A stretch of DNA of 64,000 nucleotides, taken from IMG/VR virus record IMGVR_UViG_2791355306_000002, positions 2,603-66,602 of that record. One strand, 5' to 3'. This document shows, piece by piece, positions 1 through 64,000 of the stretch. The translations under genes and the position numbers were made by a program. The DNA is from a virus. Taxonomy: Duplodnaviria > Caudoviricetes. The notes below the pieces were generated by a model. The model did no database searches and was not told where the DNA came from. It was given only the letters and a program-made list of their open reading frames with translations. Within the stretch, counting starts at the first letter, position 1. Each line of letters starts with the position of its first letter.

Positions 1-3000
1 GCTCCTTTAAGTATCTTATCATTATAGATATCAGATAACTTAGAACCTCTACCAGTATGTCCTAAGTAACTTACTGCTTGTTGGTTAAACGAAGCAGTAG
101 AAGGTATGAAATCATTTATGTATATAGCTCTTTCTTCACTATTATCATCTGAACTTTTTCTTAATGGTTCTTTAGATACTCTTCTAAATCCTTGAGATTT
201 TAAAAGACTCTCCTCTGATACTGGAGCTATCTTTATATCTATATAATCTTCTACTACATCATATCTATACCCTTTCATCATCAATGCTGGATTACCACCA
301 AAGTTTTTCTCTAAAGACTCTGCTTTATTAGTTCTATGGTAATTCATCATAGCTTCCATACCTTTTGGTTCAGTACGAAGTTTATCTACTATTAGATCTT
401 TAACATCTGATTCTAAATACTCTAAAGCTGCTAAAGTAACATACTTATCAATAGCTGATACTACCTTTTTATTAGGTTTAAGATTTGCTCCAGTGCCTAC
501 TGCCATAGCTATCATAGTAGGATTTTTTACACCTATAGCTCCTTCTACCTCATTTCTATAAGATTGGTAATTCATAAAGTAAGCTAAAGAGTTTGATTGA
601 TTAGTTATATATCTCTTATAATCATCTTTAGAGTACTTACCTACTCTATTTTTAAAGTTATTATCTACTTCTTTTAGCATATCAGAGTAAGCTTTCTTTT
701 TATAACTCTCAATGTTATTTAATATATCAGGTAACTCATCTATAGAGTAATGGTCTAATAAACTAGATAGATCAGTATCTAACATACCTTCACCTAGAAC
801 TTGATTTTCAGCTAGAGTAAGTGGAGTATTGAAATACTCTTCTAAAGCTTCAGTATTATTTTTTATCTCACTAACTCTATTAGCATCAAGTAGATTTCTT
901 TGTCTAGATAAATATTCTGCTTTTCTTTTTACATCACTCATTTGTGATAATTCAGATACTACATATTGTGTAACACCATTGTAGTGAAAACCAAAATCAT
1001 GAGCTACTGATAGAGCAGCTTGAGCAGTTTTATCTCCAACAACATCACTAGCTAATATAGCTACTAATCCTCTTATCTCCTCCCATCTAGAGTTATACTT
1101 TCTTCTTCTAGATTTAGGAACACTTACTAACTTAACTCCCTTAGATTTGACATAATCTTTTAACTTATTCAGTTTCTCAGAAGTTACCTCATCAACTTTA
1201 TCTAAACCTGATGATAGACTATTAGCAACTGTGGTTAATGTATCAGCAGCTTCTAAAGTATTATAAGCCATCTCTTTATCAATCTTATACTCAGCTTTAG
1301 AGTTAGCAGTAGCTATCTTAGTAGCTAGAGCTATCATAGCTTTTTGCATATTATCATTATCTTGATATTTTCTATATATACTATTAAAGAATGTATTAAA
1401 CATCTTCATAGCTTTAGCTACAACTCTTTCTCCAAAGGTCATACCATCATAGTTAGGATCACTTTTGACTTCAATATCTTTTAAACTATTCCATACAGCT
1501 TCATTACTTAAAGCTATAGCTATAAACTCAGACAATCCTTCTATAGTATTATTCTCAAAGTGCCATATTATTCTATTAGCTACTTCTAAATCTTTAGATG
1601 GTATTCCTGAGTTTATATGTTTAGCTAACTTGCTAGGAGTCATTACAGATAGATATCTTTTGTGTAGCATAGAAAGCTCTCTAGTTAATGGATTACCACC
1701 AGCTTGAGCTTTAATTACATAGTATGTAATAGCGTGTAGTAACTCATGTCCATAAGTCTCTTCTAGACTAGCTGTACCTGTAAAGTTACCTTTACTAAGA
1801 GGGATACCTTCTTTAATCAAAATCTCTCTAAGGTTTGTTAGATACTCTCCTTCATTATGTCCTTTACCTTTAGATTTAAAGTATTTAACTTTAACACCAT
1901 TTACTGCTTCACTAGCTAAAGATGATAATTCAGATAGTACTCCTTTTAGATGGTTACTAAACTCTTTAGACATAGCTCTACCATTAGCTTCATCTATATT
2001 TCTCATCTGTTCTTGAGTAGTAGATACCTTATCAGTAGTTAAATCTATTTGAGATACAAACTCATCCATACTAGTATCACCAACTTTAGTATTATCTACA
2101 TTCTCAAATGATTTAAGAACTTCTTTGTTTATCTTATCAAAGATAGAATCTTCCCCTACAATATCTTTAAATAAGTTTTTTAGATATGTTTCTCTATGGG
2201 TGTTTAAATACTCATCTACATTGAAATCTGTCTCTAATTTATTTTTAAAAGCTTCTGCAAAAGCATCAAATTCGTCTCTAGCCTTCTTGCTAAGGCTTGT
2301 TAAATTTGTTTTCTTCTCAAATCCTGACTTAAGGATATTATTTATCGTATTTATTTTGTTTTTAACATCCTCTACTCTATTTGTTGTATTCTCTTTTGCT
2401 TTGTTTGGATTATTACTCTCTTCCCTTATTCCTTTTTTAGTGTTAGGTTCTAGTAGTTTTTCTAAAGCAGAAGCTAATCTTTTTATTACAGCCATATCTC
2501 CTTGATACTCTGTATTAGGTTCAGGTTCTTTAGTAGATTTTGTATCAGGCTCTTTACTCTCTTTTATTTCGTTATTTTTTGTAGGAGAATTTGAACTAGA
2601 AGAGTTATTTTCTTCTGCTTTTTCTTCTATTTCTTCTTCTTTTACTTCTTCTACTATTTCATTATCTGAAGCTACTCTACCTTCATCGTTATCTAGAAAT
2701 TTATCTCTACCAGTATCCATATCTCTACTAGGTGTTAAGCTAAAAGCTCCTTGACCTAAGTTTTTAACATGTCTAGTAAGATTATTAGCTATCTCTTTAG
2801 CTCCTACATCTTTTAAATTTCCTCTTATATTTTCAATTTTATTATATATAAGTTTTTGTAGTTCTTTAATTTCTGCCTTGAACTTTTCAATAGTGCCGTT
2901 AGGTATATGTTTTGTATTATTAGGGATTCTATTATCATAAATAGAGTTTAACATATCCTCTATAGAAGAAAGCTTATCAGCAATATCAGGCTCAGTAATA

Positions 3001-6000
3001 TCTAGCATTAGATTCTTTAAGATATACTCTTTAGGGTCTTGTCCTTTCTTAATATTATCTTTTACTAATTCTAATAAATCTTTTCCTCTTTCAGGATTAA
3101 TCTTAGCTTTATCACTTTCGTGTCCATTTTGCATATTAGAAGCTACTGTTGTTAAATTTTTTACTACAGCTTTATTTACTTCAGATATTGTATATTTCGT
3201 ATGCATTATAGCAGCTAAGCCTTTAGCATACATTACTAAAATGTCTTTAGGTGATACTGTTTCATCAGATTCATTAGATTTTTTATAATCTTTTATACCT
3301 TTATTTATACCGTTAGTGATTTTATCAGATAGTACAGTATTAAAGATACCTTTATCTATTTCACTCATATCTCTAGCAGCTTTAGCAGCTAAAGCAACTT
3401 GTTCATATAGTTGTGATGATGATAAAGCTTCATTAACTTGACTTCTATTATACAGAGATATTATTGATGCTTTAGAAGATCCATCACTAGAGTGTCTTAG
3501 TATAGCATCAAAGATATCGTTTATATCTAATTGACCACCATTTCTATCAGCACTTTCTCCCATAACTTCTGCCATATCAGTACCATCTTTTTGCTGAGTC
3601 ATTATAGCTGTAGGGGTAGCTCCTACACTACTAAATACAATACTAGTGGCATCGTGTTTTATAGAAAAAGGAGGTGTAAGTTGTTTATACACACGCTTTC
3701 CATTCTTCACTTCACCTGTATCTACACTGACTTCAGGATAGTATATATCTAAACCATCAGTAGAAACACTCACTTCATCCATATTTGCCATAGATATTCT
3801 ACCTACATGTCTAGCTTCTTTATTCTCCCCAAATCTCTCTTTAGAATCTACAGTAATAGATGGGAAATCTTTTCTAAGAGTTTCAAGTATCTCTTTATGT
3901 TCTTTTATAGTAAGTAGATATGTAGGGATAGGAGTATCCTCTGTAACTTCATCTACACCTTTTCCTCTTTCCTTTAATTTCTCATTAGCTAACATATCAT
4001 ACTTTTGAGTTAAGATTATTTGGAATAAGTTATGGACACTATTAATAGTGTTATTTACAGATTCATACCCAGGTAAAATAGTATCTCTACTCTCTTTTAC
4101 ACCTTGTCTAGTTACTACTTCCATATGAGAGTTTATAAAATCGTATAAAGACATAGTCTTACCATCGATAGTAACTTTTGCTACTCCAATACCATCAGCA
4201 TTATTTAGTACAAAGGTTTTAAGATTATCAAGATTATCGTTCTTGAGTTTTTGCTCTACTCCATTATAATCCCTATATGTAATAGTAAAGTCTGTAGAAT
4301 GAGATATAACAGTTAAAGAAGTAAAAATACTTTTTACTACACCCCATTCAGGACTATATTTGAATCCTTCATTTTCAACTCTTCTTAGTACCCAATCACC
4401 AAAATTATCAACTACAAATGTAGTAAGACTTCTAATATTAGATGTAAGCCCAGAACCATAACTAGATGGAATAACTATATATTTATTTAGTTTTCTAGCA
4501 TCTTTAGATACACTTGATACTATATTAGAATCCTCATCTACAAATGTTAAATCATTTATATTAGACATTGCTAAGCTGAAAATTTTTACACTATCTTTTA
4601 AAGCTTTGGTTTTCTGTCTATACTCAGCCCTAGTTTCTGTATCTAAGTTAGAACTATTAGGATTAATTCGAAATTTATTTATCATATTCATAAAAAGATC
4701 TTGAACATCTAATATCTCTTTCTTCCCTTCTAGATATGCTTTATCTTCAGGTTTAAGCTTAGTTCCTCCTTCCATTAAACCTCTTAGTTTTAACCCTTTT
4801 TCATCAATATTGTGCCCTAAAAGTTCAGTAGTAGATTTAAAAGCTTTACTAGTTACAATAGCGAATTCTTCATATGTATCCCAAGCTTTATCAGGATTAG
4901 CTTTCTTATCATCAGTAGTGGCTTTAGCACTAAACTTCTCAGGCATTACCTTCTCTTTTAATTCCCCAAAGAAAGATATCCCAGTAGAAAGTAGTGTCTT
5001 AATTGTCTTAGGAGATACAAAGAATGTTAAACCTTTAAGAGCTATACCATTATTAATACCATCAACTTCTTCAACTATGTTATGTCTAAATTCAGTTAGA
5101 TTAGGATTTTTTCCTTTCTCTGCAAGAAATTTCTCTATATTAAATAAAGCATTTAAAGCATGACCTATTTCTTCAATCTCTAACTTAGTACCATCCCCTA
5201 GCTCTATATGTCCTTTATTACTTAAAGCTTTAATTACTTTATCTTTTAATCCCTCAGTATTTACAATAGCTTTACCTACATTTACAGCTCCAGTTTCTTT
5301 ATCTGTCTTATAACCAAAAGCTTGAGCTATAGCTATATAAGTAGAATTACTTAGGTTACCATCATCATTTAATTTCTCTGTTTTAGTTTGTGTCTTTAGA
5401 GTAACTAAGAATCTATGTAGTTTATTACTTTGTGGATTTACTGTAGCACTTTGTAACCATAATCTTCCAGAGCTAAATGTTTTATTAAAGTATATACCCT
5501 TTGTAGCTGCAGATCCATCATTTAGTAAATCTTTTAAATGATTTATACTATTTTCTACTTGAAGATTTTTACCTAATATACTATCTATATCAGAATATTT
5601 TATTCCAGTTTCACCATACAGTATTGTAGGAGTTACACCTTCTTTTAATTTTCTATCATCATCTACATAGTTAGACAAATCTATATATCCTAAAAATTCT
5701 TTTAACTCTTTTTCATTACCTTCTATAAACTCTTTTACATCTTTATGATTCTCTACTACAAATGGAGTGTTTAAGAAAGCATTTATAGCTTTATACATCT
5801 TCTTAGTTAAAGCAAATACACCTTGTTTAGTCTTTACAAATTCCCTCACATTAAAAGGTTCTGTAGAGTATGTACTCTCATAATCACTTTTATCTAATTT
5901 AAAATCTTCTTCTAACTCTCTTATAAATGAGATAGCTGTAGATAAATTTCCTAAACCTTCTTTAGTATATACATTATTTAGATTTAAGATTACTCTTTTA

Positions 6001-9000
6001 TGACTAGTGTTTTCATCTTTCCAATTATTATAGAGATTACTGTACTTTACATCTTTAACTACTACCAATTTTAAATGGTTTAAATTCATTACAGCTGCTA
6101 TACCTAATTCTTGATATATTCTATTAGCATCTGATAAAGTAGCTTTTGATTCATCTACTTCTAAACCTACATCAGAGAGTATTTTCTTACCTACATCTTT
6201 AGCTAAAGTTGATAAAGGTATTCCTCTAAGTAAGAAATCTAAATCTTTTGAAGGGATTTCTCTCATACTTTTAAGATTAGGAGATACTTCTTTTAAATCT
6301 TTATAATTAGTATAAGAAAATCTATAATCAGTTAATGCTTCTAAAGCTCTAATAGTAGCTGAGAATTTAACATTATCATTTAAAAATAAAGTAGAAGTAT
6401 TGTTTATATTCTTATAATTTATATCCTTAGACATTAAAAAGTTAGTTGTGCTTAAAGCACCAAAGTAAGTTAAGAAAGGATTTATATCTAACTTTTCTTT
6501 AAACCCAAATGTTGAGCTTAAAGCAGTATTAATTCTCTCTTTTATTTCTTTTACTTTAGTATCGTTTTTAGTATCGTTTAGATCTCCTAATAAAGATTTA
6601 GGATTATCTTTAGGTTTAAGGATTTCATTTAAATTTAAAAGTCTGCTACTTAGTTCATTTTGTTCGTTACTTTTGTTTATTTTATTTTTTAGCCCATTTA
6701 TTGCTAAGCTTATTACTCCTTTGGCTTTATTTACAATACGATCTATAATCGATTTATCGTTATTTTCTTGTGTATCAATATCTGAATTTTCAAATGTACT
6801 ATCCATCTCTACACCAGCAGTAAGACCATAGAAATCTTTTACATTATTTATATTGTTTGTATTTTTAGAAGTACTACTGGTATGTACATTAACATCAGTA
6901 TCAGTATCTTTACTACTGTCCTTAGTTCCATTTCCCACTCTACTATTACTAAAAGTATTAAAATCTTTTCCTTCTTTAACTGTATAACCTCTATTTTTTA
7001 ATTCATTTTGTACCCAACCTTCACCATTTTTATTCCAATCTCTATTAGCATTTGAAGTGGTATCCATAATAATTTGCCCACCAGCCTCAAGTACTTTAAT
7101 AGCAGTATCTAATGCTCTTTGTCTATTCTCTTCAATATTTTTTCTATTACCACCATTAACAGATACAAATGCTTTTGTATTTTTATCTGGGTTTATATTT
7201 TCATTAACTGCTATCCCAGCTTTCTCAGCGTCCTTCATATAAGTATATGTACTTGAATTTACTACTCCGTATCCTATATAAGCATTAGCTTCATTAGCTT
7301 TTAACTGGTCTTTAATGGCATGTTGTGTTTTTTGTGTTAAAGTAAATCTACGATTTTGATTACCTTGACTATTTTCTTTTCCACCACTAGATTCTATAGT
7401 AGATTTACCACCTCCTTGCTTAGGTATAATTTGTTTTTCTACATCTTTTTTAGGAGTATCTTGTTTAACTTCTTGTTTAGGTTGTGTAGTAGTTTGAGTA
7501 TCCTTTTTAGCTGTTACTTCTTCATTATTTGTAGTAGTGTTGTTATTAGTAGTACTACCCATTTTACTACTACTTGGATCTATTAGATCTAAAGCAGCTT
7601 TGATAGCTCCACCTTCTCTTTCTACTTCCTTTCGTATATTTTTAAACAAATCTTCTATACTAACCTTATTATTTGGTTTAGTAGAGAATACATGTTCTCC
7701 AGACGCAATAGATGCGAATTCTCTTACAGCGTTCATTAAACTTTTTTTATCATCTATATAATTCTGCTTAGGATTATTTAAAGCTTTAATTAGCTCCTTA
7801 GCTCTTTTAGCAATACTTCCTGAAATACTTTCTGAATCCACTTCTTCTGAAGTAGTGTTTTCTTCTACTGGTGTTAAGGTTTTAAGGTAGCTGATTATTT
7901 TGTCTCTACCTCTATAAACTTTTACTTCCTTAAATACTTTATCTATTTCACCACTTGCATCTATATTTTTTGGTACTGTATATATAGCTTCACCAGCTTT
8001 ATTTTCTTTTAGATCTTTAAGGATATAAGTTAATAATCCATATTTAGCTCTATGGCTATTTAACCACCATTTTAAAGATGCTCTATCATCTCTTATAGTC
8101 TTTCCATTCTTGTCGAATTCTTTCTCTTCGTTTTGTCTTTGAGCTATCCTTTTAAGCATAGGAGCTAAACCTTCTTTTACCTCTCCAGTTGATGCCTTAG
8201 TTCCAGTTAGCATTGTACTAAGAGATGTATTTAATATTTGATTTCTACTCTTTTGAAATTCATCATTTTTATCTATTGGCTCACTTAAAACATCTATAGT
8301 TTTATTTATTTTAGATAATAAATCTTGCACTGTTACAACAGCTGATCCTTTAGAATTGTCCCCATTCTTTTCATCAAATTCTTCAGCTAACTCCTCTATA
8401 CCAGTTAGCTCACTAATAAACTTAGAAGCTTTTTTAAGATTATTCAATTGTTCTTGAGTATATTCTTTAACTGCTGCTTTTTGACCTTGCTTAATAGCAG
8501 CATTAATCATATTTTCATAACTACTCAACTTATCTCCCTCACCTTCGTTTTGGGTAGAAATATCGGAAGTTCCTCTTATAGCTCTAGCAAGTAACTGTTT
8601 TACTTGATCTGGATTAGTTAACATTTGTCTAGCTACATAGTAATCTAAAGCAGAATTATTCTCCATTTTCTTTTTAAACTCTGCTAGAGTACTTATAACT
8701 CCATCAGTATCTATATTAGGATCAGTTTTTATTATAGAGTCTATATGTTCATTTACTGCTTGTTCAGTTCTTTCTATAGATTCATATATTATCTCTTGTG
8801 AAGGTATCTCTCTACCATCTTTTTGTATATTGTTAAGGAAACCACTAGCTCCTAAAGAGAATACTTCATTTAGTAAAGGTATGTTTTTATTTACATTTAA
8901 AGGAGAATTTTCTGAAGTATATTCAGGATTGCTTTCCCAATCATTTAAACTTACTTGAGATAGATTATGGAATATATTATTCCTTAGTTCTGCTTCTTCT

Positions 9001-10427
9001 TTAGGGAGCTTAGCTAATGGATTGTCTGTTTCTCTTGTTTGATGAACATTACCTTTAGAGTCAGTTGTCTCTTTTATTGATGAAGAGAACATATCTTTAA
9101 TATTTAAAGTTTTAGACAATTTTGCAGCGTTTTGTTTAGTAGTCTCAAAGATTTCTCTCTCTTTAGCTTTATTAGCTACATAACTTATAGGAGCTGTAAC
9201 TGCTCTAAGTCCTCCACCAAGAGTAGCTCCACCTATAGCTCCTAGTACTGCTGATTCTTTAAGGTCTTGAAGATTCTCTTCTTTAGATTTATTCCACCAA
9301 TCTTCATTAGCTACCTTTTTAAATGATTCTTGACCTACTTCAGATATAGCTTCCATAGTAGCCATAGAACCTAATGCTACTGCAGGTCTAGCAGCTAATC
9401 CAGCTCCTTTATATAACCATTTACCAGGAGCTAAAGCATAGTTATCTACAAACTCATCTATACTTTGTTTAGCTTTAGTTTTATTAATAGCATCAAATAC
9501 AGACCTAGTAGGAGACTTAACCACACCAGCAGCATGTTTTAACATCATTAGTTCAGGTACAGCAAAGGCTGCTTGACCTGCAGCTCCAATGATATCTAAA
9601 GCATCTGTAGTATTAGCTACTCCTTGAATTTGGTTAGCAGATTTACCTAGCTTTTTACCTTGTTCTTCTTTATTTCCTTCAGCTAGGTAAGTAGCTCCAA
9701 GAGCTGCTAAACCTCTAGCAGTACCTACACCAGGTACAGCCATAAGAGCTGTCTCAGCTACACTAGGAGTAAGATCTAAAGCAAAGCTACCAGTTAAAGC
9801 TAGGTTAGATAGTAATCCTTCATTCTCATATGAGTCCATTAAAGTATCATAATCTATTAAATGTTGTGAGTTTATCTTAGCTCTTTGTTTATCAAGAGGA
9901 GAAGTTATCCAATTAGCAAACTTACTAAACCCATTATGCTCAGCTTGTTCTTTAGCAAATATCTCATCATAACTTTTATCTGTATCAGATAGTAGATATT
10001 TACCAGCAGAATTCATATGGTTAGCTGCATAATCCAGTATAAGCCCTGTACCTTGAGGTATTCCAGCAGCTAACCTAAGTCCCATATCTTTCCACTTAGC
10101 TGAAAGACTATAGTCAGCTATATAAGTAGATTTATCTCTGTTTAAAGGGTTATCTTCTTGAACAGTAGAAGAGAACATATCTGCATACATATTCATTTTT
10201 GCATTATCAAAAAACTCTTTGTTTTGTCTAATATCTTTAACTTGTTTTATATTGTTAAAAAAACTAAAGATATCCTTAGACCCAACTACTTTAGCTAGAG
10301 CTAATCCTTCTTGTATTTCTAGATCCCTATCAATCTCATCAAGAAAAGCAGAAGAGTCAGATAAGTTTTTAGCTTTATTAATAGCTTTTTGAGTGATTGT
10401 CTCAAATTTTTTTGTAACATTGTTCAT
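1..10427 (-). CDS. Virion-encapsidated RNA polymerase (N4 gp50-like), >3470 aa, runs off the window start
   Basis: ATG at 10427 after AAGGA; same frame wherever checked down to position 3. Motifs SSGRLW..NPQSNKLHR (~5420-5475), EEVDGINNG (motif A, ~5046-5072), RKLNKYIVIPSSYGSG (motif B, ~4450-4497), DIFDA (motif C, 3504-3518), HELLH (1734-1748). Confidence 0.92.
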   Translation of the reverse strand, partial: MNNVTKKFETITQKAINKAKNLSDSSAFLDEIDRDLEIQEGLALAKVVGSKDIFSFFNNIKQVKDIRQNKEFFDNAKMNMYADMFSSTVQEDNPLNRDKSTYIADYSLSAKWKDMGLRLAAGIPQGTGLILDYAANHMNSAGKYLLSDTDKSYDEIFAKEQAEHNGFSKFANWITSPLDKQRAKINSQHLIDYDTLMDSYENEGLLSNLALTGSFALDLTPSVAETALMAVPGVGTARGLAALGATYLAEGNKEEQGKKLGKSANQIQGVANTTDALDIIGAAGQAAFAVPELMMLKHAAGVVKSPTRSVFDAINKTKAKQSIDEFVDNYALAPGKWLYKGAGLAARPAVALGSMATMEAISEVGQESFKKVANEDWWNKSKEENLQDLKESAVLGAIGGATLGGGLRAVTAPISYVANKAKEREIFETTKQNAAKLSKTLNIKDMFSSSIKETTDSKGNVHQTRETDNPLAKLPKEEAELRNNIFHNLSQVSLNDWESNPEYTSENSPLNVNKNIPLLNEVFSLGASGFLNNIQKDGREIPSQEIIYESIERTEQAVNEHIDSIIKTDPNIDTDGVISTLAEFKKKMENNSALDYYVARQMLTNPDQVKQLLARAIRGTSDISTQNEGEGDKLSSYENMINAAIKQGQKAAVKEYTQEQLNNLKKASKFISELTGIEELAEEFDEKNGDNSKGSAVVTVQDLLSKINKTIDVLSEPIDKNDEFQKSRNQILNTSLSTMLTGTKASTGEVKEGLAPMLKRIAQRQNEEKEFDKNGKTIRDDRASLKWWLNSHRAKYGLLTYILKDLKENKAGEAIYTVPKNIDASGEIDKVFKEVKVYRGRDKIISYLKTLTPVEENTTSEEVDSESISGSIAKRAKELIKALNNPKQNYIDDKKSLMNAVREFASIASGEHVFSTKPNNKVSIEDLFKNIRKEVEREGGAIKAALDLIDPSSSKMGSTTNNNTTTNNEEVTAKKDTQTTTQPKQEVKQDTPKKDVEKQIIPKQGGGKSTIESSGGKENSQGNQNRRFTLTQKTQHAIKDQLKANEANAYIGYGVVNSSTYTYMKDAEKAGIAVNENINPDKNTKAFVSVNGGNRKNIEENRQRALDTAIKVLEAGGQIIMDTTSNANRDWNKNGEGWVQNELKNRGYTVKEGKDFNTFSNSRVGNGTKDSSKDTDTDVNVHTSSTSKNTNNINNVKDFYGLTAGVEMDSTFENSDIDTQENNDKSIIDRIVNKAKGVISLAINGLKNKINKSNEQNELSSRLLNLNEILKPKDNPKSLLGDLNDTKNDTKVKEIKERINTALSSTFGFKEKLDINPFLTYFGALSTTNFLMSKDINYKNINNTSTLFLNDNVKFSATIRALEALTDYRFSYTNYKDLKEVSPNLKSMREIPSKDLDFLLRGIPLSTLAKDVGKKILSDVGLEVDESKATLSDANRIYQELGIAAVMNLNHLKLVVVKDVKYSNLYNNWKDENTSHKRVILNLNNVYTKEGLGNLSTAISFIRELEEDFKLDKSDYESTYSTEPFNVREFVKTKQGVFALTKKMYKAINAFLNTPFVVENHKDVKEFIEGNEKELKEFLGYIDLSNYVDDDRKLKEGVTPTILYGETGIKYSDIDSILGKNLQVENSINHLKDLLNDGSAATKGIYFNKTFSSGRLWLQSATVNPQSNKLHRFLVTLKTQTKTEKLNDDGNLSNSTYIAIAQAFGYKTDKETGAVNVGKAIVNTEGLKDKVIKALSNKGHIELGDGTKLEIEEIGHALNALFNIEKFLAEKGKNPNLTEFRHNIVEEVDGINNGIALKGLTFFVSPKTIKTLLSTGISFFGELKEKVMPEKFSAKATTDDKKANPDKAWDTYEEFAIVTSKAFKSTTELLGHNIDEKGLKLRGLMEGGTKLKPEDKAYLEGKKEILDVQDLFMNMINKFRINPNSSNLDTETRAEYRQKTKALKDSVKIFSLAMSNINDLTFVDEDSNIVSSVSKDARKLNKYIVIPSSYGSGLTSNIRSLTTFVVDNFGDWVLRRVENEGFKYSPEWGVVKSIFTSLTVISHSTDFTITYRDYNGVEQKLKNDNLDNLKTFVLNNADGIGVAKVTIDGKTMSLYDFINSHMEVVTRQGVKESRDTILPGYESVNNTINSVHNLFQIILTQKYDMLANEKLKERGKGVDEVTEDTPIPTYLLTIKEHKEILETLRKDFPSITVDSKERFGENKEARHVGRISMANMDEVSVSTDGLDIYYPEVSVDTGEVKNGKRVYKQLTPPFSIKHDATSIVFSSVGATPTAIMTQQKDGTDMAEVMGESADRNGGQLDINDIFDAILRHSSDGSSKASIISLYNRSQVNEALSSSQLYEQVALAAKAARDMSEIDKGIFNTVLSDKITNGINKGIKDYKKSNESDETVSPKDILVMYAKGLAAIMHTKYTISEVNKAVVKNLTTVASNMQNGHESDKAKINPERGKDLLELVKDNIKKGQDPKEYILKNLMLDITEPDIADKLSSIEDMLNSIYDNRIPNNTKHIPNGTIEKFKAEIKELQKLIYNKIENIRGNLKDVGAKEIANNLTRHVKNLGQGAFSLTPSRDMDTGRDKFLDNDEGRVASDNEIVEEVKEEEIEEKAEENNSSSSNSPTKNNEIKESKEPDTKSTKEPEPNTEYQGDMAVIKRLASALEKLLEPNTKKGIREESNNPNKAKENTTNRVEDVKNKINTINNILKSGFEKKTNLTSLSKKARDEFDAFAEAFKNKLETDFNVDEYLNTHRETYLKNLFKDIVGEDSIFDKINKEVLKSFENVDNTKVGDTSMDEFVSQIDLTTDKVSTTQEQMRNIDEANGRAMSKEFSNHLKGVLSELSSLASEAVNGVKVKYFKSKGKGHNEGEYLTNLREILIKEGIPLSKGNFTGTASLEETYGHELLHAITYYVIKAQAGGNPLTRELSMLHKRYLSVMTPSKLAKHINSGIPSKDLEVANRIIWHFENNTIEGLSEFIAIALSNEAVWNSLKDIEVKSDPNYDGMTFGERVVAKAMKMFNTFFNSIYRKYQDNDNMQKAMIALATKIATANSKAEYKIDKEMAYNTLEAADTLTTVANSLSSGLDKVDEVTSEKLNKLKDYVKSKGVKLVSVPKSRRRKYNSRWEEIRGLVAILASDVVGDKTAQAALSVAHDFGFHYNGVTQYVVSELSQMSDVKRKAEYLSRQRNLLDANRVSEIKNNTEALEEYFNTPLTLAENQVLGEGMLDTDLSSLLDHYSIDELPDILNNIESYKKKAYSDMLKEVDNNFKNRVGKYSKDDYKRYITNQSNSLAYFMNYQSYRNEVEGAIGVKNPTMIAMAVGTGANLKPNKKVVSAIDKYVTLAALEYLESDVKDLIVDKLRTEPKGMEAMMNYHRTNKAESLEKNFGGNPALMMKGYRYDVVEDYIDIKIAPVSEESLLKSQGFRRVSKEPLRKSSDDNSEERAIYINDFIPSTASFNQQAVSYLGHTGRGSKLSDIYNDKILKG

Positions 10428-10473
10428 ACCATTAAATCCTTTAATTAAAAATAGATATAAATATAACTAAAAT

Positions 10474-10482
10474 ATTATAGCA
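10474..10482 (-). promoter_or_regulatory. Sigma70 extended -10 (TGCTATAAT) upstream of vRNAP
   Basis: Exact TGnTATAAT about 47 nt upstream of the start codon. Confidence 0.65.
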
Positions 10483-10560
10483 TTAATATCACAAAATTTT
10501 TAAGAAAAGAATTTAAATATTTTAGATATTATTCTTTATTTCAAACATTGAAAGGGAAAT

Positions 10561-11073
10561 ATGTTTAGATTTGTAACTATAGATTTACATCATACAGCTT
10601 CAGAAATAATAACTATGTCTTGGATAAACACAGCATATTTTTTTATATTTTTATTAGTTTATTTTCTTGTATCTTTATGGATATCTTTTAGTTTATCTCA
10701 GGGTTCTAATGTATTAAAAAGAAATACTTATCTAGCTATTTCATTAGGTACGACTCCTTTAGGGGCTATTTTATTTTTTATACTGATAAAATTCTTTTAT
10801 TTTTTAAAACAGTATCTTAGAAAAGAACTTGTATTGTTTAAAAAATTTAAAGAAGAAAATAGTTCAAAAACTTTAAACTCAAGGATCTATTTAAAAGAAT
10901 TTTATCTTAGCTTTATATTTCAAATTTCTAAACTATCCAAAGGATTTAAACTATTAAATAACAAGATAGTTATAGCTCTATTCTATGTAAGTTTTATATC
11001 TCAAATAGTTTATATTTTAAATGATATATGGTATGTATTTTATATGCTTTTATGGTGGGGAATCTTATTTTAA
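10561..11073 (+). CDS. Multi-pass membrane protein, moron-like
   Basis: 170 aa, several hydrophobic helices, AAAGGG RBS, opposite strand to flanking structural genes. Confidence 0.7.
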   Translation: MFRFVTIDLHHTASEIITMSWINTAYFFIFLLVYFLVSLWISFSLSQGSNVLKRNTYLAISLGTTPLGAILFFILIKFFYFLKQYLRKELVLFKKFKEENSSKTLNSRIYLKEFYLSFIFQISKLSKGFKLLNNKIVIALFYVSFISQIVYILNDIWYVFYMLLWWGILF

Positions 11074-11077
11074 ATTT

Positions 11078-13792
11078 TCACACCTTCCTAGTATTATCAT
11101 ATTTACTATCATTAAACACTGGAGAACTCATCTCTACATCTGAAGCTAAGAACAGAGATTGAGCTAAATACTCTTGATCCATTAAAGAGTAGAAGTTATC
11201 AAAATCCTCATCTCCTCCTGAACTAGTTTTACCTATTCCACCTAAAGGATTAACTCTAGAATCAACTTCTTTCTCCCAGTTCTCCTCCATCTCTTTTAGT
11301 TCATTTTGCATACCTTTTATCTTAGCTTCTAAGCTACTACCATACATATTTAGAGCTAGATTTACAGCTAAAGATATATATGTCATTGGAGATGTTAGAG
11401 CTGAAGTTATTGCTGATCCTATACCTCCACTACTTCCACCAGCACTCCACCCTATAGCAGCTCCACTTGCTGCTGCAGCTCCTACCATAGTCATCCACTC
11501 AATATCTAAGAGTACTCCTGCTATAGCTACTACTGTCCCTGTAGCTATTATAGCTACACCAACTGGAGGAAAGAAATAAGCTATTACAGCTCCGACAATC
11601 TGTATAACAGGAGCTACAAATTTAACCCAACCTTTTTGTACTTTGACTCTCTCTTTATATCTAGTCTTTATTAGTAATGAACTATTATAAGCTACAAATT
11701 TACCTCTATAAGGGATAGAGTTCCATAATCTAATAGGCATAGGTAGTCTAGGATGGATATTAGCTCCTACAAATCCATCTTGCATACTACCTTTATTTTC
11801 CCAGTCTATTTGTGTTCTATTATCATCATTAGCATTATCCCAAAATGCTTCACCCCTAGCTCTTAAACCTTTAATAGTATCTATATGCTCATATGGGTTT
11901 AGAGAATTCTCAGTAGGATAAATACTAGAGATATAAGTACCTTCTCCACTATGGGAATCCCAGTTATCACCACCAGTAGTAAAATTATAATGATATTTAA
12001 ACTCTGCTTGATATACATTTTGTGTCTCTGTTACTGTTCTATTAAAGTAAAGTTTATGGATAGGAGCGTCGATTGGTCTTCCACCCAAATCGACAGTACT
12101 ACTACTACTACCTAACTCTATTTCGAATTCAAAATACTTCTCAAGAATTTGTAAAGCTCCAGGAGAACTAGGAGATTTAAAATCTCTTAACTCAGCTTTA
12201 GCATGTCCAAAATAAAAATCAAATCTCTCTTTATTTAAATAGTTAAATACAGCATCACCAGCAGTCAGTCCTAGTCCTATACCAGTAGCTGTCCCACTAC
12301 TAGCTATGCCTCTATAAAAAAACGAGTAATCAAGAATATATTCAAAATATCCATCTTTACCATCACTAGTTACTAAGTGTAGTAAAACATTTCTATTTGA
12401 AATTTGTTGAGAGAAGAAGCATACTTCAGGAGGTTTAGTATCTCTATATCTTTTTTGAATATTTATATTTAAGAATTGTCCATGCTGACCTTTACCATCT
12501 CCACCACCACCATCATATCTGACATAGCTTACATTATTAGGTACTCTTACACTTACAAATCCCATACCACCTTCAGCTGGTACTCCAGCTATACTACAAA
12601 AGTACTTCATCACTCCTTTTAAAAATAACTGCCACTCTTTCTTTCTTCTTATGTTTTTATTTTTAAAAGGGAATAGATCTAAGAACAGTCCTATCTCAGC
12701 ATTTACTACTTTACTATTACCAGCTATACCATCTAGTATCTTCTCTTCTCTATTTTTCTTTTTATAAGGTATCTCTTCATAACCTAATCTTTGTCTTATC
12801 AATCTTGTATATCTGGCTTCTTTCTCGTCTAAGTGAATACCTTTTAAAGCTACAGGTGGAGAGAATTCAATTTTCTTATTTAATATGGTAAAAAATCTAT
12901 TATCACTCATTAGTATCTTAACTACTCTACCATTTTGTAACTCTACTAATCTAAAGTCAGCTCCATCTAATATCTCTAAGATACCTGATATATAATCAGG
13001 TAAAGATATTGTAAAGTTATTTACAAATGTTTTAGTGTATGTATCATATCCTCTACTTTCACGAATAGTACAAACTTCACAGAGATAGGTTACTTGAAAA
13101 TCATACAATCCTCCACCTAGGTAACTATATTGTAAATCTAAATAGTGTAATAAAGTATAATGAGTAGCATTATAATAGTAGTCAAGGTAAAACTCTGCTC
13201 CAAGGCCTATACCAACAACAGAAGGAGGACCTCCTTGTAAAAACCCATTTTTTTCAATGAAATTTATTTTTGAAGCATTTCTCTCTCCACCTATACCTGT
13301 TCTAAAAGCTCTTATGGCTGGTTCATTTTTCTTTTTAATTTCAGCTTTAACTTCTTTATCTATATAAGGTAAAAAGTGATCAAAGAATTCATCTAAGTCT
13401 TTTACCTTTCCTCCAGTCTCTTGCTGAAGATATCTATCCATTATATCTGTATGGATACTATTTTCTATAGTTACTACAGGACTCCCAAACTCTTTTTCTA
13501 TTTTCTTTGTATCTAATGTTTTTAAATTTCCTGTCTCATTTTTAGCAAAGGTTCTAAGTCTTCTACTCATTCCTATATGATGTATCTCTCTTAGTTTTTT
13601 AAGATTAGCTTCAAAGCTATCTTTACTACTAGCTCCATTAAATTTATTATTCAATAGAGTCTTTAGAGCTGTAACCTCTAAAGAATACATATTATTATCT
13701 TCTCTATTTATCTTAATAGTCTTATCGTATCTATCAACTACAGTAGGAACATATAGGTCAAAGTACCAATCTACATGTTTATTAGAACCCAT
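11078..13792 (-). CDS. Large virion structural protein (N4 gp53-like position)
   Basis: 904 aa, C-terminal Gly/Ala-rich hydrophobic segment, synteny. Confidence 0.6.
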   Translation of the reverse strand: MGSNKHVDWYFDLYVPTVVDRYDKTIKINREDNNMYSLEVTALKTLLNNKFNGASSKDSFEANLKKLREIHHIGMSRRLRTFAKNETGNLKTLDTKKIEKEFGSPVVTIENSIHTDIMDRYLQQETGGKVKDLDEFFDHFLPYIDKEVKAEIKKKNEPAIRAFRTGIGGERNASKINFIEKNGFLQGGPPSVVGIGLGAEFYLDYYYNATHYTLLHYLDLQYSYLGGGLYDFQVTYLCEVCTIRESRGYDTYTKTFVNNFTISLPDYISGILEILDGADFRLVELQNGRVVKILMSDNRFFTILNKKIEFSPPVALKGIHLDEKEARYTRLIRQRLGYEEIPYKKKNREEKILDGIAGNSKVVNAEIGLFLDLFPFKNKNIRRKKEWQLFLKGVMKYFCSIAGVPAEGGMGFVSVRVPNNVSYVRYDGGGGDGKGQHGQFLNINIQKRYRDTKPPEVCFFSQQISNRNVLLHLVTSDGKDGYFEYILDYSFFYRGIASSGTATGIGLGLTAGDAVFNYLNKERFDFYFGHAKAELRDFKSPSSPGALQILEKYFEFEIELGSSSSTVDLGGRPIDAPIHKLYFNRTVTETQNVYQAEFKYHYNFTTGGDNWDSHSGEGTYISSIYPTENSLNPYEHIDTIKGLRARGEAFWDNANDDNRTQIDWENKGSMQDGFVGANIHPRLPMPIRLWNSIPYRGKFVAYNSSLLIKTRYKERVKVQKGWVKFVAPVIQIVGAVIAYFFPPVGVAIIATGTVVAIAGVLLDIEWMTMVGAAAASGAAIGWSAGGSSGGIGSAITSALTSPMTYISLAVNLALNMYGSSLEAKIKGMQNELKEMEENWEKEVDSRVNPLGGIGKTSSGGDEDFDNFYSLMDQEYLAQSLFLASDVEMSSPVFNDSKYDNTRKV

Positions 13793-13800
13793 TTATAACC

Positions 13801-14388
13801 TTATTTCTTTTTATATTTAGGGTGAGAAGGAAACCTAGTAGCTAGTGAATTATAAGTCTCTGTTAGGTTAGATCTATTTAGTGGTCCTAAAGCATTATCA
13901 CCATCACCTAGATCAACCATACCTGAACTAAATATCATAGAGAAGGCATCAAATTGAGTCTGTAACAATTTAATACCTATATTATCATCATAACCGTCTA
14001 TTTGTCTTTGAGCTACAGCTTCTTCCATATCAGCTTTTCTATTCTTGATACAAAACTCAGTAACATTAGCATTGTCTTTCATATCTAAATCTCTTTGTTT
14101 TAAAGCTAAGTCTTTACTTAGTTGTATCCAAGCCATAGATTGAACTGAAGCTATCTGCAACATCTGAATATAAGCAGAAGCAAAATCACTACCTAATATC
14201 CTACCATTATCAAATTGGATCTCTATATTCTTACCTAGTACATTTATAAATGTATCTAAAATAGCACTCCCTTCCCACTCAAAAAACTGATTTTTCTTGA
14301 CCTTCTTACCATTAGTAAGGTCTTTTATATTCATAGATATATCAGCTTGTTTAGTAGGAGTATATGTACAATTTACAGCCATAATCAA
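13801..14388 (-). CDS. Virion structural protein (N4 gp54-like)
   Basis: Synteny; QFDNGRILGSDFASAY segment. Confidence 0.6.
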   Translation of the reverse strand: MIMAVNCTYTPTKQADISMNIKDLTNGKKVKKNQFFEWEGSAILDTFINVLGKNIEIQFDNGRILGSDFASAYIQMLQIASVQSMAWIQLSKDLALKQRDLDMKDNANVTEFCIKNRKADMEEAVAQRQIDGYDDNIGIKLLQTQFDAFSMIFSSGMVDLGDGDNALGPLNRSNLTETYNSLATRFPSHPKYKKK

Positions 14389-14771
14389 TCCTCATATACT
14401 ACTGAATACTTAGCTATCATCTTTACAGTCATATTACCACTACCTTTTGGATCTGGCACATGTACTTGAACTTTAGCTTCAGCTAGATTATCACATAAAG
14501 CTTGTTCTAACTCTATTGATGTATCTAGTGGAATTATCTTACCTAGTGAGAAATAAGCATTATCACAATTAGCATAAGCTGATGTAACTAGATGTGAGTC
14601 TCTAGGATCATTATAATGTACTATTACTCTTCTTAGTTTCTTAGCAGCTTTCTCTACTTCTTTAGCTACTTGTGCCATTGTAGGTACATTTGTTTTAACA
14701 TTAACAGTCTCTACTTGTGGTTGTTCTACTTGTGTAGATTCTACTTGCTGAGTTACTTTTTTAGTTGCCAT
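14385..14771 (-). CDS. Conserved N4 gp55-like protein
   Basis: Directly downstream of the capsid gene. Confidence 0.55.
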   Translation of the reverse strand: MATKKVTQQVESTQVEQPQVETVNVKTNVPTMAQVAKEVEKAAKKLRRVIVHYNDPRDSHLVTSAYANCDNAYFSLGKIIPLDTSIELEQALCDNLAEAKVQVHVPDPKGSGNMTVKMIAKYSVVYED

Positions 14772-14798
14772 AGTTATCCTTTATATTTATATTAGTAA

Positions 14799-14818
14799 TC
14801 CCCTAGAAAACTAGGGGA
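14799..14818 (-). terminator. Hairpin after major capsid gene
   Basis: TCCCCTAG-AAAA-CTAGGGGA inverted repeat. Confidence 0.55.
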
Positions 14819-14832
14819 GAAATGTTTATGTA

Positions 14833-16068
14833 TTAGCGACTAGCTAGTACAAGACCTTTTAGTAGTTTTTCTTCTTGAGTAATGATACTTGCATACCAGA
14901 AGTTATAACTAAAGAATCCTTTAGTTCCAAATGGGTTGCTATGTTCTACTTGAGATGGAGACTTAGCATGGAATACAATCTTATTATGACCTTTTAGACC
15001 AACAGTAGCAAAGCTACCTTTAGTTGGATATAGGATTGGGAATACATCAAATTTAGCTCCATTACCAATCTCACCTGTATAACTAAGCTCACCTACATAA
15101 CCAGTAGGAACATCTGTACCTTTACCACGATATACCATAGCTGTCTCGCTTAGTACAAAGCGAGTGTCATGCATTTGACCAATCTCATTCTCAGCTAGGT
15201 TAGAGCTTGAAGCATATTTATAAGCAGGGATAAATACAAACTCTTTTTCCATATCTTTACCACGAGTTAGTAGATCTAGGTCAAATTTAATCTCAGGACC
15301 TACAATAGCGTAGTAAGCTGAATTTACTGGAGAGCTACCTACTTTATTACTACCTGTAACGATACTTGTAGTTTTCTCAGCTCTGTTTCTTAGAAGTTTC
15401 ATTTCACATCTTCTAATAAAATCATAACTAATTTTATACTCATGGTCTAATGTACCATCAGCAGTAATACCTACACCCATAGTAGCTAAGCTTGTAGCAG
15501 CTCCTGAGTACATTACTGTATTAGTTGATAGCATATCATTTTGTAGTAGATCTTCATATAGTAAGTTAGCATGTTGTCCTAACTCTTCTCTATATCTTAC
15601 TTGAATATCATCATTACTAAAGATATCTGCTTCATCAGTATAAGTTAGCATTGCTCCATATCTATTTAGATTAGTTTTAAGGTTGATCTTTTTAAGATTT
15701 ACTAGCTCACCACTATCAGCTCCTTCAGCTAGTCTTAAAGTAGCAAAACCACCACTTACATCTTCTAGATTTCTACTAGCTATAAAACCATATTTAGCAA
15801 ACTCTGGACCAGCTACATCTCTATCATAGTGTCTAAACCATCTTGATACAACATATTCTTTACCATACTTTGTAGGCATCTCTCTTTTATCAGCAAATTG
15901 TTGATAAACATTGATAGCATTAGCTGCTTCAATACCAGCTCTATCATAGTACTTTAGATATACATTCTCACCATGAGTAGAGTTATTACCTGCTTTATAC
16001 TCATGTCTCTCACCAGCTGCTGCTAGTACCTTACCTGTAAAACCTTTACTTTTTAAAATTTCAAACAT
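14833..16068 (-). CDS. Major capsid protein (N4 gp56 family)
   Basis: 411 aa; MPTKYGK, ENEIG, FDVFPIL, SFATVG, NPFGTKGFFS motifs typical of N4-type MCP. Confidence 0.9.
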   Translation of the reverse strand: MFEILKSKGFTGKVLAAAGERHEYKAGNNSTHGENVYLKYYDRAGIEAANAINVYQQFADKREMPTKYGKEYVVSRWFRHYDRDVAGPEFAKYGFIASRNLEDVSGGFATLRLAEGADSGELVNLKKINLKTNLNRYGAMLTYTDEADIFSNDDIQVRYREELGQHANLLYEDLLQNDMLSTNTVMYSGAATSLATMGVGITADGTLDHEYKISYDFIRRCEMKLLRNRAEKTTSIVTGSNKVGSSPVNSAYYAIVGPEIKFDLDLLTRGKDMEKEFVFIPAYKYASSSNLAENEIGQMHDTRFVLSETAMVYRGKGTDVPTGYVGELSYTGEIGNGAKFDVFPILYPTKGSFATVGLKGHNKIVFHAKSPSQVEHSNPFGTKGFFSYNFWYASIITQEEKLLKGLVLASR

Positions 16069-16084
16069 TAATTAACCACCTTTT

Positions 16085-17077
16085 TTAATATTGTCTTTGA
16101 AGCTTACTTCTCCAAGCATGATAATCCTCATCACTTAGCTCTTCATCTAAATAGTCAATAACTGTTTTTTTATCAGCTCTAGCTGATGGCAATGAAGCTG
16201 CTAATTTATTATCTCTATTAATTGGAGTAGTAGCTTTTATTTGTTGTTGAGATTTGATCTGATTTTGAGTATTTACATTTTTTAAATACTCACTACCTGC
16301 TTCCATGTAGTATTTTAGAAATGGTTGAGAATAACCATCTATCATAGCTCTTTTCTCAGCATATGGTAGTACTTGATCAAATAAACCTGATTTAATATCT
16401 TGATGTAATCCTGCTAACATAGCAGGGTTATTATTAATAGCTGTTTTAGAATTCTCATCTAGTTTAGAGTATATATCTGAAGTTCGGCTAAATTCAGAAT
16501 CTTTAGATATATCAGCAATCATCTCTTTCATATCTAATTGTGATTCATGTACTCTATACTCTGTAGGAGTGTAATCACTACTATCAGGTATATCATATAC
16601 ATCTATCTTACTATCACTTACTATTTTTGCTATAGCCTCTTTATTACCTTTTTTCAAATCTATTAAAAGATTAATATCTTCTGCTGATAATCCATTTTGT
16701 TCCATAGCAGCTATCATTGTTCTATATGGTTTAAGAGCTGTTGTTTTCTTTACATAATCCATACCTTTTGAAGCCATCTGTTTTAGCTCATCGATACTCA
16801 TATCATACTCTTTACCATTAGCTTTAATAGTATAAATATCATTGTTTTTTACAGATTCCTGTGAAGCTTCCTCACTAGCCTCGATTGGTTCTTCTGTGTT
16901 ACTACTTTCATACTCTATACTGTTTTCATCTACTTCATCTTCCTTGACTACTTCTTCACTATTTTCATTACTTATTTCTTCTTCGGTTTGCATTTTGCCA
17001 TTTGCCACCTCCTCTTCGTATTTTACTCTTTGAAATTCTTTTTCTAACTCTTCAGTACTCATATTATCATAATCCAT
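16085..17077 (-). CDS. N4 gp57-like protein (scaffold/tape-measure annotated family)
   Basis: Acidic N-terminus, IKANGKE and MASKGMDYVKK motifs, upstream of MCP. Confidence 0.7.
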   Translation of the reverse strand: MDYDNMSTEELEKEFQRVKYEEEVANGKMQTEEEISNENSEEVVKEDEVDENSIEYESSNTEEPIEASEEASQESVKNNDIYTIKANGKEYDMSIDELKQMASKGMDYVKKTTALKPYRTMIAAMEQNGLSAEDINLLIDLKKGNKEAIAKIVSDSKIDVYDIPDSSDYTPTEYRVHESQLDMKEMIADISKDSEFSRTSDIYSKLDENSKTAINNNPAMLAGLHQDIKSGLFDQVLPYAEKRAMIDGYSQPFLKYYMEAGSEYLKNVNTQNQIKSQQQIKATTPINRDNKLAASLPSARADKKTVIDYLDEELSDEDYHAWRSKLQRQY

Positions 17078-17080
17078 ATC

Positions 17081-17392
17081 TTACTCCTCTGTACTTACTG
17101 GGTTAGCTTTTTGATATCTAGCAGAAGCTCCTAAGGCTCTAATTGTCTCTAGATATTCACCAAATGTAGATACTGCTACAAGCATTTCAATTATATCTGT
17201 TCTTTTACCTTGAGCTTTGATTGTATGATTAGCTAACAAACTATTAGCTCTTAATACCTCATCTCTCATATATCCATCTAATATAACTTTTTGAAAATCT
17301 TTATTTTTCTCTAGGCGTTCTAATGCTTCAACCATCTTAATCTTTTCTTCTGTATCATTTTCTACAGATAGTAGTACATCGTGTTTATTCAT
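17081..17392 (-). CDS. N4 gp58-like protein
   Basis: ALERLEKNKDFQKVILDGY; between portal and gp57-like gene. Confidence 0.65.
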   Translation of the reverse strand: MNKHDVLLSVENDTEEKIKMVEALERLEKNKDFQKVILDGYMRDEVLRANSLLANHTIKAQGKRTDIIEMLVAVSTFGEYLETIRALGASARYQKANPVSTEE

Positions 17393-17401
17393 TCTCTTCC
17401 T

Positions 17402-19678
17402 TTATATATGTTTATTCTTTGCTATGTTTTCTAAGAGTTTTAAATTCTCTTTATCCATATTAAATTTATGCTTTGCAGCTTCCATCTCTAAAGCATTTGC
17501 TTGTTTAGCTTTCTCATTTACTCCATAGAATTTTTGTAAATAGTCTAGATCAGTACTATCAGTATTAGATTCTATATTTGCTGCTTTTGCTAACTCTGTC
17601 TTAGTCTTAGCTTCTTTTAGTCTAGAGTCTATCTCAGCTCTACCACCTTTAGCTCTTTCGTTTTCTATTTGAGCTTCTAACATTTGTATTTGAAGTTCTT
17701 GTAATCTTTGAGCAAGTGGATCAGGCTGAGGCTCGTACTCTCTAATACTTTTAGCTAACTCAGGTTTTTTATATAAATCACAAATATCAGCTATAATCAT
17801 CTTTCTAAGATTAGGATCTTCACTAGGTCCTATAGTTTGAAGTAAAAAGCTTAGCTCACTAGCAGTAGCTTTATTATCCTCACTTGTTGAAATAGCTAGA
17901 TCAATATCTATTCTAGCTCCTAAATCATCTCTTTTAAGCCATATAAACTCCTCATTAGTTATTCTATATTGTGTCTCTTCATCTAAGAATTCAGCATCAT
18001 AAGCTAACCATTTTCTTAGAATTGGTTTAACCATATTCTCAGCAATGTTTCTTACAATGTTTAATCTCCTAGCTGCAGCACTATCCATAATAGCAGTAGT
18101 AGCTGTAGCTGTACTACCTAATGAATTGCTATGCATACCTTGATAGAAATTCTTAACTCCAGTAATACTCTCAGCTTCAGCATTTAACATTTGAAGCATA
18201 TTAAATGTTGAACTTGGAAACTCATTAAAGTGTCCATCATAGAAGTCATTAGGAGTACCATTAAACTCAAAGTTCTCACCATTTAAAAACTTAACTCTGT
18301 TATACTCATCTAAAGCTCCATTTCTTACACCCTTTTGACCATTATTGCTCATAGCCATATTATCTATAAGCCCTCTAATGATTGCTGTTTGAATCTTTTG
18401 AGTATCACTTAATAACTCAGCATTACTCTCACCATATAAGCTAAATGGTATTGAGTTAAATGGTACTACTATAAATGGTGGTTGCTTATCAGGGAATGGA
18501 TTATCTCTTAGTTGAATTATTACATCATTAACCCATGTACATACAATAGCTTCAGCTTCTCCATCACCATCAATATCATAATTACCCCAGTACTCATGTA
18601 CTACTACTTTCTTTCTAGCAATATCAGAGAATTCAAATGAACTATCATATCCTTCATCATCTCTAGTTTTAGATACATACTCACTATCTCTTAGAGTATG
18701 AGATACTTTATCTAAGTTCTTATATACTCCAGCTCTTTTTAAAGTAGTCATATCAGTCTCATATCTATAGATTACAAACTGACAATTATCCATATTATCT
18801 TGACAAGTAGGATCTATAAATATATCTTCATTTCTACATACCATAGCTGTAGGTCTATTACATACTGGTTTTAATCTCTCAATGATTCTAGGTACTTCTA
18901 TGGTTTGTGGAATTGATTGTAGTTGTTCTTGCAAGGCTTGTAGTTGTTGTTCTAGATTAGAATATTCAGCCATCATCTGCTGAGTACCAGCTACTACTTG
19001 TGGATCTATTACTCCACTAGCTACAGCTTGATCTACACTTAGACCTTGCTGCTCAAGCATAGCTAAACTATTTTGAGACTCTTTTACCATAGGAGCTATC
19101 TGTTCTAGATTAGCTTGAATAGCCATAGCTTGTTCTTGTAACATTATAAAATCAGGATTAGGTTGTTCTTCAAATATCTGTTCTTTAATAACCTTTTCTT
19201 TATACTCCCAACCAGTTCTAATAACTACAGTACCTTCTTGATCTAAAACTTTAATAGCTTTATTCATAAAGTTAAATCTATCAAACTGTCTGCAAAACTG
19301 AGTATTTAATAATATCTCTATCTTAGGACTAACCTCTTTATCTTCCCAAGTTACTGGCTTAGCTCTAATGATATCTGGAGTAGATACAAATGGATCTACT
19401 AATCCAGCATGTTGCCATTCACTTTGTTTTTTAATTAGTCTATAAACAAATTTACTTCTATTCTTTTTCTCATTACCATAAAGCTCACCATTGTACTCTC
19501 TTCTCCAAGTATTAATCTTAGAATCATTTCTACTCTTTAATCTCTTAGAAGCTTCAAAGTCAGCTTTAAGATTTTTAAGTATCTCATTTTTATTAATCTT
19601 CACTTTTACTTTCTCTTGCGAGTTTAGTGGAGATTTATTAGTTTGAGGTAGTACATTATTAATCAAATCAGTTATCAA
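17402..19678 (-). CDS. Portal protein (N4 gp59 family)
   Basis: 758 aa; LIKKQSEW, DEGT-like segment, IFIDPTC, NPFPDKQPPF, AESITGVK. Confidence 0.88.
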   Translation of the reverse strand: MITDLINNVLPQTNKSPLNSQEKVKVKINKNEILKNLKADFEASKRLKSRNDSKINTWRREYNGELYGNEKKNRSKFVYRLIKKQSEWQHAGLVDPFVSTPDIIRAKPVTWEDKEVSPKIEILLNTQFCRQFDRFNFMNKAIKVLDQEGTVVIRTGWEYKEKVIKEQIFEEQPNPDFIMLQEQAMAIQANLEQIAPMVKESQNSLAMLEQQGLSVDQAVASGVIDPQVVAGTQQMMAEYSNLEQQLQALQEQLQSIPQTIEVPRIIERLKPVCNRPTAMVCRNEDIFIDPTCQDNMDNCQFVIYRYETDMTTLKRAGVYKNLDKVSHTLRDSEYVSKTRDDEGYDSSFEFSDIARKKVVVHEYWGNYDIDGDGEAEAIVCTWVNDVIIQLRDNPFPDKQPPFIVVPFNSIPFSLYGESNAELLSDTQKIQTAIIRGLIDNMAMSNNGQKGVRNGALDEYNRVKFLNGENFEFNGTPNDFYDGHFNEFPSSTFNMLQMLNAEAESITGVKNFYQGMHSNSLGSTATATTAIMDSAAARRLNIVRNIAENMVKPILRKWLAYDAEFLDEETQYRITNEEFIWLKRDDLGARIDIDLAISTSEDNKATASELSFLLQTIGPSEDPNLRKMIIADICDLYKKPELAKSIREYEPQPDPLAQRLQELQIQMLEAQIENERAKGGRAEIDSRLKEAKTKTELAKAANIESNTDSTDLDYLQKFYGVNEKAKQANALEMEAAKHKFNMDKENLKLLENIAKNKHI

Positions 19679-19718
19679 ATATAATCCTTAAATTTACTTT
19701 AATCTAAAATTAAAACGG

Positions 19719-19727
19719 ATTATATCA
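19719..19727 (-). promoter_or_regulatory. Extended -10 (TGATATAAT) upstream of portal
   Basis: Exact TGnTATAAT. Confidence 0.65.
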
Positions 19728-19861
19728 TAAAAATTAAATAAAAGTGTAATAATTTAGTTTTTCATGAATTTAAAATACCTAAATGTTAAAGGAAAATGAA
19801 GTATAAATTTAGTAATATTATACTCTACTACAAATATTAATAACTTCTATAAAAAAGAAAG

Positions 19862-20251
19862 ATGGGACTAGTTTTGTATGGTAAATGGAATAGAATTAAA
19901 AAAGAAATAAACAATAAAGAGAATAAAAGAATCAAAGTAGGAAAAATTTACTGGGTACATGTTGGTTACAATATAGGGTCTGAAGTTTATGGAAAAGGAA
20001 ATAAATTTGTAAGACCTGTTTTAGTTGTAAAACAAATAAACAATATAGGATTATTCCTAGGAATACCACTTAGTTCAAGAAATAATAAATTATATTACGA
20101 ATTTATAGATTCTAAAAATAAAGTACAATATGCAATGATGTTTCAGATTAGAACATTTAGTAGTAAAAGAGTAATAAACTTATATGGAGCTATAGATGAT
20201 AAAAGTCTATTAGATATAAAAAACAAAATAAAAGACCTATATAATTTATAG
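19862..20251 (+). CDS. PemK/MazF-family endoribonuclease toxin
   Basis: GKIYWVHVGYNIGSEVYGKG..FVRPVLVV..GIPLSS..QIRTFSSKR. Confidence 0.85.
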   Translation: MGLVLYGKWNRIKKEINNKENKRIKVGKIYWVHVGYNIGSEVYGKGNKFVRPVLVVKQINNIGLFLGIPLSSRNNKLYYEFIDSKNKVQYAMMFQIRTFSSKRVINLYGAIDDKSLLDIKNKIKDLYNL

Positions 20252-20350
20252 GTCTAAAATACCCCAGCTACTAGGCTGGGTACTCTAAAGCATAAGCTTT
20301 GAGCTTGTTCTCTTTACAGAGCAAAATACTCTAGAATTTCACCTAGAGAC
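20225..20350 (-). ncRNA. Candidate structured RNA convergent with pemK
   Basis: Five consecutive hairpins, GUAA tetraloop on the minus strand, TATAAT at 20352-20357 (minus), final 9-bp stem followed by a U-rich tract. Confidence 0.5.
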
Positions 20351-20426
20351 AATTATATTTTAATATAAAATATAAGTATAATTATATAAGATATGTTCTT
20401 AATTTTTACTTATAAAGGAATAAACA

Positions 20427-20549
20427 ATGGATGGTCAAACTTTAATACTAACAATAACTCTAATATTAGGAGCTTTTGTAGCTTATAAATTGCTAACTAC
20501 AAAAGATAAATCAGAAGATATTAATAATCATAAATTACATCATAGTTAA
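20427..20549 (+). CDS. 40-aa single-TM peptide, type I toxin-like (MDGQTLILTITLILGAFVAYKLLTTKDKSEDINNHKLHHS)
   Basis: AAAGGA RBS, TATAAT at ~20377, hydrophobic helix plus charged tail. Confidence 0.7.
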   Translation: MDGQTLILTITLILGAFVAYKLLTTKDKSEDINNHKLHHS

Positions 20550-20600
20550 AAGTCCAAGTCCCATTAAGGGACTCGGTTAATATCCGTAGATATTAAGATA
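20545..20600 (-). ncRNA. Candidate antisense RNA convergent with the 40-aa peptide gene
   Basis: TGCTATAAT at 20606-20614 (minus); cUACGg-capped hairpin 20577-20596; GC-rich hairpin 20557-20573 then U run. Confidence 0.55.
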
Positions 20601-20737
20601 AAGGTATTATAGCAGATTATTCTTTAATCCTATTTAAATTTACCATACCTTGTAACATCATTCCTAACTCTTTATACTTTTGAATATCATCTTTAGCTTT
20701 ATTGATTTTTCAGAATAAATTATAATAAAAGCAAAAA

Positions 20738-21466
20738 TTAATTGTCATTTTTATTTTTATTAATAAAAACAGATGAAAGGATATCAATATGCTCCAACAA
20801 ACCTTTTTTAATTTGAGTTTCTGGAACTCTCATTGGATCTAATTGAACAATAATCCCTTCTTTTCTAGCGTGTTTAACAGCAGGGATAAAATCACTATCT
20901 GCTGTGATTAAAATTATTTTTTCTGCTTGGTGTTTATTTGCTAAAGTTGCAATATCAAGTCCTATTTTCATATCGACACCCTTTTGTTTAATATCTAAAA
21001 CAAAATCTTCGTTTGTAAGCTCACAAATGTCTATTTCTTTGCGTAGAATTTTTTTAAATTTATCATAATCTCTAAATTTCCATTGAAACGAATTTTCATC
21101 GATTTCACCTAATCTTACAGCAAAATAAGGTTGCTTTCTTAGATGATTTAAAAGTTCGCTTCTAAATTTATATGTTGTGGTTTTGCTTAAGTTCTTAGAT
21201 TTATCAGTTCTTTCTATAGGTGGCATAGGAACATTTTTATCTAATGGTTCGCAATCGTAAATATAAACTCTATACAAATAATCTTCATTTCTTCTAAGCG
21301 TTTCCCATACATAGGCTTTTAATCTCTTAGCCAATTCTTTAGCCTCCATTGTTTTAATACTCTTGTGAGTATTATATCTTTCAATAAAAAAAGAGAGATC
21401 TACAAGAACTGCAGTCTTTTTAGGCTGAATAATTGAAAATTCTATATTTGGATTACTTGAATTCAT
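20738..21466 (-). CDS. NYN-domain (LabA/DUF88, PIN-fold) nuclease
   Basis: AVLVDLSF, QKGVDMKIGLD, ITADSDFIPAVKHARKEG. Confidence 0.88.
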   Translation of the reverse strand: MNSSNPNIEFSIIQPKKTAVLVDLSFFIERYNTHKSIKTMEAKELAKRLKAYVWETLRRNEDYLYRVYIYDCEPLDKNVPMPPIERTDKSKNLSKTTTYKFRSELLNHLRKQPYFAVRLGEIDENSFQWKFRDYDKFKKILRKEIDICELTNEDFVLDIKQKGVDMKIGLDIATLANKHQAEKIILITADSDFIPAVKHARKEGIIVQLDPMRVPETQIKKGLLEHIDILSSVFINKNKNDN

Positions 21467-21573
21467 TGTTACGTAGTCCTAATTTACTAAATTGGAAGCA
21501 CAAAGAGTCGTCAATTTAAAAATATGATGTTAAAAAGACCCCTCTATGTGCTAATGATAGTGAAATTATATCA
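21467..21573 (-). promoter_or_regulatory. Promoter (TGATATAAT 21565-21573) and structured ~90-nt leader of the NYN gene
   Basis: Stem 21497-21507/21542-21552 (10 of 11 paired) and a second hairpin over the SD. Confidence 0.55.
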
Positions 21574-21710
21574 TAAAAAATTGATAAAAATCTTAAACAA
21601 TAAATCAAAAATTTTAAAAAATAAGAAATATCAAATTAATATAAAGAACATAATAATGATCTTATCATTCCTAACCAATCTATCATCTTATACATTCAAT
21701 GTTTTTCCTT

Positions 21711-22943
21711 TTATTTATTACCCATAGCTTCTAATTCTGCTAATTCATCTAAAACACCCATAATCTCATTTATTTTCTTAACATCATAATTGTTTCTAAT
21801 AAATCCTGTATTTATTTTATTTCCGTATTGATCATATTGATATACTACATTATTAGAACCAAGATTGAATATATTAGGATTGTTTTTTACAGTACTATTT
21901 AATCCTAAATTTTTATATGCTCTTGCTTGTTTTAAAATACTAGGTAAAACATTACTACCAATAGGGCTAAATGTTTCACTAAATGGTAATATACTCGATA
22001 TCATCACCTCTACATCTTCAAAATTATCAGGAGTACTAAATAGTTCTACAAACTCTTTATACCCATCAACTCCTCTATCAGTTAATATTTTATTTAAATC
22101 CTTTAAAGGTATAGAGTGTAAAAAGGCACTAGCATTCGCTCTAGACTCTCCATCCCAAGTTTTTATTTTATCAAGAATAACATTAGCGTTTGGTAGAGAA
22201 TTTATAAATTTAGTATCGCCTTTATATTCCTCTTTAATACTATTATATCTCTGTTTTATAGAAGATAGCTTATCTGTTTGAATTTTATTTGTAGCTTTTT
22301 CAAATTCTTGATCATATACTTGTTTTGCTTTACTATATACGACTGATATATTATTTACTCTTTGCATCTTTTGAGGGTCATTAATAAAATCTTCCTTACT
22401 TATTCCAAAATGAATAGCACCATCTTCTATCATTTTATTTTGAAACTCTTCTAAACTTAAATTAGACCTAATACCATTTCCTATCCTTTTACCTGTTTTA
22501 GGAGGAATTCTAGGATTGCTATAAAAAGTATTATATTCCTCCAGCACCTTCTTTCTAAAATTGTTTCCTTGCCTATTATTTATAACAAACTCTTGAATAT
22601 CTGCATACTCTTGAATATGAGGAGCATAGAGATCTTTTAACTCCTTTGCCTCCATCTTTGCTACAGCTTGTTCCATAGGTACATCACTATTCATTTTCTT
22701 AGAAATTTTAGTGATATTCTCTAACAAATTTCCCTTTATATATAAATTTGGATCATACTTACTAGGATTGTTTTTTATATCCTCTAAAGACTCTCTTATA
22801 TTTAAATTATAATTCATAACATCTCCATATACTCTATTAAGTTCATCTGTGTATGCTTTTAAACTAAAGTAGAATATACCTGCATACACAGATACCAGTA
22901 AAGTAATAAATATAATAATATTTTTAAGTATATTCTTGTTCAA
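21711..22943 (-). CDS. Hypothetical protein with N-terminal TM anchor
   Basis: 410 aa, TTG start after AAAGGA, hydrophobic N-terminal helix. Confidence 0.65.
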   Translation of the reverse strand: MNKNILKNIIIFITLLVSVYAGIFYFSLKAYTDELNRVYGDVMNYNLNIRESLEDIKNNPSKYDPNLYIKGNLLENITKISKKMNSDVPMEQAVAKMEAKELKDLYAPHIQEYADIQEFVINNRQGNNFRKKVLEEYNTFYSNPRIPPKTGKRIGNGIRSNLSLEEFQNKMIEDGAIHFGISKEDFINDPQKMQRVNNISVVYSKAKQVYDQEFEKATNKIQTDKLSSIKQRYNSIKEEYKGDTKFINSLPNANVILDKIKTWDGESRANASAFLHSIPLKDLNKILTDRGVDGYKEFVELFSTPDNFEDVEVMISSILPFSETFSPIGSNVLPSILKQARAYKNLGLNSTVKNNPNIFNLGSNNVVYQYDQYGNKINTGFIRNNYDVKKINEIMGVLDELAELEAMGNK

Positions 22944-22968
22944 TGTTTTTTCCTTTCAGATTTGCTTT

Positions 22969-23607
22969 TTACCAATCATTTGGATCATCCTCATTTTGTA
23001 AGTTGTTACTCTTACCACTATATGTTCCATCACTCCCTATATTTAAAGCTCCTACAGCTCTATTTACCAGCATTTGTTGTCCGAGAACTGCAGCAGCAGT
23101 ATTTATATTTTTATATCCATATCTACTTTTAGCTGCTTTAAATTTAGGATGAGCATGGATATAATCATCAAAAGATACCATAGGATCTATATTTCCACTT
23201 TCATTGTGGTTTTTAGCTATTTCTTTATATTCCTTGAGTACCCCACCTACATAATCCCAAGCTCCATCTTCTAGATTCTTCTCTTTTTCTCCTATTCCCT
23301 GTATCAAACTATATTTATAATTTATATTATCCCTCTCTCCCTTTGCCTTTAGCTCAGCTAATTCTATATCATGTAATCTTTGAGCTTCATCATTAGCAGC
23401 TCCATAAGCTAACTTTTGCTCATCTAAGCCTAATCCTTTCTCTTTTAAACCTAATTCATTTTCTTTTAGCTCTAGCTCTCTTTCTACTATAGCTTGAGCT
23501 ATATAATCTTTAAAAGGGTTACCTATATTTAATTGTGGAGCTTCTAATCTCATCATTGGAGCAAAATGAGCCATACCATTTTTATCCATACTTTTACTTC
23601 CTTTCAT
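22969..23607 (-). CDS. Putative internal virion protein
   Basis: 212 aa helical protein following the gp52-like gene. Confidence 0.45.
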   Translation of the reverse strand: MKGSKSMDKNGMAHFAPMMRLEAPQLNIGNPFKDYIAQAIVERELELKENELGLKEKGLGLDEQKLAYGAANDEAQRLHDIELAELKAKGERDNINYKYSLIQGIGEKEKNLEDGAWDYVGGVLKEYKEIAKNHNESGNIDPMVSFDDYIHAHPKFKAAKSRYGYKNINTAAAVLGQQMLVNRAVGALNIGSDGTYSGKSNNLQNEDDPNDW

Positions 23608-23655
23608 ATTTTATTTAAATTCAAATTTAATCTCCCTTAATTTAGGGAGACAACA

Positions 23656-24294
23656 CTATGCTGCTTTACTCACAGTATTTACTGGAGTTGCTGTAGTAGG
23701 TCTGTTTTGTACCTGCTTAGCTCTATTCATCTCAGTAGCTGTAGGAGTTGTAGTATTAGCTTTAGCTGTTGTTGCTAAAGAGTTAGTACCATTTTTAAAT
23801 GTATAATCAAACTCAGGTGTATAAGCATTACCACCAAATAGTTTATTTACATCTCCATTATAACCAGCTAGAGACTGGCTAAAGCTTTGACCATTATTCC
23901 AAGAGTTGGATATATTAGCTCTATTCTTATCTTGTCTAGCCCATTCATGTCTTTGTCTAGCCATATTCTCTTGCAGAATACCTTTTTGAAAATTAAAGGC
24001 ATCTTTTTGTAACTGATAATTCTTATACCCTACAAGACCATCAATCAAAGCACTACCTATCTGAGCTATTCCTCCCACAGTACTTCCTAGCCCTTCTAAT
24101 CCTCCTAATGAAGATAACAATGATCCAGCTCCATTTCCTCCAGCTGCTGCTACACCAGGAACTTTAGAAGCTAATGGTCCTACTCCAAATCCTGTATTAA
24201 TATCTAAAAGTCCATTACCCATCATAGAGCTAGTGGTACTACCAAGACTACTTACCCAAGGGGTAGAAGTACCCATTGAAGCTAAACTAAACAT
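23656..24294 (-). CDS. Gly-rich virion/ejection protein (N4 gp52-like)
   Basis: Gly-rich helix followed by YKNYQLQKDAFNFQK. Confidence 0.55.
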   Translation of the reverse strand: MFSLASMGTSTPWVSSLGSTTSSMMGNGLLDINTGFGVGPLASKVPGVAAAGGNGAGSLLSSLGGLEGLGSTVGGIAQIGSALIDGLVGYKNYQLQKDAFNFQKGILQENMARQRHEWARQDKNRANISNSWNNGQSFSQSLAGYNGDVNKLFGGNAYTPEFDYTFKNGTNSLATTAKANTTTPTATEMNRAKQVQNRPTTATPVNTVSKAA

Positions 24295-24560
24295 TACTCA
24301 CCTCCTTTATTATTTAATTTCTCTATTGCTTGTAAATTTATCTTACACTCATTATACCCTCTATAAAGATCTAGCATAAATTCACTCACATCAACATCTG
24401 TTATTATACTACGATTTGTATCAATTTGCTTAAGTTTAAAATAAGGTTTTGGTATAGTGACATATCTAATCTCTACTTGAGTTACTATCTCTTTGCTGCT
24501 GCAACCTACCAAGAATAGACCTAGCAGTAAGAACAGAAATACTCTCTTTACTATCATCAC
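24294..24560 (-). CDS. Outer-membrane spanin (Rz1-like lipoprotein)
   Basis: Signal peptide with LVGC lipobox; overlaps the i-spanin gene. Confidence 0.75.
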   Translation of the reverse strand: MMIVKRVFLFLLLGLFLVGCSSKEIVTQVEIRYVTIPKPYFKLKQIDTNRSIITDVDVSEFMLDLYRGYNECKINLQAIEKLNNKGGE

Positions 24561-24822
24561 TCTTTACCTCCTTTATAATCTCTTTTATTACTACTTCATT
24601 ACTCTGCTTAGATTCCATCATCTCATCTATAATCTTTATCTCTTTATCTCTTAAAGAGCTAATCTCATCTAATCTTAGTAGTAATCCTTTATTCACACTT
24701 ACTGCTTCATTTAACTCTTTAGTTAAACTTCTATTCTCATTTTTTAAACTATCAATTACAAATCTTTGATATACTCCATACATAAGCATAATAGCTATAG
24801 ATACAATAACAGCTACTCTCAT
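24466..24822 (-). CDS. Inner-membrane spanin (Rz-like)
   Basis: N-terminal TM plus coiled coil, after the endolysin. Confidence 0.75.
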   Translation of the reverse strand: MRVAVIVSIAIMLMYGVYQRFVIDSLKNENRSLTKELNEAVSVNKGLLLRLDEISSLRDKEIKIIDEMMESKQSNEVVIKEIIKEVKSDDSKESISVLTARSILGRLQQQRDSNSSRD

Positions 24823-25229
24823 ATCTCATCTTTAAAAGCATTAACTATCTCAAATTCATACTCATTTATATCCCCACTCTCAAGCTTAGATATAAACTCC
24901 TCTACTGTAGGTTTAGACTCTAATACTCCATGCTTACAAGTCTTTTGACCTAGCAAGATACAACCTTCAGTATCATCAGCATAGTTACCACTGTGGATTA
25001 ATATATATCTATCCATAGGTACTTCATCATTATACAGATGTGGTAATCTCTTTTTAAATTTAGGGCTATTATGCCATCTCATATTATATCTACCTGAAGG
25101 TATCCTTCTATCTCTACCTCTTAGAGTAGTCTCTTCTCCACGAGGTTCAAATGTATAACATTTAAAATCCTCATGTTCTAACTCTCCCCAAGTACCTATA
25201 TCATTTTCTTTATATCTAGTTACTCTCAT
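24819..25229 (-). CDS. Putative endolysin, DUF5675 family
   Basis: RIPSGRY, ILIHSGN..DTEGCILLG; between holin and spanins. Confidence 0.75.
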   Translation of the reverse strand: MRVTRYKENDIGTWGELEHEDFKCYTFEPRGEETTLRGRDRRIPSGRYNMRWHNSPKFKKRLPHLYNDEVPMDRYILIHSGNYADDTEGCILLGQKTCKHGVLESKPTVEEFISKLESGDINEYEFEIVNAFKDEI

Positions 25230-25260
25230 TTAACCTCCTTTATTAGAGGGAGTTACCCCT

Positions 25261-25689
25261 CTAATTAAAATCATCTTTTACAATTACACCATCTTTTTTC
25301 TTATATATCTGTTGAGTATCATGGTCATAGTGTGTAAATCCATTTAAGCTTTTTGTCCAAATAGCACTCTTAAGCAAAGAACAAGAAGAAGTTATAGAAC
25401 TCTCAGCTGACTGCATATCCTTTTTAAGTTCTTTAATATCTTCTGTTAGAGAAGCTCTCATCTTCTCACTATTAGTGATACTCTCTTTGAAAACTTCTCT
25501 ATTCTTCTCAACCTCAACAATTAAAGCCTTTATCTCATCATGAGAGGATTTAATCTCTGTAAGAATCTCTTGATGTATATCTTTTCTTATCCTTACATTC
25601 TCTTTATAAAAGTAAATAATAGCTATTACCAAACAAGCTCCAGTACTTAACTGATCTATATGCTGAAATACCCACTCATTTGCTTCCAT
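25261..25689 (-). CDS. Putative holin
   Basis: Single N-terminal TM, coiled tail, first gene of the lysis cluster. Confidence 0.5.
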   Translation of the reverse strand: MEANEWVFQHIDQLSTGACLVIAIIYFYKENVRIRKDIHQEILTEIKSSHDEIKALIVEVEKNREVFKESITNSEKMRASLTEDIKELKKDMQSAESSITSSCSLLKSAIWTKSLNGFTHYDHDTQQIYKKKDGVIVKDDFN

Positions 25690-25707
25690 ATATCTCCTTT
25701 CTTAACA

Positions 25708-26649
25708 TTACGAAATAGCTACATTAGTAATCACTCCTTTTTGATGAGAACTAGAGTAGCCATACATTAATCCTACTTTGTATATCACTTCATCAGCTGT
25801 AGCTTTACCAGATCCAACTAATGAACTACCTTCATTCATATCGTATGAAAACCACTCTTCATCGTTAAATAAAAATTTATACACTCCACTACCAGTGTAT
25901 GTAATACTTAGCTTACCATTAGTCCAATCCTTAGCTACACTAGTTTGAGCTGATGTAGCTAGAGGTCTAAATGGACCATAGTCATTTGCAGAACTAGACC
26001 ATTCACTTCTATGTTCGTCCCAATTTCTATTTTGCAAAGTAAAACCATCTCCACTACCTCTTACAACAGTAAGGTTGTAATTATTTGAAACTCCACTTCT
26101 ATCATAACCTTTAGTGTTATGTTTTAATAGTAATCCAGAGTATTTTCCATCTAGTGTTCTTTCTAACAAAATTACACAATTTACAGGTAGATTAGTAAAA
26201 TGAACTGTACCAGTATCACTACCATCATTAAAATCAAAGAACACACTATCAGGTAAAGCTTTGCTAGATACTTTCTCAAAAGATAGATCACCATTATCTT
26301 GAAGTATAAAGTTCTTTTCTCCCCATAACTCTACATTACTAGGTGTATCTCTTAGCTCTATCTCTACTGTAGTAACACTATTACCATTAGTTAAACTAAT
26401 CTGTTTTACACTAAAGTCTGAAGCATTGATAGAGTAAAGTATGCTACCACTAGGTAGTCCAAAAGCAGTAGCCTTCTCTTCATCTTCTATAGTTAGTTCT
26501 CTATCATCAAGTCTTAAACCTACAATACTATCAAGTCCAGTCTTTAGCTCAACAAGTATCCACTTACCAAGACCAACCCCTATGTAGGGGTCAGTACTTT
26601 CAAACTCTTTTAATCTTTTAATATCTGCTGTTATAACATGTCTTTTCAT
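25708..26649 (-). CDS. Tail-associated beta-rich protein
   Basis: N-terminus resembles the C-terminal domain of the upstream 1027-aa protein. Confidence 0.5.
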   Translation of the reverse strand: MKRHVITADIKRLKEFESTDPYIGVGLGKWILVELKTGLDSIVGLRLDDRELTIEDEEKATAFGLPSGSILYSINASDFSVKQISLTNGNSVTTVEIELRDTPSNVELWGEKNFILQDNGDLSFEKVSSKALPDSVFFDFNDGSDTGTVHFTNLPVNCVILLERTLDGKYSGLLLKHNTKGYDRSGVSNNYNLTVVRGSGDGFTLQNRNWDEHRSEWSSSANDYGPFRPLATSAQTSVAKDWTNGKLSITYTGSGVYKFLFNDEEWFSYDMNEGSSLVGSGKATADEVIYKVGLMYGYSSSHQKGVITNVAIS

Positions 26650-26653
26650 ATTA

Positions 26654-29600
26654 TTACTCCATTACAATAATGTCTGAGAAGTTTTGATTGTTAGTAGATT
26701 CACCATCTGGTAAAGGACTAGTAGGTGAAACTGTAGAACTTCCTTGAGTATCTACAGGAGTATCTACTTGTTTAAATACTACCTTAATATCCTTACTTAT
26801 TCCATCTTTAGATAGAGACAGTGTTCTACCACTACCATCAGTATCAGCTTTAAACCAGAATACAAAACTACCACCACTTAATCCATTTACCTTAGCAGTT
26901 TCATCATATGATTTATCTAATACACTACCATTTACAGATATACCTTCTACACTATCAAATCCAGTTTTAATACCTATTCCAACCCATTTATGGCTACCTT
27001 GGTTTGGGTTACTTGAAGCATAAGTTTGTAGATTATTTATATCACCAGTTACAGTTATAGTAGATGTAAGTTTATTGATATCTATACTAACTTTACTTTG
27101 GTTATTATTAAATTCACTTCCCATATCACTTCTATTTACTGCTTCATAATCTAGGTTAAAACTTCCTTTAGGAATCTTAACTCTAGCATTATAAAAGTCA
27201 AGTACTTCATAATCGTATGTACCACCAGCATACATAGCTGTAGCTACTTGTAATCCATCTACAACAGCTTCATATCCAGTAGCTTTACCATGACCATATG
27301 GAGATTGGATATATTGTAATTTAGAAGGAACAAAATCACATCTAAATTCTACATCAACAAGACCATTACCATTATTACCCACTAGATATTCGTGATCATA
27401 ATTACTTGGAGCTGTGTATAGTAAGAACTCTTCAAATCCATAACTAGAAGAGTATTGTTCTGAGTGTCTTATAGCTATTACTTTTTTCTCTCCTTCTAGA
27501 AGTACATAATTTTCTGGAGCAGTAGCTAATTCAGTAATTTTCTCATCTTCTCTAGGAGTTAAGATATATGTAGCTTCATCATCCCTACTAGATAAATAAG
27601 CATACTTAGGATATAGTCTCTCACCACTTTCATTAAAAAATTCAACATTACTTACACCAGTACCATAGCTATCATACTGTATATCTAATCCTCTAAATGA
27701 GAATACAAATGGATTTTCACTACTTATAGTATCTACTAAATTAGCTATAGAACCTATAGAGTAATTTGGTACATAAGCTATAGGAGCTATATTCCAAGCT
27801 TTAGCTAACTCTACAAATCCTTCACCTTTACTATTTACATCAATATCTTGTAAAGATATAACCATATCCCTTCTTTTATTGTCTTCATTAGGTATCAAAG
27901 ATTCTCCTACTAGTTCTCCACAACTAAGTATAAAATCACACTTAGTAATCAAATGAGTACTATCTTCATACCCAGTTCTTACTGAAATCTCTGCAGGGAT
28001 AAAGTCCTTAATGCTAATCTCTACCCTTTCTCCCACAGCATTACCAGCAGAACACCAGCCACTATTTTCATCTAAACCGATTCTATAAGCATCATATCCA
28101 CCAGCATATGTAGAGGTAGTTCTAATATTTACTACTATCTCATCTTCTTGTTTTTCATAGTTACTCTCTACTTTTTCTACTTCAGAATCTAGCTTAGGAA
28201 CATTTTCTTTTTCTACAAAGTATAAAGTAGCTGATGTTAAAGATGGATTATAATATTTAGCCATTATATATACTTTACCATCACTACCTATTAGTTTTAG
28301 ATTTTGTAAAGTAGCATATGAGTTGTTATATGTACTATCTATCTCTAAAGTTAAATTTACATTACCATTTCTATCTTTTAGATTATAAGGATCATATATA
28401 GTAAGGTCGCTAGGTACATCATATCCACAATATTTCATAGTAGCTACTACTTGAGAATATGTAGCTCCTTGTAAATTACTAGCCATATTAGCTACAGCAG
28501 AAGATAACTCTTGAATCTTACTATTCTCATTTACAGCTCTAGCTACTTGTTCATCATCTACTGTAACTCCAGTTGGTATTTCACTTTTTAAAGCATAGTT
28601 ACCTAGCTCAGCTTTAGTAGCTAAGTTTAATATATCACTACTATTAGCTTTAGTATCTAACTCACTTCTATCTACTTTATTACTTAATTCATCTTTTGTA
28701 GCTAGTATAGAGATTACTGAACTATCAACTTTAGTAGCAAGACTATTAGTTACCTCTTCTTTAGTAGCTAATACTACTATCTCATCTTTACTAGCTAGTC
28801 CTTCTATACTCTCTTCAATTACTACAATCTTTTCATTGATAGGAGTTATCTCATCTTTAGTAGCTAGTTTAGCTATCTCTTCATTTACTTCTATCTTAGT
28901 CACTAATCCATCTACCATTACCTTATCAGCTTTACCTGATAGAGCTAGATTTAATTGATCAGTTGTAGTATATCTAGATAGATCTACACTAGCTTGTAGA
29001 TTAGCTATATCTTTTTTAGTTACTATCTCATTATCTTCGATACTCTCATAAGTAGAGCTATTTTTAGAGTAGTATGCTCCATTAGGATTCAGCCATAACC
29101 TAGTACCTAGCTTAGCCTTATTCCTAGCATACATTAAAGCATAGACATTATCTCCACCATCATTTACACCAGCAAATGAGTTATAAGTCTCACCTAGAAA
29201 CTTAGCTCCACCACCAGTTACTTCATTTTCTATTCTAGCTTCACCTTTATCTACTATTATGCTTTGAGTAACTTTATTATTTACTTCTTCTTTAGTAGCA
29301 TATCCATCTAGATTTACATTACCACCAGCAGATACTGTAGCTACTTTCTCATCTACTTCAGATTTAGTATATACATCAGCTACATTAGCTTTACTATCTA
29401 AATCTAATGTAGTAATCTTATTATCTATCAATTCATTTATTCTATTCTCATCTAAAGTTACTGTACCACTAGATGGAATTTTAGCTAACTCTTCACCTAA
29501 CTTAGTAGATGTAACATAATCAGTTTTTAATATATTTCCATCACTCTTTATAGTAGAGATAAAATCATCATCAACTACATAAAACTGAGCCTTATGCTGT

Positions 29601-29737
29601 ACAGCAAATACATCACCTATATAGTTATTAGCTTGATCTTTAGCTCTTCTTTGATTTACTACACTTATTACAGAATTCTCTATACTCTCTAAACTAGCAC
29701 TGCTAGTAGCAATAACTGTTAATTTTTTAGTTCCCAT
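26654..29737 (-). CDS. Tail fibre/appendage protein
   Basis: 1027 aa with repeated LATKxE/KAD fibre motifs and beta-rich distal domains. Confidence 0.7.
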   Translation of the reverse strand: MGTKKLTVIATSSASLESIENSVISVVNQRRAKDQANNYIGDVFAVQHKAQFYVVDDDFISTIKSDGNILKTDYVTSTKLGEELAKIPSSGTVTLDENRINELIDNKITTLDLDSKANVADVYTKSEVDEKVATVSAGGNVNLDGYATKEEVNNKVTQSIIVDKGEARIENEVTGGGAKFLGETYNSFAGVNDGGDNVYALMYARNKAKLGTRLWLNPNGAYYSKNSSTYESIEDNEIVTKKDIANLQASVDLSRYTTTDQLNLALSGKADKVMVDGLVTKIEVNEEIAKLATKDEITPINEKIVVIEESIEGLASKDEIVVLATKEEVTNSLATKVDSSVISILATKDELSNKVDRSELDTKANSSDILNLATKAELGNYALKSEIPTGVTVDDEQVARAVNENSKIQELSSAVANMASNLQGATYSQVVATMKYCGYDVPSDLTIYDPYNLKDRNGNVNLTLEIDSTYNNSYATLQNLKLIGSDGKVYIMAKYYNPSLTSATLYFVEKENVPKLDSEVEKVESNYEKQEDEIVVNIRTTSTYAGGYDAYRIGLDENSGWCSAGNAVGERVEISIKDFIPAEISVRTGYEDSTHLITKCDFILSCGELVGESLIPNEDNKRRDMVISLQDIDVNSKGEGFVELAKAWNIAPIAYVPNYSIGSIANLVDTISSENPFVFSFRGLDIQYDSYGTGVSNVEFFNESGERLYPKYAYLSSRDDEATYILTPREDEKITELATAPENYVLLEGEKKVIAIRHSEQYSSSYGFEEFLLYTAPSNYDHEYLVGNNGNGLVDVEFRCDFVPSKLQYIQSPYGHGKATGYEAVVDGLQVATAMYAGGTYDYEVLDFYNARVKIPKGSFNLDYEAVNRSDMGSEFNNNQSKVSIDINKLTSTITVTGDINNLQTYASSNPNQGSHKWVGIGIKTGFDSVEGISVNGSVLDKSYDETAKVNGLSGGSFVFWFKADTDGSGRTLSLSKDGISKDIKVVFKQVDTPVDTQGSSTVSPTSPLPDGESTNNQNFSDIIVME

Positions 29738-30081
29738 TACTTATCTCCTTTTATTACTTCTTTTATTTGATGAAAAAAATTACAATATAAATAAAAAGTC
29801 TTAGCTTTCCATTTGCTCACACCAACATCAAGCATAGCTTCATAAAATTTCTTATCTGCTTCTTTATAACTAACCTTTGGATACTCATCACATAAATAAT
29901 CATGTATAACAATAGCACTCATATATTCAGGACTATTAGGAGGAAATATACTCCAAAAGATCCTTGGAATATCAGCTCCATTTGTTACATACCCCTTAGG
30001 TATCCTAATACCTTTATAAGTATATGATTTCATCAATTCATATTTGTCCTTACCTACAGGACTTATTAATACTCTTTCCAT
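29737..30081 (-). CDS. DUF1353-family protein
   Basis: IPKGYVTNGADIPRIFW..AIVIHDYLC..EAD. Confidence 0.85.
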   Translation of the reverse strand: MERVLISPVGKDKYELMKSYTYKGIRIPKGYVTNGADIPRIFWSIFPPNSPEYMSAIVIHDYLCDEYPKVSYKEADKKFYEAMLDVGVSKWKAKTFYLYCNFFHQIKEVIKGDK

Positions 30082-30146
30082 TTAACCTCCTTTATATTTT
30101 TTAATTTAGTTTTTATACTCATTCTAGATAATCCACCTCCTAAAGC

Positions 30147-30638
30147 TTAATCCACCCACGCTATAGCTTTTATCTCATCTATGCTAGCAGCATTATTTAC
30201 AGCAGTTCTTAGCTGGTCGTGCTTAAATATTACACTCTCAGTATGAGCTGCTACTGCTACACCAAAAGCCATAAATTCTTCTTTGCTAAAGCTAACTACT
30301 TTATTATCCTTAGTAATCCAATTTATAGCCCCAATGTCTTGCCCACTAGAGGCAGCTAGTAGAATTTGGCTTACCTTGCCACTTATATTTATCTTGCTAT
30401 CGCTATCTATTTGATACTCATTACCTTGATAATTTAGCGTTAAAAGCTTTGTAGCCTTTAGCTCTGAGAGTTCATCTAATTTATTACTTTTAGCTATTTC
30501 TAAATCATTACGACCTAAAGCCTGTAGCTCGGTATCAGTTTCATTTATTTGATAACCATTGTTATGATTATTATTTACAATAAACTCTATTCTTTCTTCA
30601 TCAGTGTAAGGTTTTTTTAAAACTGCTTTAATTTCCAT
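30147..30638 (-). CDS. Tail fibre assembly chaperone (DUF4376-like)
   Basis: YQID..S..NI, WITKDN, C-terminal IAW; start moved to the ATG at 30638 after AAGGAG. Confidence 0.75.
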   Translation of the reverse strand: MEIKAVLKKPYTDEERIEFIVNNNHNNGYQINETDTELQALGRNDLEIAKSNKLDELSELKATKLLTLNYQGNEYQIDSDSKINISGKVSQILLAASSGQDIGAINWITKDNKVVSFSKEEFMAFGVAVAAHTESVIFKHDQLRTAVNNAASIDEIKAIAWVD

Positions 30639-30649
30639 TTTTATCTCCT

Positions 30650-31942
30650 TTATGCAATATACCCACAAGTTTTCCAGTTTCGGCAAGTTGCAGTGTTATT
30701 TTTTTGAGAATTCATCTTAAAAGAAGTAGTTGTAACATCCATAATTTGCTCATCGTTTGGCCACCAGCACTCATTTTTACCACCCATATGTGATGTGTAT
30801 ATACAATAGTTAGTACCTTTATAAGGCTTTAACAAAGTAACAGTATCGTACCGTGATGTTGTATTAGGTGCAAAACCACCTTGCTCACACCATTTATCAC
30901 TCCAAACTCTATACCACGACCCAGTAGAAGTATTATTATAGGTTTCTATAATATATGCTTTAGCCTTTTTATCTACATAATCTTTAGTAGCTAAATGGTT
31001 AGCTCTTGTAGGAGCTACATTGCATATTGGGGCTTTGTTATTGAAGGTAACTTGCCCAGTATTAAAGGTATTGTTACCACTAAAAGTATTAGCTCCTTTG
31101 CTAGTTATTGCTCCATTAAATGTAGTAGTTCCACTAAGGGTCTTATTACCAGCAATTGTTTGATTACCTGTTAGATTAACCGTAGCGTTAGCATTGGCTT
31201 TAGCATTCACTTTAGTATCAACTTCAGTTTTTGTATAAGTTGTCGCTTGATTGGCTTTGGTAGCTATATCACTATCTAAATTTACTTTTATCTCATCTAT
31301 ATACTCTTTAGTAGCTATCTCTTTTGGTTTGTGTTCTTCTAGCTCTTTTTCTATACTATCTTTTTGACCTAGTAGATTATTTATTGTCTGTTCTAGATTA
31401 GTTATCTCATTAATTAGGTTAGTAATGTTTTGAGTTACAGTAGCTAACTCTCTTTCTTTTTCTGCTTTTTGTCTCTCTAGCTCTGTAGTACCCTCACCTC
31501 TAGCCTTAGCTTCTTCTATCTTTTTATCTAGCTCAGCTATCTCTTGTTCTAATTGTTCTTTTAGTTTTTCTTGATGAGATAACTCATCTTTTTTATCATT
31601 AAGTTCATTTTGGATACTGCTTAAATTCTCTTCTACTTTATCTAATCTATCAATGATATCTTCTTTTACATCATCTTTAGGTAGAGCTTCTTCTATCTTA
31701 TCTAGTCTCTCATATATCATCTGAAAATCATTGAATAACAATATATTCTTATCTAGCTTATATAGTCCTACTACATTATCACTAGCTACTATCCAATGTT
31801 TTAAAAGCACAGTATCGAACACATGAGCTACACAACCAGTAAAAGGATCACACCATCTATTAACCTTTTTAATCAAAGACCCTTGAATCTCTTCAAGGGT
31901 AGTTCCTTTTTTTAAGTAGTAATTAAACTCTTTTAGTATCAT
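30650..31942 (-). CDS. Tail fibre / receptor-binding protein
   Basis: Coiled coil, QTIAGNKT repeats, LATKDYVD, tip domain WYRVWSDKWCEQGG. Confidence 0.8.
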   Translation of the reverse strand: MILKEFNYYLKKGTTLEEIQGSLIKKVNRWCDPFTGCVAHVFDTVLLKHWIVASDNVVGLYKLDKNILLFNDFQMIYERLDKIEEALPKDDVKEDIIDRLDKVEENLSSIQNELNDKKDELSHQEKLKEQLEQEIAELDKKIEEAKARGEGTTELERQKAEKERELATVTQNITNLINEITNLEQTINNLLGQKDSIEKELEEHKPKEIATKEYIDEIKVNLDSDIATKANQATTYTKTEVDTKVNAKANANATVNLTGNQTIAGNKTLSGTTTFNGAITSKGANTFSGNNTFNTGQVTFNNKAPICNVAPTRANHLATKDYVDKKAKAYIIETYNNTSTGSWYRVWSDKWCEQGGFAPNTTSRYDTVTLLKPYKGTNYCIYTSHMGGKNECWWPNDEQIMDVTTTSFKMNSQKNNTATCRNWKTCGYIA

Positions 31943-31953
31943 TTACATCTCCA

Positions 31954-32892
31954 TTAAAGAACTACGATATCTTCATCTCCAGGAGTTGGTGAAGTATTCT
32001 CACTGCTACCTTCATCAGGGATAATTACCTCACTTTCACCACTATCTTGTGTATTCTGGGTTTGTGATTCTTCACCACCATTTCCTGTAACTTCAGGACC
32101 AAAAGATACTACTGGACCTACTCTATCAAACCCTTCATCGGTCCCTTGATTTTCATTTTGTGTTTCATCAGTTGTACCAGTTTGGGTATCTGTACCAGTA
32201 GTTGTATCAGTAGTATCAGTATCTTCTGTAGGATTTTGAGTACCCTCATCTTCACCAATAACTACTACATCTTCTTCTTCTTGATTGTCTGCTGGAGGAG
32301 TTGTAGGGTCAGCATCTTGTGTAGTATCATTTTGATTCTCATCTTCACCACCAACTACTATTACTTCACCATCACCACCATTTTCACCCTCTGCTGGTGG
32401 AGTTACTGCTGGTGGAGTAGGATTATCACTTTCTTCATCTTTAGGTGGAGTATCAGTACCTTCTTGGTTATTACCTTGATTGTTTCCTTGATTTACATTT
32501 ACATTTCCTTGATTAGTTGTTATATTCTCTAATCCAGGGATTGTAATATTGATATTAATATTATTATCACTACCTTTGTTATCTTCTTTATCTGAAGTAC
32601 AGTCACATTGTGGATATTTAATATCAAGTGTTGGTGGAGTTATTGTAGATATATCAGGTTTATCTTCTTCACTTACATCTTCTATCTTTATACTGCTTTG
32701 TTGAAACTGTGTTCTTAATATAGAATTTAAAGTAAATACCCCATACTCTACATTAGGTTTTAACTGATAACCTTTTTCTTGTATAAACTTCTCATATTCT
32801 CTCTCACTATCAAAAGTAATAGTATGAGGTCTTTCTACATAACTTCCTGCATAGTGTAGTATTATTTGCTTTGCCATTAAATCACCTCCCAA
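31954..32892 (-). CDS. Acidic low-complexity virion-module protein
   Basis: D/E/T/G/P-rich disordered C-terminal two thirds. Confidence 0.6.
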   Translation of the reverse strand: MGGDLMAKQIILHYAGSYVERPHTITFDSEREYEKFIQEKGYQLKPNVEYGVFTLNSILRTQFQQSSIKIEDVSEEDKPDISTITPPTLDIKYPQCDCTSDKEDNKGSDNNININITIPGLENITTNQGNVNVNQGNNQGNNQEGTDTPPKDEESDNPTPPAVTPPAEGENGGDGEVIVVGGEDENQNDTTQDADPTTPPADNQEEEDVVVIGEDEGTQNPTEDTDTTDTTTGTDTQTGTTDETQNENQGTDEGFDRVGPVVSFGPEVTGNGGEESQTQNTQDSGESEVIIPDEGSSENTSPTPGDEDIVVL

Positions 32893-34253
32893 TTGTGATC
32901 ATATACAGCATTGAATGCTGCTACTTTATTTAATATCTCTTTTAGTTTATCTACTGTAGTATTTACAGCTTCCATCTTTACATCTAGTTCAGTCATTCTT
33001 GCTGAATGTTCTACTAACTCTTGTCTTATCTCATCTATATCTCTTTTAACATCTATTTTAAATAGGTCTAAATCTTGATGTAAGGTAGCTATCTTTTGTA
33101 ACTCTAAATCTATTTTTAAATCTAATCCTTCAATTTGAGGATTAATAGTATTAAAGATAGAATCTCTAATGAGTTCAGGATCAATAGTAGCTATCTTATT
33201 TTCTAATTCAGAGACTTTATTATGAGTACTAAGCTCCACAGCAGCAAACTTCTTAAGAAGTGATTTTTCAGCTTGTCCTAAATCAAAACTAAACTGTTCA
33301 TGAGTCTTAGCTAGATCTCTTTCAAATTTACTTACACCTTCTTTAAGATAAGTATGTTCTTCCATCATCTTAATCTTAAAATCAACTAAGGCTTTATCTA
33401 CATCTAATACACTCTCTCTTAGTTTTAATGATTCATTAAAGAAGTGATTGTAAGCTTCTTGTAACTTCTCTAATCTCTCATCAGCTACTTCTGTAAATTC
33501 CTCTTTTAGATCCTGAGCCATCTTATTCATTTGAAATTTAAACTCTTGGAGTGTATCAGGAAGAGTCTGAACAACAGTTACTAACTCTTTTGCTAAATCT
33601 ATATACTCTATAAATTTCCTTAGATCAGGATACATAGTAACTGTCTCTTGGAATAGATTAGCATTTAGATTAAAGAATCTCAATAATTCTAAATTCTGAG
33701 CTACTATCTCTACAGCTAACATATGTAAAGCTACAAGATTAATATCATCTAAATTTGCTTCTACATTATTTAAACTACTCATAGTATTTACTATCTCAAG
33801 TAGTTTATCTTTTACATTATTTACACCAATTACATGTTCTCTAATATCATATAAAAATCGTAGTTCATCAACATTATTACCTAACTCAATCAATGTATCT
33901 ACATTCTCAGCAGCTCTAACTATATCATCAATACTATTAGCTAAAACATCTAGTTCATCACTAATAGGTATAAGTCTCTTCATTGATGATTTCATAGATA
34001 TTACTGTATCTAGCTTATCATCTATAGCAAGTACTGATTTTATAGAAGAAAGATCATTAGCTACATTTTTAATTGATAGAAGTGATCCAGCTACTTTATC
34101 TATAGTATCTATATTAGTAGCCACTACTCTTAAATTAGCTGAATCCTCTGTTCTTAAAACTACGACATCTTTTACTTGTGGAGTTGTATCCACTACATGT
34201 CCTCCATCTCCTGTAGTAGGAGTAGGAACACTATTTAAAGACATCTTTGCCAT
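32877..34253 (-). CDS. Coiled-coil tail appendage protein
   Basis: 458 aa, VAxNIxxI repeats then heptads. Confidence 0.55.
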   Translation of the reverse strand: MAKMSLNSVPTPTTGDGGHVVDTTPQVKDVVVLRTEDSANLRVVATNIDTIDKVAGSLLSIKNVANDLSSIKSVLAIDDKLDTVISMKSSMKRLIPISDELDVLANSIDDIVRAAENVDTLIELGNNVDELRFLYDIREHVIGVNNVKDKLLEIVNTMSSLNNVEANLDDINLVALHMLAVEIVAQNLELLRFFNLNANLFQETVTMYPDLRKFIEYIDLAKELVTVVQTLPDTLQEFKFQMNKMAQDLKEEFTEVADERLEKLQEAYNHFFNESLKLRESVLDVDKALVDFKIKMMEEHTYLKEGVSKFERDLAKTHEQFSFDLGQAEKSLLKKFAAVELSTHNKVSELENKIATIDPELIRDSIFNTINPQIEGLDLKIDLELQKIATLHQDLDLFKIDVKRDIDEIRQELVEHSARMTELDVKMEAVNTTVDKLKEILNKVAAFNAVYDHNWEVI

Positions 34254-35021
34254 CTATATAAATCCTTTCAAATCTTTAAACTCCCAAGATTGTGGAATAA
34301 TAGCTCCACTAGCTTGAGCTTTTTGTATCTCTTGATTGTATGCAGACAATACACTAGGATAGAATTGTCTAATACCTTCAATACCTGAAAGACCAGTTAT
34401 AATCTTCAAAGTTACAAAACTATACAATACATCTAGTAAAGTATCTGGCAAATCCAACTCTTCATCAAGAGCCGATACAAGACATAAAGTTGGCTTTGGT
34501 TTATATTTAACATAGAGTATATCTCCTTCTTTAATGTGAGGAAAAAACAGAGTCTCTTGATCAATAGCAAAAACATTCTCTTGATTTATAATAAATGAAT
34601 CCCTAGGATCATCACTACTAATACTAAGAATTTTCATTACTTGATCATGTCTTGTTTTAAAGATATCTTTGTTTTGTAAGTTGTTATCTAAAAGGATAGA
34701 CTCTTTTAGATTCTTATCTAGTTCTATAGCTGCTTTTAAAAGTTCTGATTTACTTTTATATTCAGCTTTGATACTACACTCAGCTAATTTAGAGTAACTA
34801 GCCATAATAACATTAGGGTCACTATTGTTGATTTTAAATGTAGTCCTAAAAGCAGGAACTAAAACAATAGCTTGTTCAAACCTTATATTAAATAACCCAT
34901 GAAGTGTAAATATACCCTCATTAATTATATTAATTAGGTCATCATCTCCCATCTGTCTTTGTGTGGTGATGTTTGGTAGAGTATTTACTCTTAAGTTTGT
35001 TAGAACTTGTGATACAGTCAT
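34254..35021 (-). CDS. Head-tail adaptor (N4 gp67-like)
   Basis: Position after terminase; INEGIFTLH and ELDLPDTLL segments. Confidence 0.6.
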   Translation of the reverse strand: MTVSQVLTNLRVNTLPNITTQRQMGDDDLINIINEGIFTLHGLFNIRFEQAIVLVPAFRTTFKINNSDPNVIMASYSKLAECSIKAEYKSKSELLKAAIELDKNLKESILLDNNLQNKDIFKTRHDQVMKILSISSDDPRDSFIINQENVFAIDQETLFFPHIKEGDILYVKYKPKPTLCLVSALDEELDLPDTLLDVLYSFVTLKIITGLSGIEGIRQFYPSVLSAYNQEIQKAQASGAIIPQSWEFKDLKGFI

Positions 35022-35053
35022 CTTACTATCCTTATTATTTAAATAACAAAGGG

Positions 35054-35062
35054 ATTATATCA
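35054..35062 (-). promoter_or_regulatory. Extended -10 (TGATATAAT) for the tail/lysis operon
   Basis: Exact TGnTATAAT. Confidence 0.65.
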
Positions 35063-35106
35063 TAAAATTTAATTTTTACTTAAAAGTAAATACTTATATT
35101 ATTTTT

Positions 35107-36729
35107 CTAAAAGATATAAGGGTTCTTTCCTTCATCTTCCATTGGAGGTAAATTCTCTTTTCTATACTCTTTTCCTATAGAGTAATTAGCTGATGGTTTA
35201 TATGCTTCAAAACTAGCTAACATACTAATGGTATCAAGAACATCATCATGTTTAGATTTAAATCCACTACTACTAGCTTTACTGAGTTCATCTAAAGCTT
35301 CATTCATCCACTCACCATCTTTTAACTCATTAGGTAACCATAACTTCTTAGCTTTAATCCTAGGTAAGAATAGATTAAATCTAGCAAATTTATCTGCTAT
35401 TGGTCTTATACCAGCATTGCCATCATTATTACTACTAACTAGATTAAAAAATACATTTCTTTTAATCATCTCACTTTGTACCCAGCTTACAAATCCTCTT
35501 TGCTGACCACTTATTTCTATACCTACTCCAAGGGGTTTATACACACTAGCTAACACAAACAGATCATTAATATTCTTATCCATTAGCTGTTTTTTACATA
35601 CTCCATCAACTAATAGATAATCTCCATTATTGTTTATAGCCCATACACTTATAACACTATAATCACTACTACTTTTCTCACTAGTAGCAAAGTCTGTGGT
35701 AATATAAAAGTTATAATTCCTTCTATACTTAAGTACATCAGCTCTATCATACCAAACTATATCTTCATCTCTTACAATTCTATTTTCATCACTCATAATT
35801 TGTAACATCAACTCTTGATAAAAACTATCTACCTTACCTAAGCTCAAAGCCTCTTTATAACTACTATTTACATAATCATAATCAAACCTATCCTCCCAAC
35901 TACCTTTAAACTCTTCTTTACTGCAAGGAAATTTCTCACACACAGGGAAACAAGCAACCTCATAGCTGCCACTCTCTACAGCCTTATATAGTGGATCATT
36001 AGCATTAAATGGAGTACCTAGCCATATAACTTTATGTTTCTTAGGGTGTAAGGCATACTTAACAGCTTTATGTATAACATCTTCAATACTACTAATGATA
36101 GTCTCACTTCTAGCATCTTCATCAGCTATGATATCATCAATGATAGCTAACTGTGGTCTTACTCCTAGCTCTTTAGCTCCCCTTACACCAGACTTAGCTC
36201 CAAATAATCTTAAAACAAAATGATCACCTCTGACATTAGCAAACTCTATCCTAACATCAGTAAATTTTCTACCAGCAGAGATATCTACATCATCACCATT
36301 TTCATCAGCATACTTAACAGCTTTATTAGGTATCATCTTTTGTAAGAACTCACTATTTTGGTATCTAAACTCTATATTCTTTCTTAAACTCTTTACACCA
36401 TTATCTATACTATCAGCTATATACATAGCAAAATTTACTTTACCAAAACTTCCAGGCATTCTACCAAAACAAGCAATAAACAAAAACAACATCTCAGCAA
36501 ATAAAGTAGATTTAGCAAATCCCCTATGACACATAATAGCTATAGACTCTTTAGAACTAAAAGCTTTATCTAAAGCTACTAGATGAACAGCAGGAGTTTT
36601 ATTCTCTACCTTACCATCTTCACACATATGCATAAAGTTTATAAACTCTAAAGTAGCTTGAGTAGGTTTATAGTTCTTTAACTTCTCATAATCTACTTCA
36701 TTTAAATAATCACTAACACTCTTAGCCAT
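35107..36729 (-). CDS. terL: Terminase large subunit
   Basis: HRGFAKST Walker A, AIIDD Walker B, LGTP, TTDFA and HDDVLD nuclease motifs. Confidence 0.95.
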   Translation of the reverse strand: MAKSVSDYLNEVDYEKLKNYKPTQATLEFINFMHMCEDGKVENKTPAVHLVALDKAFSSKESIAIMCHRGFAKSTLFAEMLFLFIACFGRMPGSFGKVNFAMYIADSIDNGVKSLRKNIEFRYQNSEFLQKMIPNKAVKYADENGDDVDISAGRKFTDVRIEFANVRGDHFVLRLFGAKSGVRGAKELGVRPQLAIIDDIIADEDARSETIISSIEDVIHKAVKYALHPKKHKVIWLGTPFNANDPLYKAVESGSYEVACFPVCEKFPCSKEEFKGSWEDRFDYDYVNSSYKEALSLGKVDSFYQELMLQIMSDENRIVRDEDIVWYDRADVLKYRRNYNFYITTDFATSEKSSSDYSVISVWAINNNGDYLLVDGVCKKQLMDKNINDLFVLASVYKPLGVGIEISGQQRGFVSWVQSEMIKRNVFFNLVSSNNDGNAGIRPIADKFARFNLFLPRIKAKKLWLPNELKDGEWMNEALDELSKASSSGFKSKHDDVLDTISMLASFEAYKPSANYSIGKEYRKENLPPMEDEGKNPYIF

Positions 36730-36732
36730 ACT

Positions 36733-37527
36733 CTACTCCAATACTTCTAACATTTCAGCTTCTATAAAGTTATCCTTAGCATTAGCTACCTCTTCACTAC
36801 TAACTCCAAGGCTAATTAACTCTTGTTGTTTTCTAGCCATATTCTTTAACATCTCTTCCATTTGTGATACTTCATCATTACCTTTAGATTTAATATTTAC
36901 CTCTACTTGAATTCCTTCAGGTGGTCTAACATGAGTTAAGAAGATATTACAAGCATTAATTCTATCTCTACTAGCTTTAGCAGTCATAGCTTCTTCATAT
37001 AACTTCTCTACTATCTTATACCTATAACCTTGATACATCAGATACAAAGGCATCTCTGATTGAACTAAGATATTTTTAACCATATCAGTCTTACGATACC
37101 TTGAAGCAGCTGAATATAAATTCTTATACTCTTGAGTTTCATATCCTTTATCAGGATCAGCTTCTATAGCTTTTAGAGCTTTTTGCACTACTTCTCTACT
37201 TCTAAATGTTTTAATATATGATTCAGTAACATTTCCTCCACTAGTTTCCATATAACTACAAAATCTAATAGCATTTACATATACTTCTAGATTTACATTT
37301 TTCTTATTAAGTAGTGTATCTTGATACTCTATTAATACATCTTTAAACTTATATCCATCAAATTCTGGATCACTTATAGTAGCATTAATCATATCTACTA
37401 CTTCATCAGTTACTATTAACTCTTTAGACTTTCTAGTACCATTAAAGAACCAATCTTTAATCTCTTCAGCACTATACTCTTTTGTAGGTTTCTTAACCAA
37501 ATTTAACCCTACTTTATACTCAGCCAT
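36733..37527 (-). CDS. N4 gp69-like protein, putative terminase small subunit
   Basis: Immediately upstream of terL; YVNAIRFCSY. Confidence 0.6.
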   Translation of the reverse strand: MAEYKVGLNLVKKPTKEYSAEEIKDWFFNGTRKSKELIVTDEVVDMINATISDPEFDGYKFKDVLIEYQDTLLNKKNVNLEVYVNAIRFCSYMETSGGNVTESYIKTFRSREVVQKALKAIEADPDKGYETQEYKNLYSAASRYRKTDMVKNILVQSEMPLYLMYQGYRYKIVEKLYEEAMTAKASRDRINACNIFLTHVRPPEGIQVEVNIKSKGNDEVSQMEEMLKNMARKQQELISLGVSSEEVANAKDNFIEAEMLEVLE

Positions 37528-37562
37528 ATTGTTATCCTTTATAGTTATTTCAATTTTGTTAC

Positions 37563-37571
37563 ATTATAACA
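37563..37571 (-). promoter_or_regulatory. Extended -10 (TGTTATAAT) for the packaging operon
   Basis: Exact TGnTATAAT. Confidence 0.65.
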
Positions 37572-37680
37572 TAATCTTTATATTGATATTTAATACATTA
37601 TTGAGCTTGTTATTTAACCTAGGGGGTTATTTCTCTCTTTCTTTTTCTTTTTTTTTGTTTTTAGGTAATTGTTTGAGAGT

Positions 37681-37776
37681 GTAGAGACAAAGTTGTATTG
37701 AAAAATTTTATTATTTTTTGTGGAGGGTAATGTAGGACAAATTTGTATTGAAAAATTTTATTTTGGTTTGAGGGTA
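37681..37776. repeat. Imperfect ~50-bp tandem duplication
   Basis: Core TTGTATTGAAAAATTTTATT in both copies, flanked by GACAAA and GAGGGTA. Confidence 0.85.
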
Positions 37777-37825
37777 GTACTCACCCTCTAAATCTTGGAG
37801 TGAGTTGATTCCCCCCTCACTCTGC

Positions 37826-37847
37826 AGAAAAAAGAATTCTTTTTTCT
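37826..37847. repeat. Perfect 22-bp palindrome AGAAAAAAGAATTCTTTTTTCT
   Basis: Read directly. Confidence 0.9.
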
Positions 37848-37959
37848 AACACTCACTATTCGTTCGTGTGTGTTTGAGTAGTGGAGATTATAAAAATAAA
37901 TCCAACATCTCCCTTTACACTCTAGTCTTCATCGAGTGTATTGAATGAAAGGAAAGAAG

Positions 37960-38190
37960 ATGAAGAAAGTAGATATCACTTTGGCTCAAAGAGCCAATAA
38001 GGCAGTAGCTAATGGTTTAGAAACCACTAGCAGTGTTTTAGATGTGATTGCTCTATCTGCTAGAGCAACCAGAGATTTAGCATTTGTTGCAGCTGCAAGA
38101 GCTGCAACCTTGGCAAATGCTGAGAAGGTTGATATAGAAACCTTTAGAAGTATCGATGCCAAAGTTGATGCTGCTTTGGGAAGGATTTAA
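37960..38190 (+). CDS. First early gene, Ala-rich helical protein
   Basis: AAAGGA SD favours the ATG at 37960 over 37945. Confidence 0.7.
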   Translation: MKKVDITLAQRANKAVANGLETTSSVLDVIALSARATRDLAFVAAARAATLANAEKVDIETFRSIDAKVDAALGRI

Positions 38191-38191
38191 A

Positions 38192-38299
38192 ATGAGTATA
38201 AAAGATTTACATACTATAAAAGTAATCCTAAGAAATACCAGTATAAAATCTGTAAAAGATTTTGTAGAATTCTATAAAAGATTTTATCTCAAAGATTAA
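38192..38299 (+). CDS. 35-aa early peptide (MSIKDLHTIKVILRNTSIKSVKDFVEFYKRFYLKD)
   Basis: AAGGA SD, followed by a terminator. Confidence 0.55.
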   Translation: MSIKDLHTIKVILRNTSIKSVKDFVEFYKRFYLKD

Positions 38300-38305
38300 C
38301 AATTT

Positions 38306-38346
38306 CCCTATCACTGCTATCCAGCAGTGGTAGGGATATTTTTTTA
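38306..38346 (+). terminator. Intrinsic terminator
   Basis: CCCTATCACTGCT-ATCC-AGCAGTGGTAGGG then T run. Confidence 0.75.
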
Positions 38347-38366
38347 TTTATATATTTATATATTTT

Positions 38367-38414
38367 TTCTACAACACAACTACACATTTTCTACACACGC
38401 TACACAACTACACA
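38367..38414. repeat. Cluster of CTACAC/CTACAAC short repeats
   Basis: Five copies in under 50 bp, another near 38472. Confidence 0.75.
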
Positions 38415-38591
38415 GTCTGCTCAGATAGTTTTGTTTCTTGTATCAGTTTCTCTCCCTCTCATTGTTTTTTCCTACACCATTTTCTCCTTCATCACTGCAA
38501 GTATCTGTCTTGGCTTTGCTTGGAGTGGTTTCTTTGTTTGAGTTGTGGCAATTTCTAATTGCTAAAAAATTAATTTATTAAGGAGTGAATT

Positions 38592-38909
38592 ATGGCATTC
38601 AATAGAAATACAACACCAAGCAGAAACATCGTTGCTGAGATATTAAAATCAGCTAAATCAGATTTTCTCTATCTATTTGGTGGAGAAAGACTATCTCGTG
38701 ATGAAGTCCTTCAAGTCATTGAAGGCATAAATGCTATGGGCAAATCTATCAAAGCATTTATTAACAGACCAAGAGATCTTGGTCAAGTACCAGGTAATCT
38801 ATTTTACCTTGACTCTGCTGAAGATCTCGAAATAGCAGAGTCATTCGGCAGAGAAAACTCTGCTCATATCATCAATCTGATGATAGTTCATAACCCTAAG
38901 AGGAGCTAA
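38592..38909 (+). CDS. Early protein, possibly N4 gp2-like transcription cofactor
   Basis: AAGGAG SD; function by position only. Confidence 0.4.
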   Translation: MAFNRNTTPSRNIVAEILKSAKSDFLYLFGGERLSRDEVLQVIEGINAMGKSIKAFINRPRDLGQVPGNLFYLDSAEDLEIAESFGRENSAHIINLMIVHNPKRS

Positions 38910-38942
38910 AGCTTCCCCTTAGGGGATTAAAAATTTAACGGC

Positions 38943-39035
38943 AGTTAGTTTAGTAAGCTACCTTAATAAATCTTATCTTTCTTAATTCCTTTCGATTCCT
39001 TTCAATACACTCAAAGGTAGCTTATTAAACTAACT
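38943..39035 (+). ncRNA. 22-bp stem with 49-nt loop antisense to the TIR of gene 37960
   Basis: Arms 38943-38964/39014-39035 with one G-U pair; loop 39001-39012 is the reverse complement of 37934-37945. Confidence 0.6.
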
Positions 39036-39056
39036 AATTTAAACAAGGAGAAAAAC

Positions 39057-39281
39057 ATGAAAAAAGGTATTCTAGTCAAACTAGGAATAATCTTAGACCC
39101 TTTAGTCCATGCAGCTGAGATAATGGCTACAAAAGCTAAAGACCTTAGAGATACAGTAGTAGAAGATACTATTGTAAATCACAGCAAAAAGGACACAAAA
39201 ATAACTGATCAAATGGTCCAAGAATACATCTATCATTCTAAGAGAATGGATGATATGATGGATAAGATTTTCAACAGATAA
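39057..39281 (+). CDS. Early hypothetical protein
   Basis: AAGGAG SD, 74 aa. Confidence 0.7.
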   Translation: MKKGILVKLGIILDPLVHAAEIMATKAKDLRDTVVEDTIVNHSKKDTKITDQMVQEYIYHSKRMDDMMDKIFNR

Positions 39282-39293
39282 TAGGAGAAAAAC

Positions 39294-39347
39294 ATGTCAG
39301 CAAGATATATCTTAGATTTCGATGATGAACTACTAATCATCGAATAG
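39294..39347 (+). CDS. 17-aa acidic micro-peptide (MSARYILDFDDELLIIE)
   Basis: Same AGGAGAAAAACATG start context as gene 39057. Confidence 0.5.
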   Translation: MSARYILDFDDELLIIE

Positions 39348-39350
39348 TTT

Positions 39351-39388
39351 TAATTGAGTAAGCAATAGCTTACTCAATTATTTTTTTA
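39351..39388 (+). terminator. Intrinsic terminator
   Basis: TAATTGAGTAAGC-AATA-GCTTACTCAATTA plus T run. Confidence 0.75.
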
Positions 39389-39415
39389 AATGTCAGAAAG
39401 TTAAAGGAGAATAAA

Positions 39416-39922
39416 ATGTACTATGAATTCGACAATGGAAATAAATATAGTAAAAATAAATACAGCCTTGAAGAGGCAGAGCAACTTAATGCTACTCTAA
39501 ACCATTGTTCTAACTGTATAGATTGCAGTTACTGTACAGACTGTGGTTCTTGTGAGAACTGTCATACTTGTATAAACTGTTGTAGCTGTATAGATAGTAC
39601 AAACTTAGAAAATTGTATAAATTGTGGAGATTGTGAGTATCTCTACCGATCAAGTAATTGTTATAACTGTACAAATAGTCAGAATTTAGAACGATGCAGG
39701 AATTGTAATGAATGTAATGATTGTAGTGATTGTATAAATTGCTGTCTCACAAATAACTCTAAAGGTTGTAAAAGTTGTCTATACTCTGAAAATCTTAGAA
39801 ACTGTAGAGATTGTATAGATTGTCAAAATTGTACCAATTGTATAGATTGTCAAAAATGTAAATCTGTTAGCAATAGAGCTATGTACATAAGAAATATTAG
39901 CATGATGACTGCTTATAGTTAG
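39416..39922 (+). CDS. (Cxx)n cysteine-repeat protein, copy 1
   Basis: Cys at every third position over most of the protein. Confidence 0.85.
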   Translation: MYYEFDNGNKYSKNKYSLEEAEQLNATLNHCSNCIDCSYCTDCGSCENCHTCINCCSCIDSTNLENCINCGDCEYLYRSSNCYNCTNSQNLERCRNCNECNDCSDCINCCLTNNSKGCKSCLYSENLRNCRDCIDCQNCTNCIDCQKCKSVSNRAMYIRNISMMTAYS

Positions 39923-39972
39923 CAGTCATCTGCTACTTATTTTAAAATATCAGAAAGTTTAAAAGGAAAAAC

Positions 39973-41856
39973 ATGGAAAAATATAGTAGAAGATCAGCAA
40001 AAGCTAAAATTAAAGCAATATGTGAATCACAGGATAAAAGTATCGAAGTTCTATCTAATAAAATATTAGAGTGGAAAGAAGAGTATTTAAAAGGTAACAT
40101 TGGTAAGCCTTACAAAACAAAAACTGATGTAGTAAATATGGTAACTGAAGATATAGCTGATGAGTTAGCCATATCTATACTATTTACTACAATCCTCTTA
40201 GGCAAGACTACATTTCAAAGCTACATAGGTCATGTAGCTTCTCAAATAAATTTAGAGATAGAAAGTTTTAGAAAAGCTCAACTTGCTGCTTGGGTATTAG
40301 CTTACTGTGATGGTGGAGCTTATAATATCATAGCTCCAGCAATTGGTTCTATGATGAATTATAGTGTAGAACCAAAGATATCTTTATCAATAGAAGATTC
40401 ACAAGAGTTAGCAAGATGTTTCTTCTTACCTCCTAGCAAGGATAAGTTAAATGATTGGACTAATCCATACAATGGTGGATATAGCTTTGAGAGAAGCTAT
40501 GCTATACTAGGTGATAGCTTTAACAAGCATGATTATCCAATAGATTTAAATACTCTAAATATCTTACAATCAGTTAAATATAAATTAACCAATAATGTTG
40601 ATACTCCTCAAAAACTTGATGAAGAAGCAAGTGATGATAGAGTAGTTCAATTTGCTTTAGCTGAGATACAGACTAGAAAGGTTCTAAAAGAGTATAGAGA
40701 TGATGAGTTCTCTTTTATGTGGAAATTCGATAAAAGAGGTAGAGTATATAGCTGTGGATATGATATAAATGTCCAAGGTGATAGTTATAGAAAAGCTTCT
40801 TTAGAATTTGCTAAAGAAGAGATAGTAAATGAGTCTGGTATGAGATGGTTAAAAATAGATATAGCCAATCATTATGGCTTAGATAAAGAGTTATGGGAAG
40901 ATAGAGTTAAGTTTGTAGATGAGAATGATTCTATCTTAGAAGCTTTAGCTGATAAGGCTGATGAACCACTACTATATATCCAAGCTGTTGAGGCTTACAG
41001 AAAAGCTCAAAGAGGATTACCAACTGGATATATAGTTAGACTCGATGCTACAGCCTCTGGTCCTCAAATAATGAATACTCTATTTAGAGATATTGAAGGT
41101 ATGAAATATCTAAATGTCCTTGGAGATGATACAAGATATGATTTATATACCTTAGTAGCAAAGATGATGTATGAAAATACCAAAGATTCTCAGATTTGGA
41201 GAGATTTAAATAATGACTTTGCTAAAGTAAGAAAAATCGTCAAAAAGCCAATTATGACAAGCTTTTATAACTCAACTTCTAAACCAAAAGAGATATTTGG
41301 TGAGAATACCATAGAGTTACAAGAGTTCTATAAAGCTTTAAAGAGATATTGTGAAGGAGCTTTAGCAGTACAAGATACTATTAATGCTTGTTGGAGTAAC
41401 TCTAAAGATGTAAATATCTGGACTTTACCAGATGGACATACAGCTTATTGTCCAGTAAGCAAAGTATTAGAGAGCAAAATAGAGATACCTGAAAAAGGTA
41501 TGAAGATTACTTATACTCATACAGTTCAAAAAGCTAACTTTGCTGAAAGTAGATCATTATGCCCAAATTTGGTACATAGTTTAGATGGTTATATTTGTAG
41601 AGAGATAGTTAAAAGATTACACTCTAAAGGTATAGAGGTATCTCCAATCCATGATAGTTTTGGAGTACATCCAAATAACTGTGATGAGCTTAGAAAAGTA
41701 TATAGAGAATTATTAGCTGAGATTTATGAAGAAGATACTCTGACAAATCTGTTAAAAGAGATTACAGGTAGTGATATCAATGTAGATATCCCAGCTGCTA
41801 ATGAAGACATAGCTCAAGCCATTAGAGATAATGTAAATGGCTATTACATCTGTTAA
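39973..41856 (+). CDS. T7-family single-subunit RNA polymerase (N4 RNAPII-like, one chain)
   Basis: DKRGRVY, LDATASGPQ, RKIVKKPIMTSFY, PNLVHSLD, IHDSF. Confidence 0.93.
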   Translation: MEKYSRRSAKAKIKAICESQDKSIEVLSNKILEWKEEYLKGNIGKPYKTKTDVVNMVTEDIADELAISILFTTILLGKTTFQSYIGHVASQINLEIESFRKAQLAAWVLAYCDGGAYNIIAPAIGSMMNYSVEPKISLSIEDSQELARCFFLPPSKDKLNDWTNPYNGGYSFERSYAILGDSFNKHDYPIDLNTLNILQSVKYKLTNNVDTPQKLDEEASDDRVVQFALAEIQTRKVLKEYRDDEFSFMWKFDKRGRVYSCGYDINVQGDSYRKASLEFAKEEIVNESGMRWLKIDIANHYGLDKELWEDRVKFVDENDSILEALADKADEPLLYIQAVEAYRKAQRGLPTGYIVRLDATASGPQIMNTLFRDIEGMKYLNVLGDDTRYDLYTLVAKMMYENTKDSQIWRDLNNDFAKVRKIVKKPIMTSFYNSTSKPKEIFGENTIELQEFYKALKRYCEGALAVQDTINACWSNSKDVNIWTLPDGHTAYCPVSKVLESKIEIPEKGMKITYTHTVQKANFAESRSLCPNLVHSLDGYICREIVKRLHSKGIEVSPIHDSFGVHPNNCDELRKVYRELLAEIYEEDTLTNLLKEITGSDINVDIPAANEDIAQAIRDNVNGYYIC

Positions 41857-41860
41857 ATAT

Positions 41861-41897
41861 AATGTAGGACACTCTTTGAGTGTTCTACATTTTTTTT
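41861..41897 (+). terminator. Intrinsic terminator after RNAP
   Basis: AATGTAGGACACTC-TTT-GAGTGTTCTACATT plus T run. Confidence 0.8.
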
Positions 41898-42000
41898 ATT
41901 TATTTTTTTCTGATGATGGAGAGTTTGTTTCTGATTTGGGGGGCATTCGCCCCCTTTTGTGATTGTTTTTAATTATAATTTAATAAAAAGCTAAGTTATA

Positions 42001-42330
42001 TGTTATAATACTTTTGCTATAGGTAATTATGCATTACTCGGTCTCTTTATTATATTATATTATATTAATAATACCTATAGCTTTTAAGTTAGGAGATTTT
42101 TTTTCTTTTACATGTTTTTCCTTAAATCTCCTAACTTAAGGGATATATTTATATTTGTTAGCTTTTAACAAATATGCCCTTACGCCTTCATAACTTGTCA
42201 TAAACTCCTATTGCATATTTTATTCCAATAATCTTTACCTAAGGAAGGCTAGGTAAGGATTATCTTTTTACTTGTGATTTTACTCGTTATTTAAACTAAG
42301 CAGCCATTTACTGCTTATATTTTAATACTA
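42001..42330 (+). ncRNA. Sigma70-driven multi-hairpin RNA/leader, one loop antisense to the RNAP TIR
   Basis: TGTTATAAT 42001-42009; stems at 42016-42081, 42084-42139, ~42151-42175, ~42228-42263, ~42297-42317. Confidence 0.55.
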
Positions 42331-42347
42331 CTTTTAAGGAGATATCT

Positions 42348-42617
42348 ATGTTAGATACAGAAAATAAAATATTTGTTGTCCTAGATTCAAAGGATCAATT
42401 TATTGGGACTTATAAATTAGGAGAGATAACAAGATTATATCTCAAAGATAGTTCTTTTAAAGAAAAGATTGATAACAAATCTTTTAAAGTATATGTTCAA
42501 GATGATGAGAAGTTCTTCGACTTACTTAAAAAAGGTTTAGGACTAAACAAAATGCTTGAGAAAATAGCAGCATTAAGTGAAACCCTTAGTTACCTAAGGG
42601 ATAAAAGACTTATTTAA
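42348..42617 (+). CDS. Hypothetical protein, paralog of 43088
   Basis: Shared FVVL..L.E.T..Y..F..DN..Y..D..K pattern. Confidence 0.7.
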   Translation: MLDTENKIFVVLDSKDQFIGTYKLGEITRLYLKDSSFKEKIDNKSFKVYVQDDEKFFDLLKKGLGLNKMLEKIAALSETLSYLRDKRLI

Positions 42618-42630
42618 CTAAAGGGCAGAT

Positions 42631-43062
42631 ATGGAAGATGATTACTGGGAATTTGGAACGAACAAATGGAGTAAAGAACATTTCTCTTACAAAGAAGCTT
42701 TAAAACATTCAAAAACATTAGAAAATTGTAAGTACTGTATCAATTGTTACAACTGCAAAGATTGTATAGCTTGTGAATCATGTGATGATTGTACTCAATG
42801 TAGTTGTTGTGATTGGTGTGATAAATGTACAAATTGCTATGCATGTAACTGGTGTGAATCATGTATAAATTGTGCTTACTGTGGCACTTGCTATGAGTGT
42901 AAAAAGTGTTTTGGCTGTGTAGATTGCTCACATTGTGATACATGTAAAGATTGTCAAGATGTAGATGACTATAAAAATCTAGAAGCTGTAGATGGAGATA
43001 TGACTCTCCTCATTGAGTATTTTGGATCTGAAATAGAAAAAGAGATAACTCAATTCGATTAA
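42631..43062 (+). CDS. (Cxx)n cysteine-repeat protein, copy 2
   Basis: NKWSK..SYKEALKHSKTLENC then Cxx repeats. Confidence 0.85.
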   Translation: MEDDYWEFGTNKWSKEHFSYKEALKHSKTLENCKYCINCYNCKDCIACESCDDCTQCSCCDWCDKCTNCYACNWCESCINCAYCGTCYECKKCFGCVDCSHCDTCKDCQDVDDYKNLEAVDGDMTLLIEYFGSEIEKEITQFD

Positions 43063-43087
43063 AAATTTAATACATTAAGGAGCTAAG

Positions 43088-43318
43088 ATGAAAGATTTTG
43101 TTGTTTTACAAAAAACATCAGAAAAAACAGACATATTTCTTTTTCTGAATTTAAAAGAACTAACAGAAATGTATTATGAAAATAAATTCTTTAGAAGAGA
43201 TGTTGATAATGGAAGACTTATTATCTATATGAGAGACCCTAAGAAAATTCAAGGTATGTTACATTCTCAACATAACTTAGACATAATCTCAGATAAACTC
43301 ATGGAGCTAATCCAATGA
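43088..43318 (+). CDS. Hypothetical protein, paralog of 42348
   Basis: Same pattern as 42348. Confidence 0.7.
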   Translation: MKDFVVLQKTSEKTDIFLFLNLKELTEMYYENKFFRRDVDNGRLIIYMRDPKKIQGMLHSQHNLDIISDKLMELIQ

Positions 43319-43686
43319 GAGTAGAAGATTATTACCTTATAGATGGTAATTACTTTTCAAAATGGAAATACACTTATGAAGATGCCTTGGAAATGTCTGA
43401 AACTCTAATTAACTGTAAAGAGTGTATAGATTGTCAAGACTGCATAGATTGTGAGTATTGTATAGGTTGTACAGACTGTAGAGAATGCCAAAGATGTGAA
43501 TGGTGTAGTAATTGCATCAATTGTACAGATTGTATGTATTGTTATGAATGTTACAAATTAGAGGGGAGTCTTATTTGTACGAAATGTAAATATTCTAAAA
43601 ATCTTTTTCAATGTTATAAGTGTGAGGATTGCTATGACTGTGGAAAAATTTTTAATTGCGAAAGACAAGAGAAGTTGCATGGATAA
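43315..43686 (+). CDS. (Cxx)n cysteine-repeat protein, copy 3
   Basis: DGNYFSK..TYEDAL..SETLINC then Cxx repeats. Confidence 0.85.
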   Translation: MRVEDYYLIDGNYFSKWKYTYEDALEMSETLINCKECIDCQDCIDCEYCIGCTDCRECQRCEWCSNCINCTDCMYCYECYKLEGSLICTKCKYSKNLFQCYKCEDCYDCGKIFNCERQEKLHG

Positions 43687-43695
43687 GGACCTAAA

Positions 43696-44634
43696 ATGAA
43701 ATCTTTCTTTTATATACCTAGATCCAAATACTATTTCATAGATGGTAACTATTTTTCTAAAAAGAAACATACATACAAACAAGCTGTTAAAGCTTCTAAG
43801 ACCTTGATAAATTGTACAGGGTGTATTGATTGCTATAAATGTACTGACTGTTCATGGTGTGAGAAGTGTAGAGAATGTACATATTGTTATATGTTATTTA
43901 ACTGTGAGAAATGTGTTAGTTGTTCATTTTGTCAAGAGTGTAGTAAATGTATAGAACTAAACTTCTCATATAACTGTAATAACTGTTTTTTCTGTAATCA
44001 TATAGAAATATGTAATGAGTGTATGTATCTAAGTTATAAACATAATCATGGCTTTAATAATTTAAATAAGGAGTGTTCGATGGAACAAATATTTTTAAAT
44101 TTAAAAGAGTGGAGAAGAGAGAGAAATATATCTTCTCAAATGCAAAGGGATAACTTTATAACTCTAATTCAAGAAGAGTTAAGAGAGTATTATGAAGCTA
44201 AAAATGTTGAAGAACAGATAGATGCTCTATCTGATATGGCAGTAGTTGCTATAAATTGTAGCAAATCATCTGCTCCAATATTTTTCCCAGGAGGTTACAA
44301 AGATATTGTAACTAACGATAAAGTATCATTTGGTGTAGCCATAGATAAGATAAAAGAGTTAGACTTTGATGATTCTGAAATAATGAAATTTTTAATCCTA
44401 ATAGCTAACAAGATAGAAGAGCTAGGTTATGATTTTATTCTATGCCTTCACGAGACAGTAAAAGAAATCTCATCAAGAACAGGACATTGGGATAAAGAAA
44501 AAGGTAAGTGGATTAAAAACACTTCAGAAGAAGCTAAAAAGATGTGGTACAAAGCAAACTACAAAAAATGTAGGATAATCGAAAAAGGCTGGGATGAATA
44601 TACTACAATAACTCGTTATAAAGGAGAAATATGA
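43696..44634 (+). CDS. Cysteine-repeat domain (copy 4) in frame with a MazG-like NTP pyrophosphohydrolase domain
   Basis: QEELREY..EQIDALSDMAVV, ETVKEISSRTG; internal AAGGAG plus ATG at 44080. Confidence 0.7.
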   Translation: MKSFFYIPRSKYYFIDGNYFSKKKHTYKQAVKASKTLINCTGCIDCYKCTDCSWCEKCRECTYCYMLFNCEKCVSCSFCQECSKCIELNFSYNCNNCFFCNHIEICNECMYLSYKHNHGFNNLNKECSMEQIFLNLKEWRRERNISSQMQRDNFITLIQEELREYYEAKNVEEQIDALSDMAVVAINCSKSSAPIFFPGGYKDIVTNDKVSFGVAIDKIKELDFDDSEIMKFLILIANKIEELGYDFILCLHETVKEISSRTGHWDKEKGKWIKNTSEEAKKMWYKANYKKCRIIEKGWDEYTTITRYKGEI

Positions 44635-45239
44635 AAGTAAAACTATTAAATGTTACACCTTTAAAGATAGCTATTAAAGCTATTAGAAGGTGTTATGATA
44701 GCTGTGGTGATGATCTAGGTAACAAAGATTTAAAATTACTAAAATCTATCATTAAAAATGGACATACATCTACAATAGAACATATTGTTTTTACCTTCGA
44801 TATTAAAGGTATCAGTAGAGCAGCCTTACAAGAGTTAGCTAGACATCGTATAGCTAGTTTAAGTGTTGAATCAACTAGATACACTCTTAAAAAGTTAAAA
44901 AATATAGATACAAGAGAATTTAAGTATGAAGACTACTTAGTTGAAACTGGTAACCCTATAGTTGATGTCTTTAATAGAGTTGGTTTAGATCGTACTATAT
45001 CTTGTTTAAACGAGAATATTAAAAATGATCTAACTAAATATACTCTACCAGAGAGCTACAAGACTAGCTTGATATGGACTATTAATGCTAGAAGTCTTAG
45101 AAACTTCTTAGAATTAAGAAGTAGTTCTAAAGCTCTATGGGAGCTAAGAGAGTTATCTAACGAGATAATAAACTCTTTACCTGAAGAGTATCTAATACTC
45201 TTTAAAGATATTATAAAGGAAGAAAGTAATGGGATATAG
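44631..45239 (+). CDS. thyX: FAD-dependent thymidylate synthase
   Basis: GHTSTIEH, ELARHRIASLSVESTRY, NARSLRNFLELR. Confidence 0.95.
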   Translation: MKVKLLNVTPLKIAIKAIRRCYDSCGDDLGNKDLKLLKSIIKNGHTSTIEHIVFTFDIKGISRAALQELARHRIASLSVESTRYTLKKLKNIDTREFKYEDYLVETGNPIVDVFNRVGLDRTISCLNENIKNDLTKYTLPESYKTSLIWTINARSLRNFLELRSSSKALWELRELSNEIINSLPEEYLILFKDIIKEESNGI

Positions 45240-45552
45240 ACCTCACCTTATAGAGACTTATATAGTTGAATATGGAAAAGTTTTAAACTGTGAAAATTGG
45301 GATACACAAGATTTCATAGATTTCTTATATGTAGCTGAAATAGAAGCTTGTCATAACTCTTTTGAAGATACTGATAAAGTCTATATAAATATAAATAATT
45401 TACTTTCTATCCCACTAGAAAAGAGAATAAAAAAGTTTAAAAAAGCTTATTCAAAAGCTAACCTTGAACTATCTTTAGAAGAGTATATAGAAAATATCGA
45501 AGATTTATATGAAGCTACTCAGTTCCCTGATGTTAAAAAAGGGAAGAAATAA
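45229..45552 (+). CDS. Hypothetical protein
   Basis: ORF overlapping the thyX stop. Confidence 0.6.
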   Translation: MGYRPHLIETYIVEYGKVLNCENWDTQDFIDFLYVAEIEACHNSFEDTDKVYININNLLSIPLEKRIKKFKKAYSKANLELSLEEYIENIEDLYEATQFPDVKKGKK

Positions 45553-45574
45553 TTATAGAGTGGTTTTAATTGCT

Positions 45575-45607
45575 AAAACCAAGACAGATCTGGTATATCT
45601 GTCTTGG
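45575..45607 (-). terminator. Hairpin ending the minus-strand peptide transcript
   Basis: CCAAGACAGAT/ATCTGTCTTGG 11-bp stem followed by TTTT on the minus strand. Confidence 0.6.
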
Positions 45608-45624
45608 AACAAGTAAATCGACAA

Positions 45625-45711
45625 TTATTTTTTAAGGAGTTCTTTTAGCTCTTCTTTAAAAAAGCTAATTATCCCAATAATAATTGTAACGGATAAAGTA
45701 AGTAAATCCAT
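45625..45711 (-). CDS. 28-aa type I toxin-like peptide (MDLLTLSVTIIIGIISFFKEELKELLKK)
   Basis: AGGTGG SD 5 nt before ATG; TM helix plus charged tail. Confidence 0.7.
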   Translation of the reverse strand: MDLLTLSVTIIIGIISFFKEELKELLKK

Positions 45712-45760
45712 TGTGGCCACCTAGTAGTAAAATCCTCCCTACACACCCAACTAAATATCC

Positions 45761-45840
45761 AAAAAAAAAGCCCGAACCCCAAAGAGTTCAGGCTTTATAC
45801 TACTAGGTTACTTGTTTTTACGGAGATACCAGCATCCGTA
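45761..45840 (-). ncRNA. ~80-nt sRNA/leader complementary to the SD region of the 28-aa peptide gene
   Basis: TATAAT 45846-45851 (minus), 5' hairpin, unpaired centre, terminator with G-U pairs and U9 tail. Confidence 0.65.
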
Positions 45841-45916
45841 GGGAGATTATATCTAATATTATATAAATTTATTTTTAAACATTATTACTAGATTTAAAAA
45901 TATAAAAAGGAGGAAA

Positions 45917-46117
45917 ATGTATAAATGTAATTGTTGTGAAAGTCTAATACCATTTACATACAGCAGTTGTCCTGTATGTGGTAATACTCTTTCACCAAAT
46001 TCTTTACACAAAGTAAAGAAAAAGATAAAAAAAGAAGAACAAGAAGAACTATCTCAAGATGACTCTAACCTAGTTGTAACATCTGATTTAGCATTAGAAG
46101 ATTTTAATTTAAATTAG
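45917..46117 (+). CDS. Small zinc-ribbon protein
   Basis: CxxC..CPVCG, AAGGAGG SD. Confidence 0.7.
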   Translation: MYKCNCCESLIPFTYSSCPVCGNTLSPNSLHKVKKKIKKEEQEELSQDDSNLVVTSDLALEDFNLN

Positions 46118-46164
46118 TTTTTAATCTCCTTATGGGGATTATTTTTTTTTTTAAAGGAATTTTA

Positions 46165-47097
46165 ATGATAATCCAAAGCTATAACTACAAAAATGTAGGA
46201 ATAACATATTTTCATAGTGACTGGTTACAAAAGATATCTAAGATGATGAGAGAGAATATCCCTGTAGATACTAAGATACCTAGCCATGGAGTACAAAGAG
46301 TTGGTAAAGAGTTTCAAAGAGAACTCTTTATGGAGTCTTATGAATACCAATTACACTTTTGGGCAATATCTTTTAGACAGATTCTTAGTGATTCTTATCT
46401 AGACCATATATTCCCTGTCCTATTCTATAATTACCCTATAGAAGCAGGTAGCAATTATGTCTTAGCAGAAGCTAAAGATATTGAAGATATGAGTAATAAA
46501 ACTCTAGATGCAGCTCAATGGAAAGCTGGTAAGTTAATAGAGGAACTACAATTAAACAAGGGTATAATTCTAAGTGATTATCAAATCAAATTAATACCTA
46601 TGTGTTCTATGCATAGACACCCCTACTCTTATAAAGGAGTAGATATGATACACACTATAGAAGGAGTACCTACTGGATTCTTAAAGGATAAATTCTCAGC
46701 AGAGGATAAAAGAAAAGGTCCTAATACAACAGGAATTGTATATCCTATTAAAGAACCTGCCATACCAGAACAACCTAGCTACTCTTGTATAATCAAAGAA
46801 GATTTTCAAGATAATAAAGAGGTTGCTTATATAGCTTGTGGAGAGTATAATCTAGTATCTAAAAAAGGTGATGATGTAGAGTATAGTTTAGAAAACTCTT
46901 ATACAGTTGTACTTAGAGATGATACAGATATTACTGATATCACATCAGCTATGAAACTTTGTGGTATAAAATCTAAAAAGAAAACCTATATAGTCTCTGA
47001 TAGAAAAGAGCTACATAAAAGAATGTTAATGGTAGATTCTTTATCTTTTACTCCTAAGTTTAATATAGATAGTAGGCTTACAAAGGTTAAGCTATGA
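46165..47097 (+). CDS. Hypothetical protein, possible JAB/MPN metallopeptidase fold
   Basis: YEYQ..SMHRHP..FSAED; start moved to the ATG at 46165 after AAAGGA. Confidence 0.45.
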   Translation: MIIQSYNYKNVGITYFHSDWLQKISKMMRENIPVDTKIPSHGVQRVGKEFQRELFMESYEYQLHFWAISFRQILSDSYLDHIFPVLFYNYPIEAGSNYVLAEAKDIEDMSNKTLDAAQWKAGKLIEELQLNKGIILSDYQIKLIPMCSMHRHPYSYKGVDMIHTIEGVPTGFLKDKFSAEDKRKGPNTTGIVYPIKEPAIPEQPSYSCIIKEDFQDNKEVAYIACGEYNLVSKKGDDVEYSLENSYTVVLRDDTDITDITSAMKLCGIKSKKKTYIVSDRKELHKRMLMVDSLSFTPKFNIDSRLTKVKL

Positions 47098-48119
47098 GAT
47101 ATAAACAGTGTGTAATAGATATAGAAACACCAATGTTTAAATCCTTACTATCAGAGATACAAAAGATATATTGTATATCTGTTAAAGTAGATGATGAACC
47201 TACTAAATGTTTTACATATCTATACCATAAAGATAGTGATGGAAACCTAGAAGCAGCATTAAGGTTAATTAATAGTTGTGAGTATGTAATAGGTCATAAC
47301 ATTATTAAATTTGATATACCTGTTATAGAAAATATAGTAGGCAAGGTTTTACCAAAAAGAGTTGATACATTAATTGATTCTAAACTAATGTATCCAAATG
47401 AAGTCTTAATAGCTATGGATAGATTAGTTAAAAACTATCCTCCAAATTTGCTTGGAAGTTATAGCTTAAAAGCCTTTGGTTATAGATTAGGTTTTAATAA
47501 GATTGAGTATGAAGATTTTACTAATCTCAATAGCGATATGATTGAATATTGTAAAAGAGATGTGGATCTAACATATGCAGTCTATAATAGACTAATTAGC
47601 AAAGATAACTATCCTAATGAGAATGTAAGAGAAGTAGAGTATCACTTTGCTAAATGTATTAGTGATCAACAAGAGTATGGATTTTACTTTGATTATGATA
47701 GAGCTATAAACTATGCCACTAGTTTAAAGATTAATAAACTAAGAATAGAACATAAGTTTAAAATGTTATTCAAACCTATCTTAATAAAAGATGGTGATGT
47801 AATTACTCCATCTAGAGAGACTAGAAGAAAGCTCTATATACCTACTAGGTTAGATCCTTTTAGAAATATTAGAGCTAAGAAGTATCAATTACAAATTGAT
47901 AAAAAAGGTAAATGGAAATTTCCTAAGAAATCTACTAAATGGTTTGATAAACCTCACAAGCTTACATATCAGATAACTAGTGGTCCATATCAAAAGATTA
48001 AATTACAAACCTTTAACCCTGGTAGTAGATCTCAAGTTATAGATAGAATTGTAAAAGAGTATGGTTGGAAACCTACTAACTATACTGAAAAAGGAGCTGC
48101 AAAGCTTGAATTTGAATAA
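47094..48119 (+). CDS. Family A DNA polymerase, N-terminal part (3'-5' exonuclease and thumb)
   Basis: IDIET, GHNIIKFD, SLKAFGYRLG, YCKRDV, FNPGSR..GWKPT.YTEKG. Confidence 0.92.
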   Translation: MRYKQCVIDIETPMFKSLLSEIQKIYCISVKVDDEPTKCFTYLYHKDSDGNLEAALRLINSCEYVIGHNIIKFDIPVIENIVGKVLPKRVDTLIDSKLMYPNEVLIAMDRLVKNYPPNLLGSYSLKAFGYRLGFNKIEYEDFTNLNSDMIEYCKRDVDLTYAVYNRLISKDNYPNENVREVEYHFAKCISDQQEYGFYFDYDRAINYATSLKINKLRIEHKFKMLFKPILIKDGDVITPSRETRRKLYIPTRLDPFRNIRAKKYQLQIDKKGKWKFPKKSTKWFDKPHKLTYQITSGPYQKIKLQTFNPGSRSQVIDRIVKEYGWKPTNYTEKGAAKLEFE

Positions 48120-48129
48120 GGAGTAACAG

Positions 48130-48642
48130 ATGAAATATATGTATGAACTAGATTACAACGATCTTGATATTGATAAAGAAAAGTTCATGGCTAACTTAGA
48201 AGAGCTTCATTATAAAGAGCCTAGAAATTATTACTACTCACTAGAAGCAATCTTTAAAAGATTAGGTGATCTAGATGATGGAGAGAATATAGCAAGTATC
48301 CTTGATGAGTGTAAGCTAATCTATGAAAATGGTATTGAGTGTGGATATGGTAAGTTTGTATTTTTTAGTGATACAAAACAGTTCTTTTGTGAGAATAAAG
48401 AGGTTATATTAGAGTATCTAGATTATATAGCAGATGGTATTTCAGATACAGAAGGTTACTCACTAGTGGATTTTATATGTGAGTATAAGGAAGGTAAAAA
48501 GTACTTAGAAGATTTTATCTATGATCCAGAAGAAAATTGTGGTAGCTTATATAATCTACTTGTTTGGATATATGTTCAATTTATGATTGACTCTTTAATG
48601 GAAGAAGACTCTGAAGAATTACTTAAAGGAGCTATAAAATGA
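48130..48642 (+). CDS. Highly acidic protein, paralog of 48639
   Basis: DIDKEKF, NGIECGYGKFVFFSDT, LYNLLVWIYVQ. Confidence 0.75.
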   Translation: MKYMYELDYNDLDIDKEKFMANLEELHYKEPRNYYYSLEAIFKRLGDLDDGENIASILDECKLIYENGIECGYGKFVFFSDTKQFFCENKEVILEYLDYIADGISDTEGYSLVDFICEYKEGKKYLEDFIYDPEENCGSLYNLLVWIYVQFMIDSLMEEDSEELLKGAIK

Positions 48643-49121
48643 TAATGGATATAGACTTTTCAGAATACGAAATTGATAAAGAAGGATTTATCAAAGAATT
48701 AGAAGATAGAGGATACTCTACTGTTAGAGAGATATTTGATTACCTAGGTGATGATATAGAAGAGATTTTATGGCATTGTAGAGATATTACAAAGCATGGT
48801 ATAGAGTCAGGATTTGGTAATTTCATCTATTATAGTGATACTGTAAAATTTTATAAAGATAATGCAAAAGAGATATTAAATCATCTAAAAGAGCTAGCTG
48901 GCTTTATGTATGATGATGAAGATACTTCATTAATCACATATCTTTATGAAAATGAAGTTTATAAGATATATTTAGAAGAGATGTTACTTGGAAATCCTGA
49001 TAGACTATATAATCACTTTACATGGATGTATGTTCAAGACATTATTACTGGGATAATGGGAGAGATGGATTATGTCTTATTAGATTATGCTACTTCTAAA
49101 GATGAAGATGATGATGAATAA
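48639..49121 (+). CDS. Highly acidic protein, paralog of 48130
   Basis: EIDKEGF, HGIESGFGNFIYYSDT, LYNHFTWMYVQ. Confidence 0.75.
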   Translation: MIMDIDFSEYEIDKEGFIKELEDRGYSTVREIFDYLGDDIEEILWHCRDITKHGIESGFGNFIYYSDTVKFYKDNAKEILNHLKELAGFMYDDEDTSLITYLYENEVYKIYLEEMLLGNPDRLYNHFTWMYVQDIITGIMGEMDYVLLDYATSKDEDDDE

Positions 49122-49197
49122 TACACTTTCTTTAATATCAGATATAGCAGCTGGTACTTTATTAGTAGGTATTATTCTATATTGGATATTTTCATGA
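49114..49197 (+). CDS. 27-aa membrane peptide (MNNTLSLISDIAAGTLLVGIILYWIFS)
   Basis: Overlaps the upstream stop and fills the gap. Confidence 0.5.
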   Translation: MNNTLSLISDIAAGTLLVGIILYWIFS

Positions 49198-49211
49198 TTA
49201 GGAGAGATAAG

Positions 49212-49415
49212 ATGAAAAAGATACCACTATTTAGATTAGCAGAGATTATGGATTTCTGGAGTGGAGCTAATCAAGGTGATTATTATCCTTCTGATATAGA
49301 AGAGCTATTAAGCGAAGTCCAAGAGTATGATTTTACAGATGTAAAAGATAATCTTATTACTTCTTTAAAAAGTTTTATGGACTATGAGAAAAAGTTAGAA
49401 CTACAAAATAAGTAA
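49212..49415 (+). CDS. Small acidic protein, paralog of 49426
   Basis: AGGAG SD supports the 49212 start; MKKIPL..EYDFTDVK. Confidence 0.7.
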   Translation: MKKIPLFRLAEIMDFWSGANQGDYYPSDIEELLSEVQEYDFTDVKDNLITSLKSFMDYEKKLELQNK

Positions 49416-49425
49416 AGGAGAACAA

Positions 49426-49623
49426 ATGAAAGAAATACCTTTAGAAGAATTAGAAGCACTGATAAATAGATTGTACCATGCTGAGAGAGGAGAAATTAGT
49501 ACTCTGACTATAGGAATTACTATAGACTGCATAGAAGAGTACGATTTCACAAACATAAAAGAGAGACTTCTTCAAAGGTTTCAAGCTGTATTTGATGAAC
49601 AAAACAGACTAGGACAAATATAA
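49426..49623 (+). CDS. Small acidic protein, paralog of 49212
   Basis: MKEIPL..EYDFTNIK. Confidence 0.7.
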   Translation: MKEIPLEELEALINRLYHAERGEISTLTIGITIDCIEEYDFTNIKERLLQRFQAVFDEQNRLGQI

Positions 49624-49643
49624 GCTAGATGAAAGGAGAGTAA

Positions 49644-49715
49644 ATGATTGATTTTATACTTTTATTAATAGCTATCTATATAGGATATAGGTTAGCTAAA
49701 AAGGTAATGAAGTGA
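49644..49715 (+). CDS. 23-aa membrane peptide (MIDFILLLIAIYIGYRLAKKVMK)
   Basis: AAGGAG SD; TGA overlaps the GTG of the polymerase C-terminal gene. Confidence 0.6.
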   Translation: MIDFILLLIAIYIGYRLAKKVMK

Positions 49716-50767
49716 GTTTAGAAGAAGTCTTAAATCTAGTTAAAGATTATCTAAAGATAAGTAAAGATTTATCTATGTTATTAGAGGGTAAAGGTAGTTT
49801 TATAAACTGCTATAACCCTACAACCCATAGAGTTCATGGTAAAGTAGATACTCTGGGGGCAGTAACTCAAAGATGTACTCATAATTCTCCTAACATAACT
49901 CAACTACCTAAAACTAGAGAGTTTAGAGAGCTTCTTACAGTCCCTGATGGTAAGGTATTAATAGATGTCGATGCTGGAGCATTGGAACTTGTAACACTAG
50001 GACACTACTTAGGCAAATTTGATAATTATGAATTTGCTAAGATTGTTGATAGTGGAGATAAATCTAAAGGTACAGATATTCATACTATCAATCAAAAAAG
50101 AGTAGGACTAGCTACTAGAGACCTAGCTAAAACATTTATATACTCAGTTGTCTATGGAGCTGGTAATACTAAAATTGGTGATTCTCTATGGACTGAAGGT
50201 CAAGAAGTCAAATATACTGCTAAAGAGTATCAAGAAGCTAAAGAAGCAGTAGATAAAAGAGTCATATATCTAGAAGGTAAAAAGTTCTTCCCAATAGCTA
50301 AAGGGACTCTAACTCCTTATAGCGAAGAACTAATCTTAAAAACCATATTTGGAACACAAGTATCCATAGCTTTTAGAGATAATACTAAAGGTTATAGAGA
50401 ACTTTGTGAATGGGCTATCTCTTCAGTTAATAACAACTATATATCTGCTTTAGATGGTAGAAAGTTATATCTTAGATCAGCTCATAAAGCTCTTAATCTA
50501 TATCTACAATCAGCTGGAGCTATCTATATGAAATATCTATTATGCCATATAGATAATCAACTAAGAGAGAAATATCAATATGGTAAAGAATTTGGTTATG
50601 TTGCAAATATCCACGATGCGATTAATATAGAGTGTAATCCTGACATAGCTAATGATATATGTGAAATATTATCTCAATCTTTCTTAGATACTTCATACAA
50701 TCTAGGATTTAAATATCCAGTTTATGGAGAACCTAAAATTGGTAAAAACCAATATGAAACACATTAA
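49712..50767 (+). CDS. Family A DNA polymerase, C-terminal catalytic part (T7-like)
   Basis: GAVTQRCTHNSPN, DVDAGALE, RDLAKTFIY..YGAG, ALN..QSAGA, NIHD. Confidence 0.93.
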   Translation: MSLEEVLNLVKDYLKISKDLSMLLEGKGSFINCYNPTTHRVHGKVDTLGAVTQRCTHNSPNITQLPKTREFRELLTVPDGKVLIDVDAGALELVTLGHYLGKFDNYEFAKIVDSGDKSKGTDIHTINQKRVGLATRDLAKTFIYSVVYGAGNTKIGDSLWTEGQEVKYTAKEYQEAKEAVDKRVIYLEGKKFFPIAKGTLTPYSEELILKTIFGTQVSIAFRDNTKGYRELCEWAISSVNNNYISALDGRKLYLRSAHKALNLYLQSAGAIYMKYLLCHIDNQLREKYQYGKEFGYVANIHDAINIECNPDIANDICEILSQSFLDTSYNLGFKYPVYGEPKIGKNQYETH

Positions 50768-50776
50768 GGATCTAAT

Positions 50777-50944
50777 ATGTATTACCCAAGTTGTGATGAT
50801 GAAGCTATGATGTATTATTACTACAAGCTTGAAGAAGAACAGCAAAAACATATACAAAAAAGAAAATTTATATACCAAATTTTAAAACATATAAAGGATA
50901 GAAAATGCAAACAATTCCAGGAGAAGAGATTATTAGCAAGTTAG
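50777..50944 (+). CDS. 55-aa hypothetical protein
   Basis: AAGGA SD, fills the gap after the polymerase. Confidence 0.45.
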   Translation: MYYPSCDDEAMMYYYYKLEEEQQKHIQKRKFIYQILKHIKDRKCKQFQEKRLLAS

Positions 50945-51114
50945 AGCCTCTAGTAGATCTATTAGAAGAGTATATGATTTCAGATATATTAACTCAAGAA
51001 GTAGGATATACAAAGGCTGATTTAGAAGCTCTAGCTTCATATCTAGATGAGTTAGCTTCAGAAGCTATTAATGCAAGAAAAACTTGTGTAATATTGTTAA
51101 AGGATTTTGAATGA
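50905..51114 (+). CDS. Small acidic hypothetical protein
   Basis: ORF with SD. Confidence 0.65.
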   Translation: MQTIPGEEIISKLEPLVDLLEEYMISDILTQEVGYTKADLEALASYLDELASEAINARKTCVILLKDFE

Positions 51115-51145
51115 TAGAAAACAATGATTTAAATGAGGAGTAAGT

Positions 51146-51451
51146 ATGTATGGAATAGACTTAGATATATACAAAGTATATAATGATGTAGATATTTTAG
51201 ATTTAATGCTAAGACAAGATGAGATATGGGATTATCTATTATCTACTCCACAATTTGAAGAGTATCTGCAAGATTTAGCTAAATCTTTTGATTCAGATTT
51301 AGAAGAAGCAAAAGAGTATTTTGAAGATAACTCTTGGTCTAAGATGAAAGGATTTGTATTAGAAAACAAAGATATCCAAGAGTATTTAAATAAAAATCTA
51401 ACTATAGATTTTCATAAACTAAGATTTAGATTATTAAAGGAGTCATCATAG
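51146..51451 (+). CDS. Acidic hypothetical protein
   Basis: GAGGAG SD. Confidence 0.65.
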   Translation: MYGIDLDIYKVYNDVDILDLMLRQDEIWDYLLSTPQFEEYLQDLAKSFDSDLEEAKEYFEDNSWSKMKGFVLENKDIQEYLNKNLTIDFHKLRFRLLKESS

Positions 51452-51534
51452 ATATATTTTTATATTTAATTCTACAAATAAATTTACCTTCTAAACCTCA
51501 TCACTTATCAGAGTTTAAAACAATCTATACAAAT

Positions 51535-51885
51535 ATGCAGAATAAAAACATAGCAAAAGCTATATATACATATCAAGCTAGTAAAGCTTACAATATAGAT
51601 TCTAAACTTCTTACAACTTTGATAAATTCAGAATCAAGCTATAAAGCAAATTCTAAACATAGCTTAGATTATGTATCAGGTCTAGCTGGTATAAATAGTA
51701 GATATTGGGATATCCCTAATAAGAGTATTAAAGAACAGATATTTGCTGGAGCTTATGTTCTTAGATACTATCTAAATAGATATAAAGGAGATACTCTAAA
51801 AGCTTTAACTGCCTATAAAGGTATTAGTAACCTAGGTAGAAGACAAGCTAAAGCTGTTTATAATAAATACTTAAAAATATCTTAA
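51535..51885 (+). CDS. Lytic transglycosylase (SLT) domain protein
   Basis: LINSESSY, GLAGIN, GAYVL, ALTAYKG; true start uncertain. Confidence 0.75.
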   Translation: MQNKNIAKAIYTYQASKAYNIDSKLLTTLINSESSYKANSKHSLDYVSGLAGINSRYWDIPNKSIKEQIFAGAYVLRYYLNRYKGDTLKALTAYKGISNLGRRQAKAVYNKYLKIS

Positions 51886-51895
51886 AGGAGAGTAA

Positions 51896-52009
51896 ATGAA
51901 CACCAATCTCACACTTATAGGAGGAGTTCTAACTGCAATAACATTAGCTCTATTTGTATTTGAAGCAGTAGTATTAATGGATAGTCTTGCATATCTATAT
52001 TTTAAATAG
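51896..52009 (+). CDS. 37-aa membrane peptide
   Basis: AAGGAG SD; MNTNLTLIGGVLTAITLALFVFEAVVLMDSLAYLYFK. Confidence 0.6.
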   Translation: MNTNLTLIGGVLTAITLALFVFEAVVLMDSLAYLYFK

Positions 52010-52024
52010 AAAGGAAAAGTCTTA

Positions 52025-54244
52025 ATGAGTAGTACATTAGAACTTCTAGAGACAGAACTTAAATCTAGAGGAGTATTTTCTACTCCACTACCTAGATTTA
52101 TTACTGAACTAGCTGATTCTATCCCCAATTCTAAATTAGACCCTAAGATGAAACTAACAATAGCAGTAAGTGAGTTAATTTTATTTGCTTCTGAATTTAG
52201 AAGAAATATCAAACATTGGAATAACTCACTAATCCCAATTAATGCTATTACCTTTTGTATCAGTGCTAGTGGTACTGGTAAAGATAGTAGTATTAATGCT
52301 ATGAGAAAGAATTTCTTAGATGGTTATGAAGTAATCAATGCTTTAAGAGTAGATAAAGCTAAATCCCTAGCTAAATCAATAGCTAAATCTAAAGGTCTAG
52401 CTATGTCTGATAGTCCTGATGTATATGAGAAATTCTATGAAAAACCTATGCCACTATTTGTAGCTCCATCAACTAATGAAGGATTTATTCAATATCTAAA
52501 TGAACTAGATAGAAGTGGTATAGGCTCAGGATTTATATTATCAGGTGAATTTGGAGCTGAACTGCTTACTAGCCCTACTATCATAGCTAATCTTCAGTTA
52601 TTGGCTGAGTTATATGATGAAGGTAAGAAAGAAGTTAAAGTTCTAAAAGATAAAGAGAAACAGAGTGATGAGATAAAGAATCTGCCAGTATCTGCTTTAT
52701 TTATGGGAAGTCCAGAGAATATCTTATTTGATGAAGCAGTTAAGAAGAAATTCAAAACTGAATTTACCACTAAACTAGCTAGAAGAAGTTTTTTTAATTT
52801 TAATTACTTTGAGATTGAAGAACCATCTTATCAAAACATCTCAGAACTATTAAAAGCTGAAATAGCTATGGAGGATAAAGCTAGAGATTTAAATGAGAAG
52901 TATAAAAAAGAGTTTGAAAATTTAGCTCTAGAGCAGATTAAAAAGGTTGGAGTACCTTTAGAAGTAGATAAGGAAACTAGAGAGTTAGTTATCTTATATA
53001 AGAAATATAATGCAGAAAAAGCTGCCTTAGTTAATAGACAATACCCAATTACTCAATTAGTAATTATGCATTTATACTGGAAAGCTTTAAAACTTGCTGG
53101 AGCTTTAGCTCTTATAAAGAATAAAGACAGCATAGGAGTTACAGAGTATAAAGAGGCAATAGCTTTTACAGAACTCTTAAATGAAGATATGAAAAACTTT
53201 GAAATGGAGTTAGTAAAAGACCCTTATGAACTCTTTGTAGGATTTTGTCAAACAATACTTCAAGATAATAGATGTTTTATAGATACTCATACTTTAAAGA
53301 AGATGGGATATATCACATCTACATCAAACACTAGTAGTAAGTTAAAAGACCTAGCTAGTTTAGCTAGTAGTTATGACCCTACTGGTGTTTATAAGGTAAC
53401 TGATACAGGTATAGAATATACTAAGCTAGTTAAAACTTCTGATAGTGGAGTAAGCTATGTAGAAGTATCAGGAAGTAAAGATGATAGAAAGATAGCTTGT
53501 TCAAAGAACTTTAACTATGCTGTAGTAGAGTTTAAAACTCTAGCAAGAATGTTATCAAAAGATTTTGCTTATTCTCCATTTAAATTTAAAAATGGAGCAA
53601 GAAATAAAGCAAACATTGAAGGTGGAGTTAAATGGATAGCTCTTGATATAGATGATAGTTTATATACAGATCATCAAATGCATGAAATCTTACAAGATTA
53701 TAATCATCATATAGCAAGAACTAGTGATCCAAATAACCCTTATAAATTTAGAATCTTATTAGAATTAGATTCTATGGTAGATCTAGGTGATAAAGAGTAT
53801 AAAGCCTTTATAAAATCTATTGCTGATTATCTAGGATTAAAAGTAGATCTTTTACCTAAGAGTCAGATATATTTCTCATACTCTGGTAGAGAAGTATTAT
53901 CAGTTATAGATAAATATCCATTAGATACTAAAGATCATATTATGATAGCTTATGATAAGAGTTATAACTCTTCTTCTACAGAAGTCATAGATAAATACAC
54001 AAGCAAACAGAAAAAAGCTTTAATAGATGATCCATTAAATACCTTCTCATATGCTTTTGAAGCTCCTGAAGGAAAAGGTAGTGTAAGCCTATATAGAGCT
54101 GCTAAACATGCTAAAGATTTAGGTATGAGTAAAGAAGAAGTGATTAATCTAGTCAGAGACATTAACTCTTATTGGGTAAGACCAATGGATATAACAAGAT
54201 TAGAAAATACTTTAATCAACCAGATAGAAGGATGGAGTTTTTAA
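52025..54244 (+). CDS. P-loop ATPase (DUF3987-like) fused to a C-terminal AEP-type primase
   Basis: SASGTGKDS; later WIALDIDD, HHIARTS, KFRILL and a helical PriCT-like end. Confidence 0.7.
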   Translation: MSSTLELLETELKSRGVFSTPLPRFITELADSIPNSKLDPKMKLTIAVSELILFASEFRRNIKHWNNSLIPINAITFCISASGTGKDSSINAMRKNFLDGYEVINALRVDKAKSLAKSIAKSKGLAMSDSPDVYEKFYEKPMPLFVAPSTNEGFIQYLNELDRSGIGSGFILSGEFGAELLTSPTIIANLQLLAELYDEGKKEVKVLKDKEKQSDEIKNLPVSALFMGSPENILFDEAVKKKFKTEFTTKLARRSFFNFNYFEIEEPSYQNISELLKAEIAMEDKARDLNEKYKKEFENLALEQIKKVGVPLEVDKETRELVILYKKYNAEKAALVNRQYPITQLVIMHLYWKALKLAGALALIKNKDSIGVTEYKEAIAFTELLNEDMKNFEMELVKDPYELFVGFCQTILQDNRCFIDTHTLKKMGYITSTSNTSSKLKDLASLASSYDPTGVYKVTDTGIEYTKLVKTSDSGVSYVEVSGSKDDRKIACSKNFNYAVVEFKTLARMLSKDFAYSPFKFKNGARNKANIEGGVKWIALDIDDSLYTDHQMHEILQDYNHHIARTSDPNNPYKFRILLELDSMVDLGDKEYKAFIKSIADYLGLKVDLLPKSQIYFSYSGREVLSVIDKYPLDTKDHIMIAYDKSYNSSSTEVIDKYTSKQKKALIDDPLNTFSYAFEAPEGKGSVSLYRAAKHAKDLGMSKEEVINLVRDINSYWVRPMDITRLENTLINQIEGWSF

Positions 54245-55423
54245 ATGTTAAATAAAGAGCAGCAAGAGATAGTAAATGCTGTACTAAAAGGTGATAAGAG
54301 AATCTATATGCTTAATGGAGCAGCAGGAACTGGAAAGAGCTTTACTTTAAAATATATTATAGATAGCTATCCAGGGTCTATACTTCTAACTGCTACAACT
54401 AACAAAGCTAAAGACTTACTAACTTCTAGTACAAAGAGTGAGTGTATCACTACTCATAATGCCTTAGGTTTCAAGATGGTTAGAAATGGTTTAGAAGAGT
54501 ATCTATGTAAAGTAAGAGACCCTCTAACGGCTGACCTTTTAATTATTGATGAATACTCAATGTTACCTAAAGCTCTATGGGATAGTGCTGTTAATGGTGA
54601 GTATAAAAAGATACTCTTAGTTGGAGATGAAGCTCAATTACCTGCTATTGGTCTTAGAGCTAATATTACTCCTGAAGTTAAAGTTACTTTAACTAAGCAG
54701 ATGAGACAAAGCTCAAATAAGAAGCTAGAAGATTTTATGGGCAATCTAAGAGAGGCTATAGATACTAAAAGATATATAGATATATCTACTCTAGCTCTAC
54801 CTAGTTGTATTCATTTATATACACAACATAAGTACTTTTGTAAAGCTTATACAGATTGTAAAGATGATAAAAGAATTCTAGCTTACTCAAATAGAGTTGT
54901 AGATTCATATAACTCTAATATCAATTATAAAAAAGGTAAGTATAGTGTTGGAGATCTACTTATTCTAAATAAACCATTAGGACACTTAACTAATGGATCT
55001 ATAGTAGAAGTTGTAGGAGTAGTAGAGCATGATAAATACTTTGAACTAGAAGTAGATTTAACAACCACTACTAGAAAGATTAAAGTATTTAAAACACTTG
55101 CAGCTGAATATACATATATAGACCCTAGTATTATGAGTCCAGAAGAATATTGGAGAAGAGCTGATGAAGTATATAAACCAAAACATTTATACTCTTGTAC
55201 TATCCATAAATCTCAAGGACAAAGTATCAAATCAGTATTTATAGATCTAACAGATATAAAATCAGCTCTAACAAGAAAACCAACTAGGTTTAATAATTAC
55301 AATAAACCTATTAATGTTCAAGACTATATGAAACTTCTTTATGTAGCTATCTCTAGAATGCAAAAAGAAGCTCATATATTCATAGGAGATAAAAGAGATT
55401 ATCAGAAATTAAGGACAAAGTAA
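54245..55423 (+). CDS. SF1B (Dda/RecD-like) DNA helicase
   Basis: GAAGTGKS, IIDEYSM, GDEAQL, TIHKSQG, YVAISR. Confidence 0.92.
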   Translation: MLNKEQQEIVNAVLKGDKRIYMLNGAAGTGKSFTLKYIIDSYPGSILLTATTNKAKDLLTSSTKSECITTHNALGFKMVRNGLEEYLCKVRDPLTADLLIIDEYSMLPKALWDSAVNGEYKKILLVGDEAQLPAIGLRANITPEVKVTLTKQMRQSSNKKLEDFMGNLREAIDTKRYIDISTLALPSCIHLYTQHKYFCKAYTDCKDDKRILAYSNRVVDSYNSNINYKKGKYSVGDLLILNKPLGHLTNGSIVEVVGVVEHDKYFELEVDLTTTTRKIKVFKTLAAEYTYIDPSIMSPEEYWRRADEVYKPKHLYSCTIHKSQGQSIKSVFIDLTDIKSALTRKPTRFNNYNKPINVQDYMKLLYVAISRMQKEAHIFIGDKRDYQKLRTK

Positions 55424-55851
55424 TGAACATAACAGAGAATGAAAAAAGGTATTTGCAGATGAAGTATGAAGCATATCAAAGAGTAGCTCAAGATATGGGT
55501 AATGCTTTTATCCAAAGACTTGGAGACCTATTTCAAGCTATCCAAGAAAATAGAGATTTAACTCCATATGTCAAAAGAGTTATAAATCCATTTGAAGAAG
55601 ATGAGTTACCTACTCAAAAAGAGAGTGAGCCTGTAATAGAAGCTAAAGAGGTTAAACCTAAAGCTGTTAAATGGACTAAGGTCTATGAAGAAGCCCTACT
55701 CCATGCTAGTAAAGATAGCACTTCAAATAAAAGAAGAACATTAGAGTATCTAGAACAGACTTTACCATTTAGCAAAGCTGCTATTAAAAGGAAAGCTTAT
55801 AGATTAGGTTTAAAATGGAAGAAAGGAAAATTAGTGGATGCAAAAGCTTAA
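55423..55851 (+). CDS. Hypothetical protein, possible C-terminal HTH
   Basis: KWT..SKAAIKRKAYRLGL. Confidence 0.55.
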   Translation: MNITENEKRYLQMKYEAYQRVAQDMGNAFIQRLGDLFQAIQENRDLTPYVKRVINPFEEDELPTQKESEPVIEAKEVKPKAVKWTKVYEEALLHASKDSTSNKRRTLEYLEQTLPFSKAAIKRKAYRLGLKWKKGKLVDAKA

Positions 55852-56662
55852 ACCTTTAGATTATAAAGAAAACTATACAGATATCGTGCCTCAAGACTCT
55901 TTTAGAATCTCACCATCTATGATATCTAAATTCTCAGATAAGAAATGGGAATGGTATAGGTCTCAAGTATTAGGTGAGACTATTTTTGAAGGAAGTACTT
56001 CAACAGTGCTAGGGACAATTATCCATAGAATAGCTGAAGTATGTACTAAGCTAAAAACCAATGAAGAAAGAGAGGTATTAAGAACAGAAATTCCAAATTA
56101 TATTGAAAGTTTTTCTAATAATCCAGAGATAGATATTGCCCATATTAAAGAACAATATAAACCTATGGGTAATGCTCTACTGGACTATTTAAACATCTGG
56201 GGATATCCAGAGAGAAGTGAAGAAACCATAGCTTATAAGGTTTGTGATGGTGTATATGCTGCAGGTACTGCTGATGCTGTTATAGGTAATACTTTAATAG
56301 ATTATAAAACTACATCAAATCAAAATGTATCTGAATACTATATGCCTCAAAACTATAAAGTCCAACTTCTAACTTATGCTTGGATATATAGAAAGCTAGG
56401 TGTAGATATTCAAAATATTAGAATTGTTTGGATTACAAATAATATAGTAGGAAGAGTATCAGAAAAGACTGGTAAGCCTTTAAAAGATTATCCATCTAAA
56501 GTAATCCCTGTAACTCAGGTAATTACAAGTGAAGATATGGAGTTTATAGAGAGTTATCTAAAACTAATAGCTGAAACTTATCTTAAAGCTAAAGAGTGTC
56601 CAGAACTAACTTATCTATTATTTTCAGATTACAGATTAAAAGGAGAATTATGTCATCAATAA
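55838..56662 (+). CDS. PD-(D/E)XK exonuclease
   Basis: ISPS, GTIIH, GTADA..LIDYKT, QLLTY. Confidence 0.85.
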   Translation: MQKLKPLDYKENYTDIVPQDSFRISPSMISKFSDKKWEWYRSQVLGETIFEGSTSTVLGTIIHRIAEVCTKLKTNEEREVLRTEIPNYIESFSNNPEIDIAHIKEQYKPMGNALLDYLNIWGYPERSEETIAYKVCDGVYAAGTADAVIGNTLIDYKTTSNQNVSEYYMPQNYKVQLLTYAWIYRKLGVDIQNIRIVWITNNIVGRVSEKTGKPLKDYPSKVIPVTQVITSEDMEFIESYLKLIAETYLKAKECPELTYLLFSDYRLKGELCHQ

Positions 56663-57315
56663 AGCTACTAGTATCAGCTTATGAAAGTAGTGGTAAATCC
56701 ACATTAACATCTACAATTAAAGATGCTTTAGTTATTAATTTCGATAGAAAGGAGTATGGTTTCAATGTACCTCATGCAAACTTTACAAACTATGAAGGTA
56801 TGGGTTCAGTCATTAATTTTATCAATGAGAAAATTAAAAAGTATAAAGAAGCTTTTGGAACTCTTCCGAAAGTAGTTGTATTAGATACTGTTACACAGCT
56901 ATATTCAGCTATGGCTAGATATAATGGTAATAAATATACAGGATTTAATATCCACTCTCAAAACAACTCTGATACATTAGATTTTAACTCTTATGTTGAA
57001 GATATCTTAATTAAAAATGGTATTAGTGTAGTTATTGTAGCTCACACTACAGTTGATTCTGATAGTGGCAGGCATGTCATACCAGCTTCAGGACAATTTA
57101 GCAAAGCTGGAAGTTGGTTATCAGTAGTTAATGATGCTATATTTATAGAAAAAGCCACTGGAAAATTAGTTGTCCATTTTAGAGGATTTAAGTTCCCAAC
57201 AAGAACTACTTTAAAAGATACTCCTGATAAGATGGATATTGAAAATTTTGATATCAATGAATATATTGATAAATTAATCAATTCTAAAAACGAAGCTGAT
57301 AAATTCGTTCTTTAA
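56650..57315 (+). CDS. Sak4-like AAA recombination ATPase
   Basis: ESSGKST, VVLDTVT, VAH; start moved to 56650 after AAGGAG. Confidence 0.75.
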   Translation: MSSIKLLVSAYESSGKSTLTSTIKDALVINFDRKEYGFNVPHANFTNYEGMGSVINFINEKIKKYKEAFGTLPKVVVLDTVTQLYSAMARYNGNKYTGFNIHSQNNSDTLDFNSYVEDILIKNGISVVIVAHTTVDSDSGRHVIPASGQFSKAGSWLSVVNDAIFIEKATGKLVVHFRGFKFPTRTTLKDTPDKMDIENFDINEYIDKLINSKNEADKFVL

Positions 57316-57369
57316 TCAAACAAATTCAAAAATAAATAAACAAATAAATTCAATACAAAGGAAATAAAA

Positions 57370-58020
57370 ATGTCAATGTTTTTTACTGTAAAAAGAGATA
57401 TAGATTCTGTGAAAGAAGCTACAGGTGATTATATTAATACATCAGGTATCTATGATGTGATTATCAAATTCGTATCAGTTAATAGAAATGTTAATGGTTC
57501 TATATCTTTAGATTTTAATTGTGAGTATAAAGGTACTCCAGTAACAATCTATGGTCTAAGACTTACAAACAATGATGGTAGTGAGAATTTTCAAGCTAAG
57601 CTATTTAATAAACTATTAGTAATAGCAGGACTTGATGGTGTATCAGAACCTACAATTGAATCTCATGTAGTAGGTAAAGATAAAGCTCCTAAAGAGTTCT
57701 CAGTTATCACTGAACTTAGTGACCTAGCTGTAAAAGTTAGAATTCAATACAGTTATAGCTTATATGAAGGTAAGATAATTGAAAGAAGAGAGATTAAGAA
57801 CTTCTATAGAGAGAGTGATGGAGCTGTAGCTAGTGAAATTCTACTTGATAGTGGATTTGGTACTCAACTAGAAAAAGATAAGAAATATGCTGCTAATATC
57901 ACATACAATGATGGATTAACTGCTGAGACAATAGCTCAGTGGAAAGCAGATAAGAAAGCTGGGATAAATACAACTCCAGTCAATACTACCTCAGCTATGA
58001 ATAATGCAGATCCATTTTAA
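57370..58020 (+). CDS. Single-stranded DNA-binding protein
   Basis: SGIYDV, C-terminal DPF, position after the Sak4-like gene. Confidence 0.65.
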   Translation: MSMFFTVKRDIDSVKEATGDYINTSGIYDVIIKFVSVNRNVNGSISLDFNCEYKGTPVTIYGLRLTNNDGSENFQAKLFNKLLVIAGLDGVSEPTIESHVVGKDKAPKEFSVITELSDLAVKVRIQYSYSLYEGKIIERREIKNFYRESDGAVASEILLDSGFGTQLEKDKKYAANITYNDGLTAETIAQWKADKKAGINTTPVNTTSAMNNADPF

Positions 58021-58496
58021 TGGTTGAATCTTGGTTCATAGGTATAGATCCAGGTAAGAGTGGAGCTATGGCTGTAGTTAGGAAAGATAAGACAACAGAT
58101 ATCTATGATTTTGATTTAGATCTCTATATTGAGATATTAAAAGATATCAAAGAGGTATCTAATATAATCTCTATATATTTAGGAGTAGAGAAAGTCCATT
58201 CTATGCCTAATCAAGGAGTTAGCTCTACATTTACATTTGGACAAAGACTTGGAGAGATTGAAGGAGTATTAAAAACTATAGGGTTTAAATATGAATTAAT
58301 CCCTCCTCAAGTATGGCAAAAGAGTTGTGGTATTCCACCAAAATCAGATAAAAAAGTTATAGCAAGTATCATCTCTTCTTATTTTCCTCTAGCTAACCTA
58401 AATGGACCTAGAGGAGGATTAAAAGATGGTAGAAGTGATGCCTTAGGTATAGCTTATTACTTAAAACAAAAACACAAGGAGAATATTAATGGCTGA
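58020..58496 (+). CDS. RuvC-like Holliday junction resolvase
   Basis: IGIDPGKSGA, EKVHSMP.QGVSSTFTFG, DGRSDAL. Confidence 0.88.
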   Translation: MVESWFIGIDPGKSGAMAVVRKDKTTDIYDFDLDLYIEILKDIKEVSNIISIYLGVEKVHSMPNQGVSSTFTFGQRLGEIEGVLKTIGFKYELIPPQVWQKSCGIPPKSDKKVIASIISSYFPLANLNGPRGGLKDGRSDALGIAYYLKQKHKENING

Positions 58497-58761
58497 TATA
58501 AGAAATCTTGCAAATCGTGTATATGAAAAAGATACTAGGGTAAAACATTTCTTATGTAAATATGAATTTCAAGATCTTGTAAAAAGTATATTTGAAGAGA
58601 TAAAAGAGATAACCTTAAAAGAAGGAGATACATTATATATAGGTAATCTTGGAAAATTCTATCTTAAGAATCGTAAAGGTGTAACTCCTTTTAATAAAAA
58701 ACCATACGATACAACTACTTTAGATTTAAAACTTTACAAAAGATTTAGAATAAAAAAATAA
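58489..58761 (+). CDS. HU/IHF-like DNA-binding protein
   Basis: LYIGNLGKFYLKNRKGVTP. Confidence 0.7.
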   Translation: MADIRNLANRVYEKDTRVKHFLCKYEFQDLVKSIFEEIKEITLKEGDTLYIGNLGKFYLKNRKGVTPFNKKPYDTTTLDLKLYKRFRIKK

Positions 58762-58770
58762 AGGTTAATC

Positions 58771-60555
58771 ATGATAAACCCAAATAGTTTAAAAATATAC
58801 CAAGAGACATATTTTTTACCTAATGAAGATTATGCTTCTTGGGTAGATAGAATGACTATTGATCGTATCCATACTGGTAAAACTATAGACCCTTTAGGTA
58901 CAGATTTAGAATTCTTAAAAAGAATGAAAAAGTATATAACAAATCAATGGTTTCACCCAGCTACTCCAATAGCTTCTAACTTAGGTAGTAATAGAGGACT
59001 ACCTATTAGTTGTTTTGTAAGAGAGATAGAAGATTCTAAAGAAGGAATATTCTTTGCCTTTAATGAAGCTTTCTATCTAGGTAGTGAAGGAACAGGAATA
59101 GGAACACTCTGGTCTGATGTAAGACCAGTAGGTTCTCCTATTGCTAATGGTGTAAAAGGAAGTAGTAGTGGTATTATCCCATTTATTGCTATTAGTGATA
59201 GAGCTACATTAGCTGTATCTCAAGGAGGTATTAGAAGAGCTGCTGAAGCTGTATATTTAGATATCTCTCATCCTGAAATTGAAGAGTTTATAAATATTAG
59301 AAAACCTGATAGAGAACAAAATAGAAGTTGTCCTAATATCCATCATGCTGTAATCATTACTGATGAGTTTATGAAAGCAGTAGAGTCTAGAAGTATGTTT
59401 AATCTAATAGACCCTAAAACTAAACAAGTAGTAAAAGAGATAGATGCTTTTAAACTCTTTTGTTCTATCTTAGATGTTAGAACTAGATTTCAAGGAGAAC
59501 CATATCTATTCTTTAAAGATAATGCTAACAAAAATAGATCTAAACTTTATAAAGATACTAATAAAGAGATTAGATTATCTAACCTATGTACAGAGATAAA
59601 TTTACATACAGACTATGATAAATCTAATGTATGTTGCTTAGGTTCAATTAATCTAGAAAAGTTTGATGAATTCAGTAACGAATTCGAACAACTCGTTAAA
59701 GACTCTTTAAGATATCTAGACCATATCTTAGATTGTTTTGTAATTAGAGTATTAGGATTTGAAAATGGTAAAGAAGAAGCCTTTACTAGAGCTTTAAAAG
59801 GTATTAAAGAGGATAGACCACTGGGTCTAGGAGTTATGGGATTTCATAGTTTATTACAAAAACATTCTATAGCCTTTGAAGATTTAAATGCTAGTGCTTT
59901 TAATGATATTATATTTAATAGAATGAATGAAGCAGTTAAAGCTTATGAGAAAGAGTGTAAAGAAGATAGGTATCTTCCACCTTGTAAATTAACTTCACAA
60001 GAGAATTATTATAGAAATGCTACTCATATAGCTATAGCTCCTACTATGTCTATATCTAATCTATGTAATTTTACATCTCAAGGTATAGAACCATTTATGT
60101 CTAACTTTTATACTAAAAAGTTAAAACAAGGAAGTTTTCAAATTAAAAATCCTTACTTAGATAAAGTATTAAAAGATATAGCTAAAGAGAATGGTTATAC
60201 AGATACTTGGGTAGAAGATAGATGGAGAGATATAGTAAATGATGGTGGATCAGTTCAAAATCTAGATTGTTTAGATGAACATCAAAAAAGAGTATTTAAA
60301 ACAGCATTTGAGATAAATCAATTCTCAATTATCACCCTAGCTGCTAGAAGACAAAAGTATATAGACCAAGGACAATCAGTAAATCTATTCTTTAGAGCTG
60401 GTGAGAGTGTTAAGTATATCTATGATGTACATTTAAAAGCTTGGCAAAGAGGTCTTAATGCTTTGTATTATCAAAGAAGCTTAGCTGAATCTAGAGTTAA
60501 ATCATCTAATACTAGACAGGTAATAGAAGTTAAAGAGTGTGAGGTATGTCAATGA
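58771..60555 (+). CDS. nrdA: Ribonucleotide reductase class I alpha subunit
   Basis: ATP..ISCF, SNLCTE, IAPT, IDQGQS, LYY, C-terminal CEVC. Confidence 0.95.
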   Translation: MINPNSLKIYQETYFLPNEDYASWVDRMTIDRIHTGKTIDPLGTDLEFLKRMKKYITNQWFHPATPIASNLGSNRGLPISCFVREIEDSKEGIFFAFNEAFYLGSEGTGIGTLWSDVRPVGSPIANGVKGSSSGIIPFIAISDRATLAVSQGGIRRAAEAVYLDISHPEIEEFINIRKPDREQNRSCPNIHHAVIITDEFMKAVESRSMFNLIDPKTKQVVKEIDAFKLFCSILDVRTRFQGEPYLFFKDNANKNRSKLYKDTNKEIRLSNLCTEINLHTDYDKSNVCCLGSINLEKFDEFSNEFEQLVKDSLRYLDHILDCFVIRVLGFENGKEEAFTRALKGIKEDRPLGLGVMGFHSLLQKHSIAFEDLNASAFNDIIFNRMNEAVKAYEKECKEDRYLPPCKLTSQENYYRNATHIAIAPTMSISNLCNFTSQGIEPFMSNFYTKKLKQGSFQIKNPYLDKVLKDIAKENGYTDTWVEDRWRDIVNDGGSVQNLDCLDEHQKRVFKTAFEINQFSIITLAARRQKYIDQGQSVNLFFRAGESVKYIYDVHLKAWQRGLNALYYQRSLAESRVKSSNTRQVIEVKECEVCQ

Positions 60556-61553
60556 GTTTGGTTACTAGATATGGATTACCATTATATAAAACTAAAGAAG
60601 GTTTTAGATATCCCAAAGCTTTAGAGTTTTGGGATACTCATGATAAGATGGTATGGCATAAACATGAGGTTAGCTTAGGTGAAGATGTAAAACATTTTCA
60701 CCAAGCTTCACAAGAAGAAAAAGAGTTTATTATAAATATTCTTAGACTATTTACTCAAAATGATACTCAAGCTACTAGTGGTTATACTACTATGCTTAGA
60801 ATCTTTAAACCATTTGAAGTAACAGCAATGTTAGCTAGTTTCTTAGATAGAGAGATTACTCATGTTCAAGCCTATGCTAATCTAACTGATACATTAGGTT
60901 TAGGAGATCAGGTATATACTGAATTCTTAGAAATACCAGTTATGGAAAATAAGATATCTTATCTAGAAAAAGCTAAGGTTAAAAAGTATGAAGAGTATAA
61001 AGCCTTAGGTATGACTGATGTAGAAGTAGATAGAGAGTATAGGAGAAGTATAGCTAGAATGTTAGCTGTATATGCTTCAGGACTTGAATCAGTAGAGCTT
61101 ATGGCTCAATTTGCTATGTTACTTACATATCAAGAACAAGGTAAATATCCAGGTATGTGCGATACTGTTATATGGTCTATAAAAGATGAACAGATACATG
61201 TACTTGGTAACTCTTGGTTATTTAGAGAATTTATAAAAGAGAATCCTGATATATGGGACGATTCTTTAAAATTTGATATCTATCAAGCTATGAGAGAAAT
61301 TGTAGCAGGAGAAGATTCTTTACTTGAGTATCTTAATCCTCCTCACCTAGATAAAGAGCTATTTAAACAATATGTTAGACATAGAGCTGACTTTGCTTTA
61401 AAAGAGATAGGAATGAAACCTAACTGGGGAGTAGAGATAAATCCATTACCATATATGGATACAGTTACTGCTCCAGTACTGGCTGATTTCTTTAGTTCTA
61501 GAGTTACAGAGTATTCTACAAATTTAAATGGCTCTTGGGAAGACTTAAGGTAA
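60546..61553 (+). CDS. nrdB: Ribonucleotide reductase class I beta subunit
   Basis: FTQND, REITHVQAY, DEQIH, DFFS.RVTEY. Confidence 0.93.
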   Translation: MSMSLVTRYGLPLYKTKEGFRYPKALEFWDTHDKMVWHKHEVSLGEDVKHFHQASQEEKEFIINILRLFTQNDTQATSGYTTMLRIFKPFEVTAMLASFLDREITHVQAYANLTDTLGLGDQVYTEFLEIPVMENKISYLEKAKVKKYEEYKALGMTDVEVDREYRRSIARMLAVYASGLESVELMAQFAMLLTYQEQGKYPGMCDTVIWSIKDEQIHVLGNSWLFREFIKENPDIWDDSLKFDIYQAMREIVAGEDSLLEYLNPPHLDKELFKQYVRHRADFALKEIGMKPNWGVEINPLPYMDTVTAPVLADFFSSRVTEYSTNLNGSWEDLR

Positions 61554-61564
61554 GAGGTTAGCAG

Positions 61565-61747
61565 ATGGAATCCATTTTTTTATCACTTATTTTCACAGCT
61601 TTTAATGTGCTTACTGTATTGTGTGTTACAGCTGTAATTATATCTACACTAATTAATTATAGAAATCCTAAAGGAGATAAAGATGAGAATAGAACAAACA
61701 TTAGACGAAAGAAGAGAAACTCATGGAGATTTTGGCAGAGTAGCTAA
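61565..61747 (+). CDS. Small membrane protein
   Basis: Hydrophobic N-terminal helix. Confidence 0.5.
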   Translation: MESIFLSLIFTAFNVLTVLCVTAVIISTLINYRNPKGDKDENRTNIRRKKRNSWRFWQSS

Positions 61748-61982
61748 ACTCCATGTAGAACTAATAGAGTGTTTTAGAACACACTCTACTAACACTTGGG
61801 AAGTAGATTATATTGAAACTCAAATGGTAGCTTTAGATATGATACTACATAAAATAGCTAGGATAGGCTCAGGAAAGGTTGATGAAATAGACCATTGGAG
61901 AGATATTGCAGGATATGCTACTTTAGTTGTTAAAGAGTTAGAAAAACAACGAGGATTAGAAGGAATTCAAAATGTTGAATAA
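61683..61982 (+). CDS. DUF6378-like phage protein
   Basis: ER..THGDF, KIARI, DHWRDIAGYA. Confidence 0.8.
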   Translation: MRIEQTLDERRETHGDFGRVAKLHVELIECFRTHSTNTWEVDYIETQMVALDMILHKIARIGSGKVDEIDHWRDIAGYATLVVKELEKQRGLEGIQNVE

Positions 61983-62352
61983 AAAATCATTTAAAAATTA
62001 CTTAGGTAGTATCCTAAGTAATTTTGGAAAAGTCGATTATAGTGGAGATGACTATATAACATTTCAAAGTGGTCCATATAAAATGGATATTTCTTTTAAA
62101 GGAGTGGTTTTTAAGGATAAAAAGATAATCCTTAATGTAAGAACAGGTAATACATTTTATTGTAAAAATAAAAATAAAAATAAAAATAAAAATAAAAATA
62201 AAGAACGAATTGTTCATTATGGTCACTATTTAGTGTATGAAATAGGTATATTAAAAGGTAATAAGATATATATTACTAGTGGTCTTTTAGAACCAGCAAA
62301 AGAAGTAATGGATATTATCCATTACTTAGAAGTAAATAAAGTTAAAAAATAA
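61972..62352 (+). CDS. Hypothetical protein with a (KN)6 tract
   Basis: ORF track. Confidence 0.6.
   Translation: MLNKKSFKNYLGSILSNFGKVDYSGDDYITFQSGPYKMDISFKGVVFKDKKIILNVRTGNTFYCKNKNKNKNKNKNKERIVHYGHYLVYEIGILKGNKIYITSGLLEPAKEVMDIIHYLEVNKVKK
62164..62199 (+). repeat. (AAAAAT)6 in-frame tandem repeat
   Basis: Read directly. Confidence 0.9.
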
Positions 62353-62360
62353 ATAAAATA

Positions 62361-62594
62361 ATGTCTAAAAGGGAACAAATGAAACATTTTGTATTTTTAG
62401 TCGTAATATTTTCATTTGGGTATGGCTTTACTTTTGTTAGTCCGAATGTTATTAGACATGGTTTGTGTGATAATGAATGTAATCAAATAGCTTCTAATAA
62501 AGCACGACAAGAAGGTAAAGATTTTAATAGAGAATATTTCAATAAATGCGTGGATGCTTGTATGAAATATCAAGATTATCATAATTTAAAATAA
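62361..62594 (+). CDS. Small exported/membrane protein with four Cys
   Basis: Signal-like N-terminus, two CxxxC motifs. Confidence 0.55.
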   Translation: MSKREQMKHFVFLVVIFSFGYGFTFVSPNVIRHGLCDNECNQIASNKARQEGKDFNREYFNKCVDACMKYQDYHNLK

Positions 62595-62605
62595 AGGAGA
62601 AGTAA

Positions 62606-62872
62606 ATGAAACTAGATAAATTACAGTTACACCCTGCTCCAATAAGTGATGCTATTTTCTTAGGTGAAATTAAAAATCATATGTATGTTAATAAAATAGA
62701 TTTCACTCAACAATTTTATCTATGTTTAGCTGAAATGTGTGTAAAACAGCTAAGCAAAACTGATGATAGTGAAATTACATTCTCAGCAGAAATCGAAAAT
62801 GGATTGGTCGTAGAGATTAAAGCATGTATCAAAAAGGAAGAAGATGAGACTTCATCAACACCCAATATATGA
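62606..62872 (+). CDS. Hypothetical protein
   Basis: AAGGAG SD. Confidence 0.65.
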   Translation: MKLDKLQLHPAPISDAIFLGEIKNHMYVNKIDFTQQFYLCLAEMCVKQLSKTDDSEITFSAEIENGLVVEIKACIKKEEDETSSTPNI

Positions 62873-63350
62873 AGATTATTTTTACAATGAAGATACTCAT
62901 GAGATATATTGTGAGTATCTAGATCAAATTATCCAACCATCACTTCATAGTAGTGGTTATTATGTATTTATGGTTGAAGACTTTGTAGAATCTACAAAGA
63001 AAAGTTATAGACTCCATAGATTTATTATGGAGTGTCTATTAGGTAGAGAGATTAAAGAAGGTTATGTAATAAACCATATTGATGGTGATAAAGGAAATAA
63101 CCTACCTTCTAATTTAGAAGAAGTTACTATCTCTAGAAATACTAAACATGCTTATGAGAATAACTTAGCTAAAGCTAAGAAAGGTTCAGATAATACTCAA
63201 TCTAAACTTACTCAAAAAGATGTAGAAAAGATTTTTGAGTTAAGAAGAGATGGAGAGAAAGTATCTTCAATAGCTGTTATGTTCGAAATTAGTCCTAAAA
63301 CTGTATATGCTATTTTAGGAAAGAAAAGATGGAAACATCTAGATAAATAG
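62844..63350 (+). CDS. Free-standing HNH endonuclease with C-terminal HTH
   Basis: LHRFI, INHIDGDKGNN..NLE, SKLT..WKH. Confidence 0.88.
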   Translation: MRLHQHPIYEDYFYNEDTHEIYCEYLDQIIQPSLHSSGYYVFMVEDFVESTKKSYRLHRFIMECLLGREIKEGYVINHIDGDKGNNLPSNLEEVTISRNTKHAYENNLAKAKKGSDNTQSKLTQKDVEKIFELRRDGEKVSSIAVMFEISPKTVYAILGKKRWKHLDK

Positions 63351-63406
63351 TTTTATCTAAATTTTACTTAATTTAGTATAATTGATTAAAAATCAAAGGA
63401 TGTAAA

Positions 63407-64000
63407 ATGAAAACATATGTTTTAAATGAATTAAAACAACTAACTATTATCACTGGTGATAGTTTTAGTGGTAAAACAGATTTGCTAAATGAAATATCAA
63501 AAGAAACATGTGAATATTCAAAATTCATTAATTTCGATACAGAAGTAGAAATTGAAATTACTGAAGAATTCAAACACTGGTTTAAATTTATTTTTGGAGT
63601 AGATTTTACACAATCTTCAAAAATCAGTTATGCTTTGAAAATTCTTAGTATTGGTTTAAGTTGTAAGAAAGGTAAATTATTCATCGTTGAAAATCCAGAA
63701 ACTAATCTACATCCAAGAGCTATTTCAAAAATGGGAAAATTCTTCACCTTTCTAGCTAATAATGGTGTAAAAGTATTAATTGAAACAAACTCAAGGGATA
63801 TCGTAAATAGCATTTGTTACGAAGCTTATTTAAAAAACATTAATAATTGTGATGTTGTTTTTTATAATAAAACTAAAGATAATATTGTTAAAATCAATAT
63901 TAATGAAAATGGAAAATTCGTTAATAATAAATACCAATTAGTAAAATATCCAAGTGGATTTTTCGATGCTAACACTGAAGAATTATGGACTTTACTTTAG
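63407..64000 (+). CDS. Compact ABC-type ATPase (AAA_15/21) with DUF3696-like C-terminus
   Basis: TGDSFSGKT, IVENPETNLHP, LIETNS, YPSGFFD; TATAAT at ~63377. Confidence 0.75.
   Translation: MKTYVLNELKQLTIITGDSFSGKTDLLNEISKETCEYSKFINFDTEVEIEITEEFKHWFKFIFGVDFTQSSKISYALKILSIGLSCKKGKLFIVENPETNLHPRAISKMGKFFTFLANNGVKVLIETNSRDIVNSICYEAYLKNINNCDVVFYNKTKDNIVKININENGKFVNNKYQLVKYPSGFFDANTEELWTLL

Follow-up and report, generated by a model that had tools for sequence, protein, structure and literature searches.

Between two small genes in the early region of an N4-like phage lies a long inverted repeat whose arms would clamp an open, pyrimidine-rich loop, and the question raised by this locus is what such a hairpin is for: does it act on the transcript in which it lies, does its loop silence another gene in trans, is it read as DNA, or is it a relic without function? 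The window analysed here is a stretch of 64,000 nt, bases 2603-66602 of a 66.6-kb IMG/VR virus record, and the hairpin consists of three parts:

38943-38964, + strand: left stem arm AGTTAGTTTAGTAAGCTACCTT, 22 nt
38965-39013, + strand: loop, 49 nt, open, 69% pyrimidine, 1 G
39014-39035, + strand: right stem arm AAGGTAGCTTATTAAACTAACT, 22 nt

The 22 pairs of the stem are 21 Watson-Crick pairs and the pair G38953.T39025. The + strand hairpin has an MFE of –35.8 kcal/mol (z –4.0), equalled by 0/200 shuffles, with the loop entirely unpaired in both the MFE and the centroid structures; the stem-loop is beyond chance. A preliminary description of this DNA had reported a 22-bp stem with one G.U pair holding a 49-nt loop, and we confirm the coordinates and the pairing as well as the loop, which is predicted to be fully open. 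It had also read the G-U pair as favouring the plus strand, and the pair is indeed G.U in + strand RNA and C.A in the – strand; yet – strand RNA folds well too (z –3.2), so the strand is assigned only by the G.U pair and by the direction in which the flanking genes run. Between 37900 and 64000, 112 of the 26,053 49-nt windows on the + strand contain at most one G. G-poor non-coding stretches recur on this strand (9 clusters in 26 kb). At gathering thresholds Rfam gave 0 matches to the whole window, and below threshold it gave only generic hairpin noise, with E values of up to 5 (MIR7993, 21 bits vs 100).

Judged by its genes, the window belongs to a very divergent, uncultured N4-like phage and the hairpin to its early module, because it encodes a virion RNA polymerase homologue of N4 type (3475 aa; phrog_2206, E 3.9e-81), an RNAPII and a large terminase (TerL), and because of its gene layout, with late genes on the – strand up to 37527 and early and middle genes on the + strand from 37960. 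The window has a G+C content of ∼30%. Its RNAPII matches phrog_2051, phrog_414 and phrog_2166 (both N4-type subunits) and shares ∼30% identity with RNAP1 + RNAP2 pairs from N4-like phages of Vibrio, Klebsiella, Salmonella and Escherichia:

39973-41856: fused N4-type RNAPII, 627 aa, single ORF

RNAP1 and RNAP2 of known N4-like phages are two adjacent genes, in contrast to the fused ORF of the window. Three paralogous genes (39416-39922, 42631-43062 and 43696-44634) match phrog_15341, a family of unknown function.

One relative with DNA, the 16.6-kb IMG/VR contig L004, was available for comparison. Its hairpin occupies the same site between the same two genes, whose proteins (gene 3 upstream and gene 4 downstream) share 83% and 89% amino-acid identity with those of the window, respectively. 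It adopts the same fold (z –3.8) around a loop of 44 nt with 0 G and keeps the G.U pair. The arms are identical at 43/44 bases (left 21/22, right 22/22), and the sole difference falls on the loop-closing base, so that this one pair is lost. By comparison, third codon positions of genes 1, 3 and 4 are identical at 164/255 (64%), and the two loops at 33/42 aligned bases plus 7 gap columns. Common to both loops are the blocks CTTTCTTAA, CCTTTC and CAATACAC, while a 10-nt tandem duplication in the window loop, TTCCTTTCGA / TTCCTTTCAA, is not found in the relative. The conservation of arms, loop and site indicates that the element is real, functional and constrained mainly in its helix, and as the loops differ a recent transfer of the whole element is excluded. 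The element is genuine, is conserved and has not been described before, and its stem, as judged from the sequence comparison, is under strong selection. Since the arms are invariant there is no covariation, and pairing as such is not proven to be the selected feature. The near-perfect conservation of both arms suggests instead that their sequence is read and not their shape alone, which is not something RNase III would require.

Public sequencing runs extend the comparison. Contigs of relatives roughly 87–93% identical cover the hairpin in 4/4 runs compared, and among the public-run matches listed the sole difference within it is T>C at 38986, a position that is T in the window, A in the relative and C in the contigs of 4/4 runs. 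One contig, from run X4, extends over 37688-39634. These public-run relatives (37400-40000; X1, X4, X8, X9) come from animal gut and faeces metagenomes and from a small, isolate-size run of ‘organism A’. When IMG/VR was scanned for relatives of the element, with proteins and with DNA, the same contig, L004, came back every time. The phage collection gave no DNA match (megablast, blastn), and whatever matched in the metagenome and genome collections was due to chance. The first 9 kb of coliphage N4 contain no comparable inverted repeat, so the hairpin is not a family-wide feature.

Could the inverted repeat nevertheless be functionless, the remnant of a terminator whose loop has taken up an insertion, or a miniature inverted-repeat element that inserted here? 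Its arms resemble those of the nearby terminator (at 39351-39380), and AATTTAA stands on both sides of the hairpin in the window. Against this, the arms are 43/44 identical where neutral identity is ∼64%, they have no second copy in the 66.6-kb genome, and the AATTTAA flanking repeat is absent in the relative. A scan of IMG/VR with the arm motif gave 4 matches, namely the relative and 3 chance ones in coding DNA that lack an inverted repeat. We regard a relic as hardly credible, and the mobile-element version was rejected outright, the element being single-copy and the same site being occupied in the relative without the flanking repeat.

The genes on both sides of the hairpin are co-oriented (+), and terminators lie at 38305 and 39351:

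38305-38345, + strand: terminator-like hairpin with T run, after genes 1 and 2, conserved in the relative
38548-38562, + strand: candidate virion-RNAP-type promoter GCAATT-TCT-AATTGC, 6-bp stem, 3-nt loop
38592-38909, + strand: gene 3, 105 aa, immediately before the hairpin
39057-39281, + strand: gene 4, 74 aa, SD AAGGAG at 39046-39051
39294-39347: 17-codon ORF, conserved in the relative; its SD-spacer-ATG string, AGGAGAAAAACATG, is identical to that of gene 4
39351-39390, + strand: terminator-like hairpin with T run, ending the unit of gene 3, hairpin, gene 4 and 17-aa ORF

The terminator at 38305-38345, as predicted, would separate the gene-1 transcript from the hairpin transcript. The candidate promoter has a T-rich block upstream and falls within a 42-nt run of identity with the relative; block and promoter hairpin together occupy 38535-38566 (2945-2976 in L004), ∼30 nt upstream of gene 3. 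By analogy it resembles the published early promoters of N4 and LUZ7. The motif TGTTTGAGnnGTGG precedes gene 1 as well (37871-37884). Pfam and PHROGs offer no family for genes 1, 2, 3 or 4; the 17-codon ORF is probably a real micro-protein because it is conserved in the relative. Downstream of the hairpin, the SD of gene 4 starts 10 nt after the stem.

The hairpin itself does not have the marks of an intrinsic terminator. The terminator scan listed 15 terminator-like sites but not this one, and with AAUUUAAAC following its stem it lacks the combination of G+C-rich stem, small loop and U run of an intrinsic terminator, although the arms of the terminator at 39351-39390 resemble its own (T[T/G]AGTAAGC). 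Just upstream of the hairpin no good sigma-70-type promoter was found, and no convincing separate small-RNA promoter or terminator flanks it. A short hairpin at 38914-38926, TCCCC-TTA-GGGGA, was considered as a promoter and rejected because it is not conserved in the relative.

Several further features of the module stood out in passing. Just after the first terminator, 38336-38398 is a 63-nt G-free, C/A-rich run with CTACAC repeats that is conserved in the relative. The sequence TCAGAAAGTT occurs at 39393-39402 and at 39950-39959, each time after a hairpin and T-rich run and before an SD, that of the 39416 gene and that of RNAPII; the relative has a related form of it before its own RNAPII, and it may be a promoter or leader motif. 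The first phrog_15341 gene (39416-39922) is not present in the relative, where the RNAPII gene directly follows the terminator, and the RNAPII ORF there ends at 538 aa with further ORFs after it and may be interrupted. The junction of the late (–) and early (+) modules, 37528-37959, contains two 38-nt direct repeats (37686-37723 and 37736-37773) and a perfect 22-bp palindrome (37826-37847), all kept in the relative. The physical genome ends and the first promoters may lie inside this junction, and compared with N4 the record probably shows a circular permutation.

The reading we favour, at a probability of roughly 45% and thus somewhat short of even odds, is that the hairpin is a cis-acting structured RNA signal inside an early polycistronic mRNA. 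The unit would run from the candidate promoter at 38548-38562 through gene 3, the hairpin, gene 4 and the 17-aa ORF to the terminator at 39351-39390. In its transcript a 22-bp A/U-rich helix would hold out an unstructured C/U-rich loop, G-free in the relative (44 nt) and nearly G-free in the window (49 nt), upstream of the gene 4 ribosome-binding site. With selection acting mainly on the helix, the element would most likely act on its own transcript. It might be a processing or stability signal for an RNase III-type nuclease that uncouples gene 3 from gene 4. RNase III needs a stem of about two helical turns, and the continuous double-stranded stem, with 22 bp in the window and 21 in its relative, has the ∼20 bp or more of an RNase III-type site. 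Alternatively, the hairpin might be a platform that binds a protein or the ribosome. We infer transcription of the + strand through the hairpin, its cleavage or binding, and the agent responsible. A second + strand hairpin of similar design supports the cis-acting reading:

42081-42142, + strand: second hairpin, 19-bp stem with two G.U pairs, 24-nt pyrimidine-rich loop (42100-42123)

This hairpin lies within a strongly structured non-coding stretch, 42010-42275 (z –6.3), which is bounded by a sigma-70-like promoter with an extended –10 (41980-42009) and by terminator-like hairpins (42228-42263 and 42297-42317); the region 41980-42275 is a candidate non-coding RNA or long leader. Both long hairpins share AGTTAG...CTAACT, which we dismiss as probably a coincidence since the stem registers differ.

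The invariance of the arms hints that their sequence is being read, and for this reason a reading at the level of DNA stays alive. In such a model the arms would be inverted binding sites for a protein, or a hairpin or cruciform would help the phage's own RNA polymerases to initiate in the A/T-rich stretch that precedes gene 4. Invariant arms around a drifting, length-variable spacer are the pattern of protein-binding half-sites, and folded as single-stranded DNA the hairpin has a z of –5.7. The sequence TGTATTGAA occurs 6 times in the window where 1.15 are expected, with 4/6 copies inside 1.4 kb, in two upstream repeats, the gene-1 leader and, on the other strand, the loop. On the other side, neither a conserved G.T mismatch nor the lack of G in the loop makes obvious sense in duplex DNA, cruciform extrusion is unlikely with a 49-nt spacer, and the arms are single-copy in the genome. 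What is described of related phages cuts both ways. The published accounts of N4 and LUZ7 report DNA hairpin promoters in N4-like phages and LUZ7 middle promoters with hairpins (PMC4496689, PMC9163698), and AATTTAAAC follows the stem where the account of N4 describes its RNAPII promoters as A/T-rich (PMC4496689). However, the virion-RNAP promoters in these accounts are far smaller hairpins, with 4 to 7 bp in the stem and 3 nt in the loop against 22 bp and 49 nt here. We consider a DNA-level role unlikely, though not negligible.

The preliminary description had proposed a different task for the hairpin, that of a trans-acting, possibly RNase III-released RNA that shuts off gene 1. In this model the clamped loop would block translation of gene 1 by pairing with its leader 12-mer, its SD and its initial codons. 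The sites concerned are:

37934-37969, + strand: proposed target, comprising the leader 12-mer (37934-37945), the SD, ATG 37960 and GAAGAAAG
37947-37954, + strand: gene-1 SD GAAAGGAA
37960-38190, + strand: gene 1, 76 aa, opens the + strand early module, matches no family
38977-38983, + strand: loop block CTTTCTT, complements 37963-37969, anti-SD-like
38986-38993 and 38996-39003, + strand: loop block TTCCTTTC, two copies, complements the SD GAAAGGAA, anti-SD-like
39001-39012, + strand: loop block TTCAATACACTC, exact complement of 37934-37945

The antisense RNA could be a released fragment or a part of the operon-2 mRNA, or loop and target could sit on one molecule if the 38305 terminator is read through. 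The start of gene 1 was set at ATG 37960 by agreement with the relative's start, there being an in-frame upstream ATG at 37945, and GAAGAAAG falls in the first codons. In the MFE fold of the leader, UCUUCAUC/GAUGAAGA (37926-37933 / 37959-37966) closes a 25-nt loop, 37934-37958, that holds the 12-mer and the SD, with the AUG within the closing stem; as modelled, this would give the two RNAs a kissing-loop geometry. Within the first codons of gene 1, 37981-37997 forms a 7-bp stem with an AAA loop (TTGGCTC-AAA-GAGCCAA), which the relative (L004 ∼2150-2166) keeps through two mutually compensating synonymous changes (TTAGCTC / GAGCTAA).

All coordinates of the three complementary blocks and their antiparallel order hold, and over two 36-nt stretches loop and gene-1 start are 72% complementary without a gap. 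We calculated duplex energies with ViennaRNA duplexfold and compared them with dinucleotide-preserving shuffles of the loop. Loop and gene-1 start region pair at –33.9 kcal/mol, and on this target the value was reached by 1/2000 loop shuffles and by 0/2000 target shuffles. Among 12,790 windows on both strands the gene-1 start is the best non-self site, the next reaching –28.3, and when shuffled loops were offered the 65 predicted start regions 2/400 equalled –33.9. However, 5/55 shuffled loops reached –33.9 or better somewhere in the whole window (mean best –31.3). The best site of a shuffled loop fell on a start region in 2/27 cases, and on a start region at that energy in 1/27. The shuffle control proposed at the outset thus favours the pairing on the gene-1 target and on start regions and does not favour it across the window, where after correction for the number of sites searched the energy is not significant: the pairing is noteworthy if a start-region target is assumed beforehand and otherwise unremarkable, a suggestive result, and the loop-leader complementarity is only marginally, at the borderline, beyond chance.

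The 12-mer had been put forward as an argument against generic anti-SD matching as it lies outside the SD. It does lie outside (37934-37945, with the SD at 37947-37954), but a match of this length is not unusual: 231/300 shuffled loops have an exact complement of at least 12 nt somewhere in the window, and 39/400 have one in the 65 start regions. The same 2 kb also hold an unrelated 11/11 complement, which joins the stem-loop junction (38961-38971) to the gene 3 start region (38573-38583); it is absent from the relative and was set aside as chance.

If the loop has been selected to pair with the gene-1 start, then the relative should preserve this pairing. There the cognate pairing reaches –14.0, a value attained by 392/2000 shuffles, and both non-cognate combinations of loop and leader are stronger (–25.3 and –21.2). 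When 1854 windows across 9.3 kb of the relative are ranked, the cognate site comes ∼106th. Placed in the register of the shared core, the 12 pairs are kept in 6 cases and broken in 6, with 0 compensatory changes. Of loop block TTCAATACACTC the core CAATACAC alone is common to the relative's loop, and the relative's gene-1 leader, 51 nt shorter, is without the 5′ half of the 12-mer and has no counterpart of the leader hairpin. Covariation of loop and target, the other test proposed at the outset, therefore fails in the one relative compared. Nor does any target conserved in both phages stand out in the 9.3 kb of the relative, the best joint sites being purine-rich TerL coding sequence with ordinary energies. 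A detail in favour of the interaction concerns the four loop bases on either side of the core: none is shared with the relative, and all four match the window phage's own leader. In two public-run relatives the alignment breaks off at 37923, which shows that the lineage is variable in the gene-1 leader and 5′ end; the idea that the insert in the gene-1 leader is a direct copy of the loop was discarded, as its local alignment is no better than shuffles (481/2000).

The sequence of the relative thus argues against a conserved loop-leader interaction. Of the trans-acting RNA proposed for gene 1, the conserved sense-strand hairpin, a stem as long as that of a double-strand-RNase substrate, the best non-self site and the leader-loop geometry survive, while the relative and the genome-wide test speak against it, as does the want of a small-RNA promoter or terminator of its own at the hairpin. 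We consider this reading improbable, and the present evidence does not justify calling the hairpin a gene 1 regulator.

The second hairpin lends the antisense reading a little support. Its loop contains an exact 13/13 complement of AAGGAAAAACATG in the RNAPII start region (39963-39975), and a match as long to any of the 65 start regions was found for 12/400 shuffles. By energy this pairing is not significant (155/600), and the hairpin was noticed post hoc. One could extend the idea to the N4-like lineage as a whole, which would then use stem-clamped antisense loops as a translational switch-off of early and middle genes. Long perfect helices would present G-poor loops for pairing with start regions, that of gene 1 for hairpin 1 and that of the RNAPII gene for hairpin 2 (42081-42142), and a fast rewiring of targets between relatives would explain conserved stems with drifting loops. 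We hold this to be decidedly improbable. If true, it would mean RNA-based temporal shut-off, possibly coupled to double-strand cleavage, in a strictly virulent phage type. The known control in N4-like phages is a relay of three RNA polymerases, and to our knowledge early shut-off in these phages is poorly understood. A conserved, sequence-constrained helix in the early operon is in any case a handle on post-transcriptional control in a divergent N4-like branch; should the cis-acting reading hold, it would be an ordinary but previously undescribed element of mRNA processing or stability.

Among known systems, the closest to the cis-acting reading are the RNase III processing hairpins that separate the cistrons of the phage T7 early mRNA. 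By analogy, both would have a long double-stranded stem between cistrons of a polycistronic early phage transcript that a T7-like RNA polymerase makes. T7 RNase III sites combine an internal loop with a small apical loop, in contrast to the perfect helix of the window and its loop of 44–49 nt, which is G-free or nearly so and partly conserved; cleavage here is putative.

For the antisense reading the comparison is with the c4 RNA of phages P1 and P7, which presents its complementary sites in loops. The source consulted describes c4 as an antisense RNA of the immI operon (PMC8198154, citing Citron and Schuster 1990). According to that account, it is likewise a phage RNA encoded apart from its target in the same phage that would pair with a ribosome-binding region, but it belongs to a temperate immunity system, has its own promoter and finds its target downstream in the same operon (PMC8198154). 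The window phage, by contrast, is N4-like, its proposed target belongs to a different transcription unit 1 kb upstream, and the relative does not preserve the pairing. In icaR of Staphylococcus aureus, as summarised in PMC3868564, a C/U-rich anti-SD in the 3′-UTR pairs with the SD region in the 5′-UTR, blocks initiation and makes a substrate for RNase III. This would be the model for the hairpin if the terminator at 38305 were read through; however, icaR as described there is one mRNA of one gene with pairing shown experimentally, whereas the window has two operons and a predicted pairing.

Searches of article texts for small or antisense RNAs of Schitoviridae or of early genes in lytic phages turned up no such element. 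Nearest in phage type are the putative late small RNAs of LUZ7 between orf69 and orf70, one of them thought to be processed (PMC9163698). They too are non-coding RNA candidates in an N4-type phage, but from another genome region and with late timing, and the account gives no known target for them (PMC9163698). Finally, the early promoters of the N4 virion-RNAP (PMC4496689) and the early and middle hairpin promoters of LUZ7 (PMC9163698) are, like our element, inverted repeats of an N4-like early region that can form hairpins. As these sources describe them, they have stems of 4–7 bp, 3-nt loops and defined purines, in contrast to the 22-bp stem and 49-nt loop at 38943-39035, and the better candidate for a promoter of this kind in the window is 38548-38562.

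Follow-up and report, generated by a model that had tools for sequence, protein, structure and literature searches.

The RNA polymerase II gene of an N4-like, integrase-carrying Campylobacter phage is followed by a non-coding region whose predicted transcript carries a segment complementary to the translation start region of that same gene. We lean towards the view that this ~255-nt RNA is a trans-acting antisense small RNA (sRNA) that is made by the host RNA polymerase and would block translation of the phage middle polymerase. In two related phages the match changes along with the start site of the polymerase, so the RNA probably switches polymerase synthesis off. The region was analysed within a stretch of 64,000 nt (the window), and the features of the locus are as follows:

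39963..39980, plus strand: proposed target, the polymerase II translation start region (SD AAGGA, ATG at 39973), put forward for its complementarity to the RNA loop
39973..41856, plus strand: RNA polymerase II gene, single-chain N4-type, 627 aa (PF00940, E 6.6e-38)
41861..41899, plus strand: intrinsic terminator T1, 14-bp stem and T8 run (z -7.63), conserved in the relative L001
41938..41961, plus strand: GC-rich hairpin GGGGGGC-ATTC-GCCCCC, then TTTTGTG, with homologous hairpins in L001, L016, L017 and L014
41980..42009, plus strand: host sigma-70-type promoter, TTAATA, 18-nt spacer, TG-n-TATAAT, with homologues in L001, L014 and L017
42016..42272, plus strand: predicted sRNA of ~255 nt, the 5' end placed from the -10 box and the 3' end from H4 and its T tract
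42016-42025/42072-42081, plus strand: H1, 10-bp stem at the inferred 5' end, 46-nt AT-rich loop (z -1.67)
42082..42141, plus strand: H2, perfect 16-bp stem (arms 42084-42099/42124-42139; 18-19 bp with G-U), 24-nt loop 42100-42123 (z -5.30)
42111..42123, plus strand: anti-start segment CATGTTTTTCCTT in the H2 loop (unpaired probability 0.99)
42151-42160/42166-42175, plus strand: H3, 10-bp stem, 5-nt loop (z -4.49)
42176..42227, plus strand: pyrimidine-rich single-stranded stretch holding ACTCCTAT (42204-42211) and TATTTTATTCC (42216-42226)
42228..42270, plus strand: H4, 14-bp stem (one G-U), 8-nt loop (hairpin to 42263), then CTTTTT (z -4.64)
42297..42325, plus strand: H5, 7-bp stem, 7-nt loop (hairpin 42297-42317), T-rich tail (z -3.71)
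42335..42350, plus strand: SD AAGGAG and ATG (42348) of the first downstream gene, which is absent in the relative X1

N4-like phages serve as the textbook example of transcription by a cascade of three polymerases. As in other N4-like phages, the window carries an N4-type RNA polymerase II gene, here with both N4 subunits fused in one chain; the protein shows ~30% identity to RNAP1+RNAP2 of N4-like phages, which are its best phage matches. The opposed late module features an N4-type portal (35-55% identity to N4-like portals) and a candidate giant virion RNA polymerase, an ORF of >3,475 aa at 3..10427 on the minus strand. The match of this ORF to N4-like phage polymerase genes is weak (26% identity, E 1e-17) and covers residues 1401-1813, which are 401-813 of the 1,000-aa stretch searched.

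The original prediction placed a host promoter at the head of the region, and the box distribution in the window bears this out. TGTTATAAT at 42001-42009 is the sole extended -10 box on the plus strand, and it is located behind the two terminators, the second of them putative, that end the polymerase II gene, with the five hairpins coming next. The box TGNTATAAT occurs eight times in the window, once on the plus and seven times on the minus strand, a count that is not above chance (9.93 +/- 3.25 expected from 100 shuffles of the window). Seven of the eight boxes, however, fall in non-coding sequence, which by our own approximate gene list makes up 6.2% of the window (binomial P = 2.6e-8); this marks a genuine host-type extended -10 class, and each intergenic box is oriented toward downstream genes or operons. 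The six intergenic boxes on the minus strand head late operons; by our reading, five of them are followed by leaders of ~26-92 nt, and no gene lies downstream of the sixth (20614). The 42001 promoter has a 332-nt leader with terminator-like hairpins inside. Homologous promoter boxes are found in L001 (TGATATAAT), in L014 (TGTTATAAT) and in L017.

All five of the stem-loops that had been proposed were found, including the perfect 16-bp stem, and H1 is weak by energy, since 14 of 200 shuffles fold equally well. Folding of the whole region gives a z of -4.56 on the plus strand and -5.35 on the minus strand, so that total folding energy picks no strand because both fold comparably well. The internal stem mismatches in H4 and in a further hairpin at 38943 are both G-U on the plus strand. 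An AT-only stretch of TATTA repeats (42046-42076) lies between the arms of a 10-bp inverted repeat. H4 is probably the terminator of the predicted sRNA, and H5 ends 30 nt upstream of the next gene. RNase III acts on roughly two turns of uninterrupted double-stranded RNA, and H2, with 16 perfect base pairs or 18-19 with G-U, is suitable by length.

The predictions support a non-coding, hairpin-rich RNA at 42016-42272, one predicted to have its own promoter and terminator, with ends placed by inference, and to be without coding capacity. An ORF at 42029-42139 (36 aa, hydrophobic as T-rich DNA predicts) was rejected as a gene because relatives X3 and X7 carry a 2-nt deletion at 42097 and because it has no counterpart in L014 or L017. 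The minus strand holds no ORF of at least 30 aa within 41972-42347. Rfam 15 gave no match at or above the gathering score in the whole window and only sub-threshold matches (E 2.6-9.7) on 41850-42400; tRNA and tmRNA genes were likewise absent from the window. Among the runs listed as matching the window sequence there was no RNA run.

The complementarity on which the case depends was confirmed as proposed: loop positions 42106-42123 are complementary to 39963-39980, the SD and AUG of the polymerase, at 17 of 18 positions. Within this match, 13 nt (42111-42123) are exactly complementary to 39963-39975, which runs from the polymerase SD to the AUG, and this loop segment is located 255 nt past the polymerase stop codon. 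Both partners are predicted to be accessible, as expected of an sRNA seed directed against an SD and AUG; the target has a mean unpaired probability of 0.63 and the seed is almost fully unpaired. Ranking of the 67 start sites in the window put the polymerase first with 13 nt, followed by sites with 11, 11 and 10 nt. Scanned against 8,862 windows across the genome, the loop again pairs best with the polymerase site (-19.3 vs -17.8 kcal/mol). When the loop was shuffled by mononucleotides, none of 1000 shuffles reached 17 of 18 against any of the 67 start sites, and 2.9% of 1000 reached 13 nt exact. Dinucleotide shuffles of the whole RNA never reached 13 nt against the polymerase start site alone (0/500 and 0/400). 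Judged by duplex energy, the real loop was equalled on some start site by 20% of 300 shuffles, and the anti-start duplexes are AU-rich at -15 to -20 kcal/mol. Additionally, 26 of the 67 start sites have complements of at least 12 nt elsewhere on their own strand in the 64 kb. The case rests on the location of the match and not on its length because such complements are common genome-wide. The caveat that the start-site string recurs on the minus strand at 21699-21710 also stands; the site extends to a 15-nt gene-less copy of the polymerase start site at 21699-21713.

Co-variation between the RNA and the polymerase start region had been named beforehand as one of the points on which the prediction could fail, and it was found in two related phages. 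In these relatives (L014 and L017), whose polymerases are 60% and 50% identical to that of the window, the architecture is the same, a promoter followed by 200-270 nt of hairpins and a terminator, at 6761-7033 in L014 and 5481-5685 in L017. The RNA regions cannot be aligned to the window, and a MAFFT alignment of the three leaders was uninformative; in L014 the homology is judged from the identical promoter box and the GC hairpin only. Each RNA nevertheless matches the start site of its own polymerase. The window RNA has 13 nt exact (0/400 dinucleotide shuffles), the L017 RNA 12 nt (P = 0.003, 400 dinucleotide shuffles), and the L014 RNA 12 nt (0/400 dinucleotide shuffles), the choice of the L014 region being post hoc because it was found through the match itself. 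The six non-cognate combinations of RNA and start site give 6-9 nt at chance level (P = 0.41-0.98). By exact length, then, three of three cognate and none of six non-cognate pairs are significant across three lineages. Energy P values for the cognate pairs are 0.018, 0.003 and 0.010, and an earlier run agrees; the non-cognate pair of L017 RNA and window start site reached an energy P of 0.020 (0.026 in the earlier run).

In each 8.9-10 kb locus the sole complement of the polymerase start site of at least 10 nt lies inside the RNA, and the L017 site is 245 nt past the polymerase stop codon. The 12-mer occurs once in the whole L014 record (66,326 bp), plus once as the start site itself, and once in the L017 record, plus two early start sites. 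Anti-start segments of the three lineages have predicted unpaired probabilities of 0.99, 0.68 and 0.76 vs RNA means of 0.42-0.46, and the target sites have 0.63-0.85. The matched part of the start site varies by lineage (SD-to-AUG, upstream-to-SD and SD-to-AU), as does the structural setting of the anti-start segment (apical loop, 5' linker and small 3' hairpin). L017 has a counterpart of H1 with a 10-bp stem and a 58-nt loop. Both relatives feature clear terminators at the place that matches H4, and their predicted RNAs end 65-150 nt before the next gene.

Among close relatives, with contigs of ~93-96% identity, the region is kept collinear despite deletion of flanking small genes; X1 has lost the first downstream gene (joint 42346>42630) and retains the hairpin region. 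L001, an 83% relative, diverges directly after the -10 box, where its contig ends. Two distant lineages (59-63 kb each) have no complement of the polymerase start site of at least 12 nt; the longest was 11 nt in the L015 record and 10 nt in a C. concisus contig. In L022, sequence complementary to the polymerase start site belongs to the starts of real genes on the minus strand. A search with the 18-mer pattern, which is an overly strict test, returned the start sites themselves and one site with three mismatches in contig C12 of C. concisus G002. Representative genomes of the Campylobacter family gave matches in 1/142 and 1/325, both being the same C. concisus genome. No useful relative was found among phages (blastn) or plasmids, among metagenome contigs searched by protein, or among genome contigs searched with a single protein, and the downstream proteins found only cysteine-repeat look-alikes in viral contigs. 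Two pattern hits were rejected as chance: a metagenome match (L007) on a ciliate-type telomere-capped contig, and matches to the H2 stem on three giant-virus contigs.

The original prediction went further and described a polycistronic antisense array, which is not supported, as just one segment has a target that the tests back. Two other anti-start strings, for which it had reported no target, indeed have no significant one in the window. The 42176-42227 stretch, the H4 loop and the 42264-42296 stretch are unremarkable against start sites (P = 0.57-0.82), and Loop 1 against the 24294 start site reaches P = 0.003, yet this site is only third genome-wide. ACTCCTAT recurs in loops of L017 (5553) and L014 (7107), a weak likeness because, by a rough estimate, an 8-mer common to three 300-nt AT-rich sequences is not rare. 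Nor is there support for the suggestion that the hairpin at 38943-39035 shares the design. Strong pairing is predicted between its loop and the start site of the first early gene (-33.2 kcal/mol, 0/1000 shuffles, P < 0.001), but the hairpin has no promoter of its own, and the loop of L001 fails on its own start site (P = 0.39). The stem is identical in L001 at 44/44 nt and the loops differ (49 vs 43 nt); the best partner of the L001 loop elsewhere (-25.2) is indistinguishable from chance.

Several other explanations of the region were weighed. The hairpins could be nothing but a structured 5' leader of the downstream operon that serves 5' stabilisation, RNase III cleavage as between T7 early genes or, through H4 and H5, attenuation, with a complementarity that has no function. 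H1 begins at the inferred 5' end, H4 and H5 are terminator-like just upstream of a gene, and stems of 16-19 bp would suit RNase III. Pyrimidine-rich RNA also pairs generically with purine-rich start sites, as the 20% of loop shuffles that do equally well by energy illustrate. A leader alone, however, would not be expected to show cognate-only complementarity in three lineages or to persist in X1 after loss of the first downstream gene, and L014 and L017 place strong terminators 65-150 nt before the next gene. The other gene-heading host-type promoters, moreover, have leaders of just 26-92 nt, and we regard this explanation as unlikely. A leader role and a trans role can coexist. Less probable still, and in our view very unlikely, is that chance or a relic is at work, the anti-start segments being decayed starts of former minus-strand genes and the hairpins ordinary palindromes or terminators. 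Start-site complements are frequent in the window, those of L022 belong to real genes, the L014 site could open a 20-codon minus-strand ORF, and a gene-less start-site copy exists at 21699-21713. Nevertheless, in each of the three lineages the match is to its own polymerase start site and not to those of the others, and every match is in non-coding sequence that a host-type promoter precedes. There is also no conserved minus-strand ORF, because the segment, read on the minus strand, is ATG-TAA in the window and lacks a start codon in L017.

It is also rather improbable that the region acts as DNA, whether as a replication origin, as hairpin promoters of a phage polymerase, or as paired operators for a DNA-binding protein, one at the polymerase start and one here. 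In T7 the promoters and AT-rich stretch of the origin lie just after the polymerase gene, and the AT-only stretch within its inverted repeat, together with the equal folding of both strands, would fit such an element. A repeated operator would likewise co-vary among lineages; however, the varying matched part is easier to reconcile with antisense occlusion of the SD than with a fixed operator. The hairpin sequences are all different and contain no iterons, the internal stem mismatches are G-U on the plus strand, and the segment is predicted to be single-stranded in RNA, all of which favours action as RNA. N4 promoter hairpins have a 5-7 bp stem and a 3-4 nt loop. None of H1-H5 is of this type (7-19 bp stems, 5-46 nt loops), and the GC hairpin at 41938-41954, which is outside the array, is alone in fitting it. 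That hairpin may be a second terminator and/or a hairpin-type phage promoter. N4-type polymerases do use DNA hairpins, and the accessible text on the Pseudomonas phage LUZ7 describes its middle promoters as hairpins with a stem of at least 6 bp and a 3-4 nt loop, ~15 bp upstream of the start (PMC9163698). The GC hairpin resembles these LUZ7 promoters, whereas the stems of the array are much longer, and three of its five loops (8-46 nt) much larger, than those of N4 or LUZ7 promoter hairpins.

If the favoured trans-acting antisense RNA is real, host RNA polymerase would transcribe ~255 nt from the consensus extended -10 promoter that sits directly after the terminators ending the early operon. 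The RNA would fold into several hairpins, the longest of which would expose CAUGUUUUUCCUU in its 24-nt apical loop, and CAUGUUUUUCCUU would pair in trans with the SD and AUG of the polymerase II mRNA. Weaker pairing may occur with two other early genes that share GAAAAACAUG. Such pairing would block ribosome binding, and as a result the polymerase for middle transcription would not be made. Since the RNA depends on the host polymerase, it could act late in the lytic cycle and shut early functions; since the phage carries an integrase, it could act in the lysogen as an immunity factor. More tentatively, and with doubt outweighing belief, the RNA may serve temperate N4-like phages as their immunity repressor, made constitutively in the lysogen, where it would block polymerase II of the prophage or of a superinfecting phage and halt the three-polymerase cascade at the early-to-middle switch. 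According to the part of a review that was available, N4 needs middle transcription to complete DNA uptake, and genome entry could for that reason also stop. The gene-less start-site copy at 21699-21713 on late transcripts could be a decoy that releases repression.

For a long time N4-like phages were considered to be strictly lytic. Genome mining is reported to have yielded N4-like proviruses with an integrase, and the available part of that report describes no mechanism for silencing such a prophage (PMC10654107). A host-made sRNA that co-varies with the start of the middle polymerase would offer a concrete control point for the cascade. The literature search, which left most subscription journals outside, returned no paper proposing a regulator of RNAPII synthesis in N4-like phages, and the window RNA would be the first one proposed that we have found.

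Comparison with known systems places the RNA among several partial likenesses. T7 features RNase III processing hairpins between its early genes, including after gene 1; as in the window, long hairpins there occupy non-coding sequence immediately behind the gene for the phage RNA polymerase. The T7 sites, however, lie inside one polycistronic early transcript and have neither their own promoter nor a loop that could pair with the polymerase start. Two small cis-antisense phage RNAs, P22 sar and lambda OOP, block a regulatory gene by base pairing. They are encoded on the opposite strand and are fully complementary, whereas the window RNA shares the strand of its target, from which it is 2.1 kb distant, and would use a 13-nt seed. 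In the accounts available of the c4 RNA of P1/P7 (immI), a small structured RNA of a temperate phage uses exposed segments to pair in trans with the ribosome-binding region of a same-strand gene that is key to lytic control, and serves as an immunity factor, a role like the one proposed here. That RNA is cut from the very operon transcript on which its target lies, and what it controls is an antirepressor; the window RNA would be driven by a host-type promoter of its own, is separated by two terminators from its upstream target, and would act on an RNA polymerase. The two show no homology in sequence or structure, and there is no Rfam match. To our knowledge, Campylobacter is without Hfq. In LUZ7, as far as the accessible text goes, intergenic short non-coding RNAs of <250 nt belong to the late host-polymerase-driven stage; they are located between orf69 and orf70, and that text reports for them no target, function or relation to the RNAPII gene (PMC9163698). 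A likeness in the same host genus is CJnc190 of Campylobacter jejuni, for which the available text describes a C/U-rich hairpin loop that pairs with the ribosome binding site and start codon and represses translation, and maturation by RNase III from an extended stem-loop precursor (10.1101/2021.03.19.434396). The loop-against-RBS pairing is the same as that proposed for the window RNA. CJnc190 differs, as described there, in being chromosomal, in having a cis-encoded antagonist and in targeting a flagellin-modification gene; homology was compared by Rfam scans only, with no match, and RNase III processing of the window RNA is possible. With these differences, the window RNA would add a phage-encoded example to the loop-against-RBS control by sRNAs in Campylobacter.

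The candidate sRNA is a predicted non-coding RNA of ~255 nt (42016 to ~42272, +) located downstream of the polymerase gene. That gene (39973–41856, +) encodes a PF00940 single-subunit RNA polymerase whose best phage relatives, at ~30% identity, are the two-subunit RNA polymerase II (RNAPII; RNAP1 and RNAP2) of N4-like phages. These phage relatives have two subunits, so the window polymerase is a fusion of both. The portal is 35–55% identical to N4-like portals, and a giant minus-strand ORF of >3,475 aa shows weak similarity in its central part to the virion polymerase genes of N4-like phages (26% over 413 aa, E 1e-17). Close polymerase homologues carry Campylobacter source names (C. vicugnae, C. 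sp. RM12176, C. hyointestinalis, and C. fetus), and some are encoded on contigs of 1.6–1.7 Mb. The 66,602-bp virus record that holds the window (bases 2603–66602) is a provirus according to IMG/VR, and its first ORF, left of the window, is a tyrosine integrase (L031:1-1068, record bases 1–1068; PF00589, E 5e-19). The polymerase, portal, giant ORF, Campylobacter homologues, and integrase identify the source as an N4-like Campylobacter phage that is temperate and integrating, since the record starts with an integrase and polymerase homologues lie on 1.6–1.7 Mb Campylobacter contigs. An earlier genome-mining study reported phages of this kind (PMC10654107).

The gene order is N4-like. The early genes run rightward from ~37,960 with the polymerase gene last; replication-type genes come next in the same orientation, and the structural genes extend to the left from 37,527. 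Direct repeats of ~38–50 nt are found upstream of the first early gene, with two copies in the window (37686–37773) and 3–4 in the related locus L017 (~1960–2110); these repeats are candidate virion-polymerase early promoters. Two consecutive early genes are preceded by a T-run hairpin and then a conserved TCAGAAAGTT(T)AAA(A)GGA leader (39383–39418 and 39940–39975), and GAAAAACATG is common to three early start sites. Four paralogous cysteine-repeat (CxxC) ORFs of phrog_15341 (39416–39922, 42631–43062, 43315–43686, and 43696–44000) flank the polymerase gene and the candidate sRNA, and most of one is missing from the close relatives X3 and X7. The region 3' of the polymerase stop codon features the following signals:

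41861–41899: intrinsic terminator
41938–41961: second intrinsic terminator
41980–42009: promoter TTAATA-18-TG-T-TATAAT, next after the two terminators

The total count of TGNTATAAT boxes in the window is not above expectation (8 found vs 9.93 ± 3.25 expected), but their positions depart strongly from a random distribution: seven of the eight are intergenic, in a window with a non-coding share of only 6.2% by an approximate gene list (P = 2.6e-8). Six minus-strand boxes head late operons and have AT-rich upstream sequence without a clear -35 box, and the sole plus-strand box is the one at 42001. This placement fits the N4 rule, as given in a review, that late genes are transcribed by the host enzyme. 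A GC-rich hairpin (5–6 bp, 3–4-nt loop) with a trailing TTTTGTG or CTTGTGAAG is seen again behind the RNAPII gene of relatives down to 36% identity, and resembles the hairpin middle promoters described for phage LUZ7. It is located as follows:

41938–41961: window
~5470–5500: L016
5415–5440: L017
6765–6785: L014
L018–L020: also present, without a T run

The promoter box, the hairpins, and the loop complementarity are present as originally described. Of the five hairpins (H1–H5), four each lie far outside the range of shuffled controls, and H1 is borderline. The 16-bp stem of H2 is the longest perfect inverted repeat of the window, and its 24-nt loop, which includes the anti-start segment 42111–42123, is complementary to the polymerase SD and AUG (39963–39980) at 17/18 positions, with a 13-nt exact run. 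The plus strand here is pyrimidine-rich, with GC and AT skews inverted relative to the flanking genes, and such sequence pairs generically with purine-rich start sites. Among shuffled loops, 20% pair with one start site or another at equal duplex energy, and 26/67 genes have a start-site complement of at least 12 nt somewhere in the 64 kb. However, 17/18 was reached by 0/1000 shuffled loops, the polymerase start site is the best partner of the H2 loop among 8,862 genome-wide windows and, out of 67 start sites, the one with the top match to the whole RNA, and whole-RNA shuffles against the polymerase start site alone gave 13 nt in 0/500 and 0/400. The window-only evidence that the complementarity exceeds chance is mixed. 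Fifteen nucleotides of the polymerase start region (TAAAAGGAAAAACAT) are repeated on the late strand at 21699–21713 (−) with no ORF behind them; this copy may be due to chance or may be a decoy for the candidate sRNA.

Close relatives (~93–96% identity) were found in metagenome runs from animal guts and in two small data sets from isolates. Over 41269–42346 or 41584–42674 these contigs are collinear apart from a few 1–2-nt indels, and small genes beside the region are deleted (42346>42630 in X1, 42674>43071 in X3/X7). The polymerase gene of relatives features insertions of 932 nt (X1) and 1,010 nt (X3, X7) at window 41258–41269 and 41555–41584, and L001 has ~950 nt (5617–6572) at the second site, including a 238-aa ORF without a Pfam match; these insertions look like introns or homing elements. 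L001, whose polymerase is 83% identical, keeps both terminators and a TGATATAAT box, and its contig stops 30 nt past the box. An alignment-based scan yielded more distant loci, including L017 (polymerase 50% identical) and L014 (60% identical):

L017, directly after the polymerase gene: GC hairpin, then TTTTGTGG
L017, after the GC hairpin: visibly homologous promoter ending TATAAT
L017: 10-bp stem with a 58-nt loop, plus two further hairpins
L017: strong terminator; whole element ~205 nt, z -3.76
L014, two genes further downstream: identical TGTTATAAT box
L014: GC hairpin, several hairpins, strong terminator, and beyond it a large-looped hairpin of 15 bp; z -6.60

In an alignment of all three, the window, L014, and L017 elements are mutually unalignable. 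L014 also features a second TGTTATAAT box (6334–6380), followed by a 5' leader whose CTCCTTA pairs with the SD of its own gene (TAAGGAG), which looks like a cis translational lock.

The L017 element carries ATTTTTATTCCT, a 12-nt exact complement of its own polymerase start site AGGAATAAAAAT(G), 245 nt beyond the polymerase stop codon; the window counterpart is 255 nt beyond. In L014, CTCCTTATTGTT is found ~50 nt past the inferred start and complements its own AACAATAAGGAG. The L014 region was located via the match itself; L017 had been examined, as the stretch behind its polymerase gene, before its match came to light. Scoring of all nine RNA and start-site combinations under identical settings gave 13, 12, and 12 nt for the three cognate pairs (0/400, 0/400, P = 0.003) and 6–9 nt for the six non-cognate pairs (P = 0.41–0.98). 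No other complement of at least 10 nt to the polymerase start site is found in any of the 8.9–10 kb loci. The 12-mer occurs once in the complete 66-kb L014 record besides the start site itself, and once in the L017 record besides two early start sites with the same motif. The SD is covered in 3/3 lineages, and the predicted exposure of the anti-start segments is 0.99, 0.68, and 0.76 vs 0.42–0.46 for the rest of the RNA. The longest polymerase start-site complement in 59–63 kb is 11 nt in L015 (45% identical) and 10 nt in C. concisus (44–46% identical), so the feature is limited to one sub-clade (3/5 lineages examined).

The region is most simply explained as an sRNA gene that has kept its position and architecture, with a seed maintained as a complement of the RNAPII start site. 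The segment is unlikely to be a coding relic: read on the minus strand, it gives ATG-TAA in the window and lacks a start codon in L017. A repeated DNA operator fits poorly because the matched part of the start site differs among lineages, and a pure leader role leaves the cognate-only matches unexplained. The core of the original prediction, antisense to the polymerase start, is supported at the sequence level by co-variation in three lineages. The proposed array of several antisense units found no support in start-site and genome-wide pairing tests of the other segments. The sRNA would act either in late shut-off or in lysogenic immunity, and the latter reading is attractive because the phage carries an integrase.

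The proposed parallel with the hairpin at 38943–39035, inside the early operon, is not supported. This hairpin has a 22-bp stem (one G-U pair) and a 49-nt pyrimidine-rich loop, for which pairing with the first early start site (-33 kcal/mol) is seen in the window alone; in L001 the stem is identical at 44/44 nt, but the loop differs and fails to pair with the L001 start site. Further plus-strand intergenic stretches with inverted skew and several hairpins (38340–38500 and 45600–45900) are pyrimidine-rich and contain CTACAC repeats and CTCC motifs. The late module contains an island (19700–21600) with three ORFs:

19862–20251 (+): MazF/PemK-like ORF
~20447–20569 (+): 40-aa membrane-like ORF
20738–21466 (−): NYN-domain ORF

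An orphan extended -10 box in this island (20606–20614, −) has two small hairpins behind it but no gene, and is a candidate second sRNA.

Another N4-like phage, LUZ7, is described as making late sRNAs from a different part of its genome. A host precedent is CJnc190 of C. jejuni, which is reported to pair through a C/U-rich loop with the RBS and start codon and to be matured by RNase III out of an extended stem-loop; by analogy, RNase III could act on long stems like that of H2 in the same fashion.

Follow-up and report, generated by a model that had tools for sequence, protein, structure and literature searches.

The window analysed here is a 64,000-nt stretch of DNA from a tailed phage (Caudoviricetes; IMG/VR record IMGVR_UViG_2791355306_000002, positions 2,603 to 66,602). 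On its minus strand, a compact module occupies a 364-nt intergenic gap (45553-45916) between two phage genes. A sequence-only reading had proposed, in minus-strand order, a TATAAT box, an RNA of ~80 nt with its terminator, a spacer, a 28-aa open reading frame (ORF) and a second hairpin, and all of these were found where that reading had placed them. The module is opposed in orientation to both flanking genes, as it is in the six annotated plasmid loci examined, an arrangement that would shield it from outside read-through. Variation within the window's own lineage was followed in four public runs, namely X19 and X20, which are two metatranscriptome runs of one study, and X2 and X7, which provided DNA contigs.

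The predicted −10 box of the small RNA is a perfect TATAAT (45851-45846, minus strand), and TGnTATAAT, TAGAAT or TAAAAT stands at the equivalent position in other modules. A second perfect TATAAT lies upstream (45863-45858, minus strand). It is destroyed by changes at 45861 and 45862 in X19 and X20, and no change in the 45851-45846 box is among the differences listed for these runs. Since only the downstream box is retained in these relatives, transcription probably starts near 45839, 7 nt past it, giving a predicted small RNA of ~79 nt (45839-45761) that ends in a U-run. Folded alone, this RNA leaves a 23-nt stretch open between a 5′ hairpin and a terminator. The 5′ hairpin, SL1 (ACGGA/UCCGU, 45839-45820), has a 10-nt loop that includes the bases CUGGUAU (45832-45826). 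The open stretch, AAAAACAAGUAACCUAGUAGUAU (45819-45797), holds two pairing segments (45816-45808 and 45808-45798). The intrinsic terminator (45796-45761) has a hairpin of 13 pairs, six of them G-C (stem 45796-45767), followed by nine T in the DNA, or nine U in the RNA (45769-45761). A terminator scan of 1.5 kb returned two terminator-like sites against 0.5 expected.

Downstream of the terminator, the 49-nt leader of the putative peptide message (45760-45712) contains a G-rich block, GGAUAUUUAGUUGGGUGUGUAGGGAGGA, which is conserved in most family members in the alignments, the target of the small RNA (45732-45719) and a ribosome site, AGGUGG (45722-45717). In the DNA, AGGTGG stands five bases before the ATG (45711) of the 28-codon ORF, MDLLTLSVTIIIGIISFFKEELKELLKK, which with its stop codon (45627-45625) spans 45711-45625. 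The ORF is followed by a 3′ untranslated region (UTR) with the segment UUACUUGUU (45616-45608) and by a 3′ hairpin with UUUU (45607-45575), whose stem of 11 pairs (45607-45579) carries a 7-nt loop, AUACCAG (45596-45590). This hairpin is missing from the list of the terminator scan because only four T follow its stem; both it and the small-RNA terminator are retained in the consensus across 15 modules. A GTG at 45720, which would give a 31-aa product, was considered as an alternative start and is disfavoured: a change at 45713, present in all four runs, would be non-synonymous in that frame, and the relatives start at the ATG. With translation from the ATG this change falls in the spacer, a position that speaks for the ATG rather than the GTG.

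In the peptide of the window, a run of 16 uncharged residues precedes a charged tail. Across 21 modules the uncharged run measures 15–17 residues, which is short for a membrane span, and an alignment of 11 sequences (the window and 10 relatives) gives the consensus MDLLNLFIAVIAVLITLFREEIRxILFKxKx. Neither the 28-aa nor the 31-aa form occurs in a collection of 15 billion proteins. Searched against Pfam at E ≤ 10, the peptide matched nothing except DUF751 (0.059, below the cut-off of that family), Fst being among the families that it did not match, and NCBIfam gave no match for it. In plasmid annotation tables the peptide appears at most as an unnamed "hypothetical protein" (H34 and H37), and the RNA genes are unlisted.

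The open stretch of the small RNA is complementary to both ends of the putative message. The segment ACCUAGUAGUA (45808-45798) is the perfect complement of 45729-45719, 11 nt that overlap the ribosome site; allowing mismatch, the complementarity runs to 14 nt (93%). The adjoining AACAAGUAA (45816-45808) perfectly complements 9 nt of the 3′ UTR (45616-45608). Both matches had been proposed from the sequence alone and proved exact. A third complementarity, overlooked in that reading, joins the two hairpin loops: CUGGUAU of SL1 matches AUACCAG of the 3′ hairpin over 7 nt, and this contact of 7 pairs has a computed energy of −9.3 kcal/mol. Joined to the 9-mer, it forms a near-continuous match of 25 nt with the message's 3′ end. 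A further pairing, between GGGUGG of the leader block and CCACCC of the 3′ hairpin, was considered and is unsupported, as members with GGGAGG lack the compensating change in alignments judged by eye.

It is very unlikely that these matches arose by chance or reflect the structure of a plus-strand message crossing the gap. The inverted repeats would indeed pair in a plus-strand RNA too, and the RNA contigs over the region are unstranded. An 11-nt perfect match between the 23-nt open stretch and the 191-nt downstream RNA was obtained in 19 of 5000 dinucleotide shuffles; the 11-mer together with the second, 9-nt match was obtained in none of 5000. The U-runs, ribosome site, ORF and TATAAT box are legible on the minus strand only, and twenty further modules occur in other contexts. 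A change at 45587 in the 3′ hairpin also speaks against a plus-strand origin, as it turns G-C into G-U on the minus strand and so keeps the pair, whereas on the plus strand it would produce an A-C mismatch.

The other differences listed for the lineage leave the pairing segments intact. Among the differences listed for X19 and X20, 22 substitutions fall in 45433-45548, part of the neighbouring gene, and none in 45714-45842, where the only change listed is one extra A/T in the U-run of the small RNA. In the 3′ hairpin, the pair 45602/45584 changes jointly from A-U to G-C in X19, X20 and X7, and the four-U tail is interrupted in X19 and X20. The ORF changes at 45637 and 45697, found in X19, X20 and X7, are both third-position and synonymous among the differences listed. 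What the lineage of the window displays in the pairing segments is thus conservation and not covariation, as no change in them is among the differences listed. The metatranscriptome contigs break at 45761-45782 (X19) and at 45751/45752 (X20), and the DNA contigs of X2 and X7 span the region. These breaks offer at most a weak hint at the RNA level, coming as they do from unstranded contigs of one study that give no start, end, level or strand.

The module belongs to a family. With the locus as a query, blastn matched 17 Campylobacter plasmids, and with a C. jejuni module as the query it matched 33. Searching contigs that represent one genome per species with a 22-nt consensus of the leader block gave 13 loci, 12 of them real, in Helicobacter species and C. 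coli; a peptide profile matched 7 of 401 sampled genomes of the order. The same module was parsed 21 times, the window included, from Campylobacter conjugative plasmids and Campylobacter and Helicobacter genomes. The tandem arrangement on one strand that had been described for the window, RNA first and peptide gene second with a strong terminator between, recurs in the 20 other modules, and the order of elements is identical in all 21. Their small RNAs measure 79–99 nt, and their terminators have 10–16 pairs (−12.8 to −19.0 kcal/mol) with a U-run of 8–10 in 20 of 21. The contexts comprise phage, plasmid and a chromosome-sized contig, and the module is found in tandem in C. fetus and in G076, the two copies in the latter being separated by 567 nt.

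The carrier phage is N4-like and was found within Campylobacter isolate assemblies. Among phage records, neither blastn of the locus region nor tblastn of the neighbour protein or the peptide returned anything, and an exact 19-mer of the small RNA was absent from the viral contigs searched. The neighbouring 321-aa protein has 31 protein relatives at 79–93% identity, and searching this protein or its alignment against viral, genome and metagenome contigs found no related locus. The giant 3475-aa ORF has no Pfam match.

Comparison of homologs for covariation, the check that had been suggested for the pairing, showed that the pairing segments vary among the 21 modules and are matched to their own partner at all three sites. 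With RNAcofold, the gain among 15 modules was −14.3 kcal/mol with the own partner versus −5.9 with foreign ones, and the own message ranked first for 11 of 15 RNAs and in the top 3 for all 15. The contacts were also compared singly, in 21 modules. Open stretch and ribosome site gave −20.9 for own versus −11.0 for foreign partners (own best in 19 of 21), open stretch and 3′ UTR −12.8 versus −6.2 (own best in 15), and hairpin loop and 3′ loop −8.4 versus −6.3; here the own loop was best in just 8 of 21 since loops are common to many modules. For each of the three contacts the observed sum was reached by none of 100000 permutations, a test that asks only whether partners match, the 21 modules being mutually related and hence not independent.

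The promoter content of the modules bears on where the two RNAs would come from. On the opposite strand no −10-like box stands at a conserved place in 15 modules, seven having none at all and the others having scattered ones, which makes a cis-antisense antitoxin unlikely; in this respect the distinction drawn earlier from antitoxins of the cis-antisense type is borne out. Between the terminator and the ribosome site no −10-like box was found in any of the 15, leaving read-through of the terminator as the simplest origin of the peptide message. A role as toxin promoter was considered for the conserved block after the U-run and set aside: the best hexamer of the block, TATTWR, lacks the final T, it reads CATTGA in three modules (L047-L049) and is absent from another (L044).

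The module is probably a mobile, self-contained toxin-antitoxin system of a type I-like kind, in which the RNA antitoxin would be the terminated leader of the toxin's own transcript. Transcription from the strong TATAAT promoter (45851-45846) would mostly stop at the terminator (45796-45761) and yield an abundant RNA of ~79 nt, while a read-through minority would serve as the message for the 28-codon membrane peptide, the presumed toxin. The 5′ hairpin of the small RNA would kiss, loop to loop, the 3′ hairpin of the message, the adjoining open bases would pair with the 3′ UTR just ahead of that hairpin, and the next open bases would pair over the region of the ribosome-binding site, thereby occluding it and possibly inviting RNase III. 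As long as the element and its short-lived RNA are present, no peptide would be made. In the read-through transcript itself the same segments could pair in cis, keeping the message shut as long as the leader is attached. We infer that the message arises by read-through, rather than from a weak unrecognised promoter or by processing, and that the short RNA builds up and works in trans, not just as a folded-back leader.

A cis-only alternative would dispense with trans action altogether. Here a single transcript is made, the ~80-nt RNA is its structured 5′ leader, the hairpin and U-run serve as an attenuator or stabiliser, and the contacts form in cis, much as in the fold-back of hok or aapA1. 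Indeed, the full-length 291-nt RNA adopts, in silico, a fold in which precisely these contacts are closed (−88 to −89.6 kcal/mol; z = −5.96, equalled by none of 200 shuffles), a separate promoter for the message was not found, and the covariation is equally compatible with cis pairing, the energy models being blind to the difference between trans pairing and cis pairing within the read-through transcript. Several features fit poorly with it. A near-ideal intrinsic terminator (10–16 pairs, 8–10 U) is kept in 20 of 21 modules. Promoter, RNA and terminator outlive the ORF in 12 of 33 plasmids. In the H. pullorum module L024 the complement is perfect over 30 nt, spanning the ribosome site, the start codon and six codons (−40 kcal/mol), and such a 30-bp helix in cis would close the message permanently. 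A loop-loop contact, finally, is the usual first step when antisense RNAs meet in trans. The cis-only alternative is accordingly considered unlikely, if still to be reckoned with.

The loss of the ORF bears in turn on the nature of the peptide. The 12 plasmids just mentioned lack both ORF and 3′ UTR, with promoter, RNA and leader retained; among individual modules, the ORF is gone from L030, and in L045 it is truncated and the terminator is missing. Decay in which the RNA outlasts the ORF is a pattern typical of toxin genes and an indirect sign that the peptide may be toxic. The pairing RNA could also be real and the peptide no toxin, being instead a small membrane protein that serves the element (in its transfer, in entry exclusion or in the development of the phage, for instance), with the RNA tuning its level. 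The plasmid modules do sit inside type IV secretion operons and the phage module in a replication-gene region; the peptide matches no toxin family, and there are weak sub-threshold matches to Dba, a model of a small membrane protein from Campylobacter (16.4 bits; cut-off 90). Against such a role stand the repeated loss of the ORF with the RNA retained, the tandem copies, the unrelated contexts and the threefold closure of the translation start, features that appear to mark type I toxins rather than accessory proteins. An accessory function is judged quite improbable. As a presumed toxin with its RNA antitoxin, the module may stabilise the plasmid or phage that carries it.

Comparison with known systems places the module closest to type I, with a different layout. 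A hydrophobic peptide gene with its own ribosome site is present, and the RNA pairs in silico with the message of the presumed toxin. The antitoxin RNA of type I is encoded on the opposite strand; here, it lies upstream on the same strand. Type I antitoxins that are upstream and non-overlapping are divergent. At the par locus of the Enterococcus plasmid pAD1, the Fst toxin is encoded by the RNA I message and held by the RNA II antitoxin, two convergent RNAs with a common bidirectional terminator. In T1TAdb, type I layouts are summarised as having the antitoxin RNA opposite the toxin strand, either overlapping or upstream without overlap, and Fst/RNAII is placed among the families with an antisense RNA on the 3′ side, where the interaction is not simply the overlap (T1TAdb, PMC8594479). 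Like par, the present module has a predicted two-place contact, with the translation start region and with the 3′ terminator hairpin (recognition in par begins at the terminator loops), a small hydrophobic peptide with a charged tail, and a plasmid-borne occurrence. Unlike par, its RNAs are in tandem on one strand, each with its own hairpin and with U-runs on the minus strand only, and the peptide matches neither Fst nor any other Pfam toxin family.

In the enterobacterial pairs TisB/IstR-1, ShoB/OhsC, Zor/Orz and DinQ/AgrB, the genes are divergent and the primary message is inert until 5′ processing. The antitoxin gene is likewise upstream and non-overlapping there, with short imperfect complementarity to the 5′ leader, and the primary transcript of the present module is likely to be translationally closed, as in that group. 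The enterobacterial antitoxins are on the opposite strand, with their own outward promoters and a contact with the 5′ leader only, whereas here a terminator separates two genes on the same strand, there is apparently one promoter, and extra contacts are predicted at the 3′ end of the message.

The hok and aapA mRNAs use 5′-3′ fold-back, and their antitoxins are cis-antisense. AapA1/IsoA1 of Helicobacter pylori is described as having a full-length message that is closed, a kissing-loop interaction with the antitoxin and decay by RNase III, with homologs on Campylobacter plasmids and prophages (PMC5416894). The present module shares with it the bacterial order and a peptide of ~30 aa, and differs in having no conserved antisense promoter opposite the 5′ UTR or ORF start and in having the RNA on the same strand.

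The c4 RNA of phages P1 and P7 is cut from the same transcript as its target; it pairs via two short segments, and these determine immunity specificity. Its immI operon has the order c4-icd-ant (PMC8198154). In both systems a short antisense RNA is encoded ahead of its target, on one strand and within one transcription unit of a phage or plasmid element, and (here, by prediction) blocks, via element-specific short segments, the ribosome site of a small gene that inhibits growth, icd in P1/P7. The c4 RNA is processed from the operon transcript, makes a 5′ contact only and has antirepressor genes downstream, whereas the RNA described here has its own terminator. A search of the whole window against Rfam gave no match at the gathering score; at E ≤ 10 there were only weak terminator-driven ones, far under the threshold, with the C4 model unmatched.

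The sequence-only reading had also likened the layout to type III loci. In type III systems (ToxIN), the antitoxin is a repeat array that binds the toxin protein, an endoribonuclease, and a terminator limits read-through. The likeness holds for the layout, namely antitoxin RNA, terminator and toxin gene in this order on the same strand. It does not extend further: no direct repeat occurs in 45761-45839, the product is a 28-aa peptide, and the partner matched by covariation is the mRNA and not a protein.

On Campylobacter plasmids, the system cjrA/cjpT of C. jejuni pVir (Shen et al., 2016, Mol Microbiol 101:909), a type I system with an RNA antitoxin, is the only one so far reported, as cited in two later papers (PMC7826846; PMC10470494). 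In the pVir record of strain 81-176 (L022), nhmmer with a six-module profile found no relative (best E-value 4.8), the peptide and leader-block patterns found nothing, and tblastn did no better than an E-value of 0.058, across 16 residues. A site with eight T followed by GGCTATTAA, near 26636 on the minus strand of pVir, has no module around it. In the literature on the peptide motif, cjpT/cjrA, Campylobacter type I systems and same-strand type I layouts, a description of the module was not found; an earlier description may exist.

A wider picture can be drawn, which we regard as possible and hold tentatively. One promoter would serve both partners, the antitoxin being the prematurely terminated leader of the toxin transcript and the terminator setting their ratio, and the three-point hold would bring the ends of the message together. 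Rival plasmids and phages of Campylobacter and Helicobacter would fall into "immunity groups" set by the fast-changing segments, plasmids with the RNA alone would be protected from the addiction module of related plasmids, and the module would aid persistence of the N4-like phage in its host.

Type I loci have been sought via an antisense RNA opposite to, or divergent from, a small toxin gene, and a family on the same strand, separated by a terminator, is missed in this way. If the mechanism is true, the layout logic of type III and of P1 c4 would be joined here to the base-pairing logic of type I, and at least 21 matched RNA pairs would form a natural set for the study of how specificity evolves. 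It would also provide a maintenance function for Campylobacter conjugative plasmids and for an N4-like phage, and would explain the plasmids that carry the RNA alone.

On inspection, every element recognised earlier from the sequence alone was found at the locus. The module occupies the minus strand within the 364 nt that separate two plus-strand genes (45229..45552 and 45917..46117). Two perfect TATAAT boxes precede a predicted small RNA of ~79 nt (45839-45761), whose terminator hairpin has 13 pairs and is followed by nine U. Downstream are a leader, an ORF of 28 codons (45711-45625) with AGGUGG five bases 5' of the AUG, and a second hairpin of 11 pairs followed by UUUU. Folded alone, the RNA is predicted to form a 5' hairpin, a 23-nt open stretch and the terminator; folded with the downstream peptide message, the open stretch is predicted to span the ribosome site and the 3' UTR. 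The fold of the whole 291 nt has a z of -5.96.

The sequence-only reading held that the open stretch pairs with both ends of the message, and both complementarities are indeed perfect: an 11-mer (45808-45798) matches 45729-45719, and a 9-mer (45816-45808) matches 45616-45608. Among 5000 dinucleotide shuffles of the downstream RNA, 19 gave the 11-mer match and none gave the two matches jointly. A third match, absent from that reading, was also found. The loop of the RNA 5' hairpin (CUGGUAU) is complementary to the loop of the message 3' hairpin (AUACCAG), and together with the 9-mer this gives a nearly continuous 25-nt complementarity to the message 3' end.

When the locus was compared with plasmids by sensitive blastn, 17 Campylobacter plasmids matched, at unannotated spots at which a complete module could be read. 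A search started from a C. jejuni copy matched 33 Campylobacter plasmids, of which 31 are typed as conjugative. In contigs representing one genome per species, a 22-nt leader-block consensus located 12 true loci, belonging to Helicobacter species and C. coli; viral contigs gave no match. Of 401 genomes sampled from the order, 7 were matched by a peptide profile. The carriers are plasmids, a phage and a chromosome-sized contig. In all, 21 intact modules were parsed. Each has a TATAAT-type box and an RNA of 79–99 nt, in which a 5' hairpin is followed by an open stretch and a terminator of 10–16 pairs (8–10 U in 20/21). Next come a leader, which in most members contains a G-rich block, and a ribosome site that is AGGAG or a close variant. 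The ORF has 28–31 codons, encoding 15–17 uncharged residues and a tail whose net charge is +1 to +4, and is followed by a short 3' UTR and the 3' hairpin. The peptide consensus is MDLLNLFIAVIAVLITLFREEIRxILFKxKx; the window's copy is the most divergent (25–50% identity). The module opposes both flanking genes in the window and in six annotated plasmid loci. No Pfam or NCBIfam family scored above threshold for the peptide, and no Rfam family matched the RNA. The best-conserved part of the module in most members is the block directly 3' of the U-run (window 45733-45760), GG(C/A)UAUU..GUUGGG...GGG.GGA. It has no visible co-varying partner; a processing site, a ribosome standby site and a protein-binding site are candidate roles.

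Covariation among homologs, which the sequence-only reading had put forward as a check, is evident at all three contacts. No part of the module varies more than the pairing segments, but each RNA is matched to its own message. In RNAcofold calculations on 15 modules, the binding gain was -14.3 kcal/mol with the own partner, compared with -5.9 with foreign ones. Eleven RNAs had their own message in first place, and all 15 had it among the top three. The contacts were also scored separately across the 21 modules. The open stretch scored -20.9 against its own ribosome site and -11.0 against foreign ones (own best in 19/21), and -12.8 versus -6.2 against the 3' UTR (own best in 15/21). The contact between the two hairpin loops scored -8.4 versus -6.3, with the own partner best in only 8/21 because identical loops are common to many modules. 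For each contact, none of 100,000 partner permutations attained the observed sum. The loops change together, as in UGGUA/UACCA, UGGCA/UGCCA, CGGUAA/UUACCG, GUGAUAAG/CUUAUCAC and GACUAA/UUAGUC, beside CUGGUAU/AUACCAG in the window. In Helicobacter pullorum (locus L024, 618-909, minus strand), 30 nt of the RNA are perfectly complementary to the ribosome site, start codon and six codons of the peptide gene, a match far longer than in other modules. This complementarity argues plainly for a role of the RNA in closing the translation start of the peptide message.

To ascertain where the message arises, 15 modules were scanned for -10-like hexamers (at least 5/6 matches, A2 and T6 required). None was present between the U-run and the ribosome site in any of them. 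The block 3' of the U-run was rejected as a promoter: the final T is missing, three members have CATTGA and one lacks the block. On the opposite strand, no such hexamer occupies a conserved place in the 15 modules, and seven lack one entirely; the usual type I arrangement, with an RNA from the opposite strand, therefore appears to be absent. Since no other promoter was found, the message most likely comes from read-through of the RNA terminator, perhaps followed by processing.

Searches of phage records and of viral, genome and metagenome contigs found no close relative of the phage as DNA. Contigs from four public sequencing runs were compared over 45400-46000, the differences listed being near-complete for X19 and X20 only, two runs of a single bovine-gut metatranscriptome study. 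Among these differences, the neighbouring gene has at least 22 substitutions in X19/X20 (45433-45548) and 45714-45842, comprising the ribosome site, leader, terminator, open stretch and 5' hairpin, has none. The two ORF changes listed are both third-position and synonymous. The 3'-hairpin pair 45602/45584 goes from A-U to G-C, with both bases changed, in X19, X20 and a third run, X7, and a change at 45587 to G-U preserves the minus-strand pair, whereas the plus-strand pair would be lost. The upstream TATAAT is destroyed in X19/X20 and the downstream one is intact, which puts the first base of the RNA near 45839, at the base of the 5' hairpin. The isolate run X2 resembles the window from 45548 onward, just beyond the module, with different sequence upstream; the downstream edge of the module is thus a mosaic, recombination junction.

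The window covers almost the whole of a 66.6-kb virus record, which is labelled a provirus; the gene set, in contrast, is that of a large lytic-type phage. As far as about 37.5 kb, the genes are on the minus strand and include a 3475-aa ORF without a Pfam match (3-10427) and terminase-like and other genes. Beyond this, the plus-strand arm encodes a T7-type RNA polymerase, split polymerase A pieces, a helicase, ribonucleotide reductase and ThyX. We take this gene set and two-arm layout (3-10427, minus; 39973-41856, 47094-50767 and 58771-61553, plus) to be those of an N4-like phage. The protein adjoining the module has 31 relatives at 79–93% identity, and all named ones are from Campylobacter. 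One phage protein has relatives on 69–70 kb contigs and on Campylobacter contigs of 1.6–1.7 Mb; persistence of an N4-like phage in Campylobacter, if so, would be unusual. Two neighbouring plus-strand genes (43315-43686 and 43696-44634) encode proteins dense in CxxC repeats, the second with a weak C-terminal MazG/PRA-PH-like match (E = 0.14).

In 12 of the 33 plasmids, codon 4 to the 3' hairpin is deleted and the promoter, RNA, terminator and leader are kept (matches H41-H52; for example 1400-1600 in both L017 and L018, from C. jejuni plasmids). One Helicobacter copy has lost the ORF; in another the terminator is gone and the ORF is truncated. Whole modules occur in tandem on a C. fetus plasmid (L015 1-560 with L023 1-200) and on contig 9 of the sampled genome G076 (15787-16437). 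Adjoining copies differ in their pairing segments and loops, as if each were a separate specificity group. ORF loss with the RNA kept, tandem copies and mobile carriers may be indirect signs of a harmful peptide.

The module would grip its message at several points, much as does the pAD1 par locus, whose RNA contacts the start region and the terminator loop of the message, but the par RNAs are convergent. Its layout is like that of type III loci. To our knowledge, the antitoxin RNA comes from the strand opposite the message in all layouts summarised by T1TAdb. The layouts given there are antisense RNAs lying 5' without overlap, overlapping the 3' side or fully overlapped (PMC8594479). A layout like the module's is found in the c4-icd-ant operon of phage P1, in which the antisense RNA precedes its target within one operon (PMC8198154). 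The H. pylori pair AapA1/IsoA1 is alike in bacterial order, peptide size, closed message and kissing loops, but its antitoxin is cis-antisense (PMC5416894). The one type I pair reported on a Campylobacter plasmid is cjrA/cjpT of pVir, as cited in PMC7826846 and PMC10470494; pattern, profile and tblastn searches of the pVir record found no relative of the module. The literature searched, which excluded the original cjrA/cjpT report and supplements, contained no description of the module, and an earlier one may exist.

The same-strand layout and the pairing with both message ends were borne out wherever sequence can test them. The module would be best filed as a type I toxin-antitoxin variant that is same-strand, terminator-separated and three-contact. 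Read-through past the RNA terminator would yield the peptide message, perhaps with later processing, and the short RNA would grip it at the ribosome site, the 3' UTR and the 3'-hairpin loop; we consider this mechanism probable. The 'orphan' RNAs of ORF-less plasmids could neutralise intact modules of related plasmids, and modules of this design are found on mobile elements in both Campylobacter and Helicobacter.
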